Source: Candidatus Latescibacterota bacterium (lineage in GTDB: Bacteria > Latescibacterota > UBA2968 > UBA8231). Taken from it: 64,000 nucleotides of DNA. The position numbers and the translations under genes were made by a program. Of the stretch, positions 1 through 64,000 are shown piece after piece (position 1 is the stretch's first letter; each line of letters opens with the position of its first letter). The stretch covers positions 5,408,001-5,472,000 of the forward strand of contig OZ252098.1 in the NCBI GenBank assembly GCA_965248355.1. The letters are read 5' to 3'. Below the pieces are notes generated by a model. The model had not been told where the DNA came from. It was given only the letters and a program-made list of their open reading frames with translations, and made no database searches.

Positions 1-2288
1 ACCGGTTTCGGCGTCACCAGGCGCTGCACGTCGAGTGAGACGGTCAACTCGTCGTTGATGGCGTCGCCGTTGGGCGTGAAGGGATTGGGCTCGATGCGGA
101 TGTTGGTCACCAGGTCCTCGCTCTGGGCGGAGATGTCGGCGCTCACCACCAGCGAGTTCCTGTCCGAGAGGTTCTCCGTGGCCGCGAAGTCGATCACGTC
201 GCTGCCGGTCACCCTCTGCGGCAGGAAGAAGGCCAGGGTATCGAGGGTTCCCTCGCCGCGCGCCAGGGCCAGGATGCCCCGGCTGCTGAAGTCCCGCTCC
301 GCCTCCGCGCCCAGACTATCGAGGAATACGCTGGCGAAGAAGGGGGTGCGGAAATCGATGACGCGGCAGCGGAAGCGGGCTTTCACCCGAACCTCGCGAC
401 CCTGTCCGTCGCCGACCGGCTCGATGGCGGGGAAGCCGACGACGAACTGATCGTCGGCCACGTGCACCACCCGGAACCGACCTTCTTCGATCTCGCCCGC
501 GCCCTCCCCCGCGTTTGCGAACTGCCGCACCTGACCGTCCCCCAGGTCCACCTCCAGCTCCTCGATGGCCTCGCTGCGCACCGGGGTGAAGACCTGAAGG
601 CGGTTGAAGCCGGTGTTGCCGGCGCCGAGGGAGGCCTGCAGGGCCAGCACGAAGGAGGTGTCGAGGCCGGCGATGACGTCCGCCGCCGGAGCGATCTCGC
701 CGAAGAGCTCGTCGGTGCTCTGCGGGGAGGAGTACTCGATGCGCAGGTTGCGCAGGATGGTGGCCGACTCCGGGGACCGGCCCAGGAAATCCACCTCCGC
801 CTGGATGAAGGGACGCCCGCTCGGCGCAGGGATCAGGTCGCCGTTGTTGGCCACCTGGGAACTGCTCCAGAACTCGAGGTCGGGCTCGATGCGGCCGCGC
901 ACGCTGACCGGGAGGCCGATGTAGTCCGCACGGCTCTGGCGGATGGACGCGCGGTCCTCGGGCAGGGCGGCGCTCCAGATGTCGCGCGCCTCGATGTTGA
1001 AATCCTTGGACTCCAGGTCGACCTCCTGGCCCCAGGTGGGGGAACCCGGCCGTCTGTCGATGATGTTGGCGTTCCCCTCCCCCCGGCGCCACTCCACCTC
1101 GCGGTCGAGATAGTTGATCTGGAACAGAACGTCGGGCTCGGTGGTGAAGCCCGTGCGCACACGCACGATGATCCTCGACCGGGAGGGATCGCCGATCTTC
1201 TCCTCGTCCCAGAAGATCCTCCCCAGGGTGGCCGGGGGCACGGGCAGGGCGTTGGAGGTGTAGGTCGCGGAGCGCACGAAGCCGTCGGCGAAGTACTCCA
1301 TCTCGGCGAGGTCGTAGTCCAGCGGGGTCTGGAAGTCCATCCTCGAGTAGCGCATCTGCACGGGCGGATCGAAGGCCACGGAGATCGTGTCCTGCCGGTT
1401 GACCGGCACGTTCGCCTGGGGGAGGAAGGTGGGAAAGGTGTCCCCGATCTTGCTGAACAGGGGGTAGCCCAGGGGCCCGGTATTCGGATCTACGAGGCTC
1501 AGGCCGGCGATCTCCGTCTCGGTGTCGGGCAGGCCGCGATAGAAGGTGTAGGCGGAGACGCGCACCGGCTCCTCGAGGCTGGGATAGAGGCGGAAGAGGC
1601 GGATGGGGAAGTAGCGCCCCAGGTCGACGTAGAGTCTCCACTTCTGCGTCACGTCCTGTCCAACCCGGTCGATGCGCTCGAAGTGGGTGGTGGGATCGCC
1701 GTCGAAGACGCGGGCCAGACCCTCCTGGCGGCGGATGCCGGTCAGGGCTTGCTCCCAGATGGCGAGGTAGGTGAGATTCAGACTCTTGTTGTACTTGTCG
1801 GCGCCGGGGGGGCGGGGGAAGGACTCGGCCACGTTGATCATGGCCTCGATCTCGGTGACGCCGGCGCGGCGCAGCAGCTGCACCCCTTCCAGGCTGCGCG
1901 GGAAGGGGCTCCAGCGGGGGATCAGGACCGAGCCCGCGGCGAGGAGCGAGCCGTCCGGGAGCTCCACGTCCTGCGGTGCCACCACGTCGGTCCGGGTCAC
2001 GTGGTAGGAGAAGGCGAGGAGGAGGGAGTCGGTGGCCGCATCTGCTTCGTCGGCGGTCAGGTCGAGGGAGATCTCGGGAACGGGGATCCAGCGCGCCGGA
2101 GAGATGGGGCCGATGCCGCCCTCGTGGCCTTCGAGGTCGACCAGCTCGATGTAGGTGTTCTCCGAGACCGACCCCTGCTGGATGCCGGCCCAGGTGTCGT
2201 CGCCGGGAATCGAGAACAGGCGCAACTCGGCGCCGGCGTCGACCGCCCATACCGAGAAGACCAGCGCGGCACAGATCCCGATTCTCAT
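1..2288 (-). CDS. Secreted protein with discoidin-like region and C-terminal FlgD-Ig/gliding-motility (CHU_C)-like domain; 3' end lies outside the window
   Basis: Translated by hand (absent from the ORF track because no stop falls in the window). It begins MRIGICAALVFSVWAVDAGA (signal peptide), contains 'VFDGDPTTHF' and 'VDLGRYFPI', and has 'IEPNPFTPNGDAINDELTVSLDV' near the window edge. GGGAG/AAGGGA lies upstream of the ATG. Confidence 0.8.
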   Translation of the reverse strand, partial: MRIGICAALVFSVWAVDAGAELRLFSIPGDDTWAGIQQGSVSENTYIELVDLEGHEGGIGPISPARWIPVPEISLDLTADEADAATDSLLLAFSYHVTRTDVVAPQDVELPDGSLLAAGSVLIPRWSPFPRSLEGVQLLRRAGVTEIEAMINVAESFPRPPGADKYNKSLNLTYLAIWEQALTGIRRQEGLARVFDGDPTTHFERIDRVGQDVTQKWRLYVDLGRYFPIRLFRLYPSLEEPVRVSAYTFYRGLPDTETEIAGLSLVDPNTGPLGYPLFSKIGDTFPTFLPQANVPVNRQDTISVAFDPPVQMRYSRMDFQTPLDYDLAEMEYFADGFVRSATYTSNALPVPPATLGRIFWDEEKIGDPSRSRIIVRVRTGFTTEPDVLFQINYLDREVEWRRGEGNANIIDRRPGSPTWGQEVDLESKDFNIEARDIWSAALPEDRASIRQSRADYIGLPVSVRGRIEPDLEFWSSSQVANNGDLIPAPSGRPFIQAEVDFLGRSPESATILRNLRIEYSSPQSTDELFGEIAPAADVIAGLDTSFVLALQASLGAGNTGFNRLQVFTPVRSEAIEELEVDLGDGQVRQFANAGEGAGEIEEGRFRVVHVADDQFVVGFPAIEPVGDGQGREVRVKARFRCRVIDFRTPFFASVFLDSLGAEAERDFSSRGILALARGEGTLDTLAFFLPQRVTGSDVIDFAATENLSDRNSLVVSADISAQSEDLVTNIRIEPNPFTPNGDAINDELTVSLDVQRLVTPKP

Positions 2289-2394
2289 TCCCTTGCTCCC
2301 GGTAGAGAGAGTATGACGGCCGCCCGGAGACGGGGAGACGGGCAACTGCAGCACGAGGTCCGCACTCGTTGTGCCGAAGCGCTTCTCAAGTGCA

Positions 2395-2427
2395 AAGAGA
2401 GGGAGGAATACATCCCCTCCCTCTCTT
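2395..2427 (-). terminator. Hairpin downstream of the CBM9-like gene; probable intrinsic terminator
   Basis: 12-bp perfect stem aagagagggagg...cctccctctctt, about 30 nt after the stop at 2458; only a short T run follows on the minus strand. Confidence 0.55.
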
Positions 2428-2457
2428 CATGGAACCAAACGGATAACTAACCGGTGT

Positions 2458-3351
2458 CTACTGATTCAGCGAGGCCTTGATGCGGCCCCACGAGTTTCCT
2501 TCGACCGCCGTGCCCAGGCCGACCAGTCGGGCGTCGACGAAGCGCTCGGCAAAGCGCCAGGTCGCGGCCTGACCGGACAGGGTGTGGAAGGCCCGGTCCT
2601 GGCCCACGTCCTTGTCGGTGTCCGGCGTCGAGATCTGGTAGCCGATGATCTTGCCGTCAAACAGCTCGGAGGCCTGGCTGTCGTCGGGGCTGTTCCAGAT
2701 CAGGTCGTCGAAGGGGGTGCAGAAGAACTCGATGATGCTGACCGTCGGCCCGTCGCCGACGGAAGTGCCGCCGCCGTCAGCGTAGGGCAGATCGTTGACC
2801 CACTCGGCGCCGGCGCCGAGGTAGAAGACGTGACGGCCCGAAGGGTCGTCGGCGACGGCGATGTACTGCTGCGCCGCGCGGTTGTTGTTGAGCTTCTCCT
2901 CCTCGTCGTTCCAGTCCGGGTTGGCCGAGCCGGTGTAGTCGCCGCCCGTGTGGTCGCCGTCGAGCATGACCTCGATGGCCTCGTAGTTCCACGGGCTGCT
3001 GCCGTCGTACTCCCTGCCGAAGTAGACGTTGTCGATGCGCTCCATGGCGAACCAGATGGTCTGGGAGCTGCTGTTCCAGGCGGACCAGATGCGGTAGTCG
3101 AGGTCGGCCGGATCGTACTGGGCGCCGTCGCCCACCGTCGGATCCTGGTACAGGTCGGTGGGCAGGTAGGTCGCATCGCCGGCCACGTCTTCCCAGTCCT
3201 CGACCGTGCCGTCCGTGAAGTCGAGATCCGTCAGATCGGCGTCGGAGAGCTCGAAAAGGGTGTAGATCCTGTCGCCGATGTGGGCGTTGGCACCCCCCGC
3301 CAGGCCACAGACCAAGCCGAGAGCGACAAGCACTGCGAGGTAGTTCCTCAT
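2458..3351 (-). CDS. Secreted CBM9/DOMON-like sugar-binding protein with C-terminal AVExxSWGRIK tail
   Basis: Signal peptide MRNYLAVLVALGLVCGLAGGANA; 'DGTVEDW' and 'IEVMLDGD' CBM9-like motifs; ends TAVEGNSWGRIKASLNQ; AAGGAG RBS; clear paralogue at 37324-38232. Confidence 0.75.
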   Translation of the reverse strand: MRNYLAVLVALGLVCGLAGGANAHIGDRIYTLFELSDADLTDLDFTDGTVEDWEDVAGDATYLPTDLYQDPTVGDGAQYDPADLDYRIWSAWNSSSQTIWFAMERIDNVYFGREYDGSSPWNYEAIEVMLDGDHTGGDYTGSANPDWNDEEEKLNNNRAAQQYIAVADDPSGRHVFYLGAGAEWVNDLPYADGGGTSVGDGPTVSIIEFFCTPFDDLIWNSPDDSQASELFDGKIIGYQISTPDTDKDVGQDRAFHTLSGQAATWRFAERFVDARLVGLGTAVEGNSWGRIKASLNQ

Positions 3352-3462
3352 TGCTAAGGGCTCCTTGTCAAAGAGGAATTTGTTTGGTTGGAAAAGAGAT
3401 ATCTGCAGTCTCTGCAGATCGGGTCTTCAGTGAAAAAGCCGTTGCGTCTTCCCTCCTTTCTC

Positions 3463-3502
3463 GTCGTTAGGGTTGTCGTATGGTCGTTAGGGTTGTCGTA
3501 TG
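3463..3502. repeat. Perfect 20-bp tandem repeat (gtcgttagggttgtcgtatg x2) in the leader of the CBM9-like gene
   Basis: Read directly: copies at 3463-3482 and 3483-3502. Confidence 0.95.
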
Positions 3503-3736
3503 TCAGCCTTGCTCCGGGATCCGTGCGGTCGGCTGCCCTCCGCTCAGCCATCCTCCCTTTTCGACATCCAGCCCAACTGTCACTACTCATCCGAGCAGTG
3601 CAGTATGGATCAGGTTGGGAAGCAGGCGGGCGGGGAGGCTCCCCAATTCAGAAAAGGAACTAGTGGGAAAAGAGCGCCGGGTTGTCAAGACCTTTCCACG
3701 ATTCCGCAACGGCACGGATTCCACGGGGTTCCGGTC

Positions 3737-4543
3737 TCAGCGTCCCATCCAGCCCCCGTCCACCAGCAGGGTGGCGCCGTGAACGTAGCGCGAGGCGTCC
3801 GAGGCCAGGAAGACCACGGGCCCGCTGAAGTCCTCCGGCTCGCCCCAGCGCCCGGCGGGGATGCGGTCGAGAATGGCGGCGCTCCGCCCGGGGTCGCCGC
3901 GCAGGGCCTCGGTGTTGTCGGTGGCCACGTATCCGGGGGCGATGGCGTTCACGTTGACGCCGCGCGAGGCCCACTCGTTTGCGAAGGCCATGGTCAGGGT
4001 GTGGATTCCTCCCTTGCTGGCGCTGTATCCCGGGACGGTGATGCCGCCCTGGAAGCTGAGCACCGAGGCGAGAAAGATCACCTTGCCGCTGCCGCGGGCG
4101 GCCATCCGGCCGCCGATCTCGCGGGTGAGCACGAACTGGGCGCTGAGGTTGATCTCGAGGATCCGGTCCCAGTACTCGTCCCGGTGCCGGGCCGCTGGCT
4201 CTCGCAGGATCGTGCCGGCGTTGTTGACGAGGATGTCGATGCGCGGGTGGTCCGACTGCACCAGGTCGATGAAGGCCCGCAGCGCCCCGCGGTCGGCGAA
4301 GTCACACTGGTAGGGGGCGAAGGAACACCCCAGGCGGACGACCTGCCTCTCCACGGCACTGTCCCTTTCCTCCAGGGAGGCCGAGACGCCGATCACGTCG
4401 GCGCCGGCCTGGGCCAGACCGACGGCCATGGCCCTGCCGATCCCCCTCCGGCAGCCGGTGACCAGGGCCACCCGACCCGACAGGTCGAACGGGTGGGCGA
4501 GGTCCGGGCGTCGAGCACCGGGGTCATGGCACAGGGACGCCAC
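3737..4543 (-). CDS. kduD: SDR oxidoreductase, 2-dehydro-3-deoxy-D-gluconate 5-dehydrogenase (KduD-like)
   Basis: 'FDLSGRVALVTGCRRGIG', 'ILVNNAG', 'SFQGGITVPGYSASKGG' (YxxxK), 'NEWASRGVNVNAIAPGY', ends 'VDGGWMGR'. GTG start at 4543 is uncertain. Confidence 0.85.
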   Translation of the reverse strand: MASLCHDPGARRPDLAHPFDLSGRVALVTGCRRGIGRAMAVGLAQAGADVIGVSASLEERDSAVERQVVRLGCSFAPYQCDFADRGALRAFIDLVQSDHPRIDILVNNAGTILREPAARHRDEYWDRILEINLSAQFVLTREIGGRMAARGSGKVIFLASVLSFQGGITVPGYSASKGGIHTLTMAFANEWASRGVNVNAIAPGYVATDNTEALRGDPGRSAAILDRIPAGRWGEPEDFSGPVVFLASDASRYVHGATLLVDGGWMGR

Positions 4544-4560
4544 CCCAACCGTCCCGGGTG

Positions 4561-5802
4561 TCAGATCAGCGCCCCGTCCCCGGAGAAGCGCATGGGCTCG
4601 AACTCGCCCAGGCGCTCCAGGTCGGGGTGGTCGCTGTCCCGGGCCAGGGGCTCGCTGAGCTGCACGTGCTCCACGCTCAGGGTGTTGCGGATGCGGGCCG
4701 CCCGCAGTGAGGCGCCGTCGTCGATGCGCAGGACCTCGAGCATGGAGGCGATCGCCTCGCGGTCGTCCCCCTTCACGATCGGTACGTAGGCCCGGTTGAG
4801 GAAGGTCGAGGTGAAGGCGTTGGCGTAGGTGGCCTCGAAGTCGATGGAGTCGAAGAGCTGACGGGTGATCACGTCGGCCAGGCCCACGCCGTTGGCGTTG
4901 CCGTGGGTCCTCTCGGAGAGCCTGCGCACGAAGATGCGCGAGACCCCGGGTTCGTCGGGCTCGGCCACGCCGGGCAACAGGAGGCGGCCGATGACGTTGG
5001 TGTCCATGCCGGTGCCGGAGATGTCCTTGCCCATCTCGTCGACGATCAGCAGGTCGATGCCGTTCGCCAGGATGCGGGGCATGTTGCTGCGGGCGACCTC
5101 GAGCAGGCGGGCCTCGCCGCACAGGATGTCGCTGGGGGGCAGGGCGGTGACGCTGGCCGTCTGGTCGTAGGCGTTCTCCACGAGGGCGACGCCGGCGAGA
5201 ACGTTCAGGCGGCCGAGGAGAGCGGCGCCCAGGGCCGGGATCAGCCGCGCCAGGCCCTCGGCCCCCTGGCCATGGGCCATGGTCGCGCCCCGGTGGCAGC
5301 CGAGACCGATGGCGAGCATCTTGACGACGCCGCTCTCGTGGGTGCCGCGGAAGGAGGTGTGGGGCTTGACGCGGTTGATGACGATCACGCCGTCGGCCTC
5401 CAGGGCCAGCCGGTTGACGAGGACGGGCGTGCCGTCGTCGAGGCGGCCGACCTGGACGACCTCCATGGTGGCCTCCACCGGACAGCCCATCTCCTTGGGG
5501 CCGAGGCCGTAGCTGTCCAGCACCTCCTTCTGGCCCTCGGCCGTGGCGCCGCCGTGGCTGCCCATGGCGGGCAGAATGAAGGGCCGGCCCCCGGCGGCGC
5601 GTACCGCGTCGACGACGGTGCGGGTGATCGCGGGGATGTTGGAGATTCCGCGGCTGCCGCCGGTGACGGCGACGCGCTGGCCGGGGCGGATGCGCCCGGC
5701 GAGGCCGCAGCGCTCCAGCTCGGCGGAGACGGCGGCGGCCACGTCGTCGAGGCTCTCGGCGGCGAAGCGCTGCCGGAAGGGGGCCATCCGGGGGAAGGAC
5801 AA
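4561..5802 (-). CDS. Lactate racemase (LarA)/DUF2088-DUF362-like protein
   Basis: 'VAVTGGSRGISNI', 'PAMGSHGGATAEGQ', 'INRVKPHTSF', 'GKDISGTGMDTNVIGR', 'HGNANGVGLAD'. Start is TTG 5802 or ATG 5787. Confidence 0.8.
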   Translation of the reverse strand: MSFPRMAPFRQRFAAESLDDVAAAVSAELERCGLAGRIRPGQRVAVTGGSRGISNIPAITRTVVDAVRAAGGRPFILPAMGSHGGATAEGQKEVLDSYGLGPKEMGCPVEATMEVVQVGRLDDGTPVLVNRLALEADGVIVINRVKPHTSFRGTHESGVVKMLAIGLGCHRGATMAHGQGAEGLARLIPALGAALLGRLNVLAGVALVENAYDQTASVTALPPSDILCGEARLLEVARSNMPRILANGIDLLIVDEMGKDISGTGMDTNVIGRLLLPGVAEPDEPGVSRIFVRRLSERTHGNANGVGLADVITRQLFDSIDFEATYANAFTSTFLNRAYVPIVKGDDREAIASMLEVLRIDDGASLRAARIRNTLSVEHVQLSEPLARDSDHPDLERLGEFEPMRFSGDGALI

Positions 5803-5806
5803 GGGG

Positions 5807-6373
5807 CTATCCCACCAGGGCGCCGCGCAGGTCGTGAGCGCGGTCACGGATCGGTCTCGACGGCGTCGGCACCGGCTCGCCGCCGGGCTCGAGGCGCCAG
5901 ATGAAGACCGCCGGACCCTCGACCTCGAAGTGCATGGGCAGCATGCGGTCGAAGTCCTCCGGGGCGTCGATCGTGTGCACCTGGTGCAGGCCGGCTGCGC
6001 GGGCCATGGCCTCGAAGTCGACGACCCCGGCACCCGGCACGGGCTGATTGCCGGTGACCTCGTAGGTTCCGTTCTCGGTGATGATCAGGCTGTAGTTGCG
6101 GCCCCCCCCCTGGGCCATGGTCACCAGCGTCCCCAGGCACATCAGGGTGGAGCCGTCACCGTTGAGACAGAGCACGCGCCGCCCGGGCTGCGCCAGGGCC
6201 AGCCCGTAGGCCAGGTCGGCGGCGTGGCCCATGGCGCTGTCCACCGAGGCGAAGTCGAGAGGCGTGTCGGACAGCTCCGCCCAGGGCATGGCGACACTCA
6301 TGGTGGTCACCACCACGTCGTCCTGGCGCCGGGCCGCGGCGAGCTTCCTCAGGCAGCGGTACTTGTCGAGCAC
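5807..6373 (-). CDS. ThDP-dependent decarboxylase beta subunit (sulfopyruvate/phosphonopyruvate decarboxylase-like, ComE-like)
   Basis: 'SAMGHA', ThDP motif 'NGDGSTLMCLG...ITENG', 'YEVTGNQP'. Confidence 0.85.
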   Translation of the reverse strand: MLDKYRCLRKLAAARRQDDVVVTTMSVAMPWAELSDTPLDFASVDSAMGHAADLAYGLALAQPGRRVLCLNGDGSTLMCLGTLVTMAQGGGRNYSLIITENGTYEVTGNQPVPGAGVVDFEAMARAAGLHQVHTIDAPEDFDRMLPMHFEVEGPAVFIWRLEPGGEPVPTPSRPIRDRAHDLRGALVG

Positions 6374-6375
6374 GG

Positions 6376-6870
6376 CTATTCCGTGGTGCCCACGAGGAGG
6401 ACCGCCGCCGGCAGCGAGCGCTCGCGGGCGAGGCCGAAGGCCCCGGCGACCTGGGTTTGCGGGTCGCCCTCGTCGTCGAGCACCGAGTAGGGGATGTCCC
6501 AGGCCTTCAGGGTCGGCTCGAAGAAGGTCGCCGCCGTGTCGACGCGCCCGGCGCCCGGGGCCATCGACTGAAAGCCCCGGTAGCCCATGAGCATGACCAG
6601 GGGCAGGCCCATGTTGTAGGCCGTGCCGCGGAAGGCGTCGCCCGTCTCCAGGAACCCCGTGTTCTGGATGATGACGACGGGCGTGACGCCCCCCAGATAG
6701 AGGCCGCTGGCCACGGCGAAGGCCTCCCCCTCCCGGGTGACGCCGATCACCTCCAGCTCGTCGTCGGCCCAGAGCGCCTCGAAGAGGGCCCGCGAGCCGT
6801 TGTCGGGCAGGCCGACGACGTGGGTGACGCCCTGTCTCTTCAACTCGGCGACGATCGGTTCGGACCGCAA
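6376..6870 (-). CDS. ThDP-dependent decarboxylase alpha subunit (ComD-like)
   Basis: 'ELKRQGVTHVVGLPD', 'TREGEAFAVASGLYLGG', 'IQNTGF', 'LPLVMLMGYRG'; TTG start with GGAG upstream; adjacent to the beta subunit. Confidence 0.85.
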   Translation of the reverse strand: MRSEPIVAELKRQGVTHVVGLPDNGSRALFEALWADDELEVIGVTREGEAFAVASGLYLGGVTPVVIIQNTGFLETGDAFRGTAYNMGLPLVMLMGYRGFQSMAPGAGRVDTAATFFEPTLKAWDIPYSVLDDEGDPQTQVAGAFGLARERSLPAAVLLVGTTE

Positions 6871-6884
6871 GGGGCTCCGTTCCC

Positions 6885-8078
6885 TCAGACGAAGATCGAG
6901 CGGTTGGAAATGCCGTAGGCGAACCCGGACTGCTGCACGCCGCCCACGTACTGGGCCGTGCGCCCGGCGGGCACCGTGCCCTCGTACCACTGCGTGAAGG
7001 CGGGGTTGAAGGCGGCGAGAGAGTCCCGGTTGGCCGCGGCGTCGGCGCCCGCGCCGATGTAGGCGTTGTTGAATACCCCGTCGGCCTTCAGGCCCCGGCC
7101 CCCGGCCTCCTTCACGCGGGCGTCGACGCCGTCGAGGATGTCGCCGGCGTCGTGACCGGCCACGGCGCTGACCATGGCCTCGGTGATGCCGCCGTGGCGG
7201 ATGGCGGTCCAGGTGCTGAAGCCGTGCTCGAGGCGGCCGGAGCGGAGGATCTCCACGCCGTCGCCGCTGACCACGCGGGGCTGCGGCTCGACGACCCCGT
7301 CGAGGTTGGGGATCCGCGACACCGGGTAGATCAGCCCCGCGGGCCGGTGGTCGCCGAAGTAGTCCTCGAAGACCTCGCGCACGATGTCGATGCGGCTCCA
7401 GGCCTGATCCGGCGCATCGTCGACGGCTACGAGGATCTCCATCCAGACCGTCTGCGTGCGGAAGTCGACGCCGGCCTCGGCGAGGGGCCTGGCGTACTGC
7501 TCCTCGAGGACGAAGGCCATCTCGCGGGCCACGTCCGGGCCGAGGGTGGTGATCGTCTCGCCGTCCTTGCGGTGCATCACCGAGGCGCCGCTCGGCTGAT
7601 GGTCGGTCCACGACCCGAAGTCGAGCCGGCCGCCGCCGATCTCGACGTCGCCCGCGGCGGCCTTGATCTGGATCTCGAAGAGCGCCGCCGGGTCGGGGAA
7701 GCCCTCGGGGTGGGTGAAACGGGCCATCCGGTTGGAGCGCATCGGCCCCCCGGTGACCACCTGCAGCATGGCGCCGTACACGGCGTTGAAGGCGTTCTTG
7801 CGGGCGTCGCACTCATCCCGCGAGGAGGAGGGCGTCGTCCACAGGACGTCGGTCTTGTACACGTCGGACCAGTGGGCCTTGCCCAGCGCCAGACCGGCGT
7901 TCAGGTTCTCGATGGTGCCGAACCACTCCGAGCCCACCTCGTTCGGGTACTGGGTGCCCACGTTGCCGCTGGGCTCCACGAGGCGGGTGACCTTGCTCTC
8001 GTCGTCGATCTGCACGACCTCGCAGGTGCCGCAGAACACGGCGCCGGGGCGATGCCGGATGATGTGTACCTCTGCCAT
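6885..8078 (-). CDS. Uncharacterised protein built of three tandem divergent Rid/YjgF-like domains
   Basis: Three ~125-140-aa segments with a Rid-like pattern: 'WSDVYKTDVL..AFNAVYG..SNRM..ALFEIQIKA'; 'LAEAGVDF..VFEDYFGDHRPAG..GVVEPQ'; 'VKEAGG..AAFNPAFTQWY..PAGRTAQYV'. AAGGAAG upstream. Confidence 0.6.
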   Translation of the reverse strand: MAEVHIIRHRPGAVFCGTCEVVQIDDESKVTRLVEPSGNVGTQYPNEVGSEWFGTIENLNAGLALGKAHWSDVYKTDVLWTTPSSSRDECDARKNAFNAVYGAMLQVVTGGPMRSNRMARFTHPEGFPDPAALFEIQIKAAAGDVEIGGGRLDFGSWTDHQPSGASVMHRKDGETITTLGPDVAREMAFVLEEQYARPLAEAGVDFRTQTVWMEILVAVDDAPDQAWSRIDIVREVFEDYFGDHRPAGLIYPVSRIPNLDGVVEPQPRVVSGDGVEILRSGRLEHGFSTWTAIRHGGITEAMVSAVAGHDAGDILDGVDARVKEAGGRGLKADGVFNNAYIGAGADAAANRDSLAAFNPAFTQWYEGTVPAGRTAQYVGGVQQSGFAYGISNRSIFV

Positions 8079-8195
8079 CGGGTCTCTTCCGCTTCCTTAT
8101 AGGTGATGTGAGGGGATGGGCGGCGTGCGCAAACCACCAAAGATACGGGTCCCCGCGCGGCTCTTCAAACCGGGGGGCCCGTCCTGACCGGCGCC

Positions 8196-8924
8196 GTGCT
8201 TCTCGCCAGGGAGCCCGTCGCCGGGAAGGCGAAGACCCGTCTGCAACCGCGCCTGACCGCCGGCCAGGCGGCCGGGCTGTACGCCGCCTTCCTGCGCGAC
8301 AGCGCCGCCAACCTGGCCGCCTCGACGGCGCGCAGAAAGATCGTGGCCGTGGCGCCGCCCGAGGGCGAGCCGGCCGTCCGCGCCCTGCTGGACGGGTACG
8401 ACGGGCTGACCTTCGAAGGGCAGCCCGGGGGCTCCCTCGGAGAGCGCATGGAAGTCCTGTGCCGCCGCGCCGTCGGCGCCGGCTGCGGACGCGTCGTCCT
8501 GCTCGGTTCCGACAGCCCCTCGTTGCCGGCTCCGTCCATCGACGAGGCCCTGCACCGGCTGCGCGCTGCCGACGTGGTGATCGGTCCCAGCGTCGACGGG
8601 GGATACTACCTCATCGGTCTGCGGGCCGAGGCGCTGCCGGCGGCGGCGCCGGCGCTCTTCCAGGGGATCGAGTGGGGTACGGGGCGGGTCCTCGAGCAGA
8701 CCCTGGCGGCTCTGCCCGGCGGGCTCCGCCTGTCGCTGATGCCGCCTTGGTACGACGTGGACGTGCCGGCGGCGGCGGCCTTCCTGCGCGCCCATCTGGA
8801 GGCGCTGGCCCGGAGCGGCGACGAGAGCACCGGCCGCCACTCCCGGGCGGCGCTGCGCGGCCTCGACCTGCCGCCGCCGAGCCAGGGCCTCGCCGCGCCC
8901 GGCGCCGGGTCTAGAGGCCCATGA
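8196..8924 (+). CDS. DUF2064/TIGR04282-type glycosyltransferase-A-like (CofC-like fold) protein
   Basis: 'AREPVAGKAKTRL', 'QPGGSLGERM', 'VLLGSDSPSLP', 'VIGPSVDGGYYLIG', 'IEWGT', 'WYDVD'. Confidence 0.85.
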   Translation: MLLAREPVAGKAKTRLQPRLTAGQAAGLYAAFLRDSAANLAASTARRKIVAVAPPEGEPAVRALLDGYDGLTFEGQPGGSLGERMEVLCRRAVGAGCGRVVLLGSDSPSLPAPSIDEALHRLRAADVVIGPSVDGGYYLIGLRAEALPAAAPALFQGIEWGTGRVLEQTLAALPGGLRLSLMPPWYDVDVPAAAAFLRAHLEALARSGDESTGRHSRAALRGLDLPPPSQGLAAPGAGSRGP

Positions 8925-9678
8925 TCCGGTAGCCGGCGTCGACGTACATCACCTCGCCCGTCATCCCGCGGCTCAGCCGGCTGCACAGGAACAGGGCCGC
9001 GTCCCCGATCTCGTCGACCTCGTTGTTGCGCTTGAGGGCGGCGCGCTCGGCGTGGACCCTGAGCATGGCGTTGAAGTCGCGGATCCCGCGCGCGGCCAGC
9101 GTGCGGATCGGCCCCGCCGAGAGCCCGTTGACGCGGATCTCCTTTTCTCCCAGCTCGCTGGCCAGGTAGCGGATGCCGGACTCCAGGGCGGCCTTGGCCA
9201 CGCCCATGACGTTGTATCTCGGGATGGCGCGCTCGCTGCCCAGGTAGGTGAGGGCGACGACGCCGCAGCCCGGCTTCATGAGCGGCTCGGCGCCGCGCAC
9301 GAGGACGTTGAGCGAGTAGGCGCTCACGCCGAGGGCCAGGTCGTACCCGCTTCGGCTCGTGTCCGCGAAACGGCCGTCCAGGTCTTCGCGGCGGGCGAAG
9401 GCGATGGCGTGGACCAGGCAGTCGAGACCGCCCATCTCCCGGGCGACAACCTCGAAAGCGGAGGCGACCGACTCGTCGTCGGTGACGTCGCACTGGACCA
9501 GCAGGGGCGGCTTCCGCAGCTGGCCGGTGATCCCCTCGATGCTCTCCAGCTCCCGCTCTCCCAAGTATCCCAGGGCCAGCCGGGCCCCCTCGCGGTCGAG
9601 AGAGCGCGCGGTGGCCCAGGCGATGCTCCTGTGGTTGGCGACGCCGGTGACGAAACCGGCGCATTCCTGCATCAGCAT
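8911..9678 (-). CDS. fabI: Enoyl-ACP reductase
   Basis: 'VTGVANHRSIAW', 'LVHAIAFA', 'ALTYLGSERAIPRYNVMGVAKAALES', 'SAGPIRTLAA'; GGGAGG RBS; start overlaps the upstream kinase gene. Confidence 0.95.
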   Translation of the reverse strand: MLMQECAGFVTGVANHRSIAWATARSLDREGARLALGYLGERELESIEGITGQLRKPPLLVQCDVTDDESVASAFEVVAREMGGLDCLVHAIAFARREDLDGRFADTSRSGYDLALGVSAYSLNVLVRGAEPLMKPGCGVVALTYLGSERAIPRYNVMGVAKAALESGIRYLASELGEKEIRVNGLSAGPIRTLAARGIRDFNAMLRVHAERAALKRNNEVDEIGDAALFLCSRLSRGMTGEVMYVDAGYRIMGL

Positions 9679-11567
9679 GCCGTGTCCTCCCTGTTGGGTA
9701 CGGCGGCGGTGGATGGGCTCTCCGTCAACTGCAGGCCGGTGGCGTCGAGCCGGTAGGCGACGACGCCGGAACGGGCATGGGCCCGTTGGTCCCTCAGCTT
9801 CCTCAGACACGCGTGGAGGCGCTTCTCTTCTCCCTCGCGGCACACGAACAGGCCGAAGCCGCCGCCGCCGGCGCCGGTTAGCGTGCCCCCTTCGGTGAAG
9901 TCGGACAAAGGCGGCTCGAAGAGCTGCTGAAGGGCGGGGCTGGTGGCCCGGGGATCGAGGATGCAGCGCAGCTGCCAGTAGCGGCTGGCCAGTCGCCCGA
10001 GGGCGCCGTAGTCGCCGGCCCGCAGGGCCTCGACCATCTCGTCGTGGATCGACAGGGACTCGCGAATGGCGCCGTAGCTCTGCCGCCGGCGGCCCAGGTA
10101 GGCCTCCATGACCACGTTCAGGCCCCGGGTGGCTCCCCTGGCGATGCCGGTGTCGAAGAGCACCACGCGGCGGCGGAACTCCTCGGCGTCGATGTCTATG
10201 TAGGTCAGTTCCGGCGCCGGAAGCCCGTCCGTGGGGGGAGCGTAGAAGTCCTTCACGGCGCTCGGACCTCCCCGGGCGCCGCGCGCGTCCTGCCATCCCG
10301 AGTTCAGGCCGATGGAGTGCTCGAGGAGCACGCTCTGATCGTAGAGTCCGGGATACTCGCCTTCGTCGCCGCCGGCCGGGTGGCCCACGAGACGGTAGAG
10401 CACCTTGAGGATGGCCGCCGCCAGGATGCTGCTGGTGCCCAGGCCGGAGCCCTGCTGCACGGTGCAGGCCGTGGTGATCTCGAGCCCGCCGCCGCCGCGG
10501 AAGGCGGCCAGGTCGCCCACCACGTCGTCGGAGTCCGGACGGACGATCCCGGTGTGCACCAGGCCCTGCTTGACCATGCGCAAGGCCTCGTCGCCGCCGC
10601 GCCGGTAGGCGAAGAACAGGTCGCTCTGGGTCCTGGCGTCGCCCCGCCGGTCGATCTCGAAGTCGGCCTGGAAGTCGGCGGAGCGCGAGCGCAGCACGAG
10701 GCGCGGCTCGGGCAGCGGCCGGGCGCCGACGTACAGGGGCGGAGCGACCTTCCCGGAGTCGCCGGCCTGCAGGACGATGCCGGCGTTCAGGGTCTTGCCT
10801 CCCTGCTCCTTGCTGCGGATGTGGTTGTCGGAGGCGTTGGCGCTCGACAGGCCGAGGCGCAGGGGGGCGCGCACCTCGAACAAGGTCTCGCGGTCTGTGG
10901 CGGCCATCGGCGCGCCGGCCGGGGGAGGGCTCCCGGCCGCCTCTAGGGATTGGTGCATGTCCTCCCTCTGCAACTCGTTCACCCGCGCCTCGTACGCGGC
11001 GGGCAGATCGGCGGCCGCCCTCTTCTCCTTCAGCGCCGTGATCGCTCGACTGTCGATGGCGCACGCGGGCAGCGAGCGCCGCCGCCAGATGCCGCCGTCC
11101 TGCAAGCGCCCGAACAGGGAGGCGAGGATGACGGCCGCCCTCATGCCTCGCAGCCGGCGCTGGGTGCCCTCCAGCTGCCCGAGGTAAGCCGACAGCTGGC
11201 CGACCGTGGCCACGAGCGTCGCGACCCCGTTCTCCGGGACCAGGGAGAGGATGTCCTCGTGGTCGACGTCGATCAGGCTGTCGACGACGGCCACCACGAG
11301 CCCGGGAAGCTCCTTCTCCACCGCCGGACCGAAGAGCTCGGTCCAGGCCTCGGAGGAGAGGGAGCCGCGCAGGATCCCGATCGCTTCCCCCGTCTGCAGG
11401 GAACGGGCAAGTCCGGGCGACAGAACCAGGACCCGCAGCAGGGCGCGGCGCCGGGCCAGTGAGAGACGACCCGCGCGGGCCTGGCGCACGACCTCGTCCA
11501 ACAGAGGCCGCACCTCCTCGAGGGAGGAGGCTTCCGCCAGGCGGGTGGTCGTCTTCTCCACGCTCAC
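9672..11567 (-). CDS. GHMP-family sugar kinase (fucokinase/HddA-like) with an unassigned N-terminal extension
   Basis: 'EVRAPLRLGL', 'QGSGLGTSSILAAA', 'SGWQD', 'GGTLTGAGGGGFG'; GTG start overlaps the upstream stop (GTGA). Confidence 0.85.
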   Translation of the reverse strand: MSVEKTTTRLAEASSLEEVRPLLDEVVRQARAGRLSLARRRALLRVLVLSPGLARSLQTGEAIGILRGSLSSEAWTELFGPAVEKELPGLVVAVVDSLIDVDHEDILSLVPENGVATLVATVGQLSAYLGQLEGTQRRLRGMRAAVILASLFGRLQDGGIWRRRSLPACAIDSRAITALKEKRAAADLPAAYEARVNELQREDMHQSLEAAGSPPPAGAPMAATDRETLFEVRAPLRLGLSSANASDNHIRSKEQGGKTLNAGIVLQAGDSGKVAPPLYVGARPLPEPRLVLRSRSADFQADFEIDRRGDARTQSDLFFAYRRGGDEALRMVKQGLVHTGIVRPDSDDVVGDLAAFRGGGGLEITTACTVQQGSGLGTSSILAAAILKVLYRLVGHPAGGDEGEYPGLYDQSVLLEHSIGLNSGWQDARGARGGPSAVKDFYAPPTDGLPAPELTYIDIDAEEFRRRVVLFDTGIARGATRGLNVVMEAYLGRRRQSYGAIRESLSIHDEMVEALRAGDYGALGRLASRYWQLRCILDPRATSPALQQLFEPPLSDFTEGGTLTGAGGGGFGLFVCREGEEKRLHACLRKLRDQRAHARSGVVAYRLDATGLQLTESPSTAAVPNREDTAC

Positions 11568-13048
11568 TCTCGCGGGGTCTTCCGGCAGCGGGCGGCCAGG
11601 CCGTCCCACACATCCAGGGAGACCCCCGCCTCGACGCGGCCCTCCCCGGAGCCGGGGAGGAACCGGGCGTGGGCCAGACCGGCGGGGCGGGGGTTGAGCT
11701 CGAGCAGCACGGGCCACACCTCGCCGTCGGGAGTCGCGTCGAGAACCAGGTCGACGCCGCTGAGACCGAGGCCGCCCACGATGCCGGCGGCGGTCTCGGC
11801 CAGCCTTCGCGCTCTCTCCAGGTCCGCACTGCGGAAGGCGACGCTCCGGCCGCTGGCGCGCAGGACCAGGGAGGAGGTCACGCTCTGCAGGGGCCGCATG
11901 CGGCCCCCGGGTCCCCGGGCGGCGGGGGTGTCGATGCCGGCGCCCACCAGGGCGTAGCCGGACTCGGCCCGCAGGCCGGAGGCGCCGGCGGCCACGTGCA
12001 GCCGGATGGCCAGACTGTGGCGGCCACCGGTCTCCGGATCGCGCCAGGCGACGCCGTCCCGCCGCTCTTCCAGGCGCGCCGGACCCCACTCCCAGCAGGC
12101 GCTCAGCTGCGCGTCCAGCAGGGCGTCGGCCTCGGGATCGGAGGCCGACAGGAAGCGCACCCCCTGTCCCTCGGTGCCGTCGTTGGGCTTGACCACGATC
12201 TGACCGGTGCGCTGCAGGAAGGCGCGGGCGGCGAGGCGATGGCCCGGCGCCACGAGTACCCCTGCCGGCACCTCGAGCCCGGCGGCCGCCCAGCGCCCCG
12301 AGAGGCCGTGCTTGTCGTCGGCGGTGGCCGAGGGAGGGCCGGGGTTGACCAGGGGGCAGGTCAGGCGGCGCGCCCAGACCAGGTGGCACCGCGTCTGCTG
12401 CGGGCCCAGGGCCAGCAGCTGCGCCGAGTGCAGGTCGGCCGGCTCCGACAGAGTGGTCTCGGAGAACCGGTCGCGCTCGGCATCCAGCCACAGGACGCGC
12501 CGGGCGCGCCCGTTGCACAGCCAGTCCCCGTGCACGCCGAGGACGCGGTAGAAGGGTCCTCCGGCGCGGGCGTCACGGACGCAGGCGTCGGCGGCCAGGG
12601 GGTAGAGCTCGTGGGTGATGAGGGGAGCCGCGGCAAAGATCACGGCGTGGTTCCAGCGTCCGCCCGGAGGCAGCTTCCGCCGGGGCCCGGTCTCGATGCA
12701 GACCTCCGGAGCCATGGGCTCGCTCACGAGGTCGGCGACGGCGAGATCGACGATGCGGCCGGCGTACTCCCCGTTCGGGCCCAGCAGGCCGCGCACGGCG
12801 GCCACCGCCCCCGGGGCCAGGGCCTGGTCCAGGCCCCCCCCGCCGGCGGAGATCCACTCGCTCCAGGCGCGGCGGCACCGGTCGCGGGCCGACGAGTCCG
12901 GCCCTCCCGGGACCGAGGCGCGCTCGGAGATGAGGTACTTCAGCAGGACGCTGGCCTCGCTCGCCGCCAGGGCCGTCCCGCGGCCGATGCCCAGGCCGTC
13001 GCAGGCCCGCGTCCAGGCGACCTCGAGGTGCCGGTCGTCGTCGCTCAC
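11564..13048 (-). CDS. ATP-grasp domain protein (RimK/ligase-like)
   Basis: 'LVNP..SATADDK..AAAGLEVP', 'IVVKPNDGTEGQGV', 'LSGVDLV', 'LLELNPRPAG'; GTGA overlaps at both ends. Confidence 0.8.
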   Translation of the reverse strand: MSDDDRHLEVAWTRACDGLGIGRGTALAASEASVLLKYLISERASVPGGPDSSARDRCRRAWSEWISAGGGGLDQALAPGAVAAVRGLLGPNGEYAGRIVDLAVADLVSEPMAPEVCIETGPRRKLPPGGRWNHAVIFAAAPLITHELYPLAADACVRDARAGGPFYRVLGVHGDWLCNGRARRVLWLDAERDRFSETTLSEPADLHSAQLLALGPQQTRCHLVWARRLTCPLVNPGPPSATADDKHGLSGRWAAAGLEVPAGVLVAPGHRLAARAFLQRTGQIVVKPNDGTEGQGVRFLSASDPEADALLDAQLSACWEWGPARLEERRDGVAWRDPETGGRHSLAIRLHVAAGASGLRAESGYALVGAGIDTPAARGPGGRMRPLQSVTSSLVLRASGRSVAFRSADLERARRLAETAAGIVGGLGLSGVDLVLDATPDGEVWPVLLELNPRPAGLAHARFLPGSGEGRVEAGVSLDVWDGLAARCRKTPRE

Positions 13049-16000
13049 CGATCCCTCTCGAGGGCCCGCAGGTAGTCCTCGCCGGCACGGCTGAGGTCGC
13101 GCAGCACGATGCGGGCGTTCTCCCCCACCCGGTCGCAGTCGAAGGGCCGGCCGCCGGCGTCGCTGGCGGCGCGTTCCCGGGCCTCCTCGCGCAGCGCCAC
13201 CCGGTCCCACAGGCCGACGCCGATGTTCGGCTCGATGAGGACGACGCGCCAGCCCGACAGGGTGCCCGGGAAGCGTCGGTCTCCATGCTGGAGGATGAAC
13301 ACGGGCTCGACTCCGGGCTGGCGGTTCACCTCGACCAGGTCCCCCGGCTCGGCGAACTGCGGCGTCACCAGGAAATCGAGCATCATGTAGCGCGGCGTGC
13401 CGTACGACAGACCGGTCAGGTCGCGGCCGACCGGACGGCCGGTGTCGCGGCGGTAGGCATCGGCGCTGCGCCCCTCGTACGCGCTCAGGGCCTCCATGAC
13501 CCGGCGGGCGGCGGCGGCCAGGCCGTCGAACAGGGCCTGCCGGCACGAGGGCTGCACGATCTCGGGGAGGAACCGCTCCAGGCTGCCGCCGCGGCCGACG
13601 TTGGTGATCAGCTGCTTGCTGTTGAGGGTGATCCAGTGGGACAGGTGCCAGCGCTGCTCGAGGGGCAGGTCGGCGGCCGGATCGTCGGAGGAGACGATCA
13701 CCCGGTGCGATCCGTAGATCGGCGACCGCGGCCGGCGCCGGCGCTCGACGGCGGAGCCCCACTCGACGACCTGGCGCCGCACGAAGGAGTCGATGAAGTC
13801 GTCGGTGGCCCAGGCCTCCGGCGAGGACAGGATCACCTCCTGGATGGCGACGTTGTGGCGCAGGCTGATCTGGTAGATGAAGTCGACGGCGCGCTCGAGC
13901 TCGGTCTCGTCGAGCGAGGTGGAGGCGAGCCGCCGCAGGACGAAGGCCCGGGCGTTGCGCCCCCCGGACTCGGCGGCGTCCTTGATCATCACCAGGCGGT
14001 GGTGCCGGGCGAACTCGCGCAGCCCGGGGTAGTCCGACCCGTCCAGGCCGTTCTCGATCGACTTCCTGGCCGCCCCCTCGGAGGACGCGCGCCGGGTGTC
14101 GGCGGCGAGCCAGTCGATCTCGTGGGGCACGTCGACGCCGGAGGCGGCGACGAAGATGTCGGGGTACTTGGCCTTGTCGTAGGTGGTCCAGGTGTGGAAC
14201 AGGGACTGCACCGAGTAGGGCAGGCCGCAGTCCTCCAGGCGCCCCTCGTGGTAGCGGGGATCGCCGTGGAAGGGATAGACCACGGCGGCCCTCAGGGGGC
14301 GGGTGAAGCGCACGGCCAGACGGACCCCCTTGGGGGTGCACTCGGCGGCGGCCTGGGCGGCAGCCGCGTCGGCGTCGAGGCCGCCATGGCGGACCAGGGC
14401 CGCCGCGTATTCCTCCCGGGAGACGTGGAGGTGGCCGGAGCAGACCTGCACGACGGGCCGGTCTTCCCCCTGGCCCTCCACCAGGTCGACGCCGCGGCTG
14501 ATGATCAGGTTGGCCCCGGGCCGTCCCGCCGCGGTCAGCTCGCGGGACAGGGTCGGACCCTCGACCAGGGCCCGGGAGTAGTGGGTGCGGCCCACGGGCA
14601 GGGCGATCAGGTGGTTGACGCGCCGGTCCGCGTCGATCAGGTCGGGATCGAAGGCGGCGAAGACGGGGGGGATCGGGAAGCCGTCGTTGCGCATGAAGGC
14701 GAGCTCGCGCAACTGTCCGTAGGCCCGCCAGCGGCGCTCCCACTCCGAGACGGCGGTGACGCCGATGGGGTCGACGGCGACCTCGCCTTCGTAGCGGCCG
14801 AGCAGCAGATCCCGATCCTGGAGCGTCCGCCCGGCCAGCTCGGTGTGATGGGTGACCACGTGGCGCAGGTAGCGGCCGAGCCATCCGTGGTGCTCGACGG
14901 CCAGCTCGTACAGGGCGTCGCCCGAGTACCCGGCGAACCCGACCCCCCGGGAGTAGACCCAGGGCCGGTACTCGTGGAAGTGATCGTCGATCGTCTCGGC
15001 GAAGAAGTCGGTCAGGGCGCGCCAGAGGCCCTCGGCGTCGGGCGGGGCCCCCGGCCGGGTGCAGGGCAGGGTCGTCTCCAGGGCCAGGAGGATGTAGAGC
15101 AGCTCGGCCCCGGCCGCCACCTGCCGCAGGCCGTGACCGGCGCCGCCGGCCCCGTCGCGCTCGACCACGGCCTGGGCGAGGCGTCCAAAGTCCCCCACGT
15201 CCTCGTAGCCGCCGGCGATCCGCCGCCAGTCCTCCGGGTCGATCTCGGGGCCGAGGAACAGCTGCGACAGGTGGTCGTGGAAGCGCTGGGCCTCGTCGGC
15301 GTGGTCCTCGTCGTACTGCTCGCTCACGAGGGCCGAGAGGGCGGTGCGGGCGTGGGCGATGAAGGCGCCGAAGGCCGCGTCGGTGACCGCCCCGCCGCCG
15401 TCGCCCAGCGCCTCCAGAGCCGCGGCCCTCGCCTCGGCGAAGGAGGCCGGCCGGCCGTCGACGGACTCGGCGCCGCGATGCCGCTCGTGGAGGGCCCGGG
15501 CGCGGAGGATGCGGGCCCGCAACTGGCTGCGGGCCTCGAGAGCGGCGGCGGGCTGGTCCTCGGCCGCCTTGTTCGAGCTCTCCAGCCCCTTCTCCTCGCG
15601 GAACTCCTCCAGCTCCGGGGGCCGGGCCGGGTGCAGGAGCAGGCTCTCCAGCTCCCGGGACTCCGCGTCTCCGGCTCCAAGGCCAAGGTCCCGGCGCCAG
15701 CCGTCGATCTCTTCCTGGGGGGCTCCGTCGAGTAGGAAGAGGCCGCCCAGGACGAGGAAGTCGGCGAAGGTGGCCCGCTCCAGGGGCAGGCCGCCGGCGA
15801 GTCGGGCCAGGGACCGGGAGACCAGCTCGTCGCGTCGTCGCAGGCGTCCGAAGCGGCGCAGCTTGTCGACCTCGCCCAGTTGCTGCTCCGCCTCCTGACC
15901 GAGGCGCACCTCGGCGAGGATCCGCTCGTACTCGGCGGCGGCGGCCTCGGCGTCGCCGCCGCGCCGGATCTCGGCCAGGCGCCGCGCCCGCCGCCGTTGC

Positions 16001-19000
16001 CGCCGCATGGCCTGGCGCCAGCCTTCGACGGTCCGGCTCCCCAGGCCGATGCCGGCGTAGACCGGCTCCCGGCCGTGGCGCTCCCCGGCGGCGAACCAGA
16101 GCATGACGTCGAGCCGGTTGAGGGCGCGGCGCCGGGCCCCGGAGGCGCCGTCGACGATGACCAGGGCGCTGTCCGGATTCCCCTCCAGCATCAGCCGGCA
16201 GACCGCCGCCGGGTCCTCCAGGAGCCGCAGCAAGCCCCGGTGGGGGATGCCGGTGTCGAGGACGTCGGCGCCCTGCAGGGCCCGTTCGTACGAGCGCTCC
16301 GGACCGAGGACCTGCAGGGCCAGGGCGTGGAGCCGGCCGCAGAGCCGCCGCGACAGGTCGGCCCGGAGGCTGTCGTCAACATCGGCCGCCGTCGCCCAGC
16401 GCTCGAGGTGGGGGCCGTAGGTGGCCAGGCTGGCGTCGATCTCGGCGTTGCTGAACCCGGCCGCGGCCAGCTCCTGGCGGGCCCCCTCGGCGATCGCCTC
16501 CAGGCTCGTGTCGCTGGTATAGCCGAGCAGGTCCTGGGTCGAGAGGCCGGTAGGGGACACGACGCGGATCTCGGCCGGCCGGGGCGGCGCGGGGAACAGC
16601 TCCCGCAGGAGGCCGGGGGTCGCCGGATCGCCGGCATCGAGACCGAGGGCGGCGGCGGCGCGGTCGGCCCGGCCGCGGCCCTCGACCCCGTCGAACCCGT
16701 CCGACAGCAGTCCCGCCAGGGTCTGCCCCTCGGCGTCGAGGGCGTGGAGCAGGTGGTCGGCCGTGCCGCACAGGATCTCGAACTTGCGCATGCCGGCGGC
16801 GAACCGGCCGTCCTGCGTGTCGGGCTTGTACTCCGCGGTGAGCACCACCACCGGGGCGGCGGCGACGCCCTCGTGACGGCGGGCGGCCTCGGCCAGGGCC
16901 CGCCGGGTCAGCCAGACCTTGAAGAAGGGCATGAAGCGGTTCACGTGCTCGGCGCCGGCCACCATCTTGTGCACGCCCCAGCGCGCCACCCGCGCCGTGG
17001 TGGCGCGCTCCGAGTCCCGCAGCTCGGGCTGGCCGAGCCCCTCCAGGACCTCGGCCAGGCGCGTGATCTGGAAGACGGGGACGGGTCCCCGCTCCCCCTC
17101 CCGGACGGCGAACAACCTGCCGAGGCCGGCCACGTCGCCCAGAACTCCGGCGGCCCAGGCCTCCCACTCGAAGCGCGCGGCGAAGTCCTCGCGGCGGCCG
17201 AGGATCCCGACGGCGGCGCGGGCGACCCCGTCGTGGTGCTCGGCCGGCACGCCGAGCTGACGCAGCTTCTCGGCGCGGCCGAGGGTGAGGACGAACTCGA
17301 GGAACAGGCCGTCCTTGGGCACGCAGTAGCCGCCGTAGCCCTCGCCGGCCGGATGGATCACGCGGTCGCCCCGGCGGCTCATCTGGTCGCCCATCTCCTC
17401 GATGTCGCCGTGGCCGCTGGCCGAGACCATGAGGGACAGGGCGTTGGAGAAGGCGAGGTGCGAGGCCATGCTGGCGTTCTCGCCCGTCTTGAGGATCTCG
17501 GGCTCGGTGAGGCTGTCGTAGCTGCGCACCGACTTGTTGATCAGCCCGTAGATCTCTCGTCCGGCCCGCGCCGAGGCGCGGTCGGCGCCGCCGACCCACT
17601 GCGACCAGGTCTCCACCGACTCCCGCTCCCGGTGGCCGAGGTCGACCCGGCTCGGGGTGTACAGCAGGTGATAGCGCTTGTCGCCCCCGGCGGCTCCGTA
17701 GCGGTGGGCCGGATCGAGGCTCAGGTGGGCCAGGCCGTGGCTCAACAGCACCTGCTTGCGGGCCGTGGTCTTCGCCAGCCGCGAGAACCGGCGCAGGTAG
17801 GTGCGCCGGCGGTCGTCGCCATCGGCGCCGCCTTCGCGGGACCACTCGGCCAGCAGCCGGCGCCGGGCCAGGAACCGGGTGAAGCTCTCCAGGTCCTGTC
17901 GGTAGTCCTCGTCCCCTTCCACGACGCGCACCAGGGCGGCCGGCCGCGACAGGGCCGGCTCGGCGGCGCGCAGGGCGGCCACCTCCTCCTCGAGCTGACG
18001 GCCGTTGCGCGCCGCCACCCGGTCCAGGGCCTCGCGGGACAGCTCCTCGTCCCGGGCCTCGCACAGCCGCCCGATTTCGGCGGGATCGGAGACGTCGCCG
18101 GCCTCGCGCTCGCCGCCGCGTTCCTCCGCCAGCTCGAGCAGGGCGCCCAGGACGGCGACCTCCTCCTGCACCGTGCGGTTGCGGCCGACGACGCGCGACA
18201 CGGCCGCGCTCTCGTCGAGATCCTCCTCGGCGGCGGTCTCCTCCACCTCGACCCGGATCCCCAGCTCGCGCACCACCCGCTCCCCGAGGGCGCACAGCCG
18301 CCGGCGGTAGAAGGCCCGTCGTTCGTCGACCTCGGACTCCAGCCCGCGCGCGGCCACCACGTTGTGCAGGGCCATCGACTCCTCGAGCCAGGTGCGGATG
18401 TAGCCGTCGGTCATCCCCGCCGACTGGGTGGTCAGCACGTGCAGCACCGGCAGAGGACGGCGGGGCTCGAGGGCCCCCCGGTGGAGGGACCGGGCGCGGG
18501 CGGTGCCGACCTCGGCCTCGAGATCGACGAGGCTCGACCAGGGCTCCTGCCGGGCGCGGGTCAGGGCATCGGCGAGAGTCGAGCCGGACTCGTCCGACCA
18601 CTCGAGCAACAGGGCGCACAGGGCCTCGAAGGGCTCCTCCTCCTCGCGCTCGATGCGGCCCCGCAGATCGGCGGCGCGCTCCCGGGCGAGGCGCGACACC
18701 AGCCCGGCGGCGCGGGCGATCTCCGCGGACGGGTCGCCCGGCGCGGCGCGGGCCCAGTCGAGGGCGGCGGCCTCGTCCCCGCCCGGGCCGGCCTCCCGGC
18801 ACAGGAGCCAGCGCGCCGCGGCCAGGTACTCGGTGTCGGCCACGTCGCGCAGGTTCGCGGCCCAGTGGTCGGCCATCTCCTCGCGGAAGGACTCCTCCAT
18901 GCCGTCGATGTCGATCACCGTGCGCGTCGACTCGACGCCTTCGTCGTCGACGAGGACCTCCTCCTTTATGAACAGGGGGATGGCCTCGATCCAGTGGTCG

Positions 19001-20559
19001 GAGACCTCCAGCCAGCGGTAGTCGGGGCTGGAGTAGAGGCGGTCGCCGGCGAGGCGCACCAGCTTGGTGAGGTTGTCGGCCTTGCCCAGGTAGGGCTCCT
19101 CGAACTCGTTGATCTTCACCAGCAGGTGCGAGCCGGTGGGGGAGGGGCGCTGGCTGATGACGACGTAGGCGGCGTTTCTCGAGGGGGACCGCAGCAGCTC
19201 GCCGCGCACCCGCTCGACCAGGCCGAGGCGCCGGCGGACGAGGCCGCTCGCCGAATCGACGTCGAGGGCGGTCTCCGGGGCGCCGGCCAGCTCATCGCCG
19301 TGGTCCTCCACCCGGGCGCGGGCCCGGTGCAGTCCCTGCATGAGGTCGTCCCGCTGCGCGTCGAGAACGGCTTCCTCGTAGCGCTCGCAGGCCCCCTCCA
19401 GCTGGATCAGGGAGACCGCCTGGTCCACCTCCAGCAGCAGCCGCAGCTCCAGGGCCGGCGACTGCAGAGCGGCGGCCCCGGCGGCGGCCGTCCAGGCCTC
19501 CTCGGCCAGCGGCTTCCAGGCCGGCGTCGGCGAGAGGCGCACGGCGTCGGCGAAGAGCGTGCCCTGGTTGTGGAAGGCGCGGCTCATGCGGCCGAAGACC
19601 AGCTCCTGTCCCGAGGACCGGGTCTCGCGGGAGAGGCGGCGGATGTTCTCCGCCTCGACCTCGCGGTCGTAGTCGCGCAGCACGCCGTAGAGCAGCAGGC
19701 GCTTGTCGTCCACGTCGGCGTCGCTGTCGAGGATCTCGCCGGCGGCCCGGCGGTCGTAGGGCAGGTCGAGACGATCCTGGCCGAGGAGCCAGGTGATCCA
19801 CCGGTCGCGGCCGTGCGGGGCTTCTTCGCGGCTCGCCCGCCGCAGGAAGGAGGAGAACAGGTTGCCGGCGTCGAGCTCTCCCGAGCCCTCGAGCAGGGCC
19901 AGGAGCACGGCCTGGTCCGGCCGTCCGAGACGGCCGTGGAGGTCGACGACCCAGTGCAGGGCCTGGCGCAGCGAGGCGCCGCGGACGACGTCGAGCTGGG
20001 CGAACAGCCCGAGGGCGAGGAGGAGCTCGACGCCGCGCAACCGCTCGGGCACCTCGGCGCTCAGATCGTCCTTGGCCTCCAGGCCGATCCCGAGGGCGGC
20101 CATGGCGTCGGCGGCCAGCCACAACCGCCGGCCGTCGAAATCGAGGAGGCGCTCGTGGCCCCGGCACAGGACCAGGGGCCGGTCGGTGCCGCGCAGGCTT
20201 GCGGCCAGCTCCGCCAGGCGGGCGTCGCCCTCGAAGCGCCGGGAGACCAGGCGGGCGGACCGTTCGCACAGCCGGGCCGCCAGCGCCGCCTCGGGGCCGG
20301 CGTCGTCGGGAACGGCCACGGACGTGTCGGCAAAGGGGCGGGAGCCGAAGGCCAGGGAACCGGCGGCCAGGATCTCGCCGGGGCCGCGCCGGGCGCGGCA
20401 GATCCCCGTGGGCCGGTGGTGGTCCACGAGCCGGAGGGGAAGGCCCTGGAGGCTCAGCGGCGGGGGCACGGTAACGGGCGAGGTTTCATCCCCGGTCTGC
20501 GGGAGCCGGTCGTCGTTCTTGTCGCCGGGAGAGATCCGGGGGTTGCTGACGGGGGCCAC
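13045..20559 (-). CDS. 2504-aa fusion: split UDP-glucose/GDP-mannose-family nucleotide-sugar dehydrogenase plus C-terminal ATP-grasp ligase
   Basis: Dehydrogenase motifs in the expected order: 'KINEFEEPYLG..GDRLYSSPDY..DHWIEAIP', 'TTQSAGMT', 'YTPSRVDLG', 'WVGG', 'EILKTGENA', 'GEGYGGYCVPKD', 'HVNRFMP', 'AEYKPDTQD', 'ALQGADV', 'IVDG', 'YAGIGLG'. ATP-grasp motifs: 'VYPFHG..LEDCGLPY..YDK..SGVDVP', 'IKDAAESGG', 'IQEVI', 'TNVGRGG', 'LDF', 'LIEPN'. Start uncertain. Confidence 0.8.
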   Translation of the reverse strand: MAPVSNPRISPGDKNDDRLPQTGDETSPVTVPPPLSLQGLPLRLVDHHRPTGICRARRGPGEILAAGSLAFGSRPFADTSVAVPDDAGPEAALAARLCERSARLVSRRFEGDARLAELAASLRGTDRPLVLCRGHERLLDFDGRRLWLAADAMAALGIGLEAKDDLSAEVPERLRGVELLLALGLFAQLDVVRGASLRQALHWVVDLHGRLGRPDQAVLLALLEGSGELDAGNLFSSFLRRASREEAPHGRDRWITWLLGQDRLDLPYDRRAAGEILDSDADVDDKRLLLYGVLRDYDREVEAENIRRLSRETRSSGQELVFGRMSRAFHNQGTLFADAVRLSPTPAWKPLAEEAWTAAAGAAALQSPALELRLLLEVDQAVSLIQLEGACERYEEAVLDAQRDDLMQGLHRARARVEDHGDELAGAPETALDVDSASGLVRRRLGLVERVRGELLRSPSRNAAYVVISQRPSPTGSHLLVKINEFEEPYLGKADNLTKLVRLAGDRLYSSPDYRWLEVSDHWIEAIPLFIKEEVLVDDEGVESTRTVIDIDGMEESFREEMADHWAANLRDVADTEYLAAARWLLCREAGPGGDEAAALDWARAAPGDPSAEIARAAGLVSRLARERAADLRGRIEREEEEPFEALCALLLEWSDESGSTLADALTRARQEPWSSLVDLEAEVGTARARSLHRGALEPRRPLPVLHVLTTQSAGMTDGYIRTWLEESMALHNVVAARGLESEVDERRAFYRRRLCALGERVVRELGIRVEVEETAAEEDLDESAAVSRVVGRNRTVQEEVAVLGALLELAEERGGEREAGDVSDPAEIGRLCEARDEELSREALDRVAARNGRQLEEEVAALRAAEPALSRPAALVRVVEGDEDYRQDLESFTRFLARRRLLAEWSREGGADGDDRRRTYLRRFSRLAKTTARKQVLLSHGLAHLSLDPAHRYGAAGGDKRYHLLYTPSRVDLGHRERESVETWSQWVGGADRASARAGREIYGLINKSVRSYDSLTEPEILKTGENASMASHLAFSNALSLMVSASGHGDIEEMGDQMSRRGDRVIHPAGEGYGGYCVPKDGLFLEFVLTLGRAEKLRQLGVPAEHHDGVARAAVGILGRREDFAARFEWEAWAAGVLGDVAGLGRLFAVREGERGPVPVFQITRLAEVLEGLGQPELRDSERATTARVARWGVHKMVAGAEHVNRFMPFFKVWLTRRALAEAARRHEGVAAAPVVVLTAEYKPDTQDGRFAAGMRKFEILCGTADHLLHALDAEGQTLAGLLSDGFDGVEGRGRADRAAAALGLDAGDPATPGLLRELFPAPPRPAEIRVVSPTGLSTQDLLGYTSDTSLEAIAEGARQELAAAGFSNAEIDASLATYGPHLERWATAADVDDSLRADLSRRLCGRLHALALQVLGPERSYERALQGADVLDTGIPHRGLLRLLEDPAAVCRLMLEGNPDSALVIVDGASGARRRALNRLDVMLWFAAGERHGREPVYAGIGLGSRTVEGWRQAMRRQRRRARRLAEIRRGGDAEAAAAEYERILAEVRLGQEAEQQLGEVDKLRRFGRLRRRDELVSRSLARLAGGLPLERATFADFLVLGGLFLLDGAPQEEIDGWRRDLGLGAGDAESRELESLLLHPARPPELEEFREEKGLESSNKAAEDQPAAALEARSQLRARILRARALHERHRGAESVDGRPASFAEARAAALEALGDGGGAVTDAAFGAFIAHARTALSALVSEQYDEDHADEAQRFHDHLSQLFLGPEIDPEDWRRIAGGYEDVGDFGRLAQAVVERDGAGGAGHGLRQVAAGAELLYILLALETTLPCTRPGAPPDAEGLWRALTDFFAETIDDHFHEYRPWVYSRGVGFAGYSGDALYELAVEHHGWLGRYLRHVVTHHTELAGRTLQDRDLLLGRYEGEVAVDPIGVTAVSEWERRWRAYGQLRELAFMRNDGFPIPPVFAAFDPDLIDADRRVNHLIALPVGRTHYSRALVEGPTLSRELTAAGRPGANLIISRGVDLVEGQGEDRPVVQVCSGHLHVSREEYAAALVRHGGLDADAAAAQAAAECTPKGVRLAVRFTRPLRAAVVYPFHGDPRYHEGRLEDCGLPYSVQSLFHTWTTYDKAKYPDIFVAASGVDVPHEIDWLAADTRRASSEGAARKSIENGLDGSDYPGLREFARHHRLVMIKDAAESGGRNARAFVLRRLASTSLDETELERAVDFIYQISLRHNVAIQEVILSSPEAWATDDFIDSFVRRQVVEWGSAVERRRRPRSPIYGSHRVIVSSDDPAADLPLEQRWHLSHWITLNSKQLITNVGRGGSLERFLPEIVQPSCRQALFDGLAAAARRVMEALSAYEGRSADAYRRDTGRPVGRDLTGLSYGTPRYMMLDFLVTPQFAEPGDLVEVNRQPGVEPVFILQHGDRRFPGTLSGWRVVLIEPNIGVGLWDRVALREEARERAASDAGGRPFDCDRVGENARIVLRDLSRAGEDYLRALERDR

Positions 20560-20764
20560 CTTCGGGGAGCTCCCGGCCGCCGGCGGGAAGGCAAGCCCGG
20601 CCGGTGAGGGATGGAAGGAGGGAAATTAGACCCCCGCGGAAAGGCGGGCAACACCGCCTGGGGGGGCTCTCCCCTCGGGCGGGATGCCCTTCGCGCCTGC
20701 AGAAGAAGAGCCGCCCCGAAGCGTGGGGAAGGGCCGTTGAGGGCCTCCCTTCAGGCGGCCGCGG

Positions 20765-21307
20765 TCAGGATTCCTCCTCCTCCTCGGCGAACAGCTCGGC
20801 GAGGTCGTAGACGTCCTCTCCGACGGTCACGGTCCCTCCGTAGGTCGGCGGATCGGTCGTGGCGTCGATGGTGATGTCCACGTTGACGTCGACCGGACCT
20901 TCCTGGCCCCCCAGCCCGCTGGCCACCAGGTCTCCCTTCAGAGTCACCGGTTGAACGAGAAGGTCCAGTGTCAGCTCGCCGTCGAGGACGAGCTGGCCGT
21001 CGGCCGAGAAGGATTCCAGCGTCAGCGTGCTGCCCGTCACCGCAAGGGTTCCCTGCTCCCCTTCGATGGTGCCGCCTCCGGTCAACAGCAACCCCATCGC
21101 CTTGACCACCACGGGCTCGAGGGCCGAGAACAACCCCTGAACCTGCTCCTGCGCCTCGGCGGCCTCCTCTTCCTTCGTCGTTCCGTTCTCCGGCCCGGTC
21201 GGTCCGTTGCCCTCGTCGTCGCCGCAGGCCAGGGCGAGCAGGGCGAGGGGCATGATGAGCAGGATCAGCCTCCGGGTCCCGCGGTAACGGCCGGGAACCT
21301 GTCTCAT
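20765..21307 (-). CDS. Hypothetical lipoprotein
   Basis: GGAGG RBS before ATG 21307; basic N-terminus, hydrophobic stretch and lipobox 'LLALAC GDD'. Confidence 0.75.
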   Translation of the reverse strand: MRQVPGRYRGTRRLILLIMPLALLALACGDDEGNGPTGPENGTTKEEEAAEAQEQVQGLFSALEPVVVKAMGLLLTGGGTIEGEQGTLAVTGSTLTLESFSADGQLVLDGELTLDLLVQPVTLKGDLVASGLGGQEGPVDVNVDITIDATTDPPTYGGTVTVGEDVYDLAELFAEEEEES

Positions 21308-21369
21308 GGAATCCTCCATTTTATTGGTGGCGTTGGTGGCGGCATCACGGCGCCGGTCGAACCGGTGGC

Positions 21370-21587
21370 TCACGGCTTCGCCTCGACGAAGCGGAGAAGC
21401 TCCTCCCTCGTCCTGGCGTAGTTCAACAGGTACACGGCGACGACCAGGTCGACCTGGTCGTCGCCGCTCGGGAGGTCTCCCAGGATCTCGAACAGCGAGT
21501 AGGCCTCGACATATCTGCGAAAAGCAGAAGCTTCGAGTCCTGGTAGGCTTCGGCGATGGCGTCGTACTGATTCTCCGATGGACTCAC
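21370..21587 (-). pseudogene. Remnant of a class I SAM-dependent methyltransferase (ToxA-like), frameshifted and internally deleted
   Basis: Frame 1 'ENQYDAIAEAYQDSKL', then after a frameshift 'FRRYVEAYSLFEILGDL' joined through a short linker to 'DLVVAVYLLNYARTREELLRF'; the SAM-binding LDLxCG segment is missing. Confidence 0.65.
21435..21466. repeat. Perfect 32-bp palindrome
   Basis: cggcgacgaccaggtc|gacctggtcgtcgccg, with no loop. Confidence 0.95.
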
Positions 21588-21645
21588 GAGTCTCTCCCGA
21601 CGCATGACTCGGCCCGGACCGGAACTCGACGGCGGGCTGGATCCC

Positions 21646-22044
21646 TCACCTGCGGGTGGTCCGGGCGCGCCGGGCGCTGGCGAGCAGGGCGGACACGTCC
21701 GACAGCAGGGCCTCGTTCTTGAAGGGCTTTTCAAGCACCCGGTCGGCGCCGGCGATGCTGGCCAGAGTCGTGGCCAGTTCCGGGTTCTGGTGCATGCCGC
21801 CGCCGGAGATGGCGATGATGCCGAGGGCGGGATGGCTCTTGCGCAGCTTCTTGATCAGCTGGACGCCGGTCATCCCCGGCATGTTCACGTCGGTCAGGAG
21901 GATGTCCGGACCGTGGGAGGCCACGCTCTCCAGGGCCGCTTCGGAGCGGTCCGCCTCGAGGACCTGGTACCCGGAACGCCGCAACAGCATGGCCAGCGCC
22001 GAGAGGACGCCCTCGTCGTGCTCGGTGATCAGGACGGTGGCCAT
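21646..22044 (-). CDS. Stand-alone response regulator receiver protein
   Basis: 'PDILLTDVNMPGMTG', 'IIAISGGG', 'LEKPF'. Confidence 0.9.
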   Translation of the reverse strand: MATVLITEHDEGVLSALAMLLRRSGYQVLEADRSEAALESVASHGPDILLTDVNMPGMTGVQLIKKLRKSHPALGIIAISGGGMHQNPELATTLASIAGADRVLEKPFKNEALLSDVSALLASARRARTTRR

Positions 22045-22047
22045 GGT

Positions 22048-23055
22048 TCAAGCCTCCGCTTCGGACCTGGGGATGAGGATCTCGAAGGCCGTCCCCTCGC
22101 CGGGCGACGACTTGACGGTGATCTTGCCATGCCATCCCTGGACAAAGCTGTCCACCACGGCCAGCCCCAGGCCCGTGCCCTTCCCGGTCTCCTTGGTGGT
22201 GAAGAAGGGCTCGAAGACCTTGTCCCTCACCTCGGGCGCCATGCCGGTGCCCTCGTCGGCCACGGTCACGCGGACATACCGGCCCGCCGCCAATCCCCGG
22301 GAGCGTGCGCCCCGGGCGTCGAGGGTGAGGGCGTCGAGGCCGATCGTTACCGTGCCCTTCCGGGTCATCGCCTCGGCCGCGTTCTTGAGCAGGTTCGTCA
22401 ACACCTGCCTGAACTCCGTCGGGTTGACGCGGATGGCGCCGGTCTCCTCCGCGATCCGGGTCTCGATCTGGATGCGGCTCCGGTAGGAGTCCTGGGCCTC
22501 GGCGGTGAAGTCCGCGAGATCCCGCGCCGGCGCCACTTCCTCCGGCTCCTGGGTGCCGCCGGCGGGGAAGGCCAGGGTGCCCTTGACGATCTCGGAGCCG
22601 TGCTCGGCGGCCTTGAGGATGTGCCGCATCCGGCTGCGGCGCTCCTCCGGCGAATCCTCGCGGTCGAGGCTGATCTGGGCCAGGGTGATGATGGGCTGCA
22701 GGACGTTGTTGAACTCGTGGGCGAGACCTCCGGTGAGGGCTCCCATGGCCGCCATCTTGCAGGCTTCGCCGAGCTGATCCTCCGTGGCCCGGCGCTTCTC
22801 CACGGCCTGCGCCAGGCGGGCTTCCGTTCTCTTCAGCTCGCGGTTCAGCCGCGAGGCCTCGCGCCAGCGCTGCGCGGCGAACCAGACGATCACGAGGGCC
22901 AGGGCGGGCACGGCGGCGAGGGCCTCGCCGAACTCCCACTTCCGGTAATGGCGCGTCATGTCCAAGAGGGCCTCGACCAGGTCGATCCTGGCGAAGGCGT
23001 AACCCATGAGGGCACAGGCGAAGGCGCCGATGATCAGGTCCCTGGAGGCTTTCAT
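22048..23055 (-). CDS. Membrane-anchored sensor histidine kinase
   Basis: Two N-terminal hydrophobic segments; 'GGLAHEFNNVL', 'QVLTNLLKNA', 'DEGTGM', 'FEPFFTTKETGKGTGLGL'. Confidence 0.92.
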   Translation of the reverse strand: MKASRDLIIGAFACALMGYAFARIDLVEALLDMTRHYRKWEFGEALAAVPALALVIVWFAAQRWREASRLNRELKRTEARLAQAVEKRRATEDQLGEACKMAAMGALTGGLAHEFNNVLQPIITLAQISLDREDSPEERRSRMRHILKAAEHGSEIVKGTLAFPAGGTQEPEEVAPARDLADFTAEAQDSYRSRIQIETRIAEETGAIRVNPTEFRQVLTNLLKNAAEAMTRKGTVTIGLDALTLDARGARSRGLAAGRYVRVTVADEGTGMAPEVRDKVFEPFFTTKETGKGTGLGLAVVDSFVQGWHGKITVKSSPGEGTAFEILIPRSEAEA

Positions 23056-23183
23056 GGAGAGATCCCGGTGTGTGAAGGGGTCGAGGCCGCCAAGCGGTTC
23101 GCCCGAAAAGAAAGTGCAGCGGAGCGCCCGGCGCACCGGAGCCGCCGGGAGCCGAACCGATTTGCCGGGCCTCCGGCCGGCGG

Positions 23184-23217
23184 GCGATATTGGCCTCCCT
23201 GCGATATTGGCCTCCCT
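23184..23217. repeat. Perfect 17-bp tandem repeat (gcgatattggcctccct x2) immediately upstream of fhs
   Basis: Read directly: copies at 23184-23200 and 23201-23217. Confidence 0.95.
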
Positions 23218-23220
23218 GCC

Positions 23221-24945
23221 ATGGAGACGAGGGTGAGCGATCTCGAAATCGCACGGGCGGCCACGCCGGGACCGGCCGTCGACATCGCCGCCGGCCTGGG
23301 GCTGTCGGAGCGCGACATCGACCTGCATGGCCGCTACAAGGCCAAGATCCACCTCGATGCCGCGGACGGCCGGAACCGCGGCGCGGCAGGGAAGTACGTC
23401 GTCGTCACCGCCATGACCCCCACCCGGCACGGCGAGGGCAAGACCACCACCACCATCGGTCTCAGCCAGGCCCTCAACGCCATCGGCCAACCCTCGATCG
23501 CCACGATCCGTCAGCCCTCCATGGGACCGACCTTCGGCATCAAGGGAGGCGCCGCCGGCGGCGGCTACTCGCAGGTCATCCCCATGGACGAGATGAACCT
23601 GCACCTGACGGGCGACATCCACGCCGTCACCTCGGCCCACAACCTGCTCTCGGCGGCCGTGGACGCGCGCCTCTACCACGAGGAGCGCCTGAGCGCCAGG
23701 CGCCTGCGGCGCCGCGGCCTGAAGCGGCTCGACATCGACCCGGAGCAGGTCGCCTGGAAACGGGTCGTCGACCTGGGGGACCGCGCCCTGCGCGAGATCG
23801 TCGTCGGCGAGGGCGGGGAGGGGGTGCGCCGCCGCAGCGGCTTCGACATCACCGCCGCCTCCGAGGTGATGGCGATCCTGGCGCTGGCCAGGGACCTGCG
23901 GGACCTGCGGGCCCGCCTCGGGCGGATCGTGGCCGCCTTCGACCGGGCGGGGCGGCCGGTGACCGCCGAGGACCTGGGCGCCGCCGGGGCCATGGCGGTC
24001 CTGCTCAGGGACGCCATGATGCCCAACCTGTTGCAGACCCTGGAGAACACGCCGGTCCTGGTCCACGCCGGGCCCTTCGCCAACATCGCCCACGGCAACA
24101 GCTCCATCGTGGCCGACGAGATGGCCCTTGCCCTGATGGGGGACGGGTACCTCGTGACCGAGAGCGGCTTCGGCGCCGACTGCGGCTTCGAGAAGCTCTG
24201 CCACGTCAAGTGCCGCTACTCCGGCTTGCGGCCGGACTGCGCCGTCGTCGTGGCCACGGTGCGGGCCCTCAAGTCCCACGGCGGCGCCCCGGAAGCCCGC
24301 GAGGCCGACGCCGCTCAAGAGATGGAGTGGCTGGAGCAGGGGGTGGACAACCTGGCCGCAAACATCCGCATCGTGGGCGAGTTCGGCGTCCCCGCCGTGG
24401 TCGCCCTCAACCTCTTCTCCGGGGACACCGACGCCGAGATCGAGCGAGTTCTCCAGGCGGCGGTGGGCCACGGCGCCGTGGCGGCCTGCGCCTGCGACGT
24501 CTGGTCCCGGGGAGGCGCCGGAGGGGCGGAACTGGCTCGAGCCGTGGTCGACGTTTGCCGGTCCGGGTCGAACTTCGAGTTTCTCTACGGGGAAGAGACG
24601 CCGCTGCGCGACAAGATCGAGACCGTGGCCACGCGCATCTACGGCGCCTCGGGAGTGGAGCTGGCCCCGGAAGCGGAGCGCAGCATCGAGCGTTGCGAGC
24701 AGCTCGGTTTCGGATCCGTGCCCGTGAACATGGCCAAGACCCACCTGTCGCTGTCGCACGATCCGGAACTGCGGGGAGTGCCCACGGGCTTCGTGCTGCC
24801 CGTGCGGGACGTGGTCCTGTCGGCCGGCGCCGGCTTCGTCGTTCCCCTGTGCGGCGAGATCCGCCGCATGCCGGGGCTGCCGTCGAAGCCGGCCTTCATG
24901 AACCTCGACCTCGACGCGGAAGGCCGGGTGGTGGGGTTGGCCTGA
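23221..24945 (+). CDS. fhs: Formate--tetrahydrofolate ligase
   Basis: 'TPTRHGEGKTTT', 'RQPSMGPTFGIKGGAAGGGYSQVIP', 'NLHLTGDIHA', 'VHAGPFANIAHG', 'AKTHLSLS', 'MPGLP'. Start is ATG 23221 or GTG 23233. Confidence 0.97.
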   Translation: METRVSDLEIARAATPGPAVDIAAGLGLSERDIDLHGRYKAKIHLDAADGRNRGAAGKYVVVTAMTPTRHGEGKTTTTIGLSQALNAIGQPSIATIRQPSMGPTFGIKGGAAGGGYSQVIPMDEMNLHLTGDIHAVTSAHNLLSAAVDARLYHEERLSARRLRRRGLKRLDIDPEQVAWKRVVDLGDRALREIVVGEGGEGVRRRSGFDITAASEVMAILALARDLRDLRARLGRIVAAFDRAGRPVTAEDLGAAGAMAVLLRDAMMPNLLQTLENTPVLVHAGPFANIAHGNSSIVADEMALALMGDGYLVTESGFGADCGFEKLCHVKCRYSGLRPDCAVVVATVRALKSHGGAPEAREADAAQEMEWLEQGVDNLAANIRIVGEFGVPAVVALNLFSGDTDAEIERVLQAAVGHGAVAACACDVWSRGGAGGAELARAVVDVCRSGSNFEFLYGEETPLRDKIETVATRIYGASGVELAPEAERSIERCEQLGFGSVPVNMAKTHLSLSHDPELRGVPTGFVLPVRDVVLSAGAGFVVPLCGEIRRMPGLPSKPAFMNLDLDAEGRVVGLA

Positions 24946-24991
24946 GCGCCGCCGGGCGGCTCAGGCCGCCTGGAACTCGTCGACCACCGGT

Positions 24992-25180
24992 CTATGAAGG
25001 CTTCTTCGATTGATCTGAAGAGTTGTTGCTTGAGCCCTTCTTGGGGGGTTTGGCTCCTTTGGGCATGGGAATATTCACCTTGATCGCGGGTATATTCCTA
25101 TCCTCAGAGAGCTGTCTGCTCTTGGTCGTGGAACTCTTTTCTTTAGCCACTTGACTCATCTCCTGATGGAGAGGTTCCAA
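24992..25180 (-). CDS. Small Lys/Ser-rich hypothetical peptide
   Basis: ORF overlapping the end of the two-TM gene; 'IPMPKGAKPPKK'; no recognised domain; start uncertain. Confidence 0.35.
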   Translation of the reverse strand: MEPLHQEMSQVAKEKSSTTKSRQLSEDRNIPAIKVNIPMPKGAKPPKKGSSNNSSDQSKKPS

Positions 25181-25666
25181 AGTAAGACTCGAAGTAAGCT
25201 CGTGTTCGTTCGGTTGCTTCGGTTTCGCAGTTTGGTTTGTGTGGCAGAGTTTGATCCTTGAAGTGTTTGTGGGATGCCTCCAGTTTTCTCTGCTTTAGGT
25301 CGGTAACGAGTTCGTAGATAGCCTTGTCCGAAAGTTCGCCTTCAAAAACCGAAAACCACTTGCTCTCTGCCTCAAGGGCTAATTTCTCCTGTTCTGTATT
25401 GAGGCTTCCGATAGCCTGGCACGTTTCTGAAATGGAAGAAACCCCTTGACCGCATTGACTACTTGCGAGGCGGCAATTAGAGATCCCCAGATCATGCCAT
25501 ATTCTTGCCAGATTGCCCATCCCCCAATGCTTGAACTGGAAGTAATAGCCAAGAATGCCTGTATCCGACTATTCCACTTTCCCGAGTGAATCTGGTAGGA
25601 CTGCAGATAGTAGACACCGGCCCTGAACTGCACCAAGTTGTCCCAGTAGATGCTCTGATAGTTCAA
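25143..25666 (-). pseudogene. Frameshifted two-TM protein (SLATT-like topology), ~174 codons if rejoined
   Basis: ORF 25379-25666 ('YWDNLVQF..IQAFLAITSSSSIGGWAIW..IWGSLIAASQVVNAVKGFLPFQKR') continues in another frame near 25415-25420 as 'AIGSLNTEQEKLALEAESKW..TRAYFESYF'. Confidence 0.55.
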
Positions 25667-25795
25667 GTTGAATTACCGCCTTGTCCTCGCGTTGATTCGT
25701 TCGCCCATCCGCTGGACAGTTCCGACGAGATAGCTATTCTACGGGTGCTGAAGGACCCTGGCAACTATAGGCCCTTCGCGTACGGAGCCGGTTTA

Positions 25796-28700
25796 TCAGC
25801 CCTTCAAGTCAAACAAATCGCCTTTGGTTGCTTGCGCCGTGGGCGGTTTGCGCATCTCCTCCGGCACCGGTGGCAATTCCTCGGCTTGGATGCAATCGCT
25901 CGCGACGACGGCTTCGAGTAACCTCTCCTGTTCGGGATAGCAGTTCACCGTTTCTTCCAGGACCCAAAGTAACTCGAGTAGTTCCGTCGTGAACTGACTG
26001 GTCCAGCCCTCGGGGCGGATGTCGTCGAGGGGGGAGGACTTCCTGCCCGCCCCCTTTTTCATGCGGTACTTGAGCCAGGACCGCACGACCTTGAGACCAG
26101 AGACCTCGAACTCGTACACGGCGGGTTCGACAGGCGAAAACTCCCCACCGCTGATACGGAGAGTCCTGGCCCCGTCGTCATAGACGAATTCCTCTGCAGG
26201 GCGGGGGATGGCCTCGACGCATCTTGCGGCACCGGGCGGTATACGCCCGGGGGTCTGGCCCGGAGGCACGAAGCGCTTGGCGTAGGTGTGGAGCCACAGC
26301 AGCCGCGCGCCTGCCCTGCGGATCTCCTCGAAGAGCTGCCCGTCCTTTGTGATCGGAACGCACAGTTCTCTTGTTTCCAGCTCCCTGTCGAACCGTTTGG
26401 TGAAGGCCGGCTGTGCCAACACTCCGTAGAGATAGGCGACGAAGTCTTCGGGTGTGATCTTGCGACCATGTGACGTGCTGAGCACTTCGAGCAGCAAAGG
26501 AGCAATGTTCGCCTCCGAGGCATCCTGGGCGCGGTAGAGAGGGATAACCTCCTTGGCGCCATAGGAGCCTCGAAAATGATGGAGATCGGGAAGGTGAGCG
26601 CAGGAAGTCAGTGCAGGCCCAGATCCCAGAGGTCGAGAGAACAAACTCGTCAAGTACAACTGCCGGTCGCCGTGGACGCGCCATAGATCAGGACGTGGGC
26701 GGGACATCAAGCGACCGTCCGCGACAAGGTAATGCCGGTCGAAAGAGCGATACGCGTACCGCTGGACTTCAGGGAGAGGGGTGTTATTCGGTAGTTTGGA
26801 TATCGGCGTCGAATCGGCCCGGTCTGTCAGAGTGACGAGATAAGACCCATCAATCTTGCGGTCGCCAGTCTCCCGGAATGCATCGGCGCGATCCGCTGCA
26901 TCCAGCAGACTGCGCCAACGCCGTTCCAGCGTGACTGAGTCCGGCGCAATCGGCCATGTCCGCTTGAGCTGCACTCCCGAGTGCTGCCAGGGCATGAGAT
27001 CAGTGAGCAAAGGCCAACTGAAGTAGGCTCCTTGCCCGACTGGACGGAATGGAGCCATCCAGTCATCTGAGCAATCCTGCCACTCCAAGCTGGAAAAGTC
27101 CCGAATGGCGTCGAGGATCGCGAGTTTCTCGCCGCGGGTGCCCTCCACGCGGGTGTAGTGCACGCACGCAGGCCGGTCCTGTCGCACCTCCTGAGAGCGG
27201 AAGGCTACGGCAATGGTGACAGGGGTCTTAATGGCAAAGACGTTGTCATCCTGGCGTGTGCCGCGTCCCTCGCCGCCAAGGTCGAGAATCCAGATCTCGT
27301 CGCACTGCCGGCGCATATGCTCGCGCATCCCGGAGAAAGCGTCGCCGTCGAGGTAGCTGGAGGCGCTGATGAAGCTGACCACACCGGGGCCGTTGGAGGT
27401 CTCGTGTTCGAACACCTTCCACAGCGCCCAGCGCCAGAAATAGACGTAGAGGTTGTAGAGGTTCTTGAGGTGGATCCCATGGCCAGCGGCAACCGCGGGG
27501 TCGAGAAACTCACGGAGAATCGCAGGATCCCCGTCGTCTCCCCAGCGGACCCAGCCGCCGGTGCGGCCCTTGTTTGCGTAGTCGGCCTCGTGCCGGTCGT
27601 AAGGGGGATTGCCCAGGCAGACGATGACGGGGACCGCGCTCTTGACTTCCAGGGCCTTCTTGTGTTGCTCGGCGATGGGCCGCAGGATCAAGGGCATCTG
27701 CGGAGGCTTGGAGTGTGGGCTCTCCAGGGTGTCCGTCAGGTAGATGCGCGTGCCATCGGCGGGCAGCGTTGCCCCGGCGTCCTGCAGGGCAAGGCTGACA
27801 CGCAACTCGCTCACCGCATAGGCGCCTACGAGCAGCTCGAAGCCGTACAGGTTCTCGGCCAGCGCGGCGGCATGGCCGGGGACCGCACCCGGCCCCTGCT
27901 CATCCTTGACGCGGCCGAGGGCGTGTTCTATGACGCCGAGAAGATAGGTCCCGGTTCCCACGGCGGGATCGAGCGTGACCACACCGGGGTCGGCGAAGCC
28001 GAGCGGTTTGCCGAGACGGTGGACGAGCAGGTCGTCGATCAGACGCACCTGGGCGCGGACCACCTCGACAGGCGTGTAATAGACCCCCGTGTCCTTGCGT
28101 AGCTTGGCATCGTAGACGGTGAGGAAATCTTCGTAGAAGTAGAGCCAGGGATCCTCCGGACCGGAGAGCGTGGCTGGCGTCACGGCATCGATCACCCGCA
28201 GCAGCAGGTCCACGGAGGCGGCGATTTCCGCTCGCGCCACCGGATCGGTCAGAACCTGCAACGCCCGCGACAGCAGGTTGTGCTGTGCGGCCAGCGCCTC
28301 TCTCGCGTTCTCGAGGGTGAGCGGGTCGGCCCCTTCGCTGCAGCCCAGCAGCAAGGCGAAGGTGACAGTCTGGGCATAGGCGTCGGCGAACTGCTCGTCA
28401 GAGGCATCCGGGAAGAGCAGTTGCCGCCAGTCCCTCGCGAGCTCGACAAGGGGAGAATCCTGGTCTTTGAGGGCATCTGTCACGTCATCCCGCAACATGC
28501 GACATAGCGGTGCCAGCCGCTTGGCGAACCCTCTGAGGTCGATCTTGCCATCGCCGCCCATGGGGATGAAAGGCTCCCACAGAAGGAAATTGCGCAATAG
28601 GCGTTCGATGGAGCGGGCGTTCTGGGCCGTAACGGCCTTCCTACCGTCGACGCCAACCTCGCCAGAGATACGGACGACCTTGTCGACCAGTTCGCCGTCG

Positions 28701-29095
28701 CGATAGAGCGCCCACTCGTTGCCGTCGGAGTAGAGAATGTTCGGAATAGCGGAGAAGCGGTTGAATTGATGGCGGTTGTGGCCCTTGAAGCGGGTGGCCG
28801 TGGCGCCGACCCCGGGGGCCTTCAGCTCGACATATCCGGCGAGCAGTCGGTTGCGGTGAACAGCATAGTCCGGACGGCCGAGACGGTCGGGCAGGGGTGT
28901 CTCGCCGGTGCAGACTACTCTCCAACCGAGAGCCTGACCTGCCGTCGCCATGAAAGTCCCGAACGGGCCGCGTACCTGCTCTTCGGGTTCGCCAGGGGTG
29001 ACTTGCGTCATCTTGGCAGTCACCGCGGCGGCGAATTCCTGCAGGGCTACATGGATTGGGATTCTCTCAGTCGGTTCTCTATGCAAGTCGGTCAC
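25796..29095 (-). CDS. Single-polypeptide restriction-modification enzyme: PD-(D/E)xK nuclease, N6-adenine MTase and Type ISP-like C-terminal TRD; no helicase
   Basis: 'RPDYAV...GYVELKAP', 'YFYEDFL..YD', 'GVYYTP', motif I 'LDPAVGTGTYL', motif IV 'GNPPY', 'YAYRSFDR', 'VVRSWLKYR'. Confidence 0.88.
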   Translation of the reverse strand: MTDLHREPTERIPIHVALQEFAAAVTAKMTQVTPGEPEEQVRGPFGTFMATAGQALGWRVVCTGETPLPDRLGRPDYAVHRNRLLAGYVELKAPGVGATATRFKGHNRHQFNRFSAIPNILYSDGNEWALYRDGELVDKVVRISGEVGVDGRKAVTAQNARSIERLLRNFLLWEPFIPMGGDGKIDLRGFAKRLAPLCRMLRDDVTDALKDQDSPLVELARDWRQLLFPDASDEQFADAYAQTVTFALLLGCSEGADPLTLENAREALAAQHNLLSRALQVLTDPVARAEIAASVDLLLRVIDAVTPATLSGPEDPWLYFYEDFLTVYDAKLRKDTGVYYTPVEVVRAQVRLIDDLLVHRLGKPLGFADPGVVTLDPAVGTGTYLLGVIEHALGRVKDEQGPGAVPGHAAALAENLYGFELLVGAYAVSELRVSLALQDAGATLPADGTRIYLTDTLESPHSKPPQMPLILRPIAEQHKKALEVKSAVPVIVCLGNPPYDRHEADYANKGRTGGWVRWGDDGDPAILREFLDPAVAAGHGIHLKNLYNLYVYFWRWALWKVFEHETSNGPGVVSFISASSYLDGDAFSGMREHMRRQCDEIWILDLGGEGRGTRQDDNVFAIKTPVTIAVAFRSQEVRQDRPACVHYTRVEGTRGEKLAILDAIRDFSSLEWQDCSDDWMAPFRPVGQGAYFSWPLLTDLMPWQHSGVQLKRTWPIAPDSVTLERRWRSLLDAADRADAFRETGDRKIDGSYLVTLTDRADSTPISKLPNNTPLPEVQRYAYRSFDRHYLVADGRLMSRPRPDLWRVHGDRQLYLTSLFSRPLGSGPALTSCAHLPDLHHFRGSYGAKEVIPLYRAQDASEANIAPLLLEVLSTSHGRKITPEDFVAYLYGVLAQPAFTKRFDRELETRELCVPITKDGQLFEEIRRAGARLLWLHTYAKRFVPPGQTPGRIPPGAARCVEAIPRPAEEFVYDDGARTLRISGGEFSPVEPAVYEFEVSGLKVVRSWLKYRMKKGAGRKSSPLDDIRPEGWTSQFTTELLELLWVLEETVNCYPEQERLLEAVVASDCIQAEELPPVPEEMRKPPTAQATKGDLFDLKG

Positions 29096-29137
29096 TACGC
29101 AGGCTATGGAGGGCGGCGGACTTGGCCGCCGGGCGGC

Positions 29138-30043
29138 TCAGTCCGCCTGGAACTCGTCGATCAGCCGGCGAACGACCTCATCGGGCCCGCGCCCGGGGTG
29201 CACGATCAGCCGGAAGCGCATGACCACCTCGCTGCCGCCGGGGATCGTCCAGCTGCCGTCGGCGCTCTCGTCCTTCAGGAAGTCGTGCAGGCCGAAGGGG
29301 TTGGCCGTGAACAGGCCGTACCCGCGCACGTGCCAGTGGGCGGGGTGCCAGGGGTTGGAGCGGTGGTCGACGACGGTGTGGCCCCACTGCGAGCCGTCGG
29401 CCAGCGGTCCCGAGTAGTCGACCCAGGCGGCGCGTTTTCCCCAGGTCGTCTCCTCGCCCTGGCCGCTGTCGAAGACGTCTCCCTCGGAGTTCTCGATGCG
29501 GCCCCGGTCCTTGGCGTCCATCGAGGTGGGCACGCGGATGGAGAACAGGCCGCCCTCCTTGGTGTCGCCGAAGGTGACGTCGCCGTAGCGGGCGCGCAGC
29601 ACGCTGCGCTGGTCGAGGACGCGCAGGGGTCCTTCGACGGCGATCCGGAAGGAGCGCTCCTCCTCCAGAAGGCGCTGGCCCCCCGGCCCGAACCAGTCGA
29701 CGACGCCGTCGATGGCGGCCGCGCCCCCGGCGGCGCCCACCTGCGGCTCCCCCCGCTGCAGCATGGAGCCGTGCCCCGGGCCGCGCACGCCTTCGTCCCA
29801 GAGGTTGAAGCCGTTCACCAGCCCGTGGGCGGTGTAGATGCTGCGGTGGTGGTAGTGGTCCTGGTTCTCCCCCTCCACGTCGGCGAAGGGGTAGGCCCGC
29901 GTCAGGGCCTGTCCCGAGGGGGTGAGCACGGGGTGGAAGCACGGCCGGCAGATGAAGTGGCCGTACACGTACTCGACGAAGAGCCCCCCGTCCACGTGGA
30001 CCGCTACGCGGCCCTCATCCGCCTTCAAGTCGACGTCGATCAT
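29138..30043 (-). CDS. DUF6807/'PmoA-family' (PF14100-like) protein
   Basis: 'RPCFHPV', 'LTRAYP', 'DHYHHRSIY', 'FGDTKEGG', 'WVDYSG', 'DHRSN', 'WHVRGYGLFTANPFG'. Confidence 0.8.
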   Translation of the reverse strand: MIDVDLKADEGRVAVHVDGGLFVEYVYGHFICRPCFHPVLTPSGQALTRAYPFADVEGENQDHYHHRSIYTAHGLVNGFNLWDEGVRGPGHGSMLQRGEPQVGAAGGAAAIDGVVDWFGPGGQRLLEEERSFRIAVEGPLRVLDQRSVLRARYGDVTFGDTKEGGLFSIRVPTSMDAKDRGRIENSEGDVFDSGQGEETTWGKRAAWVDYSGPLADGSQWGHTVVDHRSNPWHPAHWHVRGYGLFTANPFGLHDFLKDESADGSWTIPGGSEVVMRFRLIVHPGRGPDEVVRRLIDEFQAD

Positions 30044-30061
30044 CCTCTCCTGTCCTGGTCA

Positions 30062-31396
30062 TCAGGCCGCCGCGTTGGCGCAGCAGCGCTTGTACTTGCG
30101 TCCGCTCCCGCATGGACACGGATCGTTCCGTCCCGGCGGGCCGGGCGCCGCCCGAGCCGCGTCCCTCCGCCGCACCCACTCCATCACGCCGGCGGCCGGC
30201 TGCCCGCTGCGCACCAGGTCCGCCATGACCCGCATGTACGGATCGACGTGGCCGAAGTAGATCTTGTAGCCGCGGCAGAGGTAGTTGAGCCCCTCCTCGC
30301 CGTGGGGGGTGCGCTCGAAGCGCTGCTTGGGGCAGCCGCCGTTGCAGGCGAAGCGGTAGTCGCACTCCAGGCAGTAGCGCGGCAGGCGGTCGGCCTTGTC
30401 CTGTCCGAAGCGGCGCTGCTCCGGGCTCGCCACCATGTCGCGGATCGTCTGCTCGCGCACGTTGCCGAGGTTGTACTCGGGATAGACGAAGTGGTCGCAG
30501 GAGTAGAGGTCGCCGTTGTGCTCGATGACCAGGGCGTTGCCGCAGGTCTCGGCGAAGATGCACAGGGAGGCGTCCTGGCCCAGCCAGCTGCCCAGGGAGA
30601 CGTCGAAGATCTGCACGAAGAGGCGGCCCACGTCGCGCCGCACCCACTCGTCGAAGACGGCGCACAGGAAGCGGCCGTACTGGGCCGGCCCCACCGACCA
30701 CCGGGTGACCGCCGCCTGGCCTTCGAATTCGGGGGCCACCAGCTCCAGCCCGGTCTCGTCCGGATCGCCGGTCAGGCGCTCGACGATGGGGATGAACTGC
30801 ATGAACCCGGAGCCGATCTCCTTGAGGAAGCGGTAGACCTCGAGGGGGTGGTCGCCGTTGTGGTTCTGCAGGACCGTGAGGGTGTTGAACTCAGCGCCGT
30901 GCTGCTTGAGCACCTCCAGGCCGGCCATGACGCGGTCGAAGGTCGGCTTCTGGCCCTTGTCGACGCGGTAGCGGTCGTGGAACTCCCGGGGCCCGTCGAT
31001 GGACAGGCCCACGAGGAAGTTCTCCCGGGCCAGGAACTCTCCCCACTCGTCGTCGAGGAGGATGCCGTTGGTCTGGAAGGCGTTGGTCACCTCCTTGCCC
31101 CCGGCGTAGCGCTTCTGCAGCTCCACGGCGCGGCGGAAGAAGTCCACCCCCAACAGCGTCGGCTCCCCGCCCTGCCAGGCGAAGTTCACGGCGGGCACGT
31201 CCTGGGCCTCGATGTACTGCTTCACGTACAGCTCCATCACCTCGTCGCTCATGCGCCAGTTGCGCCCGGCGTCGGGGTAGAGCTTCTCTTTTTCCAGGTA
31301 GAAGCAGTAGGAGCAGTCGATGTTGCAGACCGAGCCCGAGGGCTTGGCCATGACGTGGCAGGCCGACGGAGCGGTGAGCGGCTGGGATTGGGTCAT
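30062..31396 (-). CDS. Anaerobic sulfatase-maturating radical SAM/SPASM enzyme with C-terminal SEC-C motif
   Basis: 'KPSGSVCNIDCSYC', 'WQGGEPTL', 'QTNG', SPASM cysteines 'YSCDH..CLEC..CNGGCPK..YLC', 'GRNDPCPCGSGRKYKRCC'. Confidence 0.95.
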   Translation of the reverse strand: MTQSQPLTAPSACHVMAKPSGSVCNIDCSYCFYLEKEKLYPDAGRNWRMSDEVMELYVKQYIEAQDVPAVNFAWQGGEPTLLGVDFFRRAVELQKRYAGGKEVTNAFQTNGILLDDEWGEFLARENFLVGLSIDGPREFHDRYRVDKGQKPTFDRVMAGLEVLKQHGAEFNTLTVLQNHNGDHPLEVYRFLKEIGSGFMQFIPIVERLTGDPDETGLELVAPEFEGQAAVTRWSVGPAQYGRFLCAVFDEWVRRDVGRLFVQIFDVSLGSWLGQDASLCIFAETCGNALVIEHNGDLYSCDHFVYPEYNLGNVREQTIRDMVASPEQRRFGQDKADRLPRYCLECDYRFACNGGCPKQRFERTPHGEEGLNYLCRGYKIYFGHVDPYMRVMADLVRSGQPAAGVMEWVRRRDAARAAPGPPGRNDPCPCGSGRKYKRCCANAAA

Positions 31397-31503
31397 GGGA
31401 GGGCGGTCGAGGGGGCGTGAGAGGGCGCTAGGATAGGCCTTCCCCGAAAGAGGATCAAACGCCCGGCCCGGGAGAACCGGGGCGGCTCGCAGGGAGCAAA
31501 CCC

Positions 31504-33798
31504 ATGAGATTCGCACCCGCCCTGTACCTGCTGTGGCTCGCCTCGTCCCTGGCGGCCGAGCCCCTCGTCGTGGTCGAGGAGGGCCGGAGCCGGGCCCGCG
31601 TCGGCCTGCACCCCGAGGCGGGGGAGTGGGAGCGGCGCGCCGCCGCCGACCTGGTGCGCTACATCGAGGAGATGAGCGGCGCCCGCCTGCCTCTCCTCGA
31701 CCGGACCGCCGACCTCGAGCAGGCCCTGGCCGAACCGTCCCCCCTCCTCCTGGTGGGCCGGGCCGCCCTCGAGGCCGATCCGTCCCTGGGCCCCAGGCTG
31801 CGGGCCCTCCGGAACCCCGACCCCGTCCTGCGCGGCGACGCCATCGTCGCGCAGCGCCGGGGGCAGCGCCTCTACCTGGCCGGCACCAACGACGAGTCCC
31901 ACTACTACGCCGCCGTGGAGCTGCTGCGGCGCTGGGGCTGCCGCTGGTACCTGCCCACCGACTTCGGCGCCACCATCCCCCGGCAGGCGACGCTGACCGT
32001 GGACAGCCTCGACGTGGCCCATGCCCCGCCCTTCGAGGTGCGCCGCTACTGGCTCTCCTGGAACGGCGACAGCAGCGGCCGGGAAGAGTTCATGCGGCGC
32101 AACCGCCTCAACGACCTGTCGGTGCCGGCCGGCCACGCCCTCGGCCATTACGTGGAGGACCTGGTGGGCGCGGACTCCTCGGCCATGTCGATCTGCCTCT
32201 CCGACCCGGCCACCGCCCGCCACGTGGCCGCCCAGGTGATGGAGCGCTTCGCCGAAGGCGCCCCGGCCGTTTCCCTGGGCATGGACGACGGGCTCTACGA
32301 CCTCGCCTGCGCCTCCGACGCGGAGCTGGCCGCCGGCCTGTGGGACAAGAACTTCATGTCCCCGGCCCTCACCGATCCCTTCATGGCCCTCTACAACGGC
32401 GTGGCCGAGCTGACCCAGGCCCGTTTCCCCGGCCGCCGCATCGGCTTCCTGGCCTACTCCAACATCACCCTGCCGCCCCAGCGCCGCATCGTCGCCGCCG
32501 AGCCCCTGGTGGCCTACCTGGCGCCCATCGACGTCTGCCCCATCCACGGCATGGACGATCCCCGCTGCCCGCCCAGCCACGAGTACCGCGACGTCATGTA
32601 CCGCTGGGCCGAGACGATGCAGGGCCGCCTCATCATCTACGACTACGACCAGGGCATGCTGGTCTGGCGCGACATCCCCAGCCCCTCCATCCAGGCCGTC
32701 CGCCAGGACGTCCGGCACTACCGCGACGCCGGAATCCTCGGGGTCGACACCGAGAGCCGGGGGGCCATGGCCACGACCTTCCTCAACCTCTATCTGCGGG
32801 CCCTCCTCTACTGGGATCCCGACGCCGACGTGGAGGCCGAGCTGCAGGCGTTCCACGCCCGCTTCTGGGGACCGGCGGCGGCCCCCATGCGCGCCTACTG
32901 GCGGGCCATCCACCGGGCCTGGGAGCGCACCCCCTCCCACGAGCACGAGTTCATGCTCGTGCCCACGGTGTACACGCCGGAGCTGGTGCGCGGCCTGGCC
33001 GGTCACGTGGAGTCGGCGAGGGCCCTGGTGGCCGGCCGGCCTCCGGGGGATCTATTCGCGCGCAGGGTGCGCTTCGTCGAGGCCGGGTACGGCGTCCTGC
33101 AGGCCTACGTGGAGATGGTGGACTTGGGCGCCACCGGGGCCGACTACGGGGCCGCGGTGCGCGCCGGCGAGCGCGGCCTGGCCTGGCGCGACTCCCTGAC
33201 CCGCATGAGCCCCACCTTCACCACCACCCGCCTGGAGCGGGGGGACGCCTGGTGGCCGGGCGAGGTGCAGCAGTACCGGGACCTGCTCGCCCTCACCGAC
33301 GGCCCCGCCGGGCGCCTGGTGGAGAGGCTGCCCCTGACCTGGAGCTTCCGCACCGACCCCCACGACGCCGGCCTGCACCAGGGCTGGGGCCGGCCGGAGC
33401 TGGACCTGGCGGCCTGGCGGCCCCTGCGCACGGATCTCTACATGGAAGTCCAGGGGGTCGCGGCTGACGGCGGGGGGGAGTACAACGGCTTCGTCTGGTA
33501 CCGCACCGAGGTCGAGGTGAGCGCCGCCGACGCGGAGCGGGCCCTCCACGTCCACTTCCCCGGCCTCTTCGGCAAGGCCTGGCTCTACGTCGACGGGTAC
33601 CTGGCCGGCCACCGGGACTGGCGCCCCATGTACTGGCACAACGACTACCGCTTCGACTGGGACGTGGACCTCACCGGGCTGCTCGCCCCCGGCACCCGCA
33701 CGCTGGCCCTGCGCCTGCACAACGAGCACCACATGGGCGGCCTCTGGCGGCGCCCCTTCCTCTACGCCGCCGAGCCGGGGGCTCCGCCGGCCCGGTAG
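31504..33798 (+). CDS. Secreted DUF4838-type glycoside-hydrolase-like protein with C-terminal galactose-binding-like domain
   Basis: Signal peptide; 'AAADLVRYIEEMSGARLP', 'YAAVELLRRWGCRWY', 'GFLAYS', 'LLYWDP', and C-terminal 'WSFRTDP..GW..YNGFVWYR..GGLWR'. Confidence 0.7.
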   Translation: MRFAPALYLLWLASSLAAEPLVVVEEGRSRARVGLHPEAGEWERRAAADLVRYIEEMSGARLPLLDRTADLEQALAEPSPLLLVGRAALEADPSLGPRLRALRNPDPVLRGDAIVAQRRGQRLYLAGTNDESHYYAAVELLRRWGCRWYLPTDFGATIPRQATLTVDSLDVAHAPPFEVRRYWLSWNGDSSGREEFMRRNRLNDLSVPAGHALGHYVEDLVGADSSAMSICLSDPATARHVAAQVMERFAEGAPAVSLGMDDGLYDLACASDAELAAGLWDKNFMSPALTDPFMALYNGVAELTQARFPGRRIGFLAYSNITLPPQRRIVAAEPLVAYLAPIDVCPIHGMDDPRCPPSHEYRDVMYRWAETMQGRLIIYDYDQGMLVWRDIPSPSIQAVRQDVRHYRDAGILGVDTESRGAMATTFLNLYLRALLYWDPDADVEAELQAFHARFWGPAAAPMRAYWRAIHRAWERTPSHEHEFMLVPTVYTPELVRGLAGHVESARALVAGRPPGDLFARRVRFVEAGYGVLQAYVEMVDLGATGADYGAAVRAGERGLAWRDSLTRMSPTFTTTRLERGDAWWPGEVQQYRDLLALTDGPAGRLVERLPLTWSFRTDPHDAGLHQGWGRPELDLAAWRPLRTDLYMEVQGVAADGGGEYNGFVWYRTEVEVSAADAERALHVHFPGLFGKAWLYVDGYLAGHRDWRPMYWHNDYRFDWDVDLTGLLAPGTRTLALRLHNEHHMGGLWRRPFLYAAEPGAPPAR

Positions 33799-33817
33799 CC
33801 ACGCGGGACCGCCCGGC

Positions 33818-35761
33818 TCAGCCGGCGCCGGAGTCCCCGGCCAGCCGCTCCCAGCGGGCCGTGAGATCGGCGACGCGGCGCTCCAGGCGGGAGCGCTCGT
33901 CCTGCAGCTGGCGCACCTGCTCCGGCGGGGTCCGGTCGTAGAAGCCGGGCTCGCAGAGGGAGGCGTCGATCTCGCCCAGGCGGGACTCGGCCGACTCCAC
34001 GCGGCCAAGCAGCCCGGCCAGCTTCTCCTCCCGCTGCTCGGCCCGGCGCCCGTCCCGCCCTTCGCCTCCCGCCGCGGGGGACCGCCGCCGGCCGTTGCCG
34101 CCGGCGCCGGGTTCGGCCTTCCGCCGCCGCTGACTGCGCGCCTTCAGGACCACCTGGTCGGCGTCGAGGTGGTCGTCGCCGCAGTAGCGCACGTACTCCT
34201 CGTAGGGGCCCTGGAAGTCGCGGATGTCGCCGGCGCGGATCTCGACGATGCGGGTCGCCAGGCGGCTGACGAGCCAGCGGTCGTGGGAGACGAGGACGAT
34301 GGTGCCGCCGAAGGTCTGCAGACCCTCGACGAGGGCGTGGATCGACTCCAGATCGAGGTGGTTCGTGGGCTCGTCGAGGACCAGCACGTTGGGCTGATCC
34401 ATGGCCAGCCGGCAGAACACGAGGCGCGTCGCCTCGCCGCCCGACAGGTCCCGCAGGCGCTTCTTCACGTCGTCGCCGGAGAACAGCACGAGACCCAGGT
34501 GGCCGCGCACGAAGCCGATGGACTGGTCGGGACAGCTCTCCCACGCCCAGGTCTCGGCGGTGCCGTTCGGCTGGAAGCGCTCGCGGTGGTCCTGGGCGAA
34601 GTAGCCGGGGCGGGTCTCGTGGCCCCACTCCACGCTGCCGGTGTCGGCCTCCAGCTCGCCCATGACGATCTTGAGCAGCGTCGACTTGCCGATGCCGTTG
34701 GCGCCCATGATCGCCAGCCGGTCGCCGCGCTGCACGGACAGGTCGACGCCGTGGAGGACCTCGTTGTCGCCGAAGGCCTTCTTCACCCCCTTCAAGGTGA
34801 GCACCTGGCGGCCGCTGTCGCGGCGCCGGGCGAGCTTGAAGGTGGGGTAGCGCCGCGAGCTGGGGGGCAGCTCCTCCATGCCCTCGGCCATCTTCTCGAT
34901 CATGCGCTGCTTGCTCACCGCCTGGCGCGCCTTCGTCGCCTTGGCGCGGAAGCGGTCGACGAACTGCTGGTGATGGGCGATCTCCCGCTCCCGGTTGGCG
35001 ATCTCCTTCTCCCGCCGCTCGCGCTCGCCGCCCTTGGCCTTCAGGAAGGCGGTGTAGTCCCCGCTGTAGAGCTGCACCGTCTCGTAGTCCACGTCGAGGA
35101 TGCGGGTCGCCACGTTGTCCAGGAACCGGTGGTCGTGGGAGATGACCACCAGCGTCCCGGGGAAGTCGCGCAGCCAGGTCTCCAGCCAGCGGATGGCCAG
35201 GATGTCCAGGTGGTTGGTGGGCTCGTCCAACAGCAGGGCGTCGGGCTCGCCGGCCAGCACCTGGGCCAGGAGCACACGGAGCTTGAAGCCGCCCGACAGC
35301 GTCGACAGGGGATCGTGGTGCACCCGCGCCGGCAGGCCCAGACCCTCGAGGATGGCCGCCGCCCGGGCCTCCGCCGTGTACCCGTCGAGGCGCTCGATCT
35401 GGGTCTCGAGGTGGGCGAAGCGGTCGGCGTCGAAGGACTCGCCGGCCCGCGCCAGCAGGGCCTCCTTCTCCGTCAGGACCCGCCACAGCTCGCGGTGACC
35501 CATGAGGGTCACGTGGAGAATGGAGTGCTCCTCGTAGAGGAACTGGTCCTGGCTCAGCACGCCCACGCGGGTCCGTTTCGGCAGGCTCACCTCGCCGGCG
35601 CTGGCCTCCAGTTCTCCGGCGAGGATGTTCAGCAGCGTCGTCTTGCCGGAGCCGTTGGCGCCCACCAGGCCGTAGCGCTCCCCGGCGTTGAGCATGAGGG
35701 AGACGCCGGCGAAGAGGGTGTGGTCGCCGTAGACCTTGGCCAGGTTGGAGACGGAGATCAT
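33818..35761 (-). CDS. ABC-F family ATP-binding protein
   Basis: Two Walker A motifs ('GANGSGKTT', 'GANGIGKST'), two 'LSGG', two 'LDEPTNHLD', no TM domain, C-terminal coiled coil. Confidence 0.95.
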   Translation of the reverse strand: MISVSNLAKVYGDHTLFAGVSLMLNAGERYGLVGANGSGKTTLLNILAGELEASAGEVSLPKRTRVGVLSQDQFLYEEHSILHVTLMGHRELWRVLTEKEALLARAGESFDADRFAHLETQIERLDGYTAEARAAAILEGLGLPARVHHDPLSTLSGGFKLRVLLAQVLAGEPDALLLDEPTNHLDILAIRWLETWLRDFPGTLVVISHDHRFLDNVATRILDVDYETVQLYSGDYTAFLKAKGGERERREKEIANREREIAHHQQFVDRFRAKATKARQAVSKQRMIEKMAEGMEELPPSSRRYPTFKLARRRDSGRQVLTLKGVKKAFGDNEVLHGVDLSVQRGDRLAIMGANGIGKSTLLKIVMGELEADTGSVEWGHETRPGYFAQDHRERFQPNGTAETWAWESCPDQSIGFVRGHLGLVLFSGDDVKKRLRDLSGGEATRLVFCRLAMDQPNVLVLDEPTNHLDLESIHALVEGLQTFGGTIVLVSHDRWLVSRLATRIVEIRAGDIRDFQGPYEEYVRYCGDDHLDADQVVLKARSQRRRKAEPGAGGNGRRRSPAAGGEGRDGRRAEQREEKLAGLLGRVESAESRLGEIDASLCEPGFYDRTPPEQVRQLQDERSRLERRVADLTARWERLAGDSGAG

Positions 35762-35840
35762 GAAGGGGAAACTAAGGGATGGGCCGAACAGTGGAACCCC
35801 CGCGCCCGGCCTGCGGCGGCCGGGAGCGGCCCCTGGAACC

Positions 35841-37322
35841 TCAGCCCGCAGCCGCGGCGTTGCGGTTGTGGATGGCGAACAACTCCGCGCCCTGCAGCTC
35901 CACCTCGAGGGTGATCCACCGGCCGTGGAGGCCGGCCACCGATTCCCGGTCCCGCCAGCGCAGGGGATGGCCCAGGTGGTCCCCGCGGATGGCCTCCATG
36001 TCCTCGGGCCCGTACCCGGCCAGGGGGGCTCCGCCCTCGTCGAGCAGGCCGACGCGGCAGGAGCCACCGGTTGCGTCGACGTTCACCAGCAGGTCGGGGT
36101 GGTCGATGCGCAGGGGCCGCGTGCGGATGATCCCGCCCTCGCCCTCGGCGCGCATCCCGGCGAACCCGTCCTGCCGCAGCGTCGCCAGGCACAGGCCGGT
36201 GGGTTTCTCGGAGCCGGGGGGCAACTCCCGCCTCGGCGCCGGCGAGTGGTAGTGGGCGCCGGAGGTGTAGTAGAAGTGGAGCCGTCCCTCCCGCAGGACC
36301 GGCGCCGAGGGGAGGATGGCCATGCGGCCGCTGTCCCAGGCGGTGCCCTCGCCCCGGGGCACGATGCACCGCGCCTCGGGGGGCCGGAGCCACTCCTCGC
36401 CGTCGCGGGAGCAGGCCAGGTCCAGGTCCATGGACCAGTCGTCGAGGGCGTGCAGGATCTGCGCGAAGCCCAGGTACATGTCGTCGTACACGAAGCCGTT
36501 GTTCATGTAGACCTGGTCCCGGGGCCGGTCGTGCTCGTCGATGGGCAGGATCGGCACGTGGGGTGACCAGGAGGCGAAGTCGGGGCTCCAGCAGGTGTGC
36601 CGCAGGCGCACCCAGGTGCCGGGCTCGCCGTGGAGCATCTTGCCGCTGGCCCAGCGGTTGTCCCAGTAGAGGCGTTTGCCGAAGAGCCGGTAGCCGCCGC
36701 GCAGGGTGTCCAGCATCCAGGTGTAGGTGTCGCCGAAGCCGTCGGCGTGGGTGTGCACGAGCCGCTCCCGCGCCGGCCAGTGGATGCCGTCGGGGGAGGC
36801 GCTGGTGTAGAGGCCCGTCGGGTACGGCGTGTCCTTCGACTCGTAGAGCCGCTTCCCCGTCTCCGGGTCGTGGTCCCGGTTGTAGCGCCACAGGGCCATC
36901 TTGTAGCGGGCCGAGGGGTCCGGGTCGAGGGGGTCGCGGGAGATGCAGGGCCCGGTCAGCTCGTGGGGGCCGGGGTAGACGCCGGAGTAGGGGTAGTTGA
37001 CGACGCAGATGTTGTTGTCGCGGCTGCCGCGGAACTCGAACAGCCCCAGGGGCGGCGTCTCCCAGTGGACGCCGTCGTCGGAGCGCGCCTGGCAGATGAA
37101 GCGGGCGTCGGTGACGCTCTCCGGATCGACCGGCCGCGTGGAGTACCAGAGGACGAACTCTCGGGTGGCCGGGTCGATCTCGAAGCCGCCGTGGTTGGCC
37201 AGCGTCGAGCCCCACGGATCGGTGAAGACCTTCACCGGGTTGTCCGGGTGCTTGCTCAGCCGGTGGAACCGCCGGACGACGCCGCGGCTGGAGTGGATGT
37301 GGTGATCGTCGATGAAGAGCAT
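35841..37322 (-). CDS. Five-bladed beta-propeller glycoside-hydrolase-like protein (GH32/43/130 clan)
   Basis: 'LFIDD', 'KHPDNPV', 'ARSDDGVHWE', 'SPDGIHW', 'SPDFASWS', 'CSRDGEEW', 'WDSG', 'LRQDGF'. Confidence 0.7.
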   Translation of the reverse strand: MLFIDDHHIHSSRGVVRRFHRLSKHPDNPVKVFTDPWGSTLANHGGFEIDPATREFVLWYSTRPVDPESVTDARFICQARSDDGVHWETPPLGLFEFRGSRDNNICVVNYPYSGVYPGPHELTGPCISRDPLDPDPSARYKMALWRYNRDHDPETGKRLYESKDTPYPTGLYTSASPDGIHWPARERLVHTHADGFGDTYTWMLDTLRGGYRLFGKRLYWDNRWASGKMLHGEPGTWVRLRHTCWSPDFASWSPHVPILPIDEHDRPRDQVYMNNGFVYDDMYLGFAQILHALDDWSMDLDLACSRDGEEWLRPPEARCIVPRGEGTAWDSGRMAILPSAPVLREGRLHFYYTSGAHYHSPAPRRELPPGSEKPTGLCLATLRQDGFAGMRAEGEGGIIRTRPLRIDHPDLLVNVDATGGSCRVGLLDEGGAPLAGYGPEDMEAIRGDHLGHPLRWRDRESVAGLHGRWITLEVELQGAELFAIHNRNAAAAG

Positions 37323-37323
37323 G

Positions 37324-38232
37324 TCAGTCCATCCCCTTGATGCGCCCCCAGGAGGAAGGCTCCACGGCGGAACCGTCGTCGTAGAGGGATGGATCCTCTC
37401 CGGCGCCGATCAGCAGGCCATCGACGAAGAAGCCGGCGTGACTGCCTCCCAGCCACGACCCGCCCACCACCCACCCATCCTTCGACCGGGGATTGTCAAT
37501 GTCGTAAGTGAATATCGAGAACCCGATGGTCTTGCCAGGGTAGAGCTGCGAGGCCTCGGAGGCGTCCTCGTCATTGTAGATGAGGTCGTCGAAGGGGGTC
37601 ACCATGATCTCGGTGACCGTGAGCGCCGGGCTCTCGCCGGTGACGCCGCCCCCCGAGGCGGCGTACGGCTTCCTGGCCACCCACTCGCTGGCACCGAAAT
37701 GGTACAGATGTCCGGCGGGTTCGGCGATCGTCATCCACTGCTGCGCCTGACGGTTGTCCTCCAGAACTTGCTCGGCCGTACACTCCGCGCAGTCGAGCCC
37801 GAGCCGGTAGTCGTATCTCCCACCGGTGTGGTCGCCGTCGACCATGAAGCGGATGTTGGAATCCCAGACAAACATCTCCCAGAGCTTGTCCCCGTCGTAG
37901 AGGTTGAAGTAGAGATCATCGAAGCGCTCCATGGCAACCCAGAGGGTACTGCTGCCCTGGTGCCACGCGAGCCAGATGCGGAAGTCCACGTCCGCTGGAT
38001 CGTATGCCACTTCTCCCCAGTACCCCCAGTAGAAGTCGAGGGCCGTCAGCGAGGGCTCGCCGACGACCTCGAGCCAGTCGTCGACGCTGCCGTCGGTCAG
38101 GTCGATGCGGCCCAGGTCCTCGTCGAGGATTTCGAAGAAGGGGTAGATCTCGTCGCCGATGTGGGCGTGGGCGCCGGGGGCGTGGCCCAGGAGCGCGGCG
38201 AGGGTCAGCAGGGAGATGAGACGAGTGTGCAT
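37324..38232 (-). CDS. Secreted CBM9/DOMON-like protein, paralogue of 2458-3351
   Basis: GGAGGAGG RBS; signal peptide; 'AHIGDEIY..DGSVDDW..YDPADVDFRIWLAW..AMERFDD..VDGDHTGG..NRQAQQW..TPFDDLI'; ends 'SAVEPSSWGRIKGMD'. Confidence 0.8.
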   Translation of the reverse strand: MHTRLISLLTLAALLGHAPGAHAHIGDEIYPFFEILDEDLGRIDLTDGSVDDWLEVVGEPSLTALDFYWGYWGEVAYDPADVDFRIWLAWHQGSSTLWVAMERFDDLYFNLYDGDKLWEMFVWDSNIRFMVDGDHTGGRYDYRLGLDCAECTAEQVLEDNRQAQQWMTIAEPAGHLYHFGASEWVARKPYAASGGGVTGESPALTVTEIMVTPFDDLIYNDEDASEASQLYPGKTIGFSIFTYDIDNPRSKDGWVVGGSWLGGSHAGFFVDGLLIGAGEDPSLYDDGSAVEPSSWGRIKGMD

Positions 38233-38289
38233 GAGATCCTCCTCCTTTGATGGTTCCCATGGTACGGCCCGTTCACCACATTTACAAGG

Positions 38290-39012
38290 ATGATGACACA
38301 CCCCCATGAAGCCCTTCGGGACACGCTCTTCGTGGGCGACGTCCACGGCTGCGCAGGCGAGCTCGAGGAGTTGCTGCATCGCGCCGGCTACTCGCCGCCG
38401 GCGCACCGCCTCCTGCTCACGGGCGACGCCTTCAGCCGCGGCCCGGAGCCGCTGCGCGTCTGGGAGATCCTGCGCGACACCGGCGCCGAGATGGTCCTCG
38501 GCAACCACGACGACCGCCTGCTGAGGCAGCTGCGCGTGCACCGCGCCGGCGGCGAGGTCCGCTTCCGGCGGCCGGATCAGCGCCGCACCTTCGAGGCCCT
38601 GCGGCCCGTCCACGACGAGCTGCTGCCGTGGCTGGAGCGGACCCCGCTGTCCATCGAGGGCGAGGGGTTCCTCCTCGTCCACGCCGGTATCCACCCTCGG
38701 CGGGGCCGCGGCGGTACCTCGCGGGAGGAGTTCCTCGCCATCCGCACCTGGCCGCCCAACGGCGGCATCGACGGACCGCGGTGGCACGACGTGATCGAGC
38801 CCCTTCCCGGCCGCGTGATGGTCTTCGGCCACGACGCGCCGGGGGGCCTCGTGGTCAAGCGGCGGGACCCGGGAGAGGGCGGACGTCCGTGGGCGGTGGG
38901 GCTGGACTCGGGATGCGTGTACGGGGGAAGGTTGAGCGCCTGGGTCCTGGAGCGGGACGAGCTGATCCAGATCGACAGCCGTCAGGACGGCGAGAGCTGG
39001 CGGTCGGGCTGA
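38290..39012 (+). CDS. Metallophosphoesterase, ApaH/PrpE-like
   Basis: 'GDVHG', 'GDAFSRG', 'GNHD', 'VHAG', 'VFGH', 'GLDSGCVYGGRLSA'. Confidence 0.9.
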   Translation: MMTHPHEALRDTLFVGDVHGCAGELEELLHRAGYSPPAHRLLLTGDAFSRGPEPLRVWEILRDTGAEMVLGNHDDRLLRQLRVHRAGGEVRFRRPDQRRTFEALRPVHDELLPWLERTPLSIEGEGFLLVHAGIHPRRGRGGTSREEFLAIRTWPPNGGIDGPRWHDVIEPLPGRVMVFGHDAPGGLVVKRRDPGEGGRPWAVGLDSGCVYGGRLSAWVLERDELIQIDSRQDGESWRSG

Positions 39013-39707
39013 CGGGCCCGGCGCACCAGGTCCTCGAAGAGCTTCTCCCACGCAGTGCCCGCCATCCTCTCGGGGTGGAACTGGACCCCCATGAGGCCGC
39101 CGTCGTCGCTCTCCACACCTTCGATCAGGCCGTCGGGGCTGCGGGCGTTCACCCGCAGGCCGCGGCCGAGCTGCTCCACGGCCTGCACGTGATCGCTGTT
39201 GACGCGCCGCGCGCCGGCGGCCAGCTCCGCCAGGCGGGACCCGGCCGCCACCTCCACGTCGTGGAACACCGGCCGCCCGTCGTTGCGCCCCGTCGAGTGG
39301 GGTCCGGCCCCGAGCTGGGCCTGGGCGTCGGCGTAGATGGTGCCGCCGAGGCGGGCGTTGATGAACTGCATGCCGTAGCAGACGCCGAGGACCGGGCGGT
39401 CACGGCCGCGCGCCGCCTCGAAGGCCAGGGTATCGGTCTGGGTGCGCAACCGCGGCGTGGGCGGCAGGTCCTCGGGCAGGCTCCCCACAAGCCCGTCGGT
39501 GATGCCGGGGCCGCCGGTGATCACCAGGCCGTCCAGGATCCGGCACAGGGGCCGCAGGGTCTCGGGCGAGGCCGTCACGGGCACCACCACGGGACAGCCC
39601 CCGGCGCGCTCCACGGCCTCCACGTAGGCCCGGTCGAGCTGCTGGCGGCTCGTCCCCTTCTCGCCCGAGAGAGAGGTGGTGATCCCGATGAGAGGCCGCT
39701 CCGCCAA
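38982..39707 (-). CDS. Peptidase C26 / gamma-glutamyl-gamma-aminobutyrate hydrolase family
   Basis: 'PLIGIT', 'YVEAVERAGG', 'DGLVITGG', catalytic 'GVCYGMQ', 'VNSDHVQA', 'GVQFHPE'. Confidence 0.9.
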   Translation of the reverse strand: MAERPLIGITTSLSGEKGTSRQQLDRAYVEAVERAGGCPVVVPVTASPETLRPLCRILDGLVITGGPGITDGLVGSLPEDLPPTPRLRTQTDTLAFEAARGRDRPVLGVCYGMQFINARLGGTIYADAQAQLGAGPHSTGRNDGRPVFHDVEVAAGSRLAELAAGARRVNSDHVQAVEQLGRGLRVNARSPDGLIEGVESDDGGLMGVQFHPERMAGTAWEKLFEDLVRRARQPDRQLSPS

Positions 39708-39709
39708 GA

Positions 39710-41011
39710 TCAGACCCGGGCCCGCAGGCGGGCGAAGGTGATCTCGTCGTCCAGCTCGGTGAGGGCCATGAAGCTGTTCACGTCCCAGCGGCCGGGGTCG
39801 AGGCCTCGGACGGCGCGGGTGAGGAAGCCCTGCATGCGGTCCGACGAGGGCGCCAGCCCCCGCAGGGTCGCGTTGAGCGCCGCCACCTCCTGCTCGCCGC
39901 CCACCCGGCCCCCCAGCCAGGCGAGGACGGCCTCGTCGCCGGCGTGCTCCTCCAGTCCGGCGGCGAACTCCTCCTGGGAGAGACCGAGGTGCTCCAGCAG
40001 CCGGCGGTCGAAGCCGGAGTCCTCGCCGAACCAGTAGTTGCCCAGGAGGCCGGCGTTGTGGGCCCGTCCCTTGTCCACCATCCGCGCCAGGCAGTGGACG
40101 CCCCCCAGGCTCGTGTCGTAGGGGCTGCGGGGCGCCCGCCGGTTCAGGTCGACGAGGCCGAAGCAGGCCTGGTCGTCGATGTCCTGCAGCTCGAAGTAGG
40201 TGGTCACGTCCTTGCGCCCGGGGCAGATCTCGTCGCGGCGCTGGAGGAAGCGCTCCCTCCACTCCGGGTGGGCCTCGCCGTGGCGGGTCAGGCGGGCGTT
40301 CAGGGCGGAGATCGCCCCCGGCCGGGGAGCCTCGACCCGCTCCAGGATCCACTCGCCCAGCTCGGTGTCGTTGGGGTTGCGCCAGGCTCCCTCCTCGAAG
40401 TCGGCCGCCGTGAGGCCGAGGAACTCCAGCAGGGTGCGGTCGAAGAAGGAGTCGCCGCCGTACCGGTAGTCGCCCATGCGGCCGGCGCGGTGGGCCCGCG
40501 CCTTGTCGGCCATCCGCGCCGCCGCCACCAGGCCGAGGACGCTGCGCACGTACCCCGAGCGCGGGGGCCGCGCCGTCAGGTCCTGGTCGCGGAAGGCGCC
40601 CCAGTCGTCCAGCTCGATGGAGGCGTAGACGGTGGTGACGCCGGTGCTGCCCGGGGCGTACTTCGCCACCCTCTCCTTCAGCAGCCGGCGGTGCAGGTCG
40701 TCCTGGGGCCGCCGCGTCGTCTGCTCCTCGTCAAAGGCCTCGATCTCCTCCGCCGTGCAGGACATGCGGTCCCGCACCCAGTCGGCCAGCTCCGCGTCCC
40801 ACAGAGTCTCGGCGGCGTCGGCGAAGTCGGCGGCGCTCACGCCGATGAGGGCGAGCACCTCCCGGTCGAGGCCGGAGTCCTCGCCGTACTTGAACTCGCC
40901 GATGAGCTCGGCCTTGTGGCCGCGGGCCTTGTCGGCCATGCGCGCCAGGCCGGCCATGCCGGCCATGCCGGTGTTGGAGGGGCGCCGGGGGGGTTGGCGT
41001 GTCAGGTCCAT
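39710..41011 (-). CDS. Protein with three tandem DUF5069-like repeats
   Basis: 'DLTRQPPR..LARMADKARGH..GEFKYG', 'DLTARPPRS..AARMADKARAH..GDYRYG', 'DLNRRAPRSP..LARMVDKGRAH..GNYWFG'; GGAG RBS. Confidence 0.8.
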   Translation of the reverse strand: MDLTRQPPRRPSNTGMAGMAGLARMADKARGHKAELIGEFKYGEDSGLDREVLALIGVSAADFADAAETLWDAELADWVRDRMSCTAEEIEAFDEEQTTRRPQDDLHRRLLKERVAKYAPGSTGVTTVYASIELDDWGAFRDQDLTARPPRSGYVRSVLGLVAAARMADKARAHRAGRMGDYRYGGDSFFDRTLLEFLGLTAADFEEGAWRNPNDTELGEWILERVEAPRPGAISALNARLTRHGEAHPEWRERFLQRRDEICPGRKDVTTYFELQDIDDQACFGLVDLNRRAPRSPYDTSLGGVHCLARMVDKGRAHNAGLLGNYWFGEDSGFDRRLLEHLGLSQEEFAAGLEEHAGDEAVLAWLGGRVGGEQEVAALNATLRGLAPSSDRMQGFLTRAVRGLDPGRWDVNSFMALTELDDEITFARLRARV

Positions 41012-41141
41012 GTCTGCTCGGTCTCCCGTTATGTCTGGTGAAGGGATGGCGAATCTAACCGGGCTCCCGCGGCCTCTCAAGAATCCCGCCTTGCCCGCCG
41101 CCTGGCCGCCGGGTACCATGACGCGCCCCGCGAGCCCCGCC

Positions 41142-41954
41142 ATGCCCGAGCTGCCCGAAGTCGAGACCGTCCGCCGCGCCATGGACGCCCACCTCGTGGG
41201 CCGCACCGTGACCGGCGCCTGGACCAGCGGCCTGCGCCTGCGCGAGCCCCTGTCCCGGCCCCGGGTGCGGTCCCTGGCCGGGGAGCGCTTCACCGGCGCC
41301 CGGCGGCGGGCCAAGTTCCTGCTGCTGGAACTCTCCTCCGGGCGCACGGTCCTCGTCCATCTCGGCATGACGGGGAACCTGGTCTTCCGCGGCGGCGACC
41401 GGCGCCTGCACGACCACGTCGTCCTCGCCCTCGACGAGGGCCCCCCCCTCGTCTACGCCGACCCCCGGCGTTTCGGCCTCTTCCAGGTCCTGACCCCGCG
41501 GGAGCTGGAACGCAGCCGCTGGCTCCGCCACCTCGGCGTGGAGCCCCTCTCCGAGGCCTTCGACGCCGATTACCTGCGCCGCGCCGCCCGGGGCCGCAGC
41601 CGGCCGATCAAGAGCCTGCTCCTCGACGGCCGGATCGTGGCCGGCCTCGGCAACATCTACGCCTGCGAGGCTCTGTTCGGGGCGCGCATCCGTCCCACCA
41701 CGCCGGCCGGCCGCATCGGTCCCCGGCGCGCCGGGCGCCTGGTGGAGGAGATCAAGATGGTCCTGCGGCGGGCCGTGGCGCGGGGGGGCACGACGATCAG
41801 CGACTACCTGGGCTCCGGGGCCGGGGGGCGCTTCCAGCAGGAGCTGGCCGTGTACGGGCGCGCCGGCGAGGGCTGCGTGGTCTGCGACCGGCCGCTGCGC
41901 AACCGCGCCATCGCCGGCCGCTCCACCTTCTACTGCACCCGCTGCCAGACATAG
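41142..41954 (+). CDS. mutM: Formamidopyrimidine-DNA glycosylase
   Basis: N-terminal 'MPELPEVE', 'RRAKFL', 'HLGMTG', 'DPRRFG', 'AGLGNIYACE', zinc finger 'CVVC..FYCTRCQ'. Confidence 0.97.
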   Translation: MPELPEVETVRRAMDAHLVGRTVTGAWTSGLRLREPLSRPRVRSLAGERFTGARRRAKFLLLELSSGRTVLVHLGMTGNLVFRGGDRRLHDHVVLALDEGPPLVYADPRRFGLFQVLTPRELERSRWLRHLGVEPLSEAFDADYLRRAARGRSRPIKSLLLDGRIVAGLGNIYACEALFGARIRPTTPAGRIGPRRAGRLVEEIKMVLRRAVARGGTTISDYLGSGAGGRFQQELAVYGRAGEGCVVCDRPLRNRAIAGRSTFYCTRCQT

Positions 41955-41956
41955 AA

Positions 41957-41986
41957 ATGCCGCACCCCCGGCAAGGGGCGCGGCAT
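41957..41986. terminator. GC-rich hairpin between convergent mutM and clpP
   Basis: atgccgc-a-cccc ... gggg-c-gcggcat inverted repeat between the two stop codons. Confidence 0.5.
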
Positions 41987-42002
41987 CATGGGGCCGGTCG
42001 CT

Positions 42003-42614
42003 TCAGCCCTGTCCGTTGGGCGACGGCAGGGAGCTGCTGGTGAGGATGTCGTCGATGAGGCCGTACTCCTTGGCCTCCTGGGGGGACATGTAGAAGTCGC
42101 GGTCCGTGTCCCGGGCGATCTTCTCCTCCTCCTGCCCCGTGTGCAGGGCGAGGAGGCGGTGGATCTCCTCCCGGGTGCGGAGCATCTCGCGGGCCTGGAT
42201 GTCCAGGTCGGTGGCCCGCCCCGTGATCGTGCCCAGGATCAGGGGCTGGTGGATCATGATGCGGGCGTGGGGCCAGGTGAAGCGGCGGCCCTTCTCGCCG
42301 CCGGCCAGCAGCACCGCCCCCATGCTCGCCGCCAGGCCCGTGCACACCGTGGACACGGGGGCGCGGATCGCCTGCATGGCGTCGTAGATCGCCAGGCCGT
42401 CGTGGACCGAGCCGCCCGGACTGTTGATGTAGAGGACGATCTCGGTCTCGCCCTCCTCGGCGTCGAGGGACAGCAGCCGCGTCACCACCGCCTTGGCCGA
42501 GTCGTCGTCCACGGGCGACCACAGGAAGATCTTGCGAGTCTTCAGCAGGGAATGCTCGATGTTGCGCTCGCTGAACTCCTTGAGCAGTCCCTCGTCTCTC
42601 TCCGTCTCTGCCAT
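42003..42614 (-). CDS. clpP: ATP-dependent Clp protease proteolytic subunit
   Basis: 'YINSPGGSV', 'GLAASMG' (catalytic Ser), 'RIMIHQP', 'DTDRDFYM', 'EYGLID'. Confidence 0.96.
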   Translation of the reverse strand: MAETERDEGLLKEFSERNIEHSLLKTRKIFLWSPVDDDSAKAVVTRLLSLDAEEGETEIVLYINSPGGSVHDGLAIYDAMQAIRAPVSTVCTGLAASMGAVLLAGGEKGRRFTWPHARIMIHQPLILGTITGRATDLDIQAREMLRTREEIHRLLALHTGQEEEKIARDTDRDFYMSPQEAKEYGLIDDILTSSSLPSPNGQG

Positions 42615-42705
42615 TCTTGCCTCTCTCCAGGATCTCTTTTCTCTCGGTGGGCCTGCGAGTATACCCAGGGCTTCGGGCAGCGTCAAAGGCCGGGCGGGGC
42701 GGCGG

Positions 42706-43275
42706 TCAAAGGACGGTCGCGTGCGGTCGAAGCAGCGATACGGTCCGGACCAAGCCGAGACCCTCGAGCGCGGCAAGATGATCGCCCGCCGAGCGCGGCG
42801 GATTGCGCAGCGCCGTCCGGTGCCCGCGGACGGCGGCGAGTACGGCCACGGGGTCGGCATCGAACAGACCCGCGACGAAGGTGTCGGGATGCTGCGCCGC
42901 CAAGCCGTGAGGTGCCAGTCGGTCAGCCGGGAAGTCCCGCAGGTTTCCGGTCACGATCACGTCCGCCTGTCCCCGGATGGCCGCGGCCAGCACATGGCGG
43001 TCTCCCGGGTCGGGCAGGTCCAACTCGGCGGCAAGAGGTGCATATCCCGTTACGGCCGCCTCGGGGAAGTGCTCGTCCATCACCCCACGGGTCCGCTCCA
43101 GGAGAGCGGCGTCCAGGTCGGGGCGATCCCTGAGAAGGCTTCGCATCCATTCCGCATGGATGTCGGCGCTCCAAAGTGGCGCGTACAGATATCGGTCGGC
43201 GAGACGCAGAAGGACATCCCGAAGTCCGGCAGGATATAGGACGTCGGCGTCCAGCAACGCCGTCAGCCGGTCCAT
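42706..43275 (-). CDS. PIN-domain protein (putative toxin)
   Basis: 'ALLDADVLYP', 'WSADIHAEW', 'LPDPGDRHVLAAAI', 'IVTGNLRDFP', 'HPDTF'. Confidence 0.88.
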   Translation of the reverse strand: MDRLTALLDADVLYPAGLRDVLLRLADRYLYAPLWSADIHAEWMRSLLRDRPDLDAALLERTRGVMDEHFPEAAVTGYAPLAAELDLPDPGDRHVLAAAIRGQADVIVTGNLRDFPADRLAPHGLAAQHPDTFVAGLFDADPVAVLAAVRGHRTALRNPPRSAGDHLAALEGLGLVRTVSLLRPHATVL

Positions 43276-43278
43276 CGA

Positions 43279-43716
43279 CTACTGCAAGCCCAGTTCCTGG
43301 TCGCGGGCCGTGAGTTCGTCCAGCGCCTTGCGGCGACGGGTCTCCGTCTCGCGCCTGTAGGCGAGGATATCCTCGGCGCGGACTCGGCGATGCGCGCCCA
43401 CCTTTCGGCAGGGTATCCGTCCGTTGTCGAGCAGCTGCACCAGGTGCGTCCGCGAGACCTGCAACAACTCCGCCGCCTGCCGCGTCGTAAGCTCGGCATG
43501 CAGCGGCGTCAGGGCGACGCCGTTGCCGTGCGCCATCTGGTTCAGAATCTCCTTGAGCAGCCGCACCGCAGGCGTGGGGATATCGAGGGTTTCGGCGCCG
43601 ACGCCGAACCGCGCGGGAACCGGATCCGTCCCTTCGATCAACGATTCCAGTTTCCGGCCCGCCCTACCCGCGAGCGTTGCATCCCGGTCGCTCGGAATGC
43701 CGCATTCCGTGGCCAT
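43279..43716 (-). CDS. Excisionase-type (HTH_17/MerR-like) DNA-binding protein; putative antitoxin
   Basis: 'ELTTRQAAELLQVSRTHLVQLLDNGRIPCRKVGAHRRV..RRKALDEL..QELGL'; GGAGAG RBS; directly upstream of the PIN gene. Confidence 0.88.
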   Translation of the reverse strand: MATECGIPSDRDATLAGRAGRKLESLIEGTDPVPARFGVGAETLDIPTPAVRLLKEILNQMAHGNGVALTPLHAELTTRQAAELLQVSRTHLVQLLDNGRIPCRKVGAHRRVRAEDILAYRRETETRRRKALDELTARDQELGLQ

Positions 43717-43779
43717 CGCAATCTCTCCATCCATGACGGCGTCTCTGTCATCCGGCGCCACAAGATGGGTTCTAAATGC

Positions 43780-43806
43780 CGCAAACGCAACAAGCGACGC
43801 AAACGC
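43780..43806. promoter_or_regulatory. Direct-repeat candidate operator upstream of the HTH/PIN pair
   Basis: cgcaaacgc at 43780-43788 and 43798-43806 (18-bp period). Confidence 0.4.
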
Positions 43807-43818
43807 CACCCGTTGCCC

Positions 43819-46800
43819 TCACCCCTCCCGCGTCCCCGCCACCGCGGACCGTCCCACCCTCCGCAGCAGCTCCCGCAGGTCGTCGAAGAACGTGTAGCAC
43901 AGGGGCACGATGACGAGGGTGAGCACCATCGAGGCCAGGAGGCCGCCCATCATCGTGCGGCCCAGCGGCGCGTAGGGCATGCCGATCATGCGGGCGTTGC
44001 CCACGGCCATGGGCAGCAGGCCGAAGATGGTGGTGAAGGTGGTCATGAGAATCGGGCGGAAGCGGTGCCGGCCGGCCTCCATGAGGGCCTCGAAGCGGTC
44101 CAGGCCCTCGGCGCGCAGGCGGTTGGCCAGGTCGATGAGGACGATGGCGTTGTTGACGACCACGCCCACGAGGATGACGGTGCCGATGCCGCTGAGCATG
44201 TCGAAGGGCGTGTTCGTGAGGTACAGGGTCCAGAAGACCCCGAGGAAGGAGAAGGGGATGGCCACGATCACCGAGAGGGGCAGCACGAAGGACTCGAAGA
44301 GCACGCCCATGAGCAGGAAGACGAAGGTCACGGACAGCACGAGGGCGAAGAGGCGGCTCTCCTCCTGTTGCTGCAGGCGCTGGTAGCGGTCGCCTTGGTC
44401 CCAGCGGTAGCCGCGGGGCATCTCGAAGCCGGCCATGGCCGCGTCCACCTCTTCGAAGAGGGTCCCGGCGCCGGCCTCGGTGGCGGTGGCGGTCACGGCG
44501 AGGACGGTCTGCCGGTCCTCGCGCCGGATGCCGCCCAGGCCCGCCGCCACCCGCAGCCGGGCGAGAGCCTCCAGGGGGATCTCGCTGCCCCCGGGGGCGC
44601 GGAAGGTCAGGTTGCGGAGCTGGTGCAGGCTGCGGCGGTCGGCCTCGCGGAGCTGGAAGAACACGCTCACCTCGCGTCCGTCGTCGGTGCGCATCTTGGT
44701 CAGCTCCCGGCCGCGCAGGGCGTAGGAGATGTTGCCGGAGATCGCCCGCGGGTCGAGGCCGTAGCGGCGCACCTGGGCGCGGTCGAGGCGCACCTGCAGC
44801 TCGGTGCCGCCGCGGTCCACGTCGGTCTGCACCGACAGCAGGCCGGGGATCCCCTCCAGGCGGCGCTCCACCTCCCTCGACAGTTCCACGAGGTGGTCGG
44901 TGTCGCGGCCGTAGAGGTTGACGGAGACCGCCGCGTCGTCGCCCCCGCCGTCGCGCCAGTTGATGCGCATCTCGAAGCCGGGAGGCATCAGCAGGCGCTT
45001 CTTCATGTCCTCCAGGGTCTCCCCGTATTCCATGTGCGGCGCCTGCCGCAGGCCGGCCGACTCGAGCAGGTCGTTCCAGGCCACGGCGTACCAGTCGTTG
45101 GACTCCTCCTCCTCCAGGATCACGTGGACGCGGCCGGAGCTGTTGCTCGACCAGGTCTCGAGCAGGCGGATGCCGTAGGTCTCGCGGTGGCTCAGCAGGG
45201 TGTCCTCCACGCCGGCGATGAAGCGGTCCGCCGCCTCGATCGTCTGTCCCTCGGGCATCCGGAAGGCGAGCCAGATGTCCTTCTGGTTGCGGCTGCCGCC
45301 GTCGGTGCGCTCCAGGGCCTTCATGGGGATCTGCATGCTGGCCATGGCGGCGAGCACGATCAGCGTCGTGTCCAGGCGGTGGGTGAGCACCCAGGCCAGC
45401 ACCCGCCCGTAGGCGGCGCGGCCCCTCGCGATGATGGGCGGGTCGGCGCCGCTGCCCGAGGTGCCGATGCGCTGCGCCGCCAGGGGGATGATGAGCAGGG
45501 CGATGGCCAGCGACGCCAGCAGGCCGACGATGACGGGCCCGCCCAGGCGCAGCATGATGAAGGCGAACTCCTCATCGCCGCTCATCAGGATCAGGGGCAG
45601 GAAGACGACCACCGTGGTCAGGGTGGCCATGGTCACCGCCAGCCCCACCTCGCCGGCGCCGCGGATCGACGCCTCCCGCGGCCCGGCGCCCTCCTGCCGC
45701 CGCCGGTGGATGTTCTCGACGATGACGATGGCGTTGTCCACCACCAGGCCGAGGCTGAGCATGAGCCCCATCATGGTGATCAGGTTCAGGCTCCACCCCA
45801 TGAAGTAGATGGTGGCCACCGTGGCCAGCACCGACAGGGGGATGGCGAGGGTGATGATCAGGGTCATGCGCACGGCGCGCAGGAAGAACAGGAGCACGAG
45901 GGCGGCGAACAGTCCGCCCCACAGGCCGGTGGCCTTGAGGTTGTCCACCGACTCCACGATGTGCTCCCCCTGGTCCCAGAACACCTCGAAGTCGACGCCC
46001 TGCAGGTGGGGGCGCTGCTGCAGCTCCGCCAGCCGGGCGCGCACGCCGCGGGAGATCTCCACGAGGTTGCCCCCCGAGGCCTTCATCACCTCGATCCCGA
46101 GGGCCGGGCGTCCGTCGATGCGGCTGAACCACTCCTGGGGCGGCGGCTTGAAGGCCACCTCGGCCACGTCCCCGAGGCGCAGTCCGTGCTCTTCGTCGAC
46201 CATGAGCCGCCGCACCTCGTCGAGGGACTCGAAGCGCCCCAGGGAGCGCACGTGGAGCCGGCGCCCCCCTTCCAGCACGCGGCCCCCGGGCAGGGCGAAG
46301 TTGTGGGTCGCCAGGCGCCGGCCGACCTCGTACGGCTCGACGCCGTGGCCGCGCAGCCGCCCCTGGTCCAGCTCGATGCGCACCTGCCGCGCCGCCTCGC
46401 CCCGGACCTCGACGGTGCCCACGCCCTCGATGCGCTGCAGGGCGGGGCGCACGTGCACGTCCAGGACCTGGAAGGCGTCGACGAAGTCGCCCTCCAGGGA
46501 GGCGCCGATCCACATGACCGGCCAGTCGTCCTGGCTCCAGCGCAGCACCTGGACCCGCTCGATCTCCTCCGGCAGCTCCGGCATGGCCCGGTCGATGCGG
46601 TCGCGCAGGTCGGCGTAGGCCTCGTGCATGTCGGTGCCCGGCTGGAACTGCACGTTGGCCCAGCCGCCCCCCCGGTTGGCGCCGCTGATCACCCGGGCCA
46701 CGCGCGGCACCGTGGCGATCGCCTCCTCCAGGGGGCGGGTCACCTCGCGCTCCACCTCGGCGGGGCTGGCGTCCGCGTACCCGGCCCGCACGTAGAGCCG

Positions 46801-46947
46801 GTCCCCCTCCAGGCCGCCGGGAACCAGGTCGAGGGGGATGCGGGTGTAGGCCACGGCGCCGACCACGAGCAGGGCCGCCAGGGCCATGACCACGGTCACC
46901 GGCCGGTCGAGGCTGAGACGGGGCAGCAGGTAGCGGGGCTCGTTCAC
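43819..46947 (-). CDS. RND efflux permease (AcrB/AcrD/AcrF family), second subunit
   Basis: 'DRPVTVVM', 'AIPLS', 'LGLVVDNAIVIVENI', 'TLTTVVVFLP', 'GVVVNNAIVLID', 'RFRPILMTT'; GTGA overlap with the upstream permease. Confidence 0.95.
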   Translation of the reverse strand: MNEPRYLLPRLSLDRPVTVVMALAALLVVGAVAYTRIPLDLVPGGLEGDRLYVRAGYADASPAEVEREVTRPLEEAIATVPRVARVISGANRGGGWANVQFQPGTDMHEAYADLRDRIDRAMPELPEEIERVQVLRWSQDDWPVMWIGASLEGDFVDAFQVLDVHVRPALQRIEGVGTVEVRGEAARQVRIELDQGRLRGHGVEPYEVGRRLATHNFALPGGRVLEGGRRLHVRSLGRFESLDEVRRLMVDEEHGLRLGDVAEVAFKPPPQEWFSRIDGRPALGIEVMKASGGNLVEISRGVRARLAELQQRPHLQGVDFEVFWDQGEHIVESVDNLKATGLWGGLFAALVLLFFLRAVRMTLIITLAIPLSVLATVATIYFMGWSLNLITMMGLMLSLGLVVDNAIVIVENIHRRRQEGAGPREASIRGAGEVGLAVTMATLTTVVVFLPLILMSGDEEFAFIMLRLGGPVIVGLLASLAIALLIIPLAAQRIGTSGSGADPPIIARGRAAYGRVLAWVLTHRLDTTLIVLAAMASMQIPMKALERTDGGSRNQKDIWLAFRMPEGQTIEAADRFIAGVEDTLLSHRETYGIRLLETWSSNSSGRVHVILEEEESNDWYAVAWNDLLESAGLRQAPHMEYGETLEDMKKRLLMPPGFEMRINWRDGGGDDAAVSVNLYGRDTDHLVELSREVERRLEGIPGLLSVQTDVDRGGTELQVRLDRAQVRRYGLDPRAISGNISYALRGRELTKMRTDDGREVSVFFQLREADRRSLHQLRNLTFRAPGGSEIPLEALARLRVAAGLGGIRREDRQTVLAVTATATEAGAGTLFEEVDAAMAGFEMPRGYRWDQGDRYQRLQQQEESRLFALVLSVTFVFLLMGVLFESFVLPLSVIVAIPFSFLGVFWTLYLTNTPFDMLSGIGTVILVGVVVNNAIVLIDLANRLRAEGLDRFEALMEAGRHRFRPILMTTFTTIFGLLPMAVGNARMIGMPYAPLGRTMMGGLLASMVLTLVIVPLCYTFFDDLRELLRRVGRSAVAGTREG

Positions 46948-49900
46948 CCGGGCTCTCCGGACCTGTCCCGGCCCGCCGCGAGGGAGTAGACCGCCGGGAT
47001 CACCACGAGGGTGAGGAAGGTGGAGCTGATCAGCCCGGCGATGACGGTGACCGCCATGGGCGTGCGGATCTCGGCGCCGTCCCCGAGGCCGAGGGCCATG
47101 GGCAGCAGGCCGAGGACGGTGGTGGAGGTGGTCATGAGAATCGGGCGCAGGCGCACGGCCCCGGCGCGTACGATCGCCTCGCCGGCGGCCAGCCCGGAGC
47201 GCCGCAGGCGGTTGATGTAGTCCACCAGGACGATGGCGTTGTTGACGACGATGCCGGCGAGCATGATGAAGCCGATGAAGACGACGACGCTCAGGGGCGT
47301 GTCGAGGAGGTGGAGGGCGATGACGGCGCCGGTCGCCGCCAAGGGCACGGTGAAGAGGATGACGAAGGGGTGCACGAGGGACTCGAACTGGCCGGCCATG
47401 ACGATGTAGACCAGGAAGACGGCCAGTCCGAGGGCGAAGAGCAGGCTCTGCAGGGAGCGCTCCATCTCGGTGCTCTGACCGCTCACCAGGAAGGTGAATC
47501 CCGGCGGGAAGGCCATGGCCCCCAGGGCGGTGCGGATGGCCCCGGCCGCCGAGCCCAGGTCCAGGCCCTCCACGTTGGCCGTCACCAGGGCGGCCCGCTG
47601 CTGGTCGATGCGGCGGATCTCGCTCGGCCCCTCGGCGATGCGGATCCCGGCCACCGAGCCGAGCCGGATCGGCACCTCGCCCCCGGGGTTGACCACCAGG
47701 CGCTCGAGCTCGTCCACGCCGAGGCGGTCCTCCTCGCGCAGCCGCACGAGGACGTCGATGCTGCGCTCGTCGCGTCTCAACCCCGTGGCCACGCGGCCCT
47801 GCACCTTGTGGCGCACCAGCTCGGCCACGGCCCGCAGGTCGAGGCCGTAGCTCGACAGCCGGTCGCGGTCGTAGAGGATCTGCAGCTCCGGGTGGCCGGT
47901 CTGCAGGCTCGAGCGCACGTCGGCCAGGCCGGGCAGGCCCGACAGGGCGCCCACGGTCTCGGCGCTCAGGCGGCGCAGCCCGCGCAGGTCCTCGCCCCGG
48001 ATCTCGACCTCCACGGGCGTCCGCAGGCTGAACAGGGAGGGGAAGGAGATCTCGGTCTCCACCTCCGGGAGGCGCCGCAGCCGGCCGCGCAGGTCCTCGA
48101 TGAGGCGGTCCTCGGCGGCCGGGCCCACCTCCGGCGCCAGGTACACGGCCACCCGGGCCACGTGCTCTCCCTCCTCCGTCGTGGCCGCGGCCGCGCGGTC
48201 CGAGCCGGCGGTGGTGGCGGCGCGCTCCACCCCGGGCCGCGCCAGGGCGATGGCCTCCACCTCGGCGGCGGCTGCCGCCGTGCGCTGAAGCGGGGTGCCC
48301 ACCGGCATGGTCAGCTCGACGCGGAACTCCCCCTGGTGGATGGGCGGGATCAGCTCCGTGCCCAGGGCCGGCAGCAGCTGCGTCCAGCAGGCCCAGAAGG
48401 CCAGCGCCGCGGCGCCCAGGACGACGGCCCGCCGGCGCAGGGCGGCGGCGAGCACGCCGGGGTAGGTCCGCCGCGCCAGCTCCAGGCCGCCCCTCAGCAG
48501 GGCGAGCAACGGCGCCGCCGGCGCCGCGGCCAGGGCCGCCAGCACGAGGACCGCCGAGGCCAGCACCGCCGCCAGCAGGAACACGGTCAGCAGCACGCTG
48601 CGGACCAGGCAGAGGACGTCGTGCACCAGGAAGCGCACCAGGAGCCAGGCGGTCAGGGGCGCGCCGGCCAGGGCCCACACCGCGCCCCTGATCACGGCGC
48701 TCCCGGGCCCGCGGGCCCGGACCCATCCCGTCCAGAGGCCCCAGTCCCGGGCCAGGGCCTGCAGCGCCCCGTTGTCCAGCAGCCCGGGCCAGACCGAGTC
48801 GGGGAAGCCGCGCACCGGCGGCGGCCCCGCCGCCCACCCGGCCACGCGCCGGTGGGAGAGCCGTGCCGGCCGCCGCCTCGCAGCCAGCCACACCAGGGGC
48901 CAAAGGACCTGGAACAGGATCAGGCCCGCGCTCTGCAGGACCGCCCACAAGACCGCGGCCAGGGCCAGGACCACGCGCGCCGCCAGGTCCCGCAGCAGCA
49001 ACGGCAGGACGAGAGCCGCCTCGCGCAGACGGGCGCCCGCGGCCGGCCCGGGGCCCAGGGCGCGGCGCATGCTCTCACCGGCGGGCAGCCGCAGGAAGGA
49101 GGACTCCGGGGGCAGGCCCGGGAGACCGGCGCTGCGCGAGGCCAGCATGGGGATGAACCAGAGGGCCACCGCCAGCGAGGCGAGCAGGGAGAACACGACC
49201 GTGAGGGCCATGTCGCCGAAGATCTGGCCGGCCACGCCCTCGACGAAGACGATGGGGAAGAACACGGCCACCGTGGTCAGGGTGGAGGCGCACACGGCGC
49301 TGCTCACGGCGGCGGTGCCTCGCACCGTGGCGGTGACCGGATCGTCGCCCTCCTCGCGGCAGCGGAAGATGCTCTCCAGAACGACGATGGAGTTGTCCAC
49401 GAGCATGCCCACCCCGAGGGCGAGCCCGCCGAGGGACATGATGTTGAGGGAGACGTCGAAGAGGTACATGGGGGCGAAGGTGGCCACCACCGAGACCGGG
49501 ATGGTGACCGCCACGATGAGGGTGTGGACCACGTTGCGCAGGAAGACGAGGAGCACGAGCCCGGCGATGGCGCCGCCCAGGAGGACGTTCTTGCGGACCT
49601 CGGCGATGGAGCTCTCGATGAAGGCGGACCGGTCCGAGAGCACGTCGAGCCCCACCCCGGCCGGCAGGCGGTGGGCGACGAAGTCGGTCATGCGCTGCTC
49701 GGTGAGGGTGCGCACGGCCGCCGCCTTGCGCCGAGCCTCCGGGTCCTTGCCGGCGCCGGCCTCGGGGGATTCCGCCGCGGCGCTGTCCCGCGACGCCACC
49801 CAGGCCAGCTGCTCTTCGGTGCCGAGCAGGCGGTCCCGCACCGAGCGCGCCACGGCGACGATGTTGGCCCCGGCCTCCTTGTAGATCTCCAGGTCGACGC

Positions 49901-50783
49901 TCTCGCGGCCGTTGACGCGGGTGAGGATCTCCCGGTCCTTGTGCGAGGCCTCCACCCGGGCGATGTCCCGCAGGCGGATCTCGGCCCCGCCGTGGCGGGC
50001 GACGACCAGGTCCTCGATCTCGGCCACCGACCCCAGCTCGTTCAGGGTGCGCACCAGGTACTCCGTGCCGCCCTCCCTCAGACGGCCTCCCGGCAGGTTG
50101 ACGTCGGCCTCGGCCAGCCGCCGCTCGACGTCGGCCACGTCCAGTCCGAGCAGGGCGATCCGGCGCTCCCGCAGGGCCACGTGGATCTCCTGCTCCAGGC
50201 CGCCCCGGACCTTGACGGCGGCCACCCCCGGGATCGACTCCAGCTCGCGCCGGATCTCCTCCTCGGCCAGCTCGCGCAGCTGGTAGAGTCCCTGACCGCC
50301 GGACAACCCGATCCGCAGGACGGGCTCGAGAGAGGGGTCGTAGCGCAGCAGCAGCGGCTTGCCGGCCTCCTCCGGGAGCCAGGTGCGGTCCACCTTCTCC
50401 CGGATATCGGCCGCCGCCTCGTTCATGTCGGTATCCCACTCGAACTCGAGGACCACGTCCGACTGCCCGGCCTTGCTCACCGAGCGGATGGCGACCAGCC
50501 GCGGCAGGATCCCCAGCTCGCGCTCCAGGGGCCGGGAGATCAGCCTCTCCACCTCCTCCGGGGCGCTGCCCGGATACCTGGTGCGCACCGTCAGCGCCGG
50601 ATGGGCGATGTCCGGCATCAGCTCGAGGGAGAGGCGCTGGTAGGAGACCCAGCCGAAGACGCAGACGGCCATGACCACCATCAGGATGGCCACGGGACGG
50701 CGGGTGGTGATGGCGAAGAGGGAGGCCGGGCCCCCGGCCCCGGAGGCGGCCGGACCGCCGGCCGGGGGGCTTCCGGTGGTCAT
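46944..50783 (-). CDS. RND efflux permease (AcrB/AcrD/AcrF family), first subunit, with a large insertion
   Basis: 'RRPVAILM', 'YPGSAPEEVE', 'GMLVDNSIVVLE', 'GIVVNNAIVLVD', 'RLRPILMTT'; 1279 aa. Confidence 0.95.
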   Translation of the reverse strand: MTTGSPPAGGPAASGAGGPASLFAITTRRPVAILMVVMAVCVFGWVSYQRLSLELMPDIAHPALTVRTRYPGSAPEEVERLISRPLERELGILPRLVAIRSVSKAGQSDVVLEFEWDTDMNEAAADIREKVDRTWLPEEAGKPLLLRYDPSLEPVLRIGLSGGQGLYQLRELAEEEIRRELESIPGVAAVKVRGGLEQEIHVALRERRIALLGLDVADVERRLAEADVNLPGGRLREGGTEYLVRTLNELGSVAEIEDLVVARHGGAEIRLRDIARVEASHKDREILTRVNGRESVDLEIYKEAGANIVAVARSVRDRLLGTEEQLAWVASRDSAAAESPEAGAGKDPEARRKAAAVRTLTEQRMTDFVAHRLPAGVGLDVLSDRSAFIESSIAEVRKNVLLGGAIAGLVLLVFLRNVVHTLIVAVTIPVSVVATFAPMYLFDVSLNIMSLGGLALGVGMLVDNSIVVLESIFRCREEGDDPVTATVRGTAAVSSAVCASTLTTVAVFFPIVFVEGVAGQIFGDMALTVVFSLLASLAVALWFIPMLASRSAGLPGLPPESSFLRLPAGESMRRALGPGPAAGARLREAALVLPLLLRDLAARVVLALAAVLWAVLQSAGLILFQVLWPLVWLAARRRPARLSHRRVAGWAAGPPPVRGFPDSVWPGLLDNGALQALARDWGLWTGWVRARGPGSAVIRGAVWALAGAPLTAWLLVRFLVHDVLCLVRSVLLTVFLLAAVLASAVLVLAALAAAPAAPLLALLRGGLELARRTYPGVLAAALRRRAVVLGAAALAFWACWTQLLPALGTELIPPIHQGEFRVELTMPVGTPLQRTAAAAAEVEAIALARPGVERAATTAGSDRAAAATTEEGEHVARVAVYLAPEVGPAAEDRLIEDLRGRLRRLPEVETEISFPSLFSLRTPVEVEIRGEDLRGLRRLSAETVGALSGLPGLADVRSSLQTGHPELQILYDRDRLSSYGLDLRAVAELVRHKVQGRVATGLRRDERSIDVLVRLREEDRLGVDELERLVVNPGGEVPIRLGSVAGIRIAEGPSEIRRIDQQRAALVTANVEGLDLGSAAGAIRTALGAMAFPPGFTFLVSGQSTEMERSLQSLLFALGLAVFLVYIVMAGQFESLVHPFVILFTVPLAATGAVIALHLLDTPLSVVVFIGFIMLAGIVVNNAIVLVDYINRLRRSGLAAGEAIVRAGAVRLRPILMTTSTTVLGLLPMALGLGDGAEIRTPMAVTVIAGLISSTFLTLVVIPAVYSLAAGRDRSGEPG

Positions 50784-51907
50784 CCCGCGGGCGGGGCGGA
50801 GCGGTTGACGACCTTGACGCGGGCCAGGTCCCGGAGCCCCTTCTGACCGACGACGATGACGTCGGCGTCGACCGGCAGCCCCGAGAGGGCCTCGACGAAC
50901 TCGGCGTTCTCGTAGCCGGCGTCGAGGCGCCGCCGCCGCGCCGTGCCGTCGACGACGACGAAGACGAAGCGCTCGTCGCCCTCGTAGACGACGGCCTCCT
51001 TGGGCACCAGCACCGCCTGCGGGTGGGTGCCGGTGACGACCCGCACGGTGACGAAGAGGCCGGGCCGCAGGTTCCGCCAGGGGTCCTGCACGCCCACGGT
51101 GACCTTGAAGGTGCCGGACCGGGGATCGACGACGGGGCTGATCCGCTTCACGAACGCCGGGCAGTCCACGTCGTCCAGGAAGTCGCTGGAGACCGTGGCC
51201 GCCTGGCCGGTCTGCACCTGCAGCAGGTAGCGCCCGGGCACGTGCACGCGGGCGATCATGTGGTCGAGCTTGACCAGGTCGAAGAGCTTGGAGGCCGGTC
51301 CCACGCGGGCCCCGGTCTGGACCTCGCGGGAGGTGATGACCCCGGAGAAGGGGGCGCGGATCTCGGTGTGAGCCAGGGCCAGGCCGGCCCGTTCCCGGCG
51401 CAGGCGGGACCGCTCCAGCTCGAACTGCTGGTCCTCGTACTCCTGGGTCGAGATCAGGCCGCGGCTGAACATCTCCTCGGTGCGGCCGAAGGAGCCCTCG
51501 AGCTGGCGCAGGTTCACCTCGCTCTCGCGGTCCTCGAGCCCGGCCTGCTCGGAGTCGAGGCGGACCAGCAGCTCGCCCGCGGCCACCTGGTCGCCCTCCT
51601 CCACGGCGACCTCCTCGACGCGGCCGCTGACCTCGGGGTGGATCTCGACGGCGTCCTCGGTCTCGATGGTGGAGCTGAAGACCAGGGCGGCGGAGATGTC
51701 GCCGCGCACCGTGGTCCGGGTCTGCACCGGCACCGCCCCGGCAGCGGCGGAGTCGGCCCGGGCGGAGTCGGCGGCCGCCTGCTCCGGGCCGTCCGGGGCC
51801 TCGCCGGCGTCCTGGGCGCCGCCGAGGGGGCCGCAGCCGGCCAGGGCCGCGAGGAGGATCGCCACAAGGGCCCGGGAAAGTTGTCTATGTTGTTGGAAAC
51901 AATACAT
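50780..51907 (-). CDS. RND periplasmic adaptor (membrane fusion) lipoprotein
   Basis: Lipobox 'ALAGC'; 'VEEGDQV', 'IRAPFSGVI', 'ISPVVDPRSGTFKV', 'LRPGLF', 'VPKEAV'. Start is ATG 51907 or TTG 51940. Confidence 0.92.
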   Translation of the reverse strand: MYCFQQHRQLSRALVAILLAALAGCGPLGGAQDAGEAPDGPEQAAADSARADSAAAGAVPVQTRTTVRGDISAALVFSSTIETEDAVEIHPEVSGRVEEVAVEEGDQVAAGELLVRLDSEQAGLEDRESEVNLRQLEGSFGRTEEMFSRGLISTQEYEDQQFELERSRLRRERAGLALAHTEIRAPFSGVITSREVQTGARVGPASKLFDLVKLDHMIARVHVPGRYLLQVQTGQAATVSSDFLDDVDCPAFVKRISPVVDPRSGTFKVTVGVQDPWRNLRPGLFVTVRVVTGTHPQAVLVPKEAVVYEGDERFVFVVVDGTARRRRLDAGYENAEFVEALSGLPVDADVIVVGQKGLRDLARVKVVNRSAPPAG

Positions 51908-51983
51908 TACGGAACGATTCGCAGGGCGAGTGTGCCGCAAATCGGAGACTCTGTCAAGGCCATCCCGCAGGAGGTCGCTCCAA

Positions 51984-52430
51984 ATGAGCTATGAGGAGAT
52001 CAACAACGAGGAGGCCGCGTCCCGGCTCGACGCCGGCGACGGGCACGTATACGTGGACGTGCGCTCGGTTCCGGAGTTCCAGGACGGGCACCCCGCCGGC
52101 GCCGTGAACGTCCCCGTCATGCACCGCCAGGCCCTGGGCATGGTGCCCAACGCCGATTTCCTCTCCGTCATGGAGGCCCGCTTCCCGCGCGACGCCAAGC
52201 TGCTCGTCGGCTGCCTGAGCGGCCAGCGCTCGGCCGCCGCCGCCGGGATCCTGGGGGCCGCCGGGTTCACCGGCGTGAGCAACGTCAAGGGGGGGTACGG
52301 CGGCCTGCGCGCGCCTTCGGGGGAGAGCCTGGAGAAGGGCTGGGCGGAGCTCGGACTGCCCACCGGCTCCGGGGACCCGGAGGGGCGCTGCTACGCCTCG
52401 CTGGCCGGGGACGAGGGAAGCGGCCCATGA
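51984..52430 (+). CDS. Rhodanese-like domain protein
   Basis: AGGAGG RBS; 'YVDVRSVPEFQDGHPAGAVNVP', active-site 'GCLSGQRS', 'NVKGG'. Confidence 0.9.
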   Translation: MSYEEINNEEAASRLDAGDGHVYVDVRSVPEFQDGHPAGAVNVPVMHRQALGMVPNADFLSVMEARFPRDAKLLVGCLSGQRSAAAAGILGAAGFTGVSNVKGGYGGLRAPSGESLEKGWAELGLPTGSGDPEGRCYASLAGDEGSGP

Positions 52431-52936
52431 GCCACGTGCAGCACCGCCAGGAGGCCCCTGACGAGGTGGGCGTGGCGGTGATCACCGTCAGCGACAGCCG
52501 CAACCGGGACACCGACAAGAGCGGCCGGCTGATCCGGGAGCGCCTGATCGGCGCCGGCCACAAGATCGTGCACTACGCCATCGTCAAGGACACGGCCCGG
52601 CAGATCAAGGGCGAGCTGGCCATGGCCATCGAAAGGGGCGGATGCCAGGCCCTGATCCTCAACGGCGGCACCGGCATCGCGCCCCGGGACAACACCTTCG
52701 AGGTCGTGGACGGCATGCTCCAGAAGCGGCTGCCCGGGTTCGGCGAGATCTTCCGCTCCCTGTCCTTCAAGGAGATCGGGTCGGCGGCCATCATGTCCCG
52801 CGCCGCGGCCGGCACCTACCGGGGGCGGATCCTGATCTCCCTGCCCGGCTCCACCGCGGCCGTGCGCCTGGCCATGGACGAGCTCATCCTGCCGGAGCTC
52901 GGGCACCTGGTCCACACCGTCTCGCCAAGACGTTGA
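52427..52936 (+). CDS. moaB: MoaB/MogA molybdenum cofactor biosynthesis protein
   Basis: 'VITVSDSR..DKSG', 'NGGTGIAPRDNT', 'LPGFGEIFR', 'AIMSRA', 'SLPGS'. Confidence 0.9.
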   Translation: MSHVQHRQEAPDEVGVAVITVSDSRNRDTDKSGRLIRERLIGAGHKIVHYAIVKDTARQIKGELAMAIERGGCQALILNGGTGIAPRDNTFEVVDGMLQKRLPGFGEIFRSLSFKEIGSAAIMSRAAAGTYRGRILISLPGSTAAVRLAMDELILPELGHLVHTVSPRR

Positions 52937-53580
52937 CCGGCGGCCTGAACCCGCTGTTCCAGGTCGGTCTCGACGTGCGCGGCCGCCGCTGCCTGGTCAT
53001 CGGCGGCGGGGCCGAGGCCGAGGGCAAGTCGGGCCGGCTGCTCGACGCCGGGGCGCGCCTCGCCGTCGTCAGCCCGGAGGCGACCGGGCCGCTGGAGGAC
53101 TGGCACGCCCGCGGCCGCCTGGAGCTGCGCCGGCGGCGCTACCGGGCCGGCGATCTCGACCAGGTCTTCCTGGTGATGAACACGGTGCGCAGCGATCAGG
53201 TCCTCTGCGGCGAAGTCTTCGCCGCCTGCCAGGCACGGGGCATCCTGGTCAATACCTACGACGACGCCCGCCGGTCCCACTTCGGCATGGGGGCCCTCGT
53301 GGCCGCCGGCCCCCTGCGCATCAGCATCAGCACCAGCAACGCCAGCCCGTCCCTGTCCAGCCGCCTGCGCCGGGATCTGGAGGGCCTCTTCGGTACGGAA
53401 TTCGCCGAGTACCTGACCGCCCTCGGCCAGGCCCGGGACCACGTGCGGCGCACCGTCCACGACTTCGAGCGACGGCGGCGGATCCTGCGCTCGCTGGTGG
53501 AGGGGGCGCGGCTGGAGGGGGCGGTGCGCCTGCCCGCCGACTGGCGCGAGCGGGTGCGGGCGATCCTGGAGGCGGAGTGA
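52933..53580 (+). CDS. Precorrin-2 dehydrogenase/sirohydrochlorin ferrochelatase (SirC/Met8/CysG N-terminal-like)
   Basis: 'LDVRGRRCLVIGGG..K..LLDAGA..VVSP', 'GILVNTYDD', 'GPLRISIST..SPSLS..LR'; TTG start overlaps the moaB stop. Confidence 0.85.
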   Translation: MTGGLNPLFQVGLDVRGRRCLVIGGGAEAEGKSGRLLDAGARLAVVSPEATGPLEDWHARGRLELRRRRYRAGDLDQVFLVMNTVRSDQVLCGEVFAACQARGILVNTYDDARRSHFGMGALVAAGPLRISISTSNASPSLSSRLRRDLEGLFGTEFAEYLTALGQARDHVRRTVHDFERRRRILRSLVEGARLEGAVRLPADWRERVRAILEAE

Positions 53581-53592
53581 GGCGCGACGAGG

Positions 53593-53949
53593 CTAGAGCT
53601 CGTCGTCGTCGTCCTCGTCGGGGTGGATGGAGAGCGGGAGGGGCGTCCCGCCGGGCTCGCGGGCCCGGTGCAGGGCCTCCTTGAGGAGGCGGCCGGGCTT
53701 GAAGTGGGTCTTGCGGCGGGCCGGGACGTAGATGATCTCGCCGGTGCGGGGGTTCCGGGCCGCCGGCTTGGGGCGGGTGTCCTTCACCTGGAAGACCCCG
53801 AAGCCGCGGATCTCGATGCGGTTGCCTTCGATCAGGCTGTCGCGCATGGCCACGAACAGGCTGTCCACCATCTTGGCGGCCAGGTTCTTCTTGCAGCCCG
53901 TGTTCTGGCTGACGAGAAGCGCCAGGTCCTTCTTGGTGATCGTGGACAA
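53593..53949 (-). CDS. HU/IHF family DNA-binding protein (IHF beta-like)
   Basis: 'TKKDL', 'RIEIRGFGVF', 'ARNPRTGE..VPARR..FKPG'; acidic tail. Start is TTG 53949 or ATG 53982. Confidence 0.92.
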   Translation of the reverse strand: MSTITKKDLALLVSQNTGCKKNLAAKMVDSLFVAMRDSLIEGNRIEIRGFGVFQVKDTRPKPAARNPRTGEIIYVPARRKTHFKPGRLLKEALHRAREPGGTPLPLSIHPDEDDDDEL

Positions 53950-54029
53950 GGGACCGCATTTTCCGGCGGCAGAGAGTGTCATCGGCAGGACGCAGACCTG
54001 AGGGGCGAAATGTGGCCTTAGTTATTGGT

Positions 54030-54042
54030 TATCAAGCGGTTG
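54030..54042 (+). promoter_or_regulatory. IHF consensus site upstream of the IHF/HU gene
   Basis: TATCAAGCGGTTG matches WATCAANNNNTTR exactly, with an AT-rich 5' flank. Confidence 0.55.
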
Positions 54043-54163
54043 CACAACATACTCCAGCCCCGGCGGGGATGTCAAGGAATTTCCGAGAGAAGCGCTTATT
54101 TTTTCAGGGAGTTAGACCAAGAAACGCCCGTCCCCGAGGCTCCGTGAGCAAGGGCGCCGCGCC

Positions 54164-55045
<882 letters not shown>

Positions 55046-55109
55046 GCAGACCTCGGCCGGAGCGGCGATCCCTTCCGGTTTCCTGTCGTATATTGAAGCT
55101 GGAGGACGC

Positions 55110-55490
55110 ATGACCACCCTCGACCGCCCGATCACCGCCGACGAGCTTCTGGAGATGCCGGACGACGGATTCCGCTACGAGCTTGTGGCAGGAGAGCTGA
55201 GGAGGATGACCCCCGCCGGGGACGCCCACGGCGAGATCGCCGCCACCGGCCGGATCGAGGGATTCCGGTCGGGGGCGCCGGACCTGGCGGCCGAGGTCGA
55301 CTCTCCGGAGAAGGTCTTCGACTGGCTCGACGCCGGTTGCCGCCTCGTCCTCGTCGTCCTTCCGCAGACCCGCACGGTGACCTGCTACCGGTCGCGCGGC
55401 GACATCCGCGTCCTCGTCGAGGGCGAGTCCCTGGACGGCGGCGACGTCGTGCCGGGCTGGGTATTGCCGGTCTCGGACCTGTTCTCCTGA
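55110..55490 (+). pseudogene. Uma2 (DUF820) family endonuclease with in-frame internal deletions
   Basis: GGAGG RBS; 'RYELVAGEL..MTPAG..HGEI', 'GAPDLAAEV', 'KVFDWLDAG', 'LDGGDVVPGW..VSDLF'. Only 126 aa; the central PD-motif region is missing. Confidence 0.65.
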
Positions 55491-55557
55491 CGGCCCCCCG
55501 GCTTCGTCCGCGCCGGGCGCTTGCCGGCCCGGGGTCCGGCTCCGACCCTTCTCCGCC

Positions 55558-56817
55558 ATGAACCTCTCCCCTCCGCGCGGCACCCGCGACTTCTACCCGG
55601 CCGAGATGCGGCTGCGCACCTGGCTCCACGGCCGCTTCCGGGAGGTGGCGGGGCGCTTCGGCTTCGAGGAGTACGACGCCCCCGTGGTCGAGACCGCCGG
55701 GCTCTACGTGCGCAAGGCCGGCGAGGAGATCGTCGACCAGATCTACACCTTCCAGGACAAGTCCGGCCGCGACCTGGCCCTGCGGCCGGAGATGACCCCT
55801 TCCCTGGCGCGCATGGTCCTGCAGAAGGGCGGCGCCCTCGGCCTGCCCATCAAGTGGTTCAGCGTGCCCCAGTGCTGGCGCTACGAGCGCATGACCCGGG
55901 GCCGCCGCCGCGAGCATTTCCAGTGGAACATGGATGTCTTCGGCGTTGCCGAGGTCACCGCCGAGGCGGAGCTGCTGGCCGCCGCCGTCGCCCTCTTCGA
56001 GGATCTCGGGCTCGGCGCGGGGGAGGTGGACGTGCGCGTCTCCAACCGGCGCCTGCTGCAGGACCTCCTCCAGGCCTGCGGCGTGGGCGACGACCTCTTC
56101 GGCCCCGTCTGCGTGCTCCTGGACAAGCTGGAGAAGGTGCCCCGCGAGGCGGTGGAGGAGGAGCTGGGGCGCCTCGGTGTCGAGGCCGCCGTCGTCGACC
56201 GGGCTCTCGAGTTCGCCTCCTGCGCCACCCTGGAGGAGGCCCGGGCCCTGGGCGGCGACGACAAGGGGCTGGAAGAACTGGAGCGCCTCTTCGAGCTGGC
56301 CGCCGCCTACGGGTGCGCCGGCTGGCTGCGTTTCGATCCCTCCCTGGTGCGGGGACTGGCCTACTACACCGGCATCGTCTTCGAAGCCTTCGCGGCGCGG
56401 GGCGGGCTGCGGGCGCTGTGCGGCGGCGGCCGCTACGACCGGCTGCTGTCGGCCTTCGGGGGCCGCGACGTGCCGGCCTGCGGCTTCGGCTTCGGCGACG
56501 CCGTCGTCGTCGAGCTGCTGAAGGACCTGGGCCGGCTGCCGGAGCTTCCGGCCCGCGTCGACGACGTGGTCTTCGCCTTTGCCGGCGACCTGCGGGCCCC
56601 GGCCATGGAGGTCGCCGCCCGGCTGCGGCGGGCGGGGCGCTCGGTGGATCTCATCCTCGAGGAGAAGCGGATGAAGTGGGCCTTCCGCCACGCCGACGCG
56701 GCCGGCGCCGGCCGGCTCGTGCTGCTGGCCCCGAAGGAGTGGGAGCGCGGCGTGGTCAGGGTGCGCGACCTGGCCACGGGCGTCGAGGTGGAGCAGCGCC
56801 CCGAAGAGCTGGGCTGA
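55558..56817 (+). CDS. hisS: Histidine--tRNA ligase
   Basis: 'PRGTRDFYP', 'LALRPEMTPS', 'WRYER..GRRREHFQW', 'VRGLAYYTGIVFE', 'GGGRYD'. Confidence 0.97.
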   Translation: MNLSPPRGTRDFYPAEMRLRTWLHGRFREVAGRFGFEEYDAPVVETAGLYVRKAGEEIVDQIYTFQDKSGRDLALRPEMTPSLARMVLQKGGALGLPIKWFSVPQCWRYERMTRGRRREHFQWNMDVFGVAEVTAEAELLAAAVALFEDLGLGAGEVDVRVSNRRLLQDLLQACGVGDDLFGPVCVLLDKLEKVPREAVEEELGRLGVEAAVVDRALEFASCATLEEARALGGDDKGLEELERLFELAAAYGCAGWLRFDPSLVRGLAYYTGIVFEAFAARGGLRALCGGGRYDRLLSAFGGRDVPACGFGFGDAVVVELLKDLGRLPELPARVDDVVFAFAGDLRAPAMEVAARLRRAGRSVDLILEEKRMKWAFRHADAAGAGRLVLLAPKEWERGVVRVRDLATGVEVEQRPEELG

Positions 56818-56819
56818 GG

Positions 56820-57887
56820 ATGACCAACGCGAAGATACTGATCGTCGAAGGGGACAAAGCCGTTGCCGCGCACTTGCAGGAGTGCCTGCAAAACCTCGGA
56901 TACACGGTGTGCGCCGCGGTTTCCCGAGGCCGCGAGGCGGTAGAGAAAGCCGCGGCCTCGCCGCCCGACCTGGCCCTGGTCGACCTGGGGCTGGAAGGGG
57001 AGCTCAGCGGCCCGGAGACAGGCGAGCGGATCGGGAGCAGGGGCGGCTGGAGATCGTCGATACCATTCTCCACAACATCGGCAACGCCATCAACAGCGTC
57101 ACCACGGGCATCGAGACCGTGCGCCGGACCCTGATGAACGACCCGGTCGGCCGCCGTCTCTTCGCCCTGGCCGCGGCGGTGCGGGAGCACCGGGAGGACT
57201 GGCTCGACTACATCGCCAACGACCCGCAGGGCCGCAAGGTGATGCCCTTCATCGTCGAGCTCGCAGAAAGCTCTTCCCGGCGCAACGAGGAGCTGATGAA
57301 GACGGTGGACCGGGTCCGCGACCGGGGCAGCCACATCGCCGACATCGTCCGCACCCAGAAGGCGCTGGCCGGTCCCGGCCTGGCTCGCAAGGACATCGAC
57401 CTCCACGAGGCGCTCTCGGGCGCCGTCAGGGTGTTGAGGGACTCGCTCGACCAGAGGGGCATCCAGGTCGCCATCGACTGCGACGGCGCGCCCCGGCGGA
57501 TCCGCATCCAGGAGAGCCAGTTCCACCAGATGCTGGTCAACCTGGTCAAGAATTCCCTCGAAGCGATCGACGATCTCGCCGCGGCGCAGGGACTCGACGA
57601 CACCCCCTCATCCGGATCAGGGCCGGCGCCGGGAAGGAATTCCTCAAGCTCGAAGTGATCGACAACGGCATCGGCATCCGGAGCAAGGACACCCGGGTGC
57701 TGTTCTCTCCCGGGTACACGACGAAAGAGACGGGGAGCGGTCTCGGTCTCCATTCGGCGGCCAACTTCGTCATCGGCCTCGGAGGGCGCATGCAGCCGTT
57801 GAGCGAGGGCACCGGAAAGGGGACGACCATGCGCGTGACCCTGCCCCTTTCCTCGGTCGCCCCCCACGCAACGGGGGGAGAAGGGCC

Positions 57888-57891
<4 letters not shown>
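56820..57891 (+). pseudogene. Disrupted receiver-histidine kinase gene
   Basis: Truncated REC 'MTNAKILIVEGD..PDLALVDL..GERIG' shifts frame near 57035 into HisKA '[25 protein letters not shown]'; a second shift in the C5 run 57603-57607 leads to '[24 protein letters not shown]'. Confidence 0.8.
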
Positions 57892-59777
<1,886 letters not shown>

Positions 59778-60008
59778 GCCGGCCGCCGGCCGCCGTCACA
59801 TGGCACATCGAGTCGTCCCTCCTGCCCGTGTAGCCAATTGATACTCGTGTTGCAAAACGCTACTCGCGGCGCAATTGCGACAGATCCTTTGGTTTTCCGG
59901 CCTCGGCTTTCCCCTGTAACTCCTTCATAGACACCCAGTTGTAGTAGTCCCCCACCTGCAAGTCCCGCCACCACCGCGCCGCCCGAGGCGGTTCGTCCGG
60001 GCGGTTCT

Positions 60009-60027
60009 GTGTCCCATTCTGAGACAC
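60009..60027. promoter_or_regulatory. Palindromic upstream activator sequence candidate
   Basis: gtgtcccattctgagacac (7 of 8 bp dyad), about 80 bp upstream of the -24 element. Confidence 0.5.
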
Positions 60028-60106
60028 TCCCGCAAGACCCCCCGGGCCTCCCACGAATGCTTCTAACTCCTTCATCTGCAAGGAGTTAGCTCTTCGTTTC
60101 AATAGC

Positions 60107-60121
60107 TGGAACGGATTGTGC
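60107..60121 (+). promoter_or_regulatory. Sigma54 (-24/-12) promoter candidate
   Basis: TGGAACGGATTGTGC has GG-N10-GC spacing and resembles TGGCACGNNNNTTGC; it lies 150 nt upstream of the adhesin ATG and next to a bEBP gene. Confidence 0.6.
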
Positions 60122-60270
60122 CTGTACCCAGTGATTCCCCCGGAGGGCAGGATGACGCACAGGCGCGTTCCTGCCCGCGGGTTCTTCCAAGAGGTACAAC
60201 CGCCCGGCTCCTTGCGGTTTCTGCCGCGCAGGCGCAGGAAACGCAGGCCGCGCCAAGGCACTTACAGTCC

Positions 60271-63200
60271 ATGTACGATTCATACGATCCATTGTGCCCG
60301 GGTCCCGGCGCCCCGCGGCGCGCCCCGCCGCGGTTGCGTTCCCGGAACCCCGCCGTCGCGCTGGTGTACCTGATCGCCGCGCTCGTCCTCCTCGCACCGG
60401 CCGGCATTTGGAGCCAGGTCAACCGGGACAGCCACCTGCCCGAAGTGTCCGTGAGCCTGGTGGGCGGCGTGTTGGGAACCTATGAGGATTTTCCCGTTCT
60501 GGAGGGCAACGTCATCCGCTTCGAGCTGACCCGCACGGGCGCGTTGACCGCAACGCTGGCGGTCGAGCTGGAGGTGACCTACAACGGCAGCCGGCAGACG
60601 CGTACGGCGACGTTCCCGGCCGGCGAGCAGACCGTCCAGGTAGACGTGGCCACGGACGAGAACGAGGTGGTCGACGCCGCCCACCACTCGCTGACCGTCG
60701 CCATCCAGCCCGCCGCCACGTACCAGGTCAGTTCCGAGTCCGGCATGGTCAGCGTCGCGGTGCCGGACGACGACATCGAGATATTCGTGCGCCGCGCCTC
60801 CCTCAGCCCCGAGTCGGTGGTCGAAGGGGAGACGGACTACTACGACTTCGAGGTATCGCGCAACGGCGATACCTCGCTGGAGCTGGTCTCCGTGTACATG
60901 TTTGCGCAATTCGGCGACGGGGCCGTCACGCCGACGGTCAATGTGAATTTCGACGCGGGGCAGGCGTCGAAGCCGGCGCGCCTCCGATTGCCGGACGATG
61001 ACGACCTCCACCAGGCCGACTTCACCGTGACGTACGGCGTCGCGGCGATCGTGGAACAGCAAGAGAATCGCAGCTACCGCCGGGGCGATCCGCATACCGC
61101 CACGTTCCGCGTCCTCGATGACGACCTGCCGGTCGTGGGAATCGCGGTGGCCCCCGAGAGCGGGGATGAGGGAACCGACTTCCAGATCACCGCGACCCGC
61201 GACGGGACCACCGGGGAATCCCTCACCGTGCTGCTGAGCGTGACCAGCAGCGGCGACTTCGGCACAGTGCCGTCATCATCCGTCACCTTCCCTCTGGGTG
61301 CGGCAGATACCACGCTGACCCTGCCGACGGACGACGACGATCTCGACGAAGCCGACGGGACGTTGACCGTGACGCTCGACGAGAACGATGCCTACCAGAT
61401 CGACGCCGACGCCGGCACGCGGTCGGTGACCGTGCGCGACAACGACCTGGTGCAGGTATCGATTTCGGCGGATCACGACGACGGCGTCACCGAGGGCGAG
61501 ACGCTCACGTTCACGCTCGCGCGCGGAGCACACAACACGGACGCGCTCGACGTGACGGTGGAGGTGAGCGAGACCGGCGAGATGGTTGCCGACGGCCTGG
61601 AAGGCTCGCGGACCGTGAGCTTCGGATCCGGTCAGGCAAGCGTATCGTTCACCGTGCCGACGTCCACCGACCAGACCGCGGAAAGAGAGAGCACCGTATC
61701 GGCGCAGATCGAGGACATGGATGCGTATGCGCCGGGTTCGCCGTCAACGGCTTCGGTCACCGTGCGGGACGACGACCAGACCGTGATTCTGACGGTGAAC
61801 CCGGACGCGGTGACCGAGGATGGGGGCGCGCAGACCGTGACGGTGACGGCGGCGCTGCACGACCACACCAGCACCCGCGACACGCCGATCGATGTGACCG
61901 TGTCCGTGGCCGGGGAGACGGCGACCGCGGGGACCGACTTCCAGGCGGTGGCGGACTTCCCGGTGACGATCCCGGCCAACGCGCGCTCGGGAGCAGGCAC
62001 GTTCATCCTGAACGCGATCGACGACGACGCATTCGAGGAAGACAAGACGCTCACCGTCGGCGGCGCCGCGACCGGACTGAAGGTGACCACCGCGACGCTG
62101 ACGCTCACCGATGAGGACGTAGAGACCCTGCTGCAGGCGGTCCATAGGGACGGCAGGGAGACCAACGCGACGACGGTTCGGGATATCCTGATCATGCGGG
62201 TGTTCTTCAAGGGCGCCGAGACCGTCACGGGATTCACGGCGGATGACATCGAGGTCACCGGCGGCGCCATCACCGAGATTGACCGACGTGACTACAGTAC
62301 CGGCAGGATTGTCCACTTCGTCTGGATAGATGCCGCCGAGGACGCCGAGATGCTCACCTTCGTGGTGCGGAAGGATGCTATTGAAGAGGGCAATTTCCGC
62401 GCCGAGGCGACCTATACCGTTGTGCCGCCCCTCACCGTCACCCTGACCAGCGAGGCGACCGGGCCGGTGCAGGGCGACTTTGTCGTATTGGCGACGTTCA
62501 GCGAGCCGGTCAATTCAGGAAGTGGCGCGACGGAGTCCGTGGCGCACCTCTTCATCGTCGACGAGGACGTCGATGTCGTGCATGGGAGGCGGCTCTACTC
62601 CAACGAGGTGTCGGCGACGCAGTGGCGGATCACCATCAGACCGGACGCCGGCTTCTACGGCACCTTGCGGGTAACCATTGCGGAGAATGCCGCGTCGTTG
62701 CTGAACAACTCTCACATCTTCAACCAGGCGGCGGAGTTCGAGATCCTGGTGGACACCGTCTTCGACGACGCCGCGCTCGCCTCGCTGAGCCTGAGCGACG
62801 GCGTCGGTCTCGATCCGGCCTTCAGCTCGGGCCATACCGGGTACGAGGCCATCTTCGGCCGCGGCGTGACCGTGCGGGTACACGCGGCGGTGCGCGACCC
62901 CGGCGCCACCTTCGTCATCGAGCCGCGCTTCGACCAGAGCGACCAGTCTGCCGGTCACGACGTGTTGCTGACGCCCGGCCGGGCGACCGAGATCACGGTG
63001 ACCGTGACCGCGGAAGACCGCACGACGCGGCGCACCTATACCGTGCGGTTGGTCAACGCGATCGTGACACTGGCGGTGACGCCGTCGCGCATCGGCGAGG
63101 ACGGCGGGTCGGCCACGGTGACGGCGACGATCGATCCCCCGTTTACTCAGGGGGTGCGCGTGACGGTGGCGCCGGAGGCGGTGGCGCCGGCCGCGAGGGC

Positions 63201-64000
63201 GGATTTCATCGTCAGCGACCACAATTGGCTGGACTTCCCCGCCAATGCCACGGCGGCCACGGGCACGGTGACGATCACCGCGGTCAGCAACGATCTGCAG
63301 ACGCTGGACAAGGAGGTCCGCGTCAACGGGACGACCCGCGCGCCCGGCGTGCCGGTGATCGGGACCACGCTGACGATCGAGGACGACGACCGCGTGGCGA
63401 AGTTGACGCTGAACCCCGAATCCGTGGGCGAGGAGGGGGGGGAGCAGACCGTGACGGTGACGGCGACGATCGATCCCCAAAGCAGCACCCGCGACCAGCC
63501 GACCGCGGTGATCGTGTCCGTGGCTGGGGGCACGGCGACCGAGGGGACCGACTTTGCGGCGGTGGATGACTTCCCGGTGACGATCCCGGCCAACGCGCGC
63601 TCGGGAGCAGGCACGTTCAACCTGAACGCGGTCGACGACGACGCATTCGAGGAAGACGAGACCATCATCGTGAGCGGCGCCCCGTTCACGCAGACGTCGA
63701 CCGGGGCGACGCTGACGTTGACCGGGGCGACGCTGACGTTGACCGAGAATGACGTGCCGTGGGTGACGATGGAGAGCACGGAGGCGTCGGTCGAGGAGGG
63801 CGGCTCGGTCACGTTGACGCTGACCCGCGAAGGGTCGGTGACGAACCCGCTGACCATCCCCGGCTCGCTGTTGCGAAGCAGGATCTCGCTCGGCGAGGAG
63901 TATCGCGAGCACCCCGTCACCTTCGAGGCGGGCGAAGCGACCGCGACGCTCACCGTGGGGCCGCCTGATGACGAGGTGTTCTACACGCACCGGCAATTCA
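60271..64000 (+). CDS. Giant secreted/surface repeat protein with Calx-beta, Ig-like and cadherin-like beta-sandwich domains; continues beyond the window
   Basis: Read by hand as an open frame from ATG 60271 to the window end. Signal-like 'VALVYLIAALVLLAPAGIWS'; repeated 'V.EG..','T.DDD.DE.DG','V.D.D' Calx-beta patterns; 'ATFSEPV' Ig-like; 'LASLSLS..LDPAFSSG..Y..TVTAEDRTT..YTV' cadherin-like. Confidence 0.85.
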   Translation, partial: MYDSYDPLCPGPGAPRRAPPRLRSRNPAVALVYLIAALVLLAPAGIWSQVNRDSHLPEVSVSLVGGVLGTYEDFPVLEGNVIRFELTRTGALTATLAVELEVTYNGSRQTRTATFPAGEQTVQVDVATDENEVVDAAHHSLTVAIQPAATYQVSSESGMVSVAVPDDDIEIFVRRASLSPESVVEGETDYYDFEVSRNGDTSLELVSVYMFAQFGDGAVTPTVNVNFDAGQASKPARLRLPDDDDLHQADFTVTYGVAAIVEQQENRSYRRGDPHTATFRVLDDDLPVVGIAVAPESGDEGTDFQITATRDGTTGESLTVLLSVTSSGDFGTVPSSSVTFPLGAADTTLTLPTDDDDLDEADGTLTVTLDENDAYQIDADAGTRSVTVRDNDLVQVSISADHDDGVTEGETLTFTLARGAHNTDALDVTVEVSETGEMVADGLEGSRTVSFGSGQASVSFTVPTSTDQTAERESTVSAQIEDMDAYAPGSPSTASVTVRDDDQTVILTVNPDAVTEDGGAQTVTVTAALHDHTSTRDTPIDVTVSVAGETATAGTDFQAVADFPVTIPANARSGAGTFILNAIDDDAFEEDKTLTVGGAATGLKVTTATLTLTDEDVETLLQAVHRDGRETNATTVRDILIMRVFFKGAETVTGFTADDIEVTGGAITEIDRRDYSTGRIVHFVWIDAAEDAEMLTFVVRKDAIEEGNFRAEATYTVVPPLTVTLTSEATGPVQGDFVVLATFSEPVNSGSGATESVAHLFIVDEDVDVVHGRRLYSNEVSATQWRITIRPDAGFYGTLRVTIAENAASLLNNSHIFNQAAEFEILVDTVFDDAALASLSLSDGVGLDPAFSSGHTGYEAIFGRGVTVRVHAAVRDPGATFVIEPRFDQSDQSAGHDVLLTPGRATEITVTVTAEDRTTRRTYTVRLVNAIVTLAVTPSRIGEDGGSATVTATIDPPFTQGVRVTVAPEAVAPAARADFIVSDHNWLDFPANATAATGTVTITAVSNDLQTLDKEVRVNGTTRAPGVPVIGTTLTIEDDDRVAKLTLNPESVGEEGGEQTVTVTATIDPQSSTRDQPTAVIVSVAGGTATEGTDFAAVDDFPVTIPANARSGAGTFNLNAVDDDAFEEDETIIVSGAPFTQTSTGATLTLTGATLTLTENDVPWVTMESTEASVEEGGSVTLTLTREGSVTNPLTIPGSLLRSRISLGEEYREHPVTFEAGEATATLTVGPPDDEVFYTHRQF
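63699..63740 (+). repeat. Perfect 21-bp in-frame tandem duplication (TGATLTL x2)
   Basis: gaccggggcgacgctgacgtt at 63699-63719 and 63720-63740. Confidence 0.92.

Follow-up and report, generated by a model that had tools for sequence, protein, structure and literature searches.

The giant gene at 13045..20559 (minus strand) of the window, the whole 64-kb stretch of DNA that was analyzed, is best explained as the largest part of a conserved three-protein system, which it would form together with an ATP-grasp ligase and a fucokinase-type GHMP kinase. Taken as a whole, we consider this explanation reasonably likely. The architecture and the three-protein unit are very probably correct, while the chemistry that we propose for the system is tentative.

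The open reading frame described in an earlier note exists as listed there (2504 codons plus stop, GTG start), and all nine motifs quoted from it lie where that note had placed them. Its codon-position GC content (GC1/2/3 = 0.78/0.50/0.95) identifies it as a real gene within 74%-GC DNA; two plus-strand ORFs across it (13285-15735 and 15880-20607) were rejected as antisense shadows based on a GC1 of 0.95. While the length of 2504 residues holds for the ORF, the first 30 residues probably lie outside the true protein: they are not conserved (gap fraction of 0.86 in the alignment), dN/dS reaches 1.0 in the corresponding codons, and 2474-aa members are present in the same protein cluster. Therefore, the start is probably the GTG at 20467-20469 (Val31, 2474 aa), read from 20469 on the minus strand, and not the first GTG of the ORF. 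Calculated segment-wise against one close relative, dN/dS ranges between 0.04 and 0.31 along the gene, except for these first 30 codons and for residues 571-697, a near-neutral linker (0.64). A terminator-like stem-loop directly upstream (20633..20648, minus strand) is suggestive of a new transcription unit starting at the giant, with the count of such sites at chance level (this one alone between 8500 and 22500, 1.6 expected). No sigma-54 promoter was found upstream of the gene, and window-wide sigma-54 counts were at chance. No membrane segment was predicted, comparisons of 55 pairs of segments revealed no internal repeats (best E 0.03), and we expect the product to be a soluble, cytoplasmic, multidomain enzyme of ~2474 residues.

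The giant has matches at E <= 0.001 in at least 146 proteins, which come from several phyla; among the 120 matches listed, identity ranges from 37 to 98%, mostly across 90-100% of the length. Reported carriers of the system are methanotrophs, Latescibacterota-like bacteria, Armatimonadota and Omnitrophota. The family is conserved yet undescribed: literature searches aimed at it returned no description, PADLOC defence-system models matched none of the four proteins tested, and the search for compact, split or stand-alone relatives turned up nothing but pieces of this family (58 matches to residues 1850-2504 and 22 to residues 300-1100). About 75% of the ~2,500 residues fall into no recognisable family, though they are conserved and under purifying selection. 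The alternation of motif blocks with A/E/R-rich stretches pointed out in the earlier note is real, since the blocks show a mean conservation of 0.73-0.82 and an A+E+R content of 0.21-0.25, compared to 0.38-0.57 and 0.33-0.46 in the stretches between them. As judged from alignment and substitution rates, these inserts are themselves conserved and selected and thus more than mere linkers, a point that the note did not contain.

Demonstrable similarity to nucleotide-sugar dehydrogenases of the WecC/Cap5O type (UDP-ManNAc/NDP-GalNAcA 6-dehydrogenases; 3g79, 4r16, 3ojl) is limited, at the level of sequence, to residues 958-1273. Within this part, residues 958-1097 (17269..17688, minus strand) comprise the last Rossmann strand and the central domain, as indicated by PF00984 (26.1 bits, cut-off 25.4; found in 19/19 family members scanned), TIGR03026 (E 1.8e-15), PDB entry 3g79 (E 1.5e-8) and an hhalign comparison of residues 959-1273 with 26 WecC-like enzymes (E 5.8e-11). 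The whole-protein TIGR03026 score of 56.7 bits (55.8 in the genome scan) lies under the family cut-off of 189.8, while a canonical dehydrogenase encoded elsewhere in the same genome reaches 453.7 bits. The alignment starts at WecC position 138, which is the last Rossmann strand (HLLYTPSRV), and residues 959-1273 are collinear with WecC 138-349 of 420, sharing K-x-x-x-N, GGxCxPKD and (Y/F)Kxx(T)DDxR at the same spacing. In contrast to these enzymes, the giant is about six times longer, neither an N-terminal NAD-binding domain nor a complete C-terminal domain was detected in it, and a family-specific insertion of ~100 aa follows the Cys motif. This insertion (residues 1098-1198; 16966..17268, minus strand), visible as an alignment gap at the junction of central and C-terminal domain, splits the Cys motif from the 'AEYKPDTQDGR' strand and shows a conservation of 0.57 and a dN/dS of 0.26. 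Residues 1199-1273 (16741..16965, minus strand) represent the start of the sugar-nucleotide-binding C-terminal domain, with a VNRFMP helix followed by the VVVLTAEYKPDTQDGR strand and loop; on their own, they match WecC 278-349 (hhalign Prob 91%, E 1.3e-6), and a weak HMM match of this region recurs in 35/36 members.

Upstream of this core, the N-terminal 40% of the protein (residues 31-957; 17689..20469, minus strand) was delimited by conservation, composition and dN/dS and remains without family assignment, showing no family, PDB or Atlas match. It carries three conserved blocks on the minus strand, LVFGRMSRAF (19573-19602, within residues 318-335), AAYVVISQRPSP (19138-19173, within residues 461-570) and LHVLTTQSAGMT (18409-18444, within residues 698-735), which are separated by A/E/R-richer stretches. 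The earlier note had counted FGRMSRAF, KINEFEEPY and TTQSAGMT among the dehydrogenase motifs, which would make them Rossmann beta1, beta4 and beta5; the blocks are indeed conserved, but this assignment is neither supported by any sequence test nor refuted. Searches of Pfam and NCBIfam, HMMER and hhalign comparisons, PDB profile searches and Atlas queries revealed no NAD-binding domain (PF03721) apart from a match to its last strand, and the use of NAD as a cofactor by the giant is accordingly a prediction. There is also no conserved GxGxx[GA] upstream of the core.

The alternative that survives best takes all of this as one UGDH/WecC fold that loop insertions of 100-250 aa would have spread out over roughly residues 320 to 1507, with a degenerate GxGxxG and with LVFGRMSRAF, AAYVVISQRPSP, LHVLTTQSAGMT and HLLYTPSRV as Rossmann beta1, beta4, beta5 and beta6. 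It is compatible with the three-protein explanation, which it would refine. No other parts of the N-terminal half are as conserved as the four blocks (0.73-0.82) or under selection as strong (dN/dS 0.08-0.16), each block looks like a hydrophobic strand with a small/polar loop after it, in canonical order, and in one source homologue P0079 is called a 'Rossmann-fold NAD(P)-binding domain protein'. Moreover, since the proven homology sets in right at the last strand, some other source must supply the rest of the Rossmann sheet. Against this, a WecC HMM with all filters off found nothing for model positions 1-140 in 36/36 members, focused hhalign scans were negative, 80 sliding profile comparisons peaked outside the proposed sites (best E 0.017, residues 119-156), Pfam and NCBIfam showed no N-terminal Rossmann domain in 19 members, a diverse-alignment profile of the giant matched no Rossmann structure in the PDB, and querying the Atlas with residues 300-955 gave no usable match. 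At the other end, residues 1427-1511 (16027..16281, minus strand; GADVLDTGIPH, LVIVDGASGA, VYAGIGLG) possibly close the C-terminal domain: they are collinear with the Ugd C-terminus where the earlier note had placed YAGIGLG, the last of its dehydrogenase motifs, yet this alignment (hhalign E 0.045) is not significant and no better than controls, with one of seven control windows scoring better (0.0038). PF03720 appeared a single time, in a distant relative (E 0.023). Thus, of the stretched dehydrogenase fold, the ~100-aa insertion at 1098-1198 stands, but the N-terminal Rossmann elements are without sequence support, and we regard a single continuous fold as possible rather than probable. The conserved middle region that follows (residues 1512-1940; 14740..16026, minus strand; conservation 0.54, dN/dS 0.24) had no match in family or profile searches and is without assignment.

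Within the core, the catalytic motifs are YTPSRV, with Ser970 at the Glu site, KTGENA (Lys1024, Asn1028) and GYGGYCVPKD (Cys1079, Asp1083). GGxCxPKD is present in 109/109 full-length members, and none of Lys, Asn, Cys and Asp varies among 36 members or among 48 sequences including fusions of 27-34% identity. The claim of an intact catalytic centre is therefore supported by residue conservation for Lys1024, Asn1028, Cys1079 and Asp1083, but not for the Glu of the P-E-R motif. According to the alignment, this thioester-hydrolysing residue is replaced by an invariant Ser970, a change that the earlier note did not mention: P-S-R-[VI] occurs in 107/109 full-length members and P-E-R in 0/109, while the Glu is kept in all 40 canonical enzymes compared (26/26 WecC-like and 14/14 Ugd-type). 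Judging by residue spacing, we take Glu161 of human UGDH to occupy this (N/S)-P-E-(F/R) Glu site. According to PMC3265891, the Glu hydrolyses the thioester in human UGDH, and kcat is ~600-fold lower in the E161Q variant. With Ser970 in place of the hydrolytic Glu, the giant may release a free acid only slowly, or follow another route altogether.

The same observations bear on a second alternative, in which the giant is a pseudo-dehydrogenase scaffold that carries out no oxidation and instead binds a sugar-nucleotide-like ligand or oligomerises, so that the chemistry of the system would consist of phosphorylation and ATP-grasp ligation. The lack of a detectable NAD-binding domain, the TIGR03026 score far under the family cut-off and the family-wide loss of the hydrolytic Glu are all in line with such a scaffold. 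What makes it unlikely in our view is the invariance of Lys, Asn, Cys and Asp even in the distant fusions and a dN/dS of 0.04 in residues 958-1097, the minimum of the whole protein; the invariance of Ser970 itself likewise suggests a selected role and not decay.

The C-terminal module comprises residues 1941-2504 (13048..14739, minus strand), an extent set by homologue matches, and its last ~355 aa (13048-14112, minus strand) are probably an ATP-grasp domain, as far as motifs and remote matches allow this to be said. The motif residues follow in order, with Lys2193 in VMIKDAAESGGRN, Gln2240 in IQEVI, Asn2320 in TNVGRGG and Glu2443/Asn2445 in LIEPNIG, at an apparently widened spacing of 47 aa from Lys to Gln, 80 aa to Asn and 123 aa to Glu. 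We read the Lys with the Gly-rich loop (SGGR), the Q-E hinge, N-x-G-G and the Mg-binding E-x-N as ATP-grasp hallmarks; their order repeats that of RimK, LysX, D-Ala-D-Ala ligase and the cyanophycin synthetase G-domain. All four motifs are kept in 98-108/109 members (K-loop 108/109, NVGRGG 106/109, EPN[IV]G 107/109), and distant relatives show the textbook forms IIKPxxxSGGRG and IEPNPGxGLW. The ten best named Atlas neighbours of the module all belong to the ATP-grasp clan (score 0.94), which, coming from a language model, serves as a lead only. ATP-grasp families were the only recurrent Pfam families in distant relatives of the module, at sub-threshold scores in 7/19 of them, with matches to the PF14397, PF14398 and PF14305 ligases. 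Comparing a broad profile of the module with the partner ATP-grasp family described below, hhalign gave an E of 0.005 over 115 collinear columns (controls 0.034 and 0.16). Pfam found nothing at E <= 1 in the last 355 aa of the giant itself, a PDB search with the module profile returned chance-level matches only (TIM 0.17; best ATP-grasp 2dzd, E 1.4), and hhalign reached an E of 0.15 against five RimK sequences. None of eight giant regions matched the partner family significantly (best P 0.13), and searched against its own genome the module profile found only itself. The C-terminal ligase proposed in the earlier note is hence favoured by the four motifs, the language-model neighbours and the sub-threshold matches, but a significant profile match is missing.

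The partner gene at 11564..13048 (minus strand, 494 aa), whose GTG start overlaps the TGA stop of the giant (GTGA), is on profile evidence a bona fide ATP-grasp ligase. It exceeds the PF02655 cut-off (29.5 bits versus 23.2), also matches PF14397, and resembles RimK (3vpd, E 2.1e-6; hhalign 2e-6), Ddl (1.7e-5), LysX (2.2e-5) and cyanophycin synthase (4e-4). These matches of 2e-6 to 4e-4, which include the cyanophycin synthetase G-domain, are confined to the generic ATP-binding domain (positions 236-336); unlike RimK, LysX and Ddl, the partner carries an extra ~230-aa N-terminal domain without assignment. The third gene (9672..11567, minus strand, 631 aa), with a GTG start that again overlaps the preceding TGA stop (GTGA), is by the same kind of evidence a bona fide fucokinase-type GHMP kinase (PF00288 27.5 versus cut-off 22.3; PF08544 25.9 versus 21; NF009948, E 1.3e-34; FKP fucokinase domain, E 2e-23), and its GHMP motif GSGLGTSS is invariant. 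The kinase domain (residues 225-613) can be aligned over the entire length of the L-fucokinase domain of bifunctional FKP, the closest known system together with heptose (phosphate) GHMP kinases (5yys, 9iip, 3k85, 4usk). Unlike FKP, it lacks the nucleotidyltransferase half, and searches revealed no nucleotidyltransferase in any of the three proteins; in the window it has an additional 224-aa N-terminal part without assignment, while the methanotroph form is short (334-346 aa). The unassigned N-terminal parts of the partners showed no homology to the giant or to each other (24 comparisons, best E 0.027). Neither the two partner genes nor their fusions to the giant had been mentioned in the earlier note.

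With GTGA stop/start overlaps at both junctions, the genes for the giant, the ATP-grasp ligase and the GHMP kinase are, as read from the DNA, translationally coupled in the window. Beyond it, the ATP-grasp gene adjoins the giant in 36/45 loci but not in the other 9/45, and the GHMP kinase gene is adjacent in 21/39 but not in 18/39; in genomes without the adjacent partner, the ATP-grasp and GHMP pair was found elsewhere in 5/5. One locus (L022) encodes an ATP-grasp-GHMP fusion. In other organisms, giant, ATP-grasp and GHMP parts are fused in operon order within proteins of 3,000-7,900 aa, of which 15/19 contain the giant followed by a partner-type ATP-grasp and 8/12 scanned contain GHMP_N.

Based on this organization, we tentatively propose that the kinase would phosphorylate a sugar at its anomeric carbon, after which the Cys-dependent centre of the giant would oxidise the activated sugar at a primary alcohol in the direction of an acid, via a covalent thiohemiacetal/thioester. 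In the last step, the ATP-grasp-like module of the giant and the partner ligase would use ATP to activate the carboxylate and couple it to one or two amines, which are probably amino acids; the other ~1,500 conserved residues of the giant may serve to keep the active sites close to one another. A cytoplasmic sugar-acid amide, or a short chain extended from it, would result. There is precedent for such chemistry in the ATP-grasp enzyme Cj1438C, which, according to PMC11800379, amidates the C6-carboxylate of glucuronate. The C-terminal domain of Cj1438 (TupA-like ATP-grasp, Campylobacter jejuni) is likewise a carboxylate-amine ligase genetically tied to uronic-acid formation. In contrast to the giant system, Cj1438 is a capsule enzyme with a glycosyltransferase as its fusion partner and a polysaccharide as its substrate. 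The giant is accompanied by neither a glycosyltransferase nor an export gene and has no predicted membrane segment; its ligase-like module is joined to a dehydrogenase-like body and assigned to the ATP-grasp group by motifs and not by a significant profile. A more speculative extension, which we consider improbable, starts from the Ser970 exchange: the enzyme-bound sugar-acyl thioester would not be hydrolysed but intercepted by an amine, either directly or once it has been passed on to the two ATP-grasp units, turning the system into an assembly line for a sugar-acid/amino-acid conjugate or polymer. The giant could in this case be likened, conceptually, to a non-ribosomal loading module.

Whether the two ATP-grasp units could instead act in the manner of cyanophycin synthetase or RimK, yielding a poly-amino-acid or a sugar-acid-primed storage or protective polymer, has to be considered because of the RimK, LysX and cyanophycin synthase matches of the partner, the presence of two ligase units beside a very large conserved body, and the two-component regulators found upstream in many giant loci. 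As none of these matches extends beyond the generic ATP-binding domain, and Pfam and NCBIfam revealed no Mur-ligase-like or primer-binding domain, we judge a polymer synthetase to be rather unlikely, slightly more so than the non-oxidising scaffold. Finally, an assembly chimera, or separate genes misread as one ORF, for which the unusual length and the shorter homologues on long contigs (P0132, P0135, P0144; conceivably split or frameshifted forms) might speak, is practically ruled out by full-length collinear homologues in several phyla, an uninterrupted ORF of >2300 aa in 44/57 genome loci including two isolate genomes, a coding signature and purifying selection that are uniform along the gene, and a source genome that forms a single contig of 5.5 Mb.

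Returning to the three-protein explanation, what can be recognised of the giant is a centre for redox and covalent catalysis in which the product-releasing residue has changed throughout the family; gene overlap, fusion and co-occurrence connect this centre to two carboxylate-amine ligases, one of them the giant's probable own, and to an anomeric sugar kinase. For annotation, this concerns a family that is called 'hypothetical protein' in every named source row except for the Rossmann-fold label of P0079, and whose fused forms carry the wrong name 'galactokinase'. Because a second ligase and a sugar kinase accompany the dehydrogenase centre and the probable ligase end, the system likely marks a sugar-acid pathway of its own, and the linkage points to an undescribed cytoplasmic one. 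As two cultured, non-pathogenic methanotrophs, Methylovulum miyakonense HT12 and Methyloglobulus morosus KoM1, carry the genes, this question is directly testable by knockout, heterologous expression and metabolomics.

The giant (product of ORF 13045–20559 on the minus strand, 2504 codons as listed) was compared with domain libraries, solved structures and enzyme profiles. Its only Pfam match was PF00984, the central domain of UDP-glucose/GDP-mannose dehydrogenases (residues 1021–1087; 26.1 bits, cut-off 25.4), which was present in all 19 diverse giant members, among which no second Pfam family recurred. The NCBIfam model TIGR03026 aligned residues 960–1089 with profile positions 144–274 of 413 (E 1.8e-15; 56.7 bits, below the cut-off of 189.8) and also matched 19/19 members. 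The closest solved structures were the WecC/Cap5O-type enzymes 3g79, 4r16 and 3ojl; in a residue alignment with a solved relative, LLYTPSRVDLG corresponds to LAHAPERVMVG, KTGENA to KTAENT, GYGGYCVPKD to GVGGHCLTKD and, beyond about 100 unmatched residues, VNRFMP...VVVLTAEYKPDTQDGR to (I/V)N(D/E)(F/R)MP...LAYKGGTDDTR. Comparison profiles were built from 26 WecC-like and 14 Ugd-type enzymes of related genomes. Using hhalign, giant residues 959–1273 aligned with WecC positions 138–349 of 420 (probability 97%, E 5.8e-11; residues 1199–1273 on their own, E 1.3e-6), and the unfiltered WecC HMM picked out the same two stretches only, in 36/36 and 35/36 members. Because of one conserved insertion (residues 1098–1198), about 210 canonical dehydrogenase residues occupy 315 in the giant. 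No variation was seen at Lys1024, Asn1028, Cys1079 or Asp1083 among 36 members or among 48 sequences including fusion proteins at 27–34% identity, and GGxCxPKD occurs in 109/109 members of 2300 aa or more; the retained catalytic Cys and Lys proposed in an earlier note are thus borne out. A separate, ordinary NDP-sugar dehydrogenase is encoded elsewhere in the same genome (453.7 bits).

The family departs from canonical enzymes at one site of this centre. All 26 WecC-like and 14 Ugd-type enzymes collected keep the Glu of the (S/N)-P-E-(R/F) motif, whereas the giant has Ser970 at this position, a change that escaped the earlier note; of the 109 members with a length of 2300 aa or more, 107 carry P-S-R-[VI] and none P-E-R. 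We take the motif Glu to be Glu161 of human UGDH, based on spacing and the NPEF motif. The Glu site and Lys are 59 residues apart in human UGDH, 53 in WecC-like enzymes and 54 in the giant, and Lys and Cys 56 in human UGDH versus 55 in the giant. In human UGDH, Glu161 acts as the base hydrolysing the Cys276 thioester, and E161Q accumulates acyl-enzyme, with a kcat of 0.0014 versus 0.85 per second (PMC3265891). Given Ser970, this argues that an acyl-enzyme of the giant would not be freed by canonical water attack.

Since the proven homology begins exactly at the last Rossmann strand, a sheet would be expected upstream. The earlier note had mapped N-terminal motif blocks onto this fold, which is the most natural guess given where the homology opens. 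FGRMSRAF (318–335), AAYVVISQRPSP/KINEFEEPY (461–570) and LHVLTTQSAGMT (698–735) are indeed high-conservation islands (0.73–0.82), separated by less conserved stretches richer in Ala, Glu and Arg, but no statistical tie to a Rossmann domain was obtained. WecC model positions 1–140 matched none of 36 members, focused hhalign gave only E >= 0.05, and sliding hhalign (80 comparisons against two N-domain profiles) peaked at E 0.017 for residues 119–156, off the proposed sites. Searching the PDB with a giant profile including distant fusions matched the central domain only, and Atlas, a language-model protein neighbour search, returned no usable neighbour for residues 300–955. We regard this mapping as tentative, somewhat more doubtful than not. 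At the other end of the fold, the close of the canonical C-terminal domain aligned where the earlier note had put YAGIGLG: hhalign placed GADVLDTGIPH on ADAlvimTEW, LVIVDGASGA on v.DgRN and VYAGIGLG on f.Y.gvGrg, but with E 0.045 and a better score in 1/7 control windows. No NAD pocket was located in the giant by sequence searches, and a redox-dead scaffold in place of an active dehydrogenase is conceivable; next to the invariant catalytic residues, and a dN/dS of 0.04 in the dehydrogenase core relative to the close relative L001, we consider it unlikely.

For the last 450 aa of the giant, none of the library models gave a match. With residues 1984–2504 as query, an exhaustive phmmer search yielded 87 proteins at E <= 0.001, which show that the C-module, from about residue 1941, evolves as a unit: besides the giants, it turns up in the middle of chains of 3,000–7,944 aa and in short proteins. 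An alignment of the window with 20 loci and 11 short distant relatives exposed four motifs in ATP-grasp order, which we take to be hallmarks of that superfamily: VMIKDAAESGGRN with Lys2193 (IIKPxxxSGGRG in distant members), IQEVI with Gln2240, TNVGRGG with Asn2320, and LIEPNIGVGLW with Glu2443 and Asn2445 (IEPNPGxGLW in distant members). They are kept in 98–108 of 109 members. Among Atlas neighbours that carry a name, the ten best for residues 2050–2504 were all ATP-grasp families (PurP, RimK, ATP-grasp_3; score 0.94), and ATP-grasp-clan families were the only recurrent sub-threshold Pfam matches, in 7/19 distant relatives over the homologous stretch. A PDB match at E 1.4 placed the Lys and Gly-rich loop onto the biotin-carboxylase domain of pyruvate carboxylase; TIM barrels scored no worse than any other match in the PDB comparison. 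Against the adjacent ATP-grasp family, hhalign gave E 0.005 over 115 collinear columns, which is not significant (negative controls 0.034 and 0.16), a first comparison having given P 0.13; against RimK, E was 0.15. Beyond the motifs, the supporting matches stay short of significance; we consider an ATP-grasp fold of the C-module probable.

Directly after the giant lies the partner gene (13048–11564, minus strand; 494 aa), followed by a GHMP sugar kinase gene (11567–9672, minus strand; 631 aa), both junctions being GTGA stop/start overlaps. The partner scores above the cut-off for PF02655 and just short of it for PF14397, and its profile matches RimK (2.1e-6; 2e-6 for the family by hhalign), Ddl, LysX, GshAB and cyanophycin synthase, which marks it as a bona fide ATP-grasp enzyme. 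Kinase residues 225–613 match the FKP fucokinase domain (E 2e-23) and also heptose kinases. An ATP-grasp start lies <= 600 nt from the giant's stop in 36/45 loci with enough downstream DNA, and a GHMP kinase within 3 kb downstream in 21/39; cultured methanotrophs show the identical gene order with a short kinase (334–346 aa). All five tested genomes lacking an adjacent partner encode it elsewhere (E 1e-77 to 1e-168), each time directly followed by a GHMP kinase. At one locus (L022:16800–20075), the ATP-grasp and the kinase form a single ORF of 1092 aa immediately behind the giant gene. Most of the 19 mega-proteins come from Omnitrophota MAGs; in 15 of them the giant is followed by a partner-type ATP-grasp within one chain, and Pfam detected GHMP_N in 8 of the 12 scanned. 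Five proteins of 4,400–7,900 aa (P0184, P0187, P0203, P0206, P0215) carry 1,100–3,400 extra N-terminal residues before the giant module, with a weak CsrA-like match in P0206. The partner's RimK, LysX and cyanophycin synthase matches are compatible with a polymer synthetase; we judge the polymer reading improbable, slightly more so than the scaffold.

G+C around the giant gene is 70–75%, which explains long ORFs in several frames. ORF 13045–20559 has codon-position GC of 0.78/0.50/0.95 and sliding phase analysis gave one unbroken coding phase from ~13050 to 20550, while plus-strand ORFs over the same DNA, with GC1 of 0.95, are antisense shadows. All nine motifs quoted by the earlier note were found in the translation at the coordinates it gave; the translation has no membrane-type hydrophobic segment. 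A word-seeded search returned 146 homologues at E <= 0.001; the 120 matches listed are 1441–2679 aa long with 37–98% identity, most covering 90–100% of the query. Where a source is named among these, it is Latescibacterota, Armatimonadota, Methylococcaceae, Omnitrophota or others, and named proteins are 'hypothetical protein', bar one 'Rossmann-fold NAD(P)-binding domain-containing protein'. Mean column identity in a 36-member alignment was 52% along the length, with hundreds of invariant positions. Scanning one genome per species gave 57 giant loci, two of the source genomes being those of isolates (Methyloglobulus morosus KoM1 and Methylovulum miyakonense HT12); an unbroken ORF > 2300 aa was present at 44 of these loci. 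The window belongs to a single-contig 5.5-Mb genome, and an artefact or assembly chimera is hardly credible. Segment-wise dN/dS against L001 was 0.08–0.16 in conserved blocks outside the core and 0.19–0.31 in most remaining segments. Residues 571–697 (nt 18469–18849), the sole internal near-neutral segment (0.64 against L001, 0.85 against L004) and the least conserved (0.38), are probably a flexible linker joining two halves of the N-terminal region. Because residues 1–30 are unconserved, with dN/dS of 1.0 against L001, and the cluster includes proteins of 2474 aa, the true start is probably the GTG of Val31 (nt 20469).

The module was found in 40/168 genomes of the window's phylum (9/9 in the window's genus, 33/75 in its family, none in several other families) and in 3/151 sampled genomes of the methanotroph's family. 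A midpoint-rooted FastTree phylogeny of 45 full-length sequences grouped the Methylococcaceae in a single clade lying within sequences labelled Latescibacterota/Gemmatimonadota, which hints at possible transfer. Some genomes carry two copies (G004, G030; L036/L042; L039/L040); in one MAG, copy L036 has an adjacent ATP-grasp and copy L042 has none.

FabI, a TIGR04282 CofC-like 'arsenosugar' glycosyltransferase (8196–8921, plus), a 397-aa protein and a nickel-pincer-cofactor isomerase 'group 22' (4564–6033, minus; NF052515, E 1e-151) keep synteny with the unit in a single lineage, labelled Latescibacterota/Gemmatimonadota (16–17 loci), and are not counted as part of it. The 397-aa protein (6888–8078, minus), for which Pfam, NCBIfam and PDB gave no match, is 67–93% identical over 17 related loci, exceeding the giant's conservation. 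Many loci have upstream histidine kinase and response-regulator genes (PAS-HK, sigma-54 activator, HDOD), whose counterparts in the window are a histidine kinase and a receiver that stands alone; no sigma-54 promoter was found upstream of the giant gene. PADLOC defence models gave no match, and the remainder is ordinary chromosome. It includes a 1099-aa Type ISP-like restriction/modification protein (25799–29095, minus; PF18135, E 4.5e-71; N6_Mtase) in the only low-GC stretch (24–28 kb; 0.60–0.63 versus about 0.72), which is probably an island gained by horizontal transfer. Two AcrB-type RND pumps in tandem and one HlyD-type adaptor (43822–46941, 46947–50783 and 50783–51940, all minus) were also found, the second pump ORF (1279 aa) exceeding the 1021-position family model. 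A radical SAM/SPASM protein with a terminal SEC-C zinc motif (30065–31516, minus) adjoins a DUF6807 protein (29141–30043, minus). Two ORFs with coding-like GC3 lack Pfam matches, one of 202 aa (20768–21373, minus), conserved in 4 close relatives only, and one of 493 aa (35844–37322, minus).

The catalytic superfamilies involved are already known. Literature searches aimed at the giant family found no description of it, nor was one found of its architecture, of the replacement of Glu by Ser, of the unit of three proteins or of the ~1,900 conserved residues without a family. Our analyses demonstrate a centre with intact Cys/Lys/Asn/Asp, a ligase-like module carrying the full motif set, two partners that are bona fide enzymes, and tight genetic coupling. 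The GHMP kinase would yield a sugar 1-phosphate. No recognisable nucleotidyltransferase was found in giant, partner or kinase; the nearby CofC-like protein, of nucleotidyltransferase fold, could be relevant to sugar activation, and its gene is not beside the methanotroph copies. The giant would oxidise a primary alcohol of that sugar or a derivative via a Cys1079 adduct, and the two ATP-grasp units, C-module and partner, may then couple the acid to amines, amide chemistry for which Cj1438C, an enzyme that amidates glucuronate, offers a precedent (PMC11800379).
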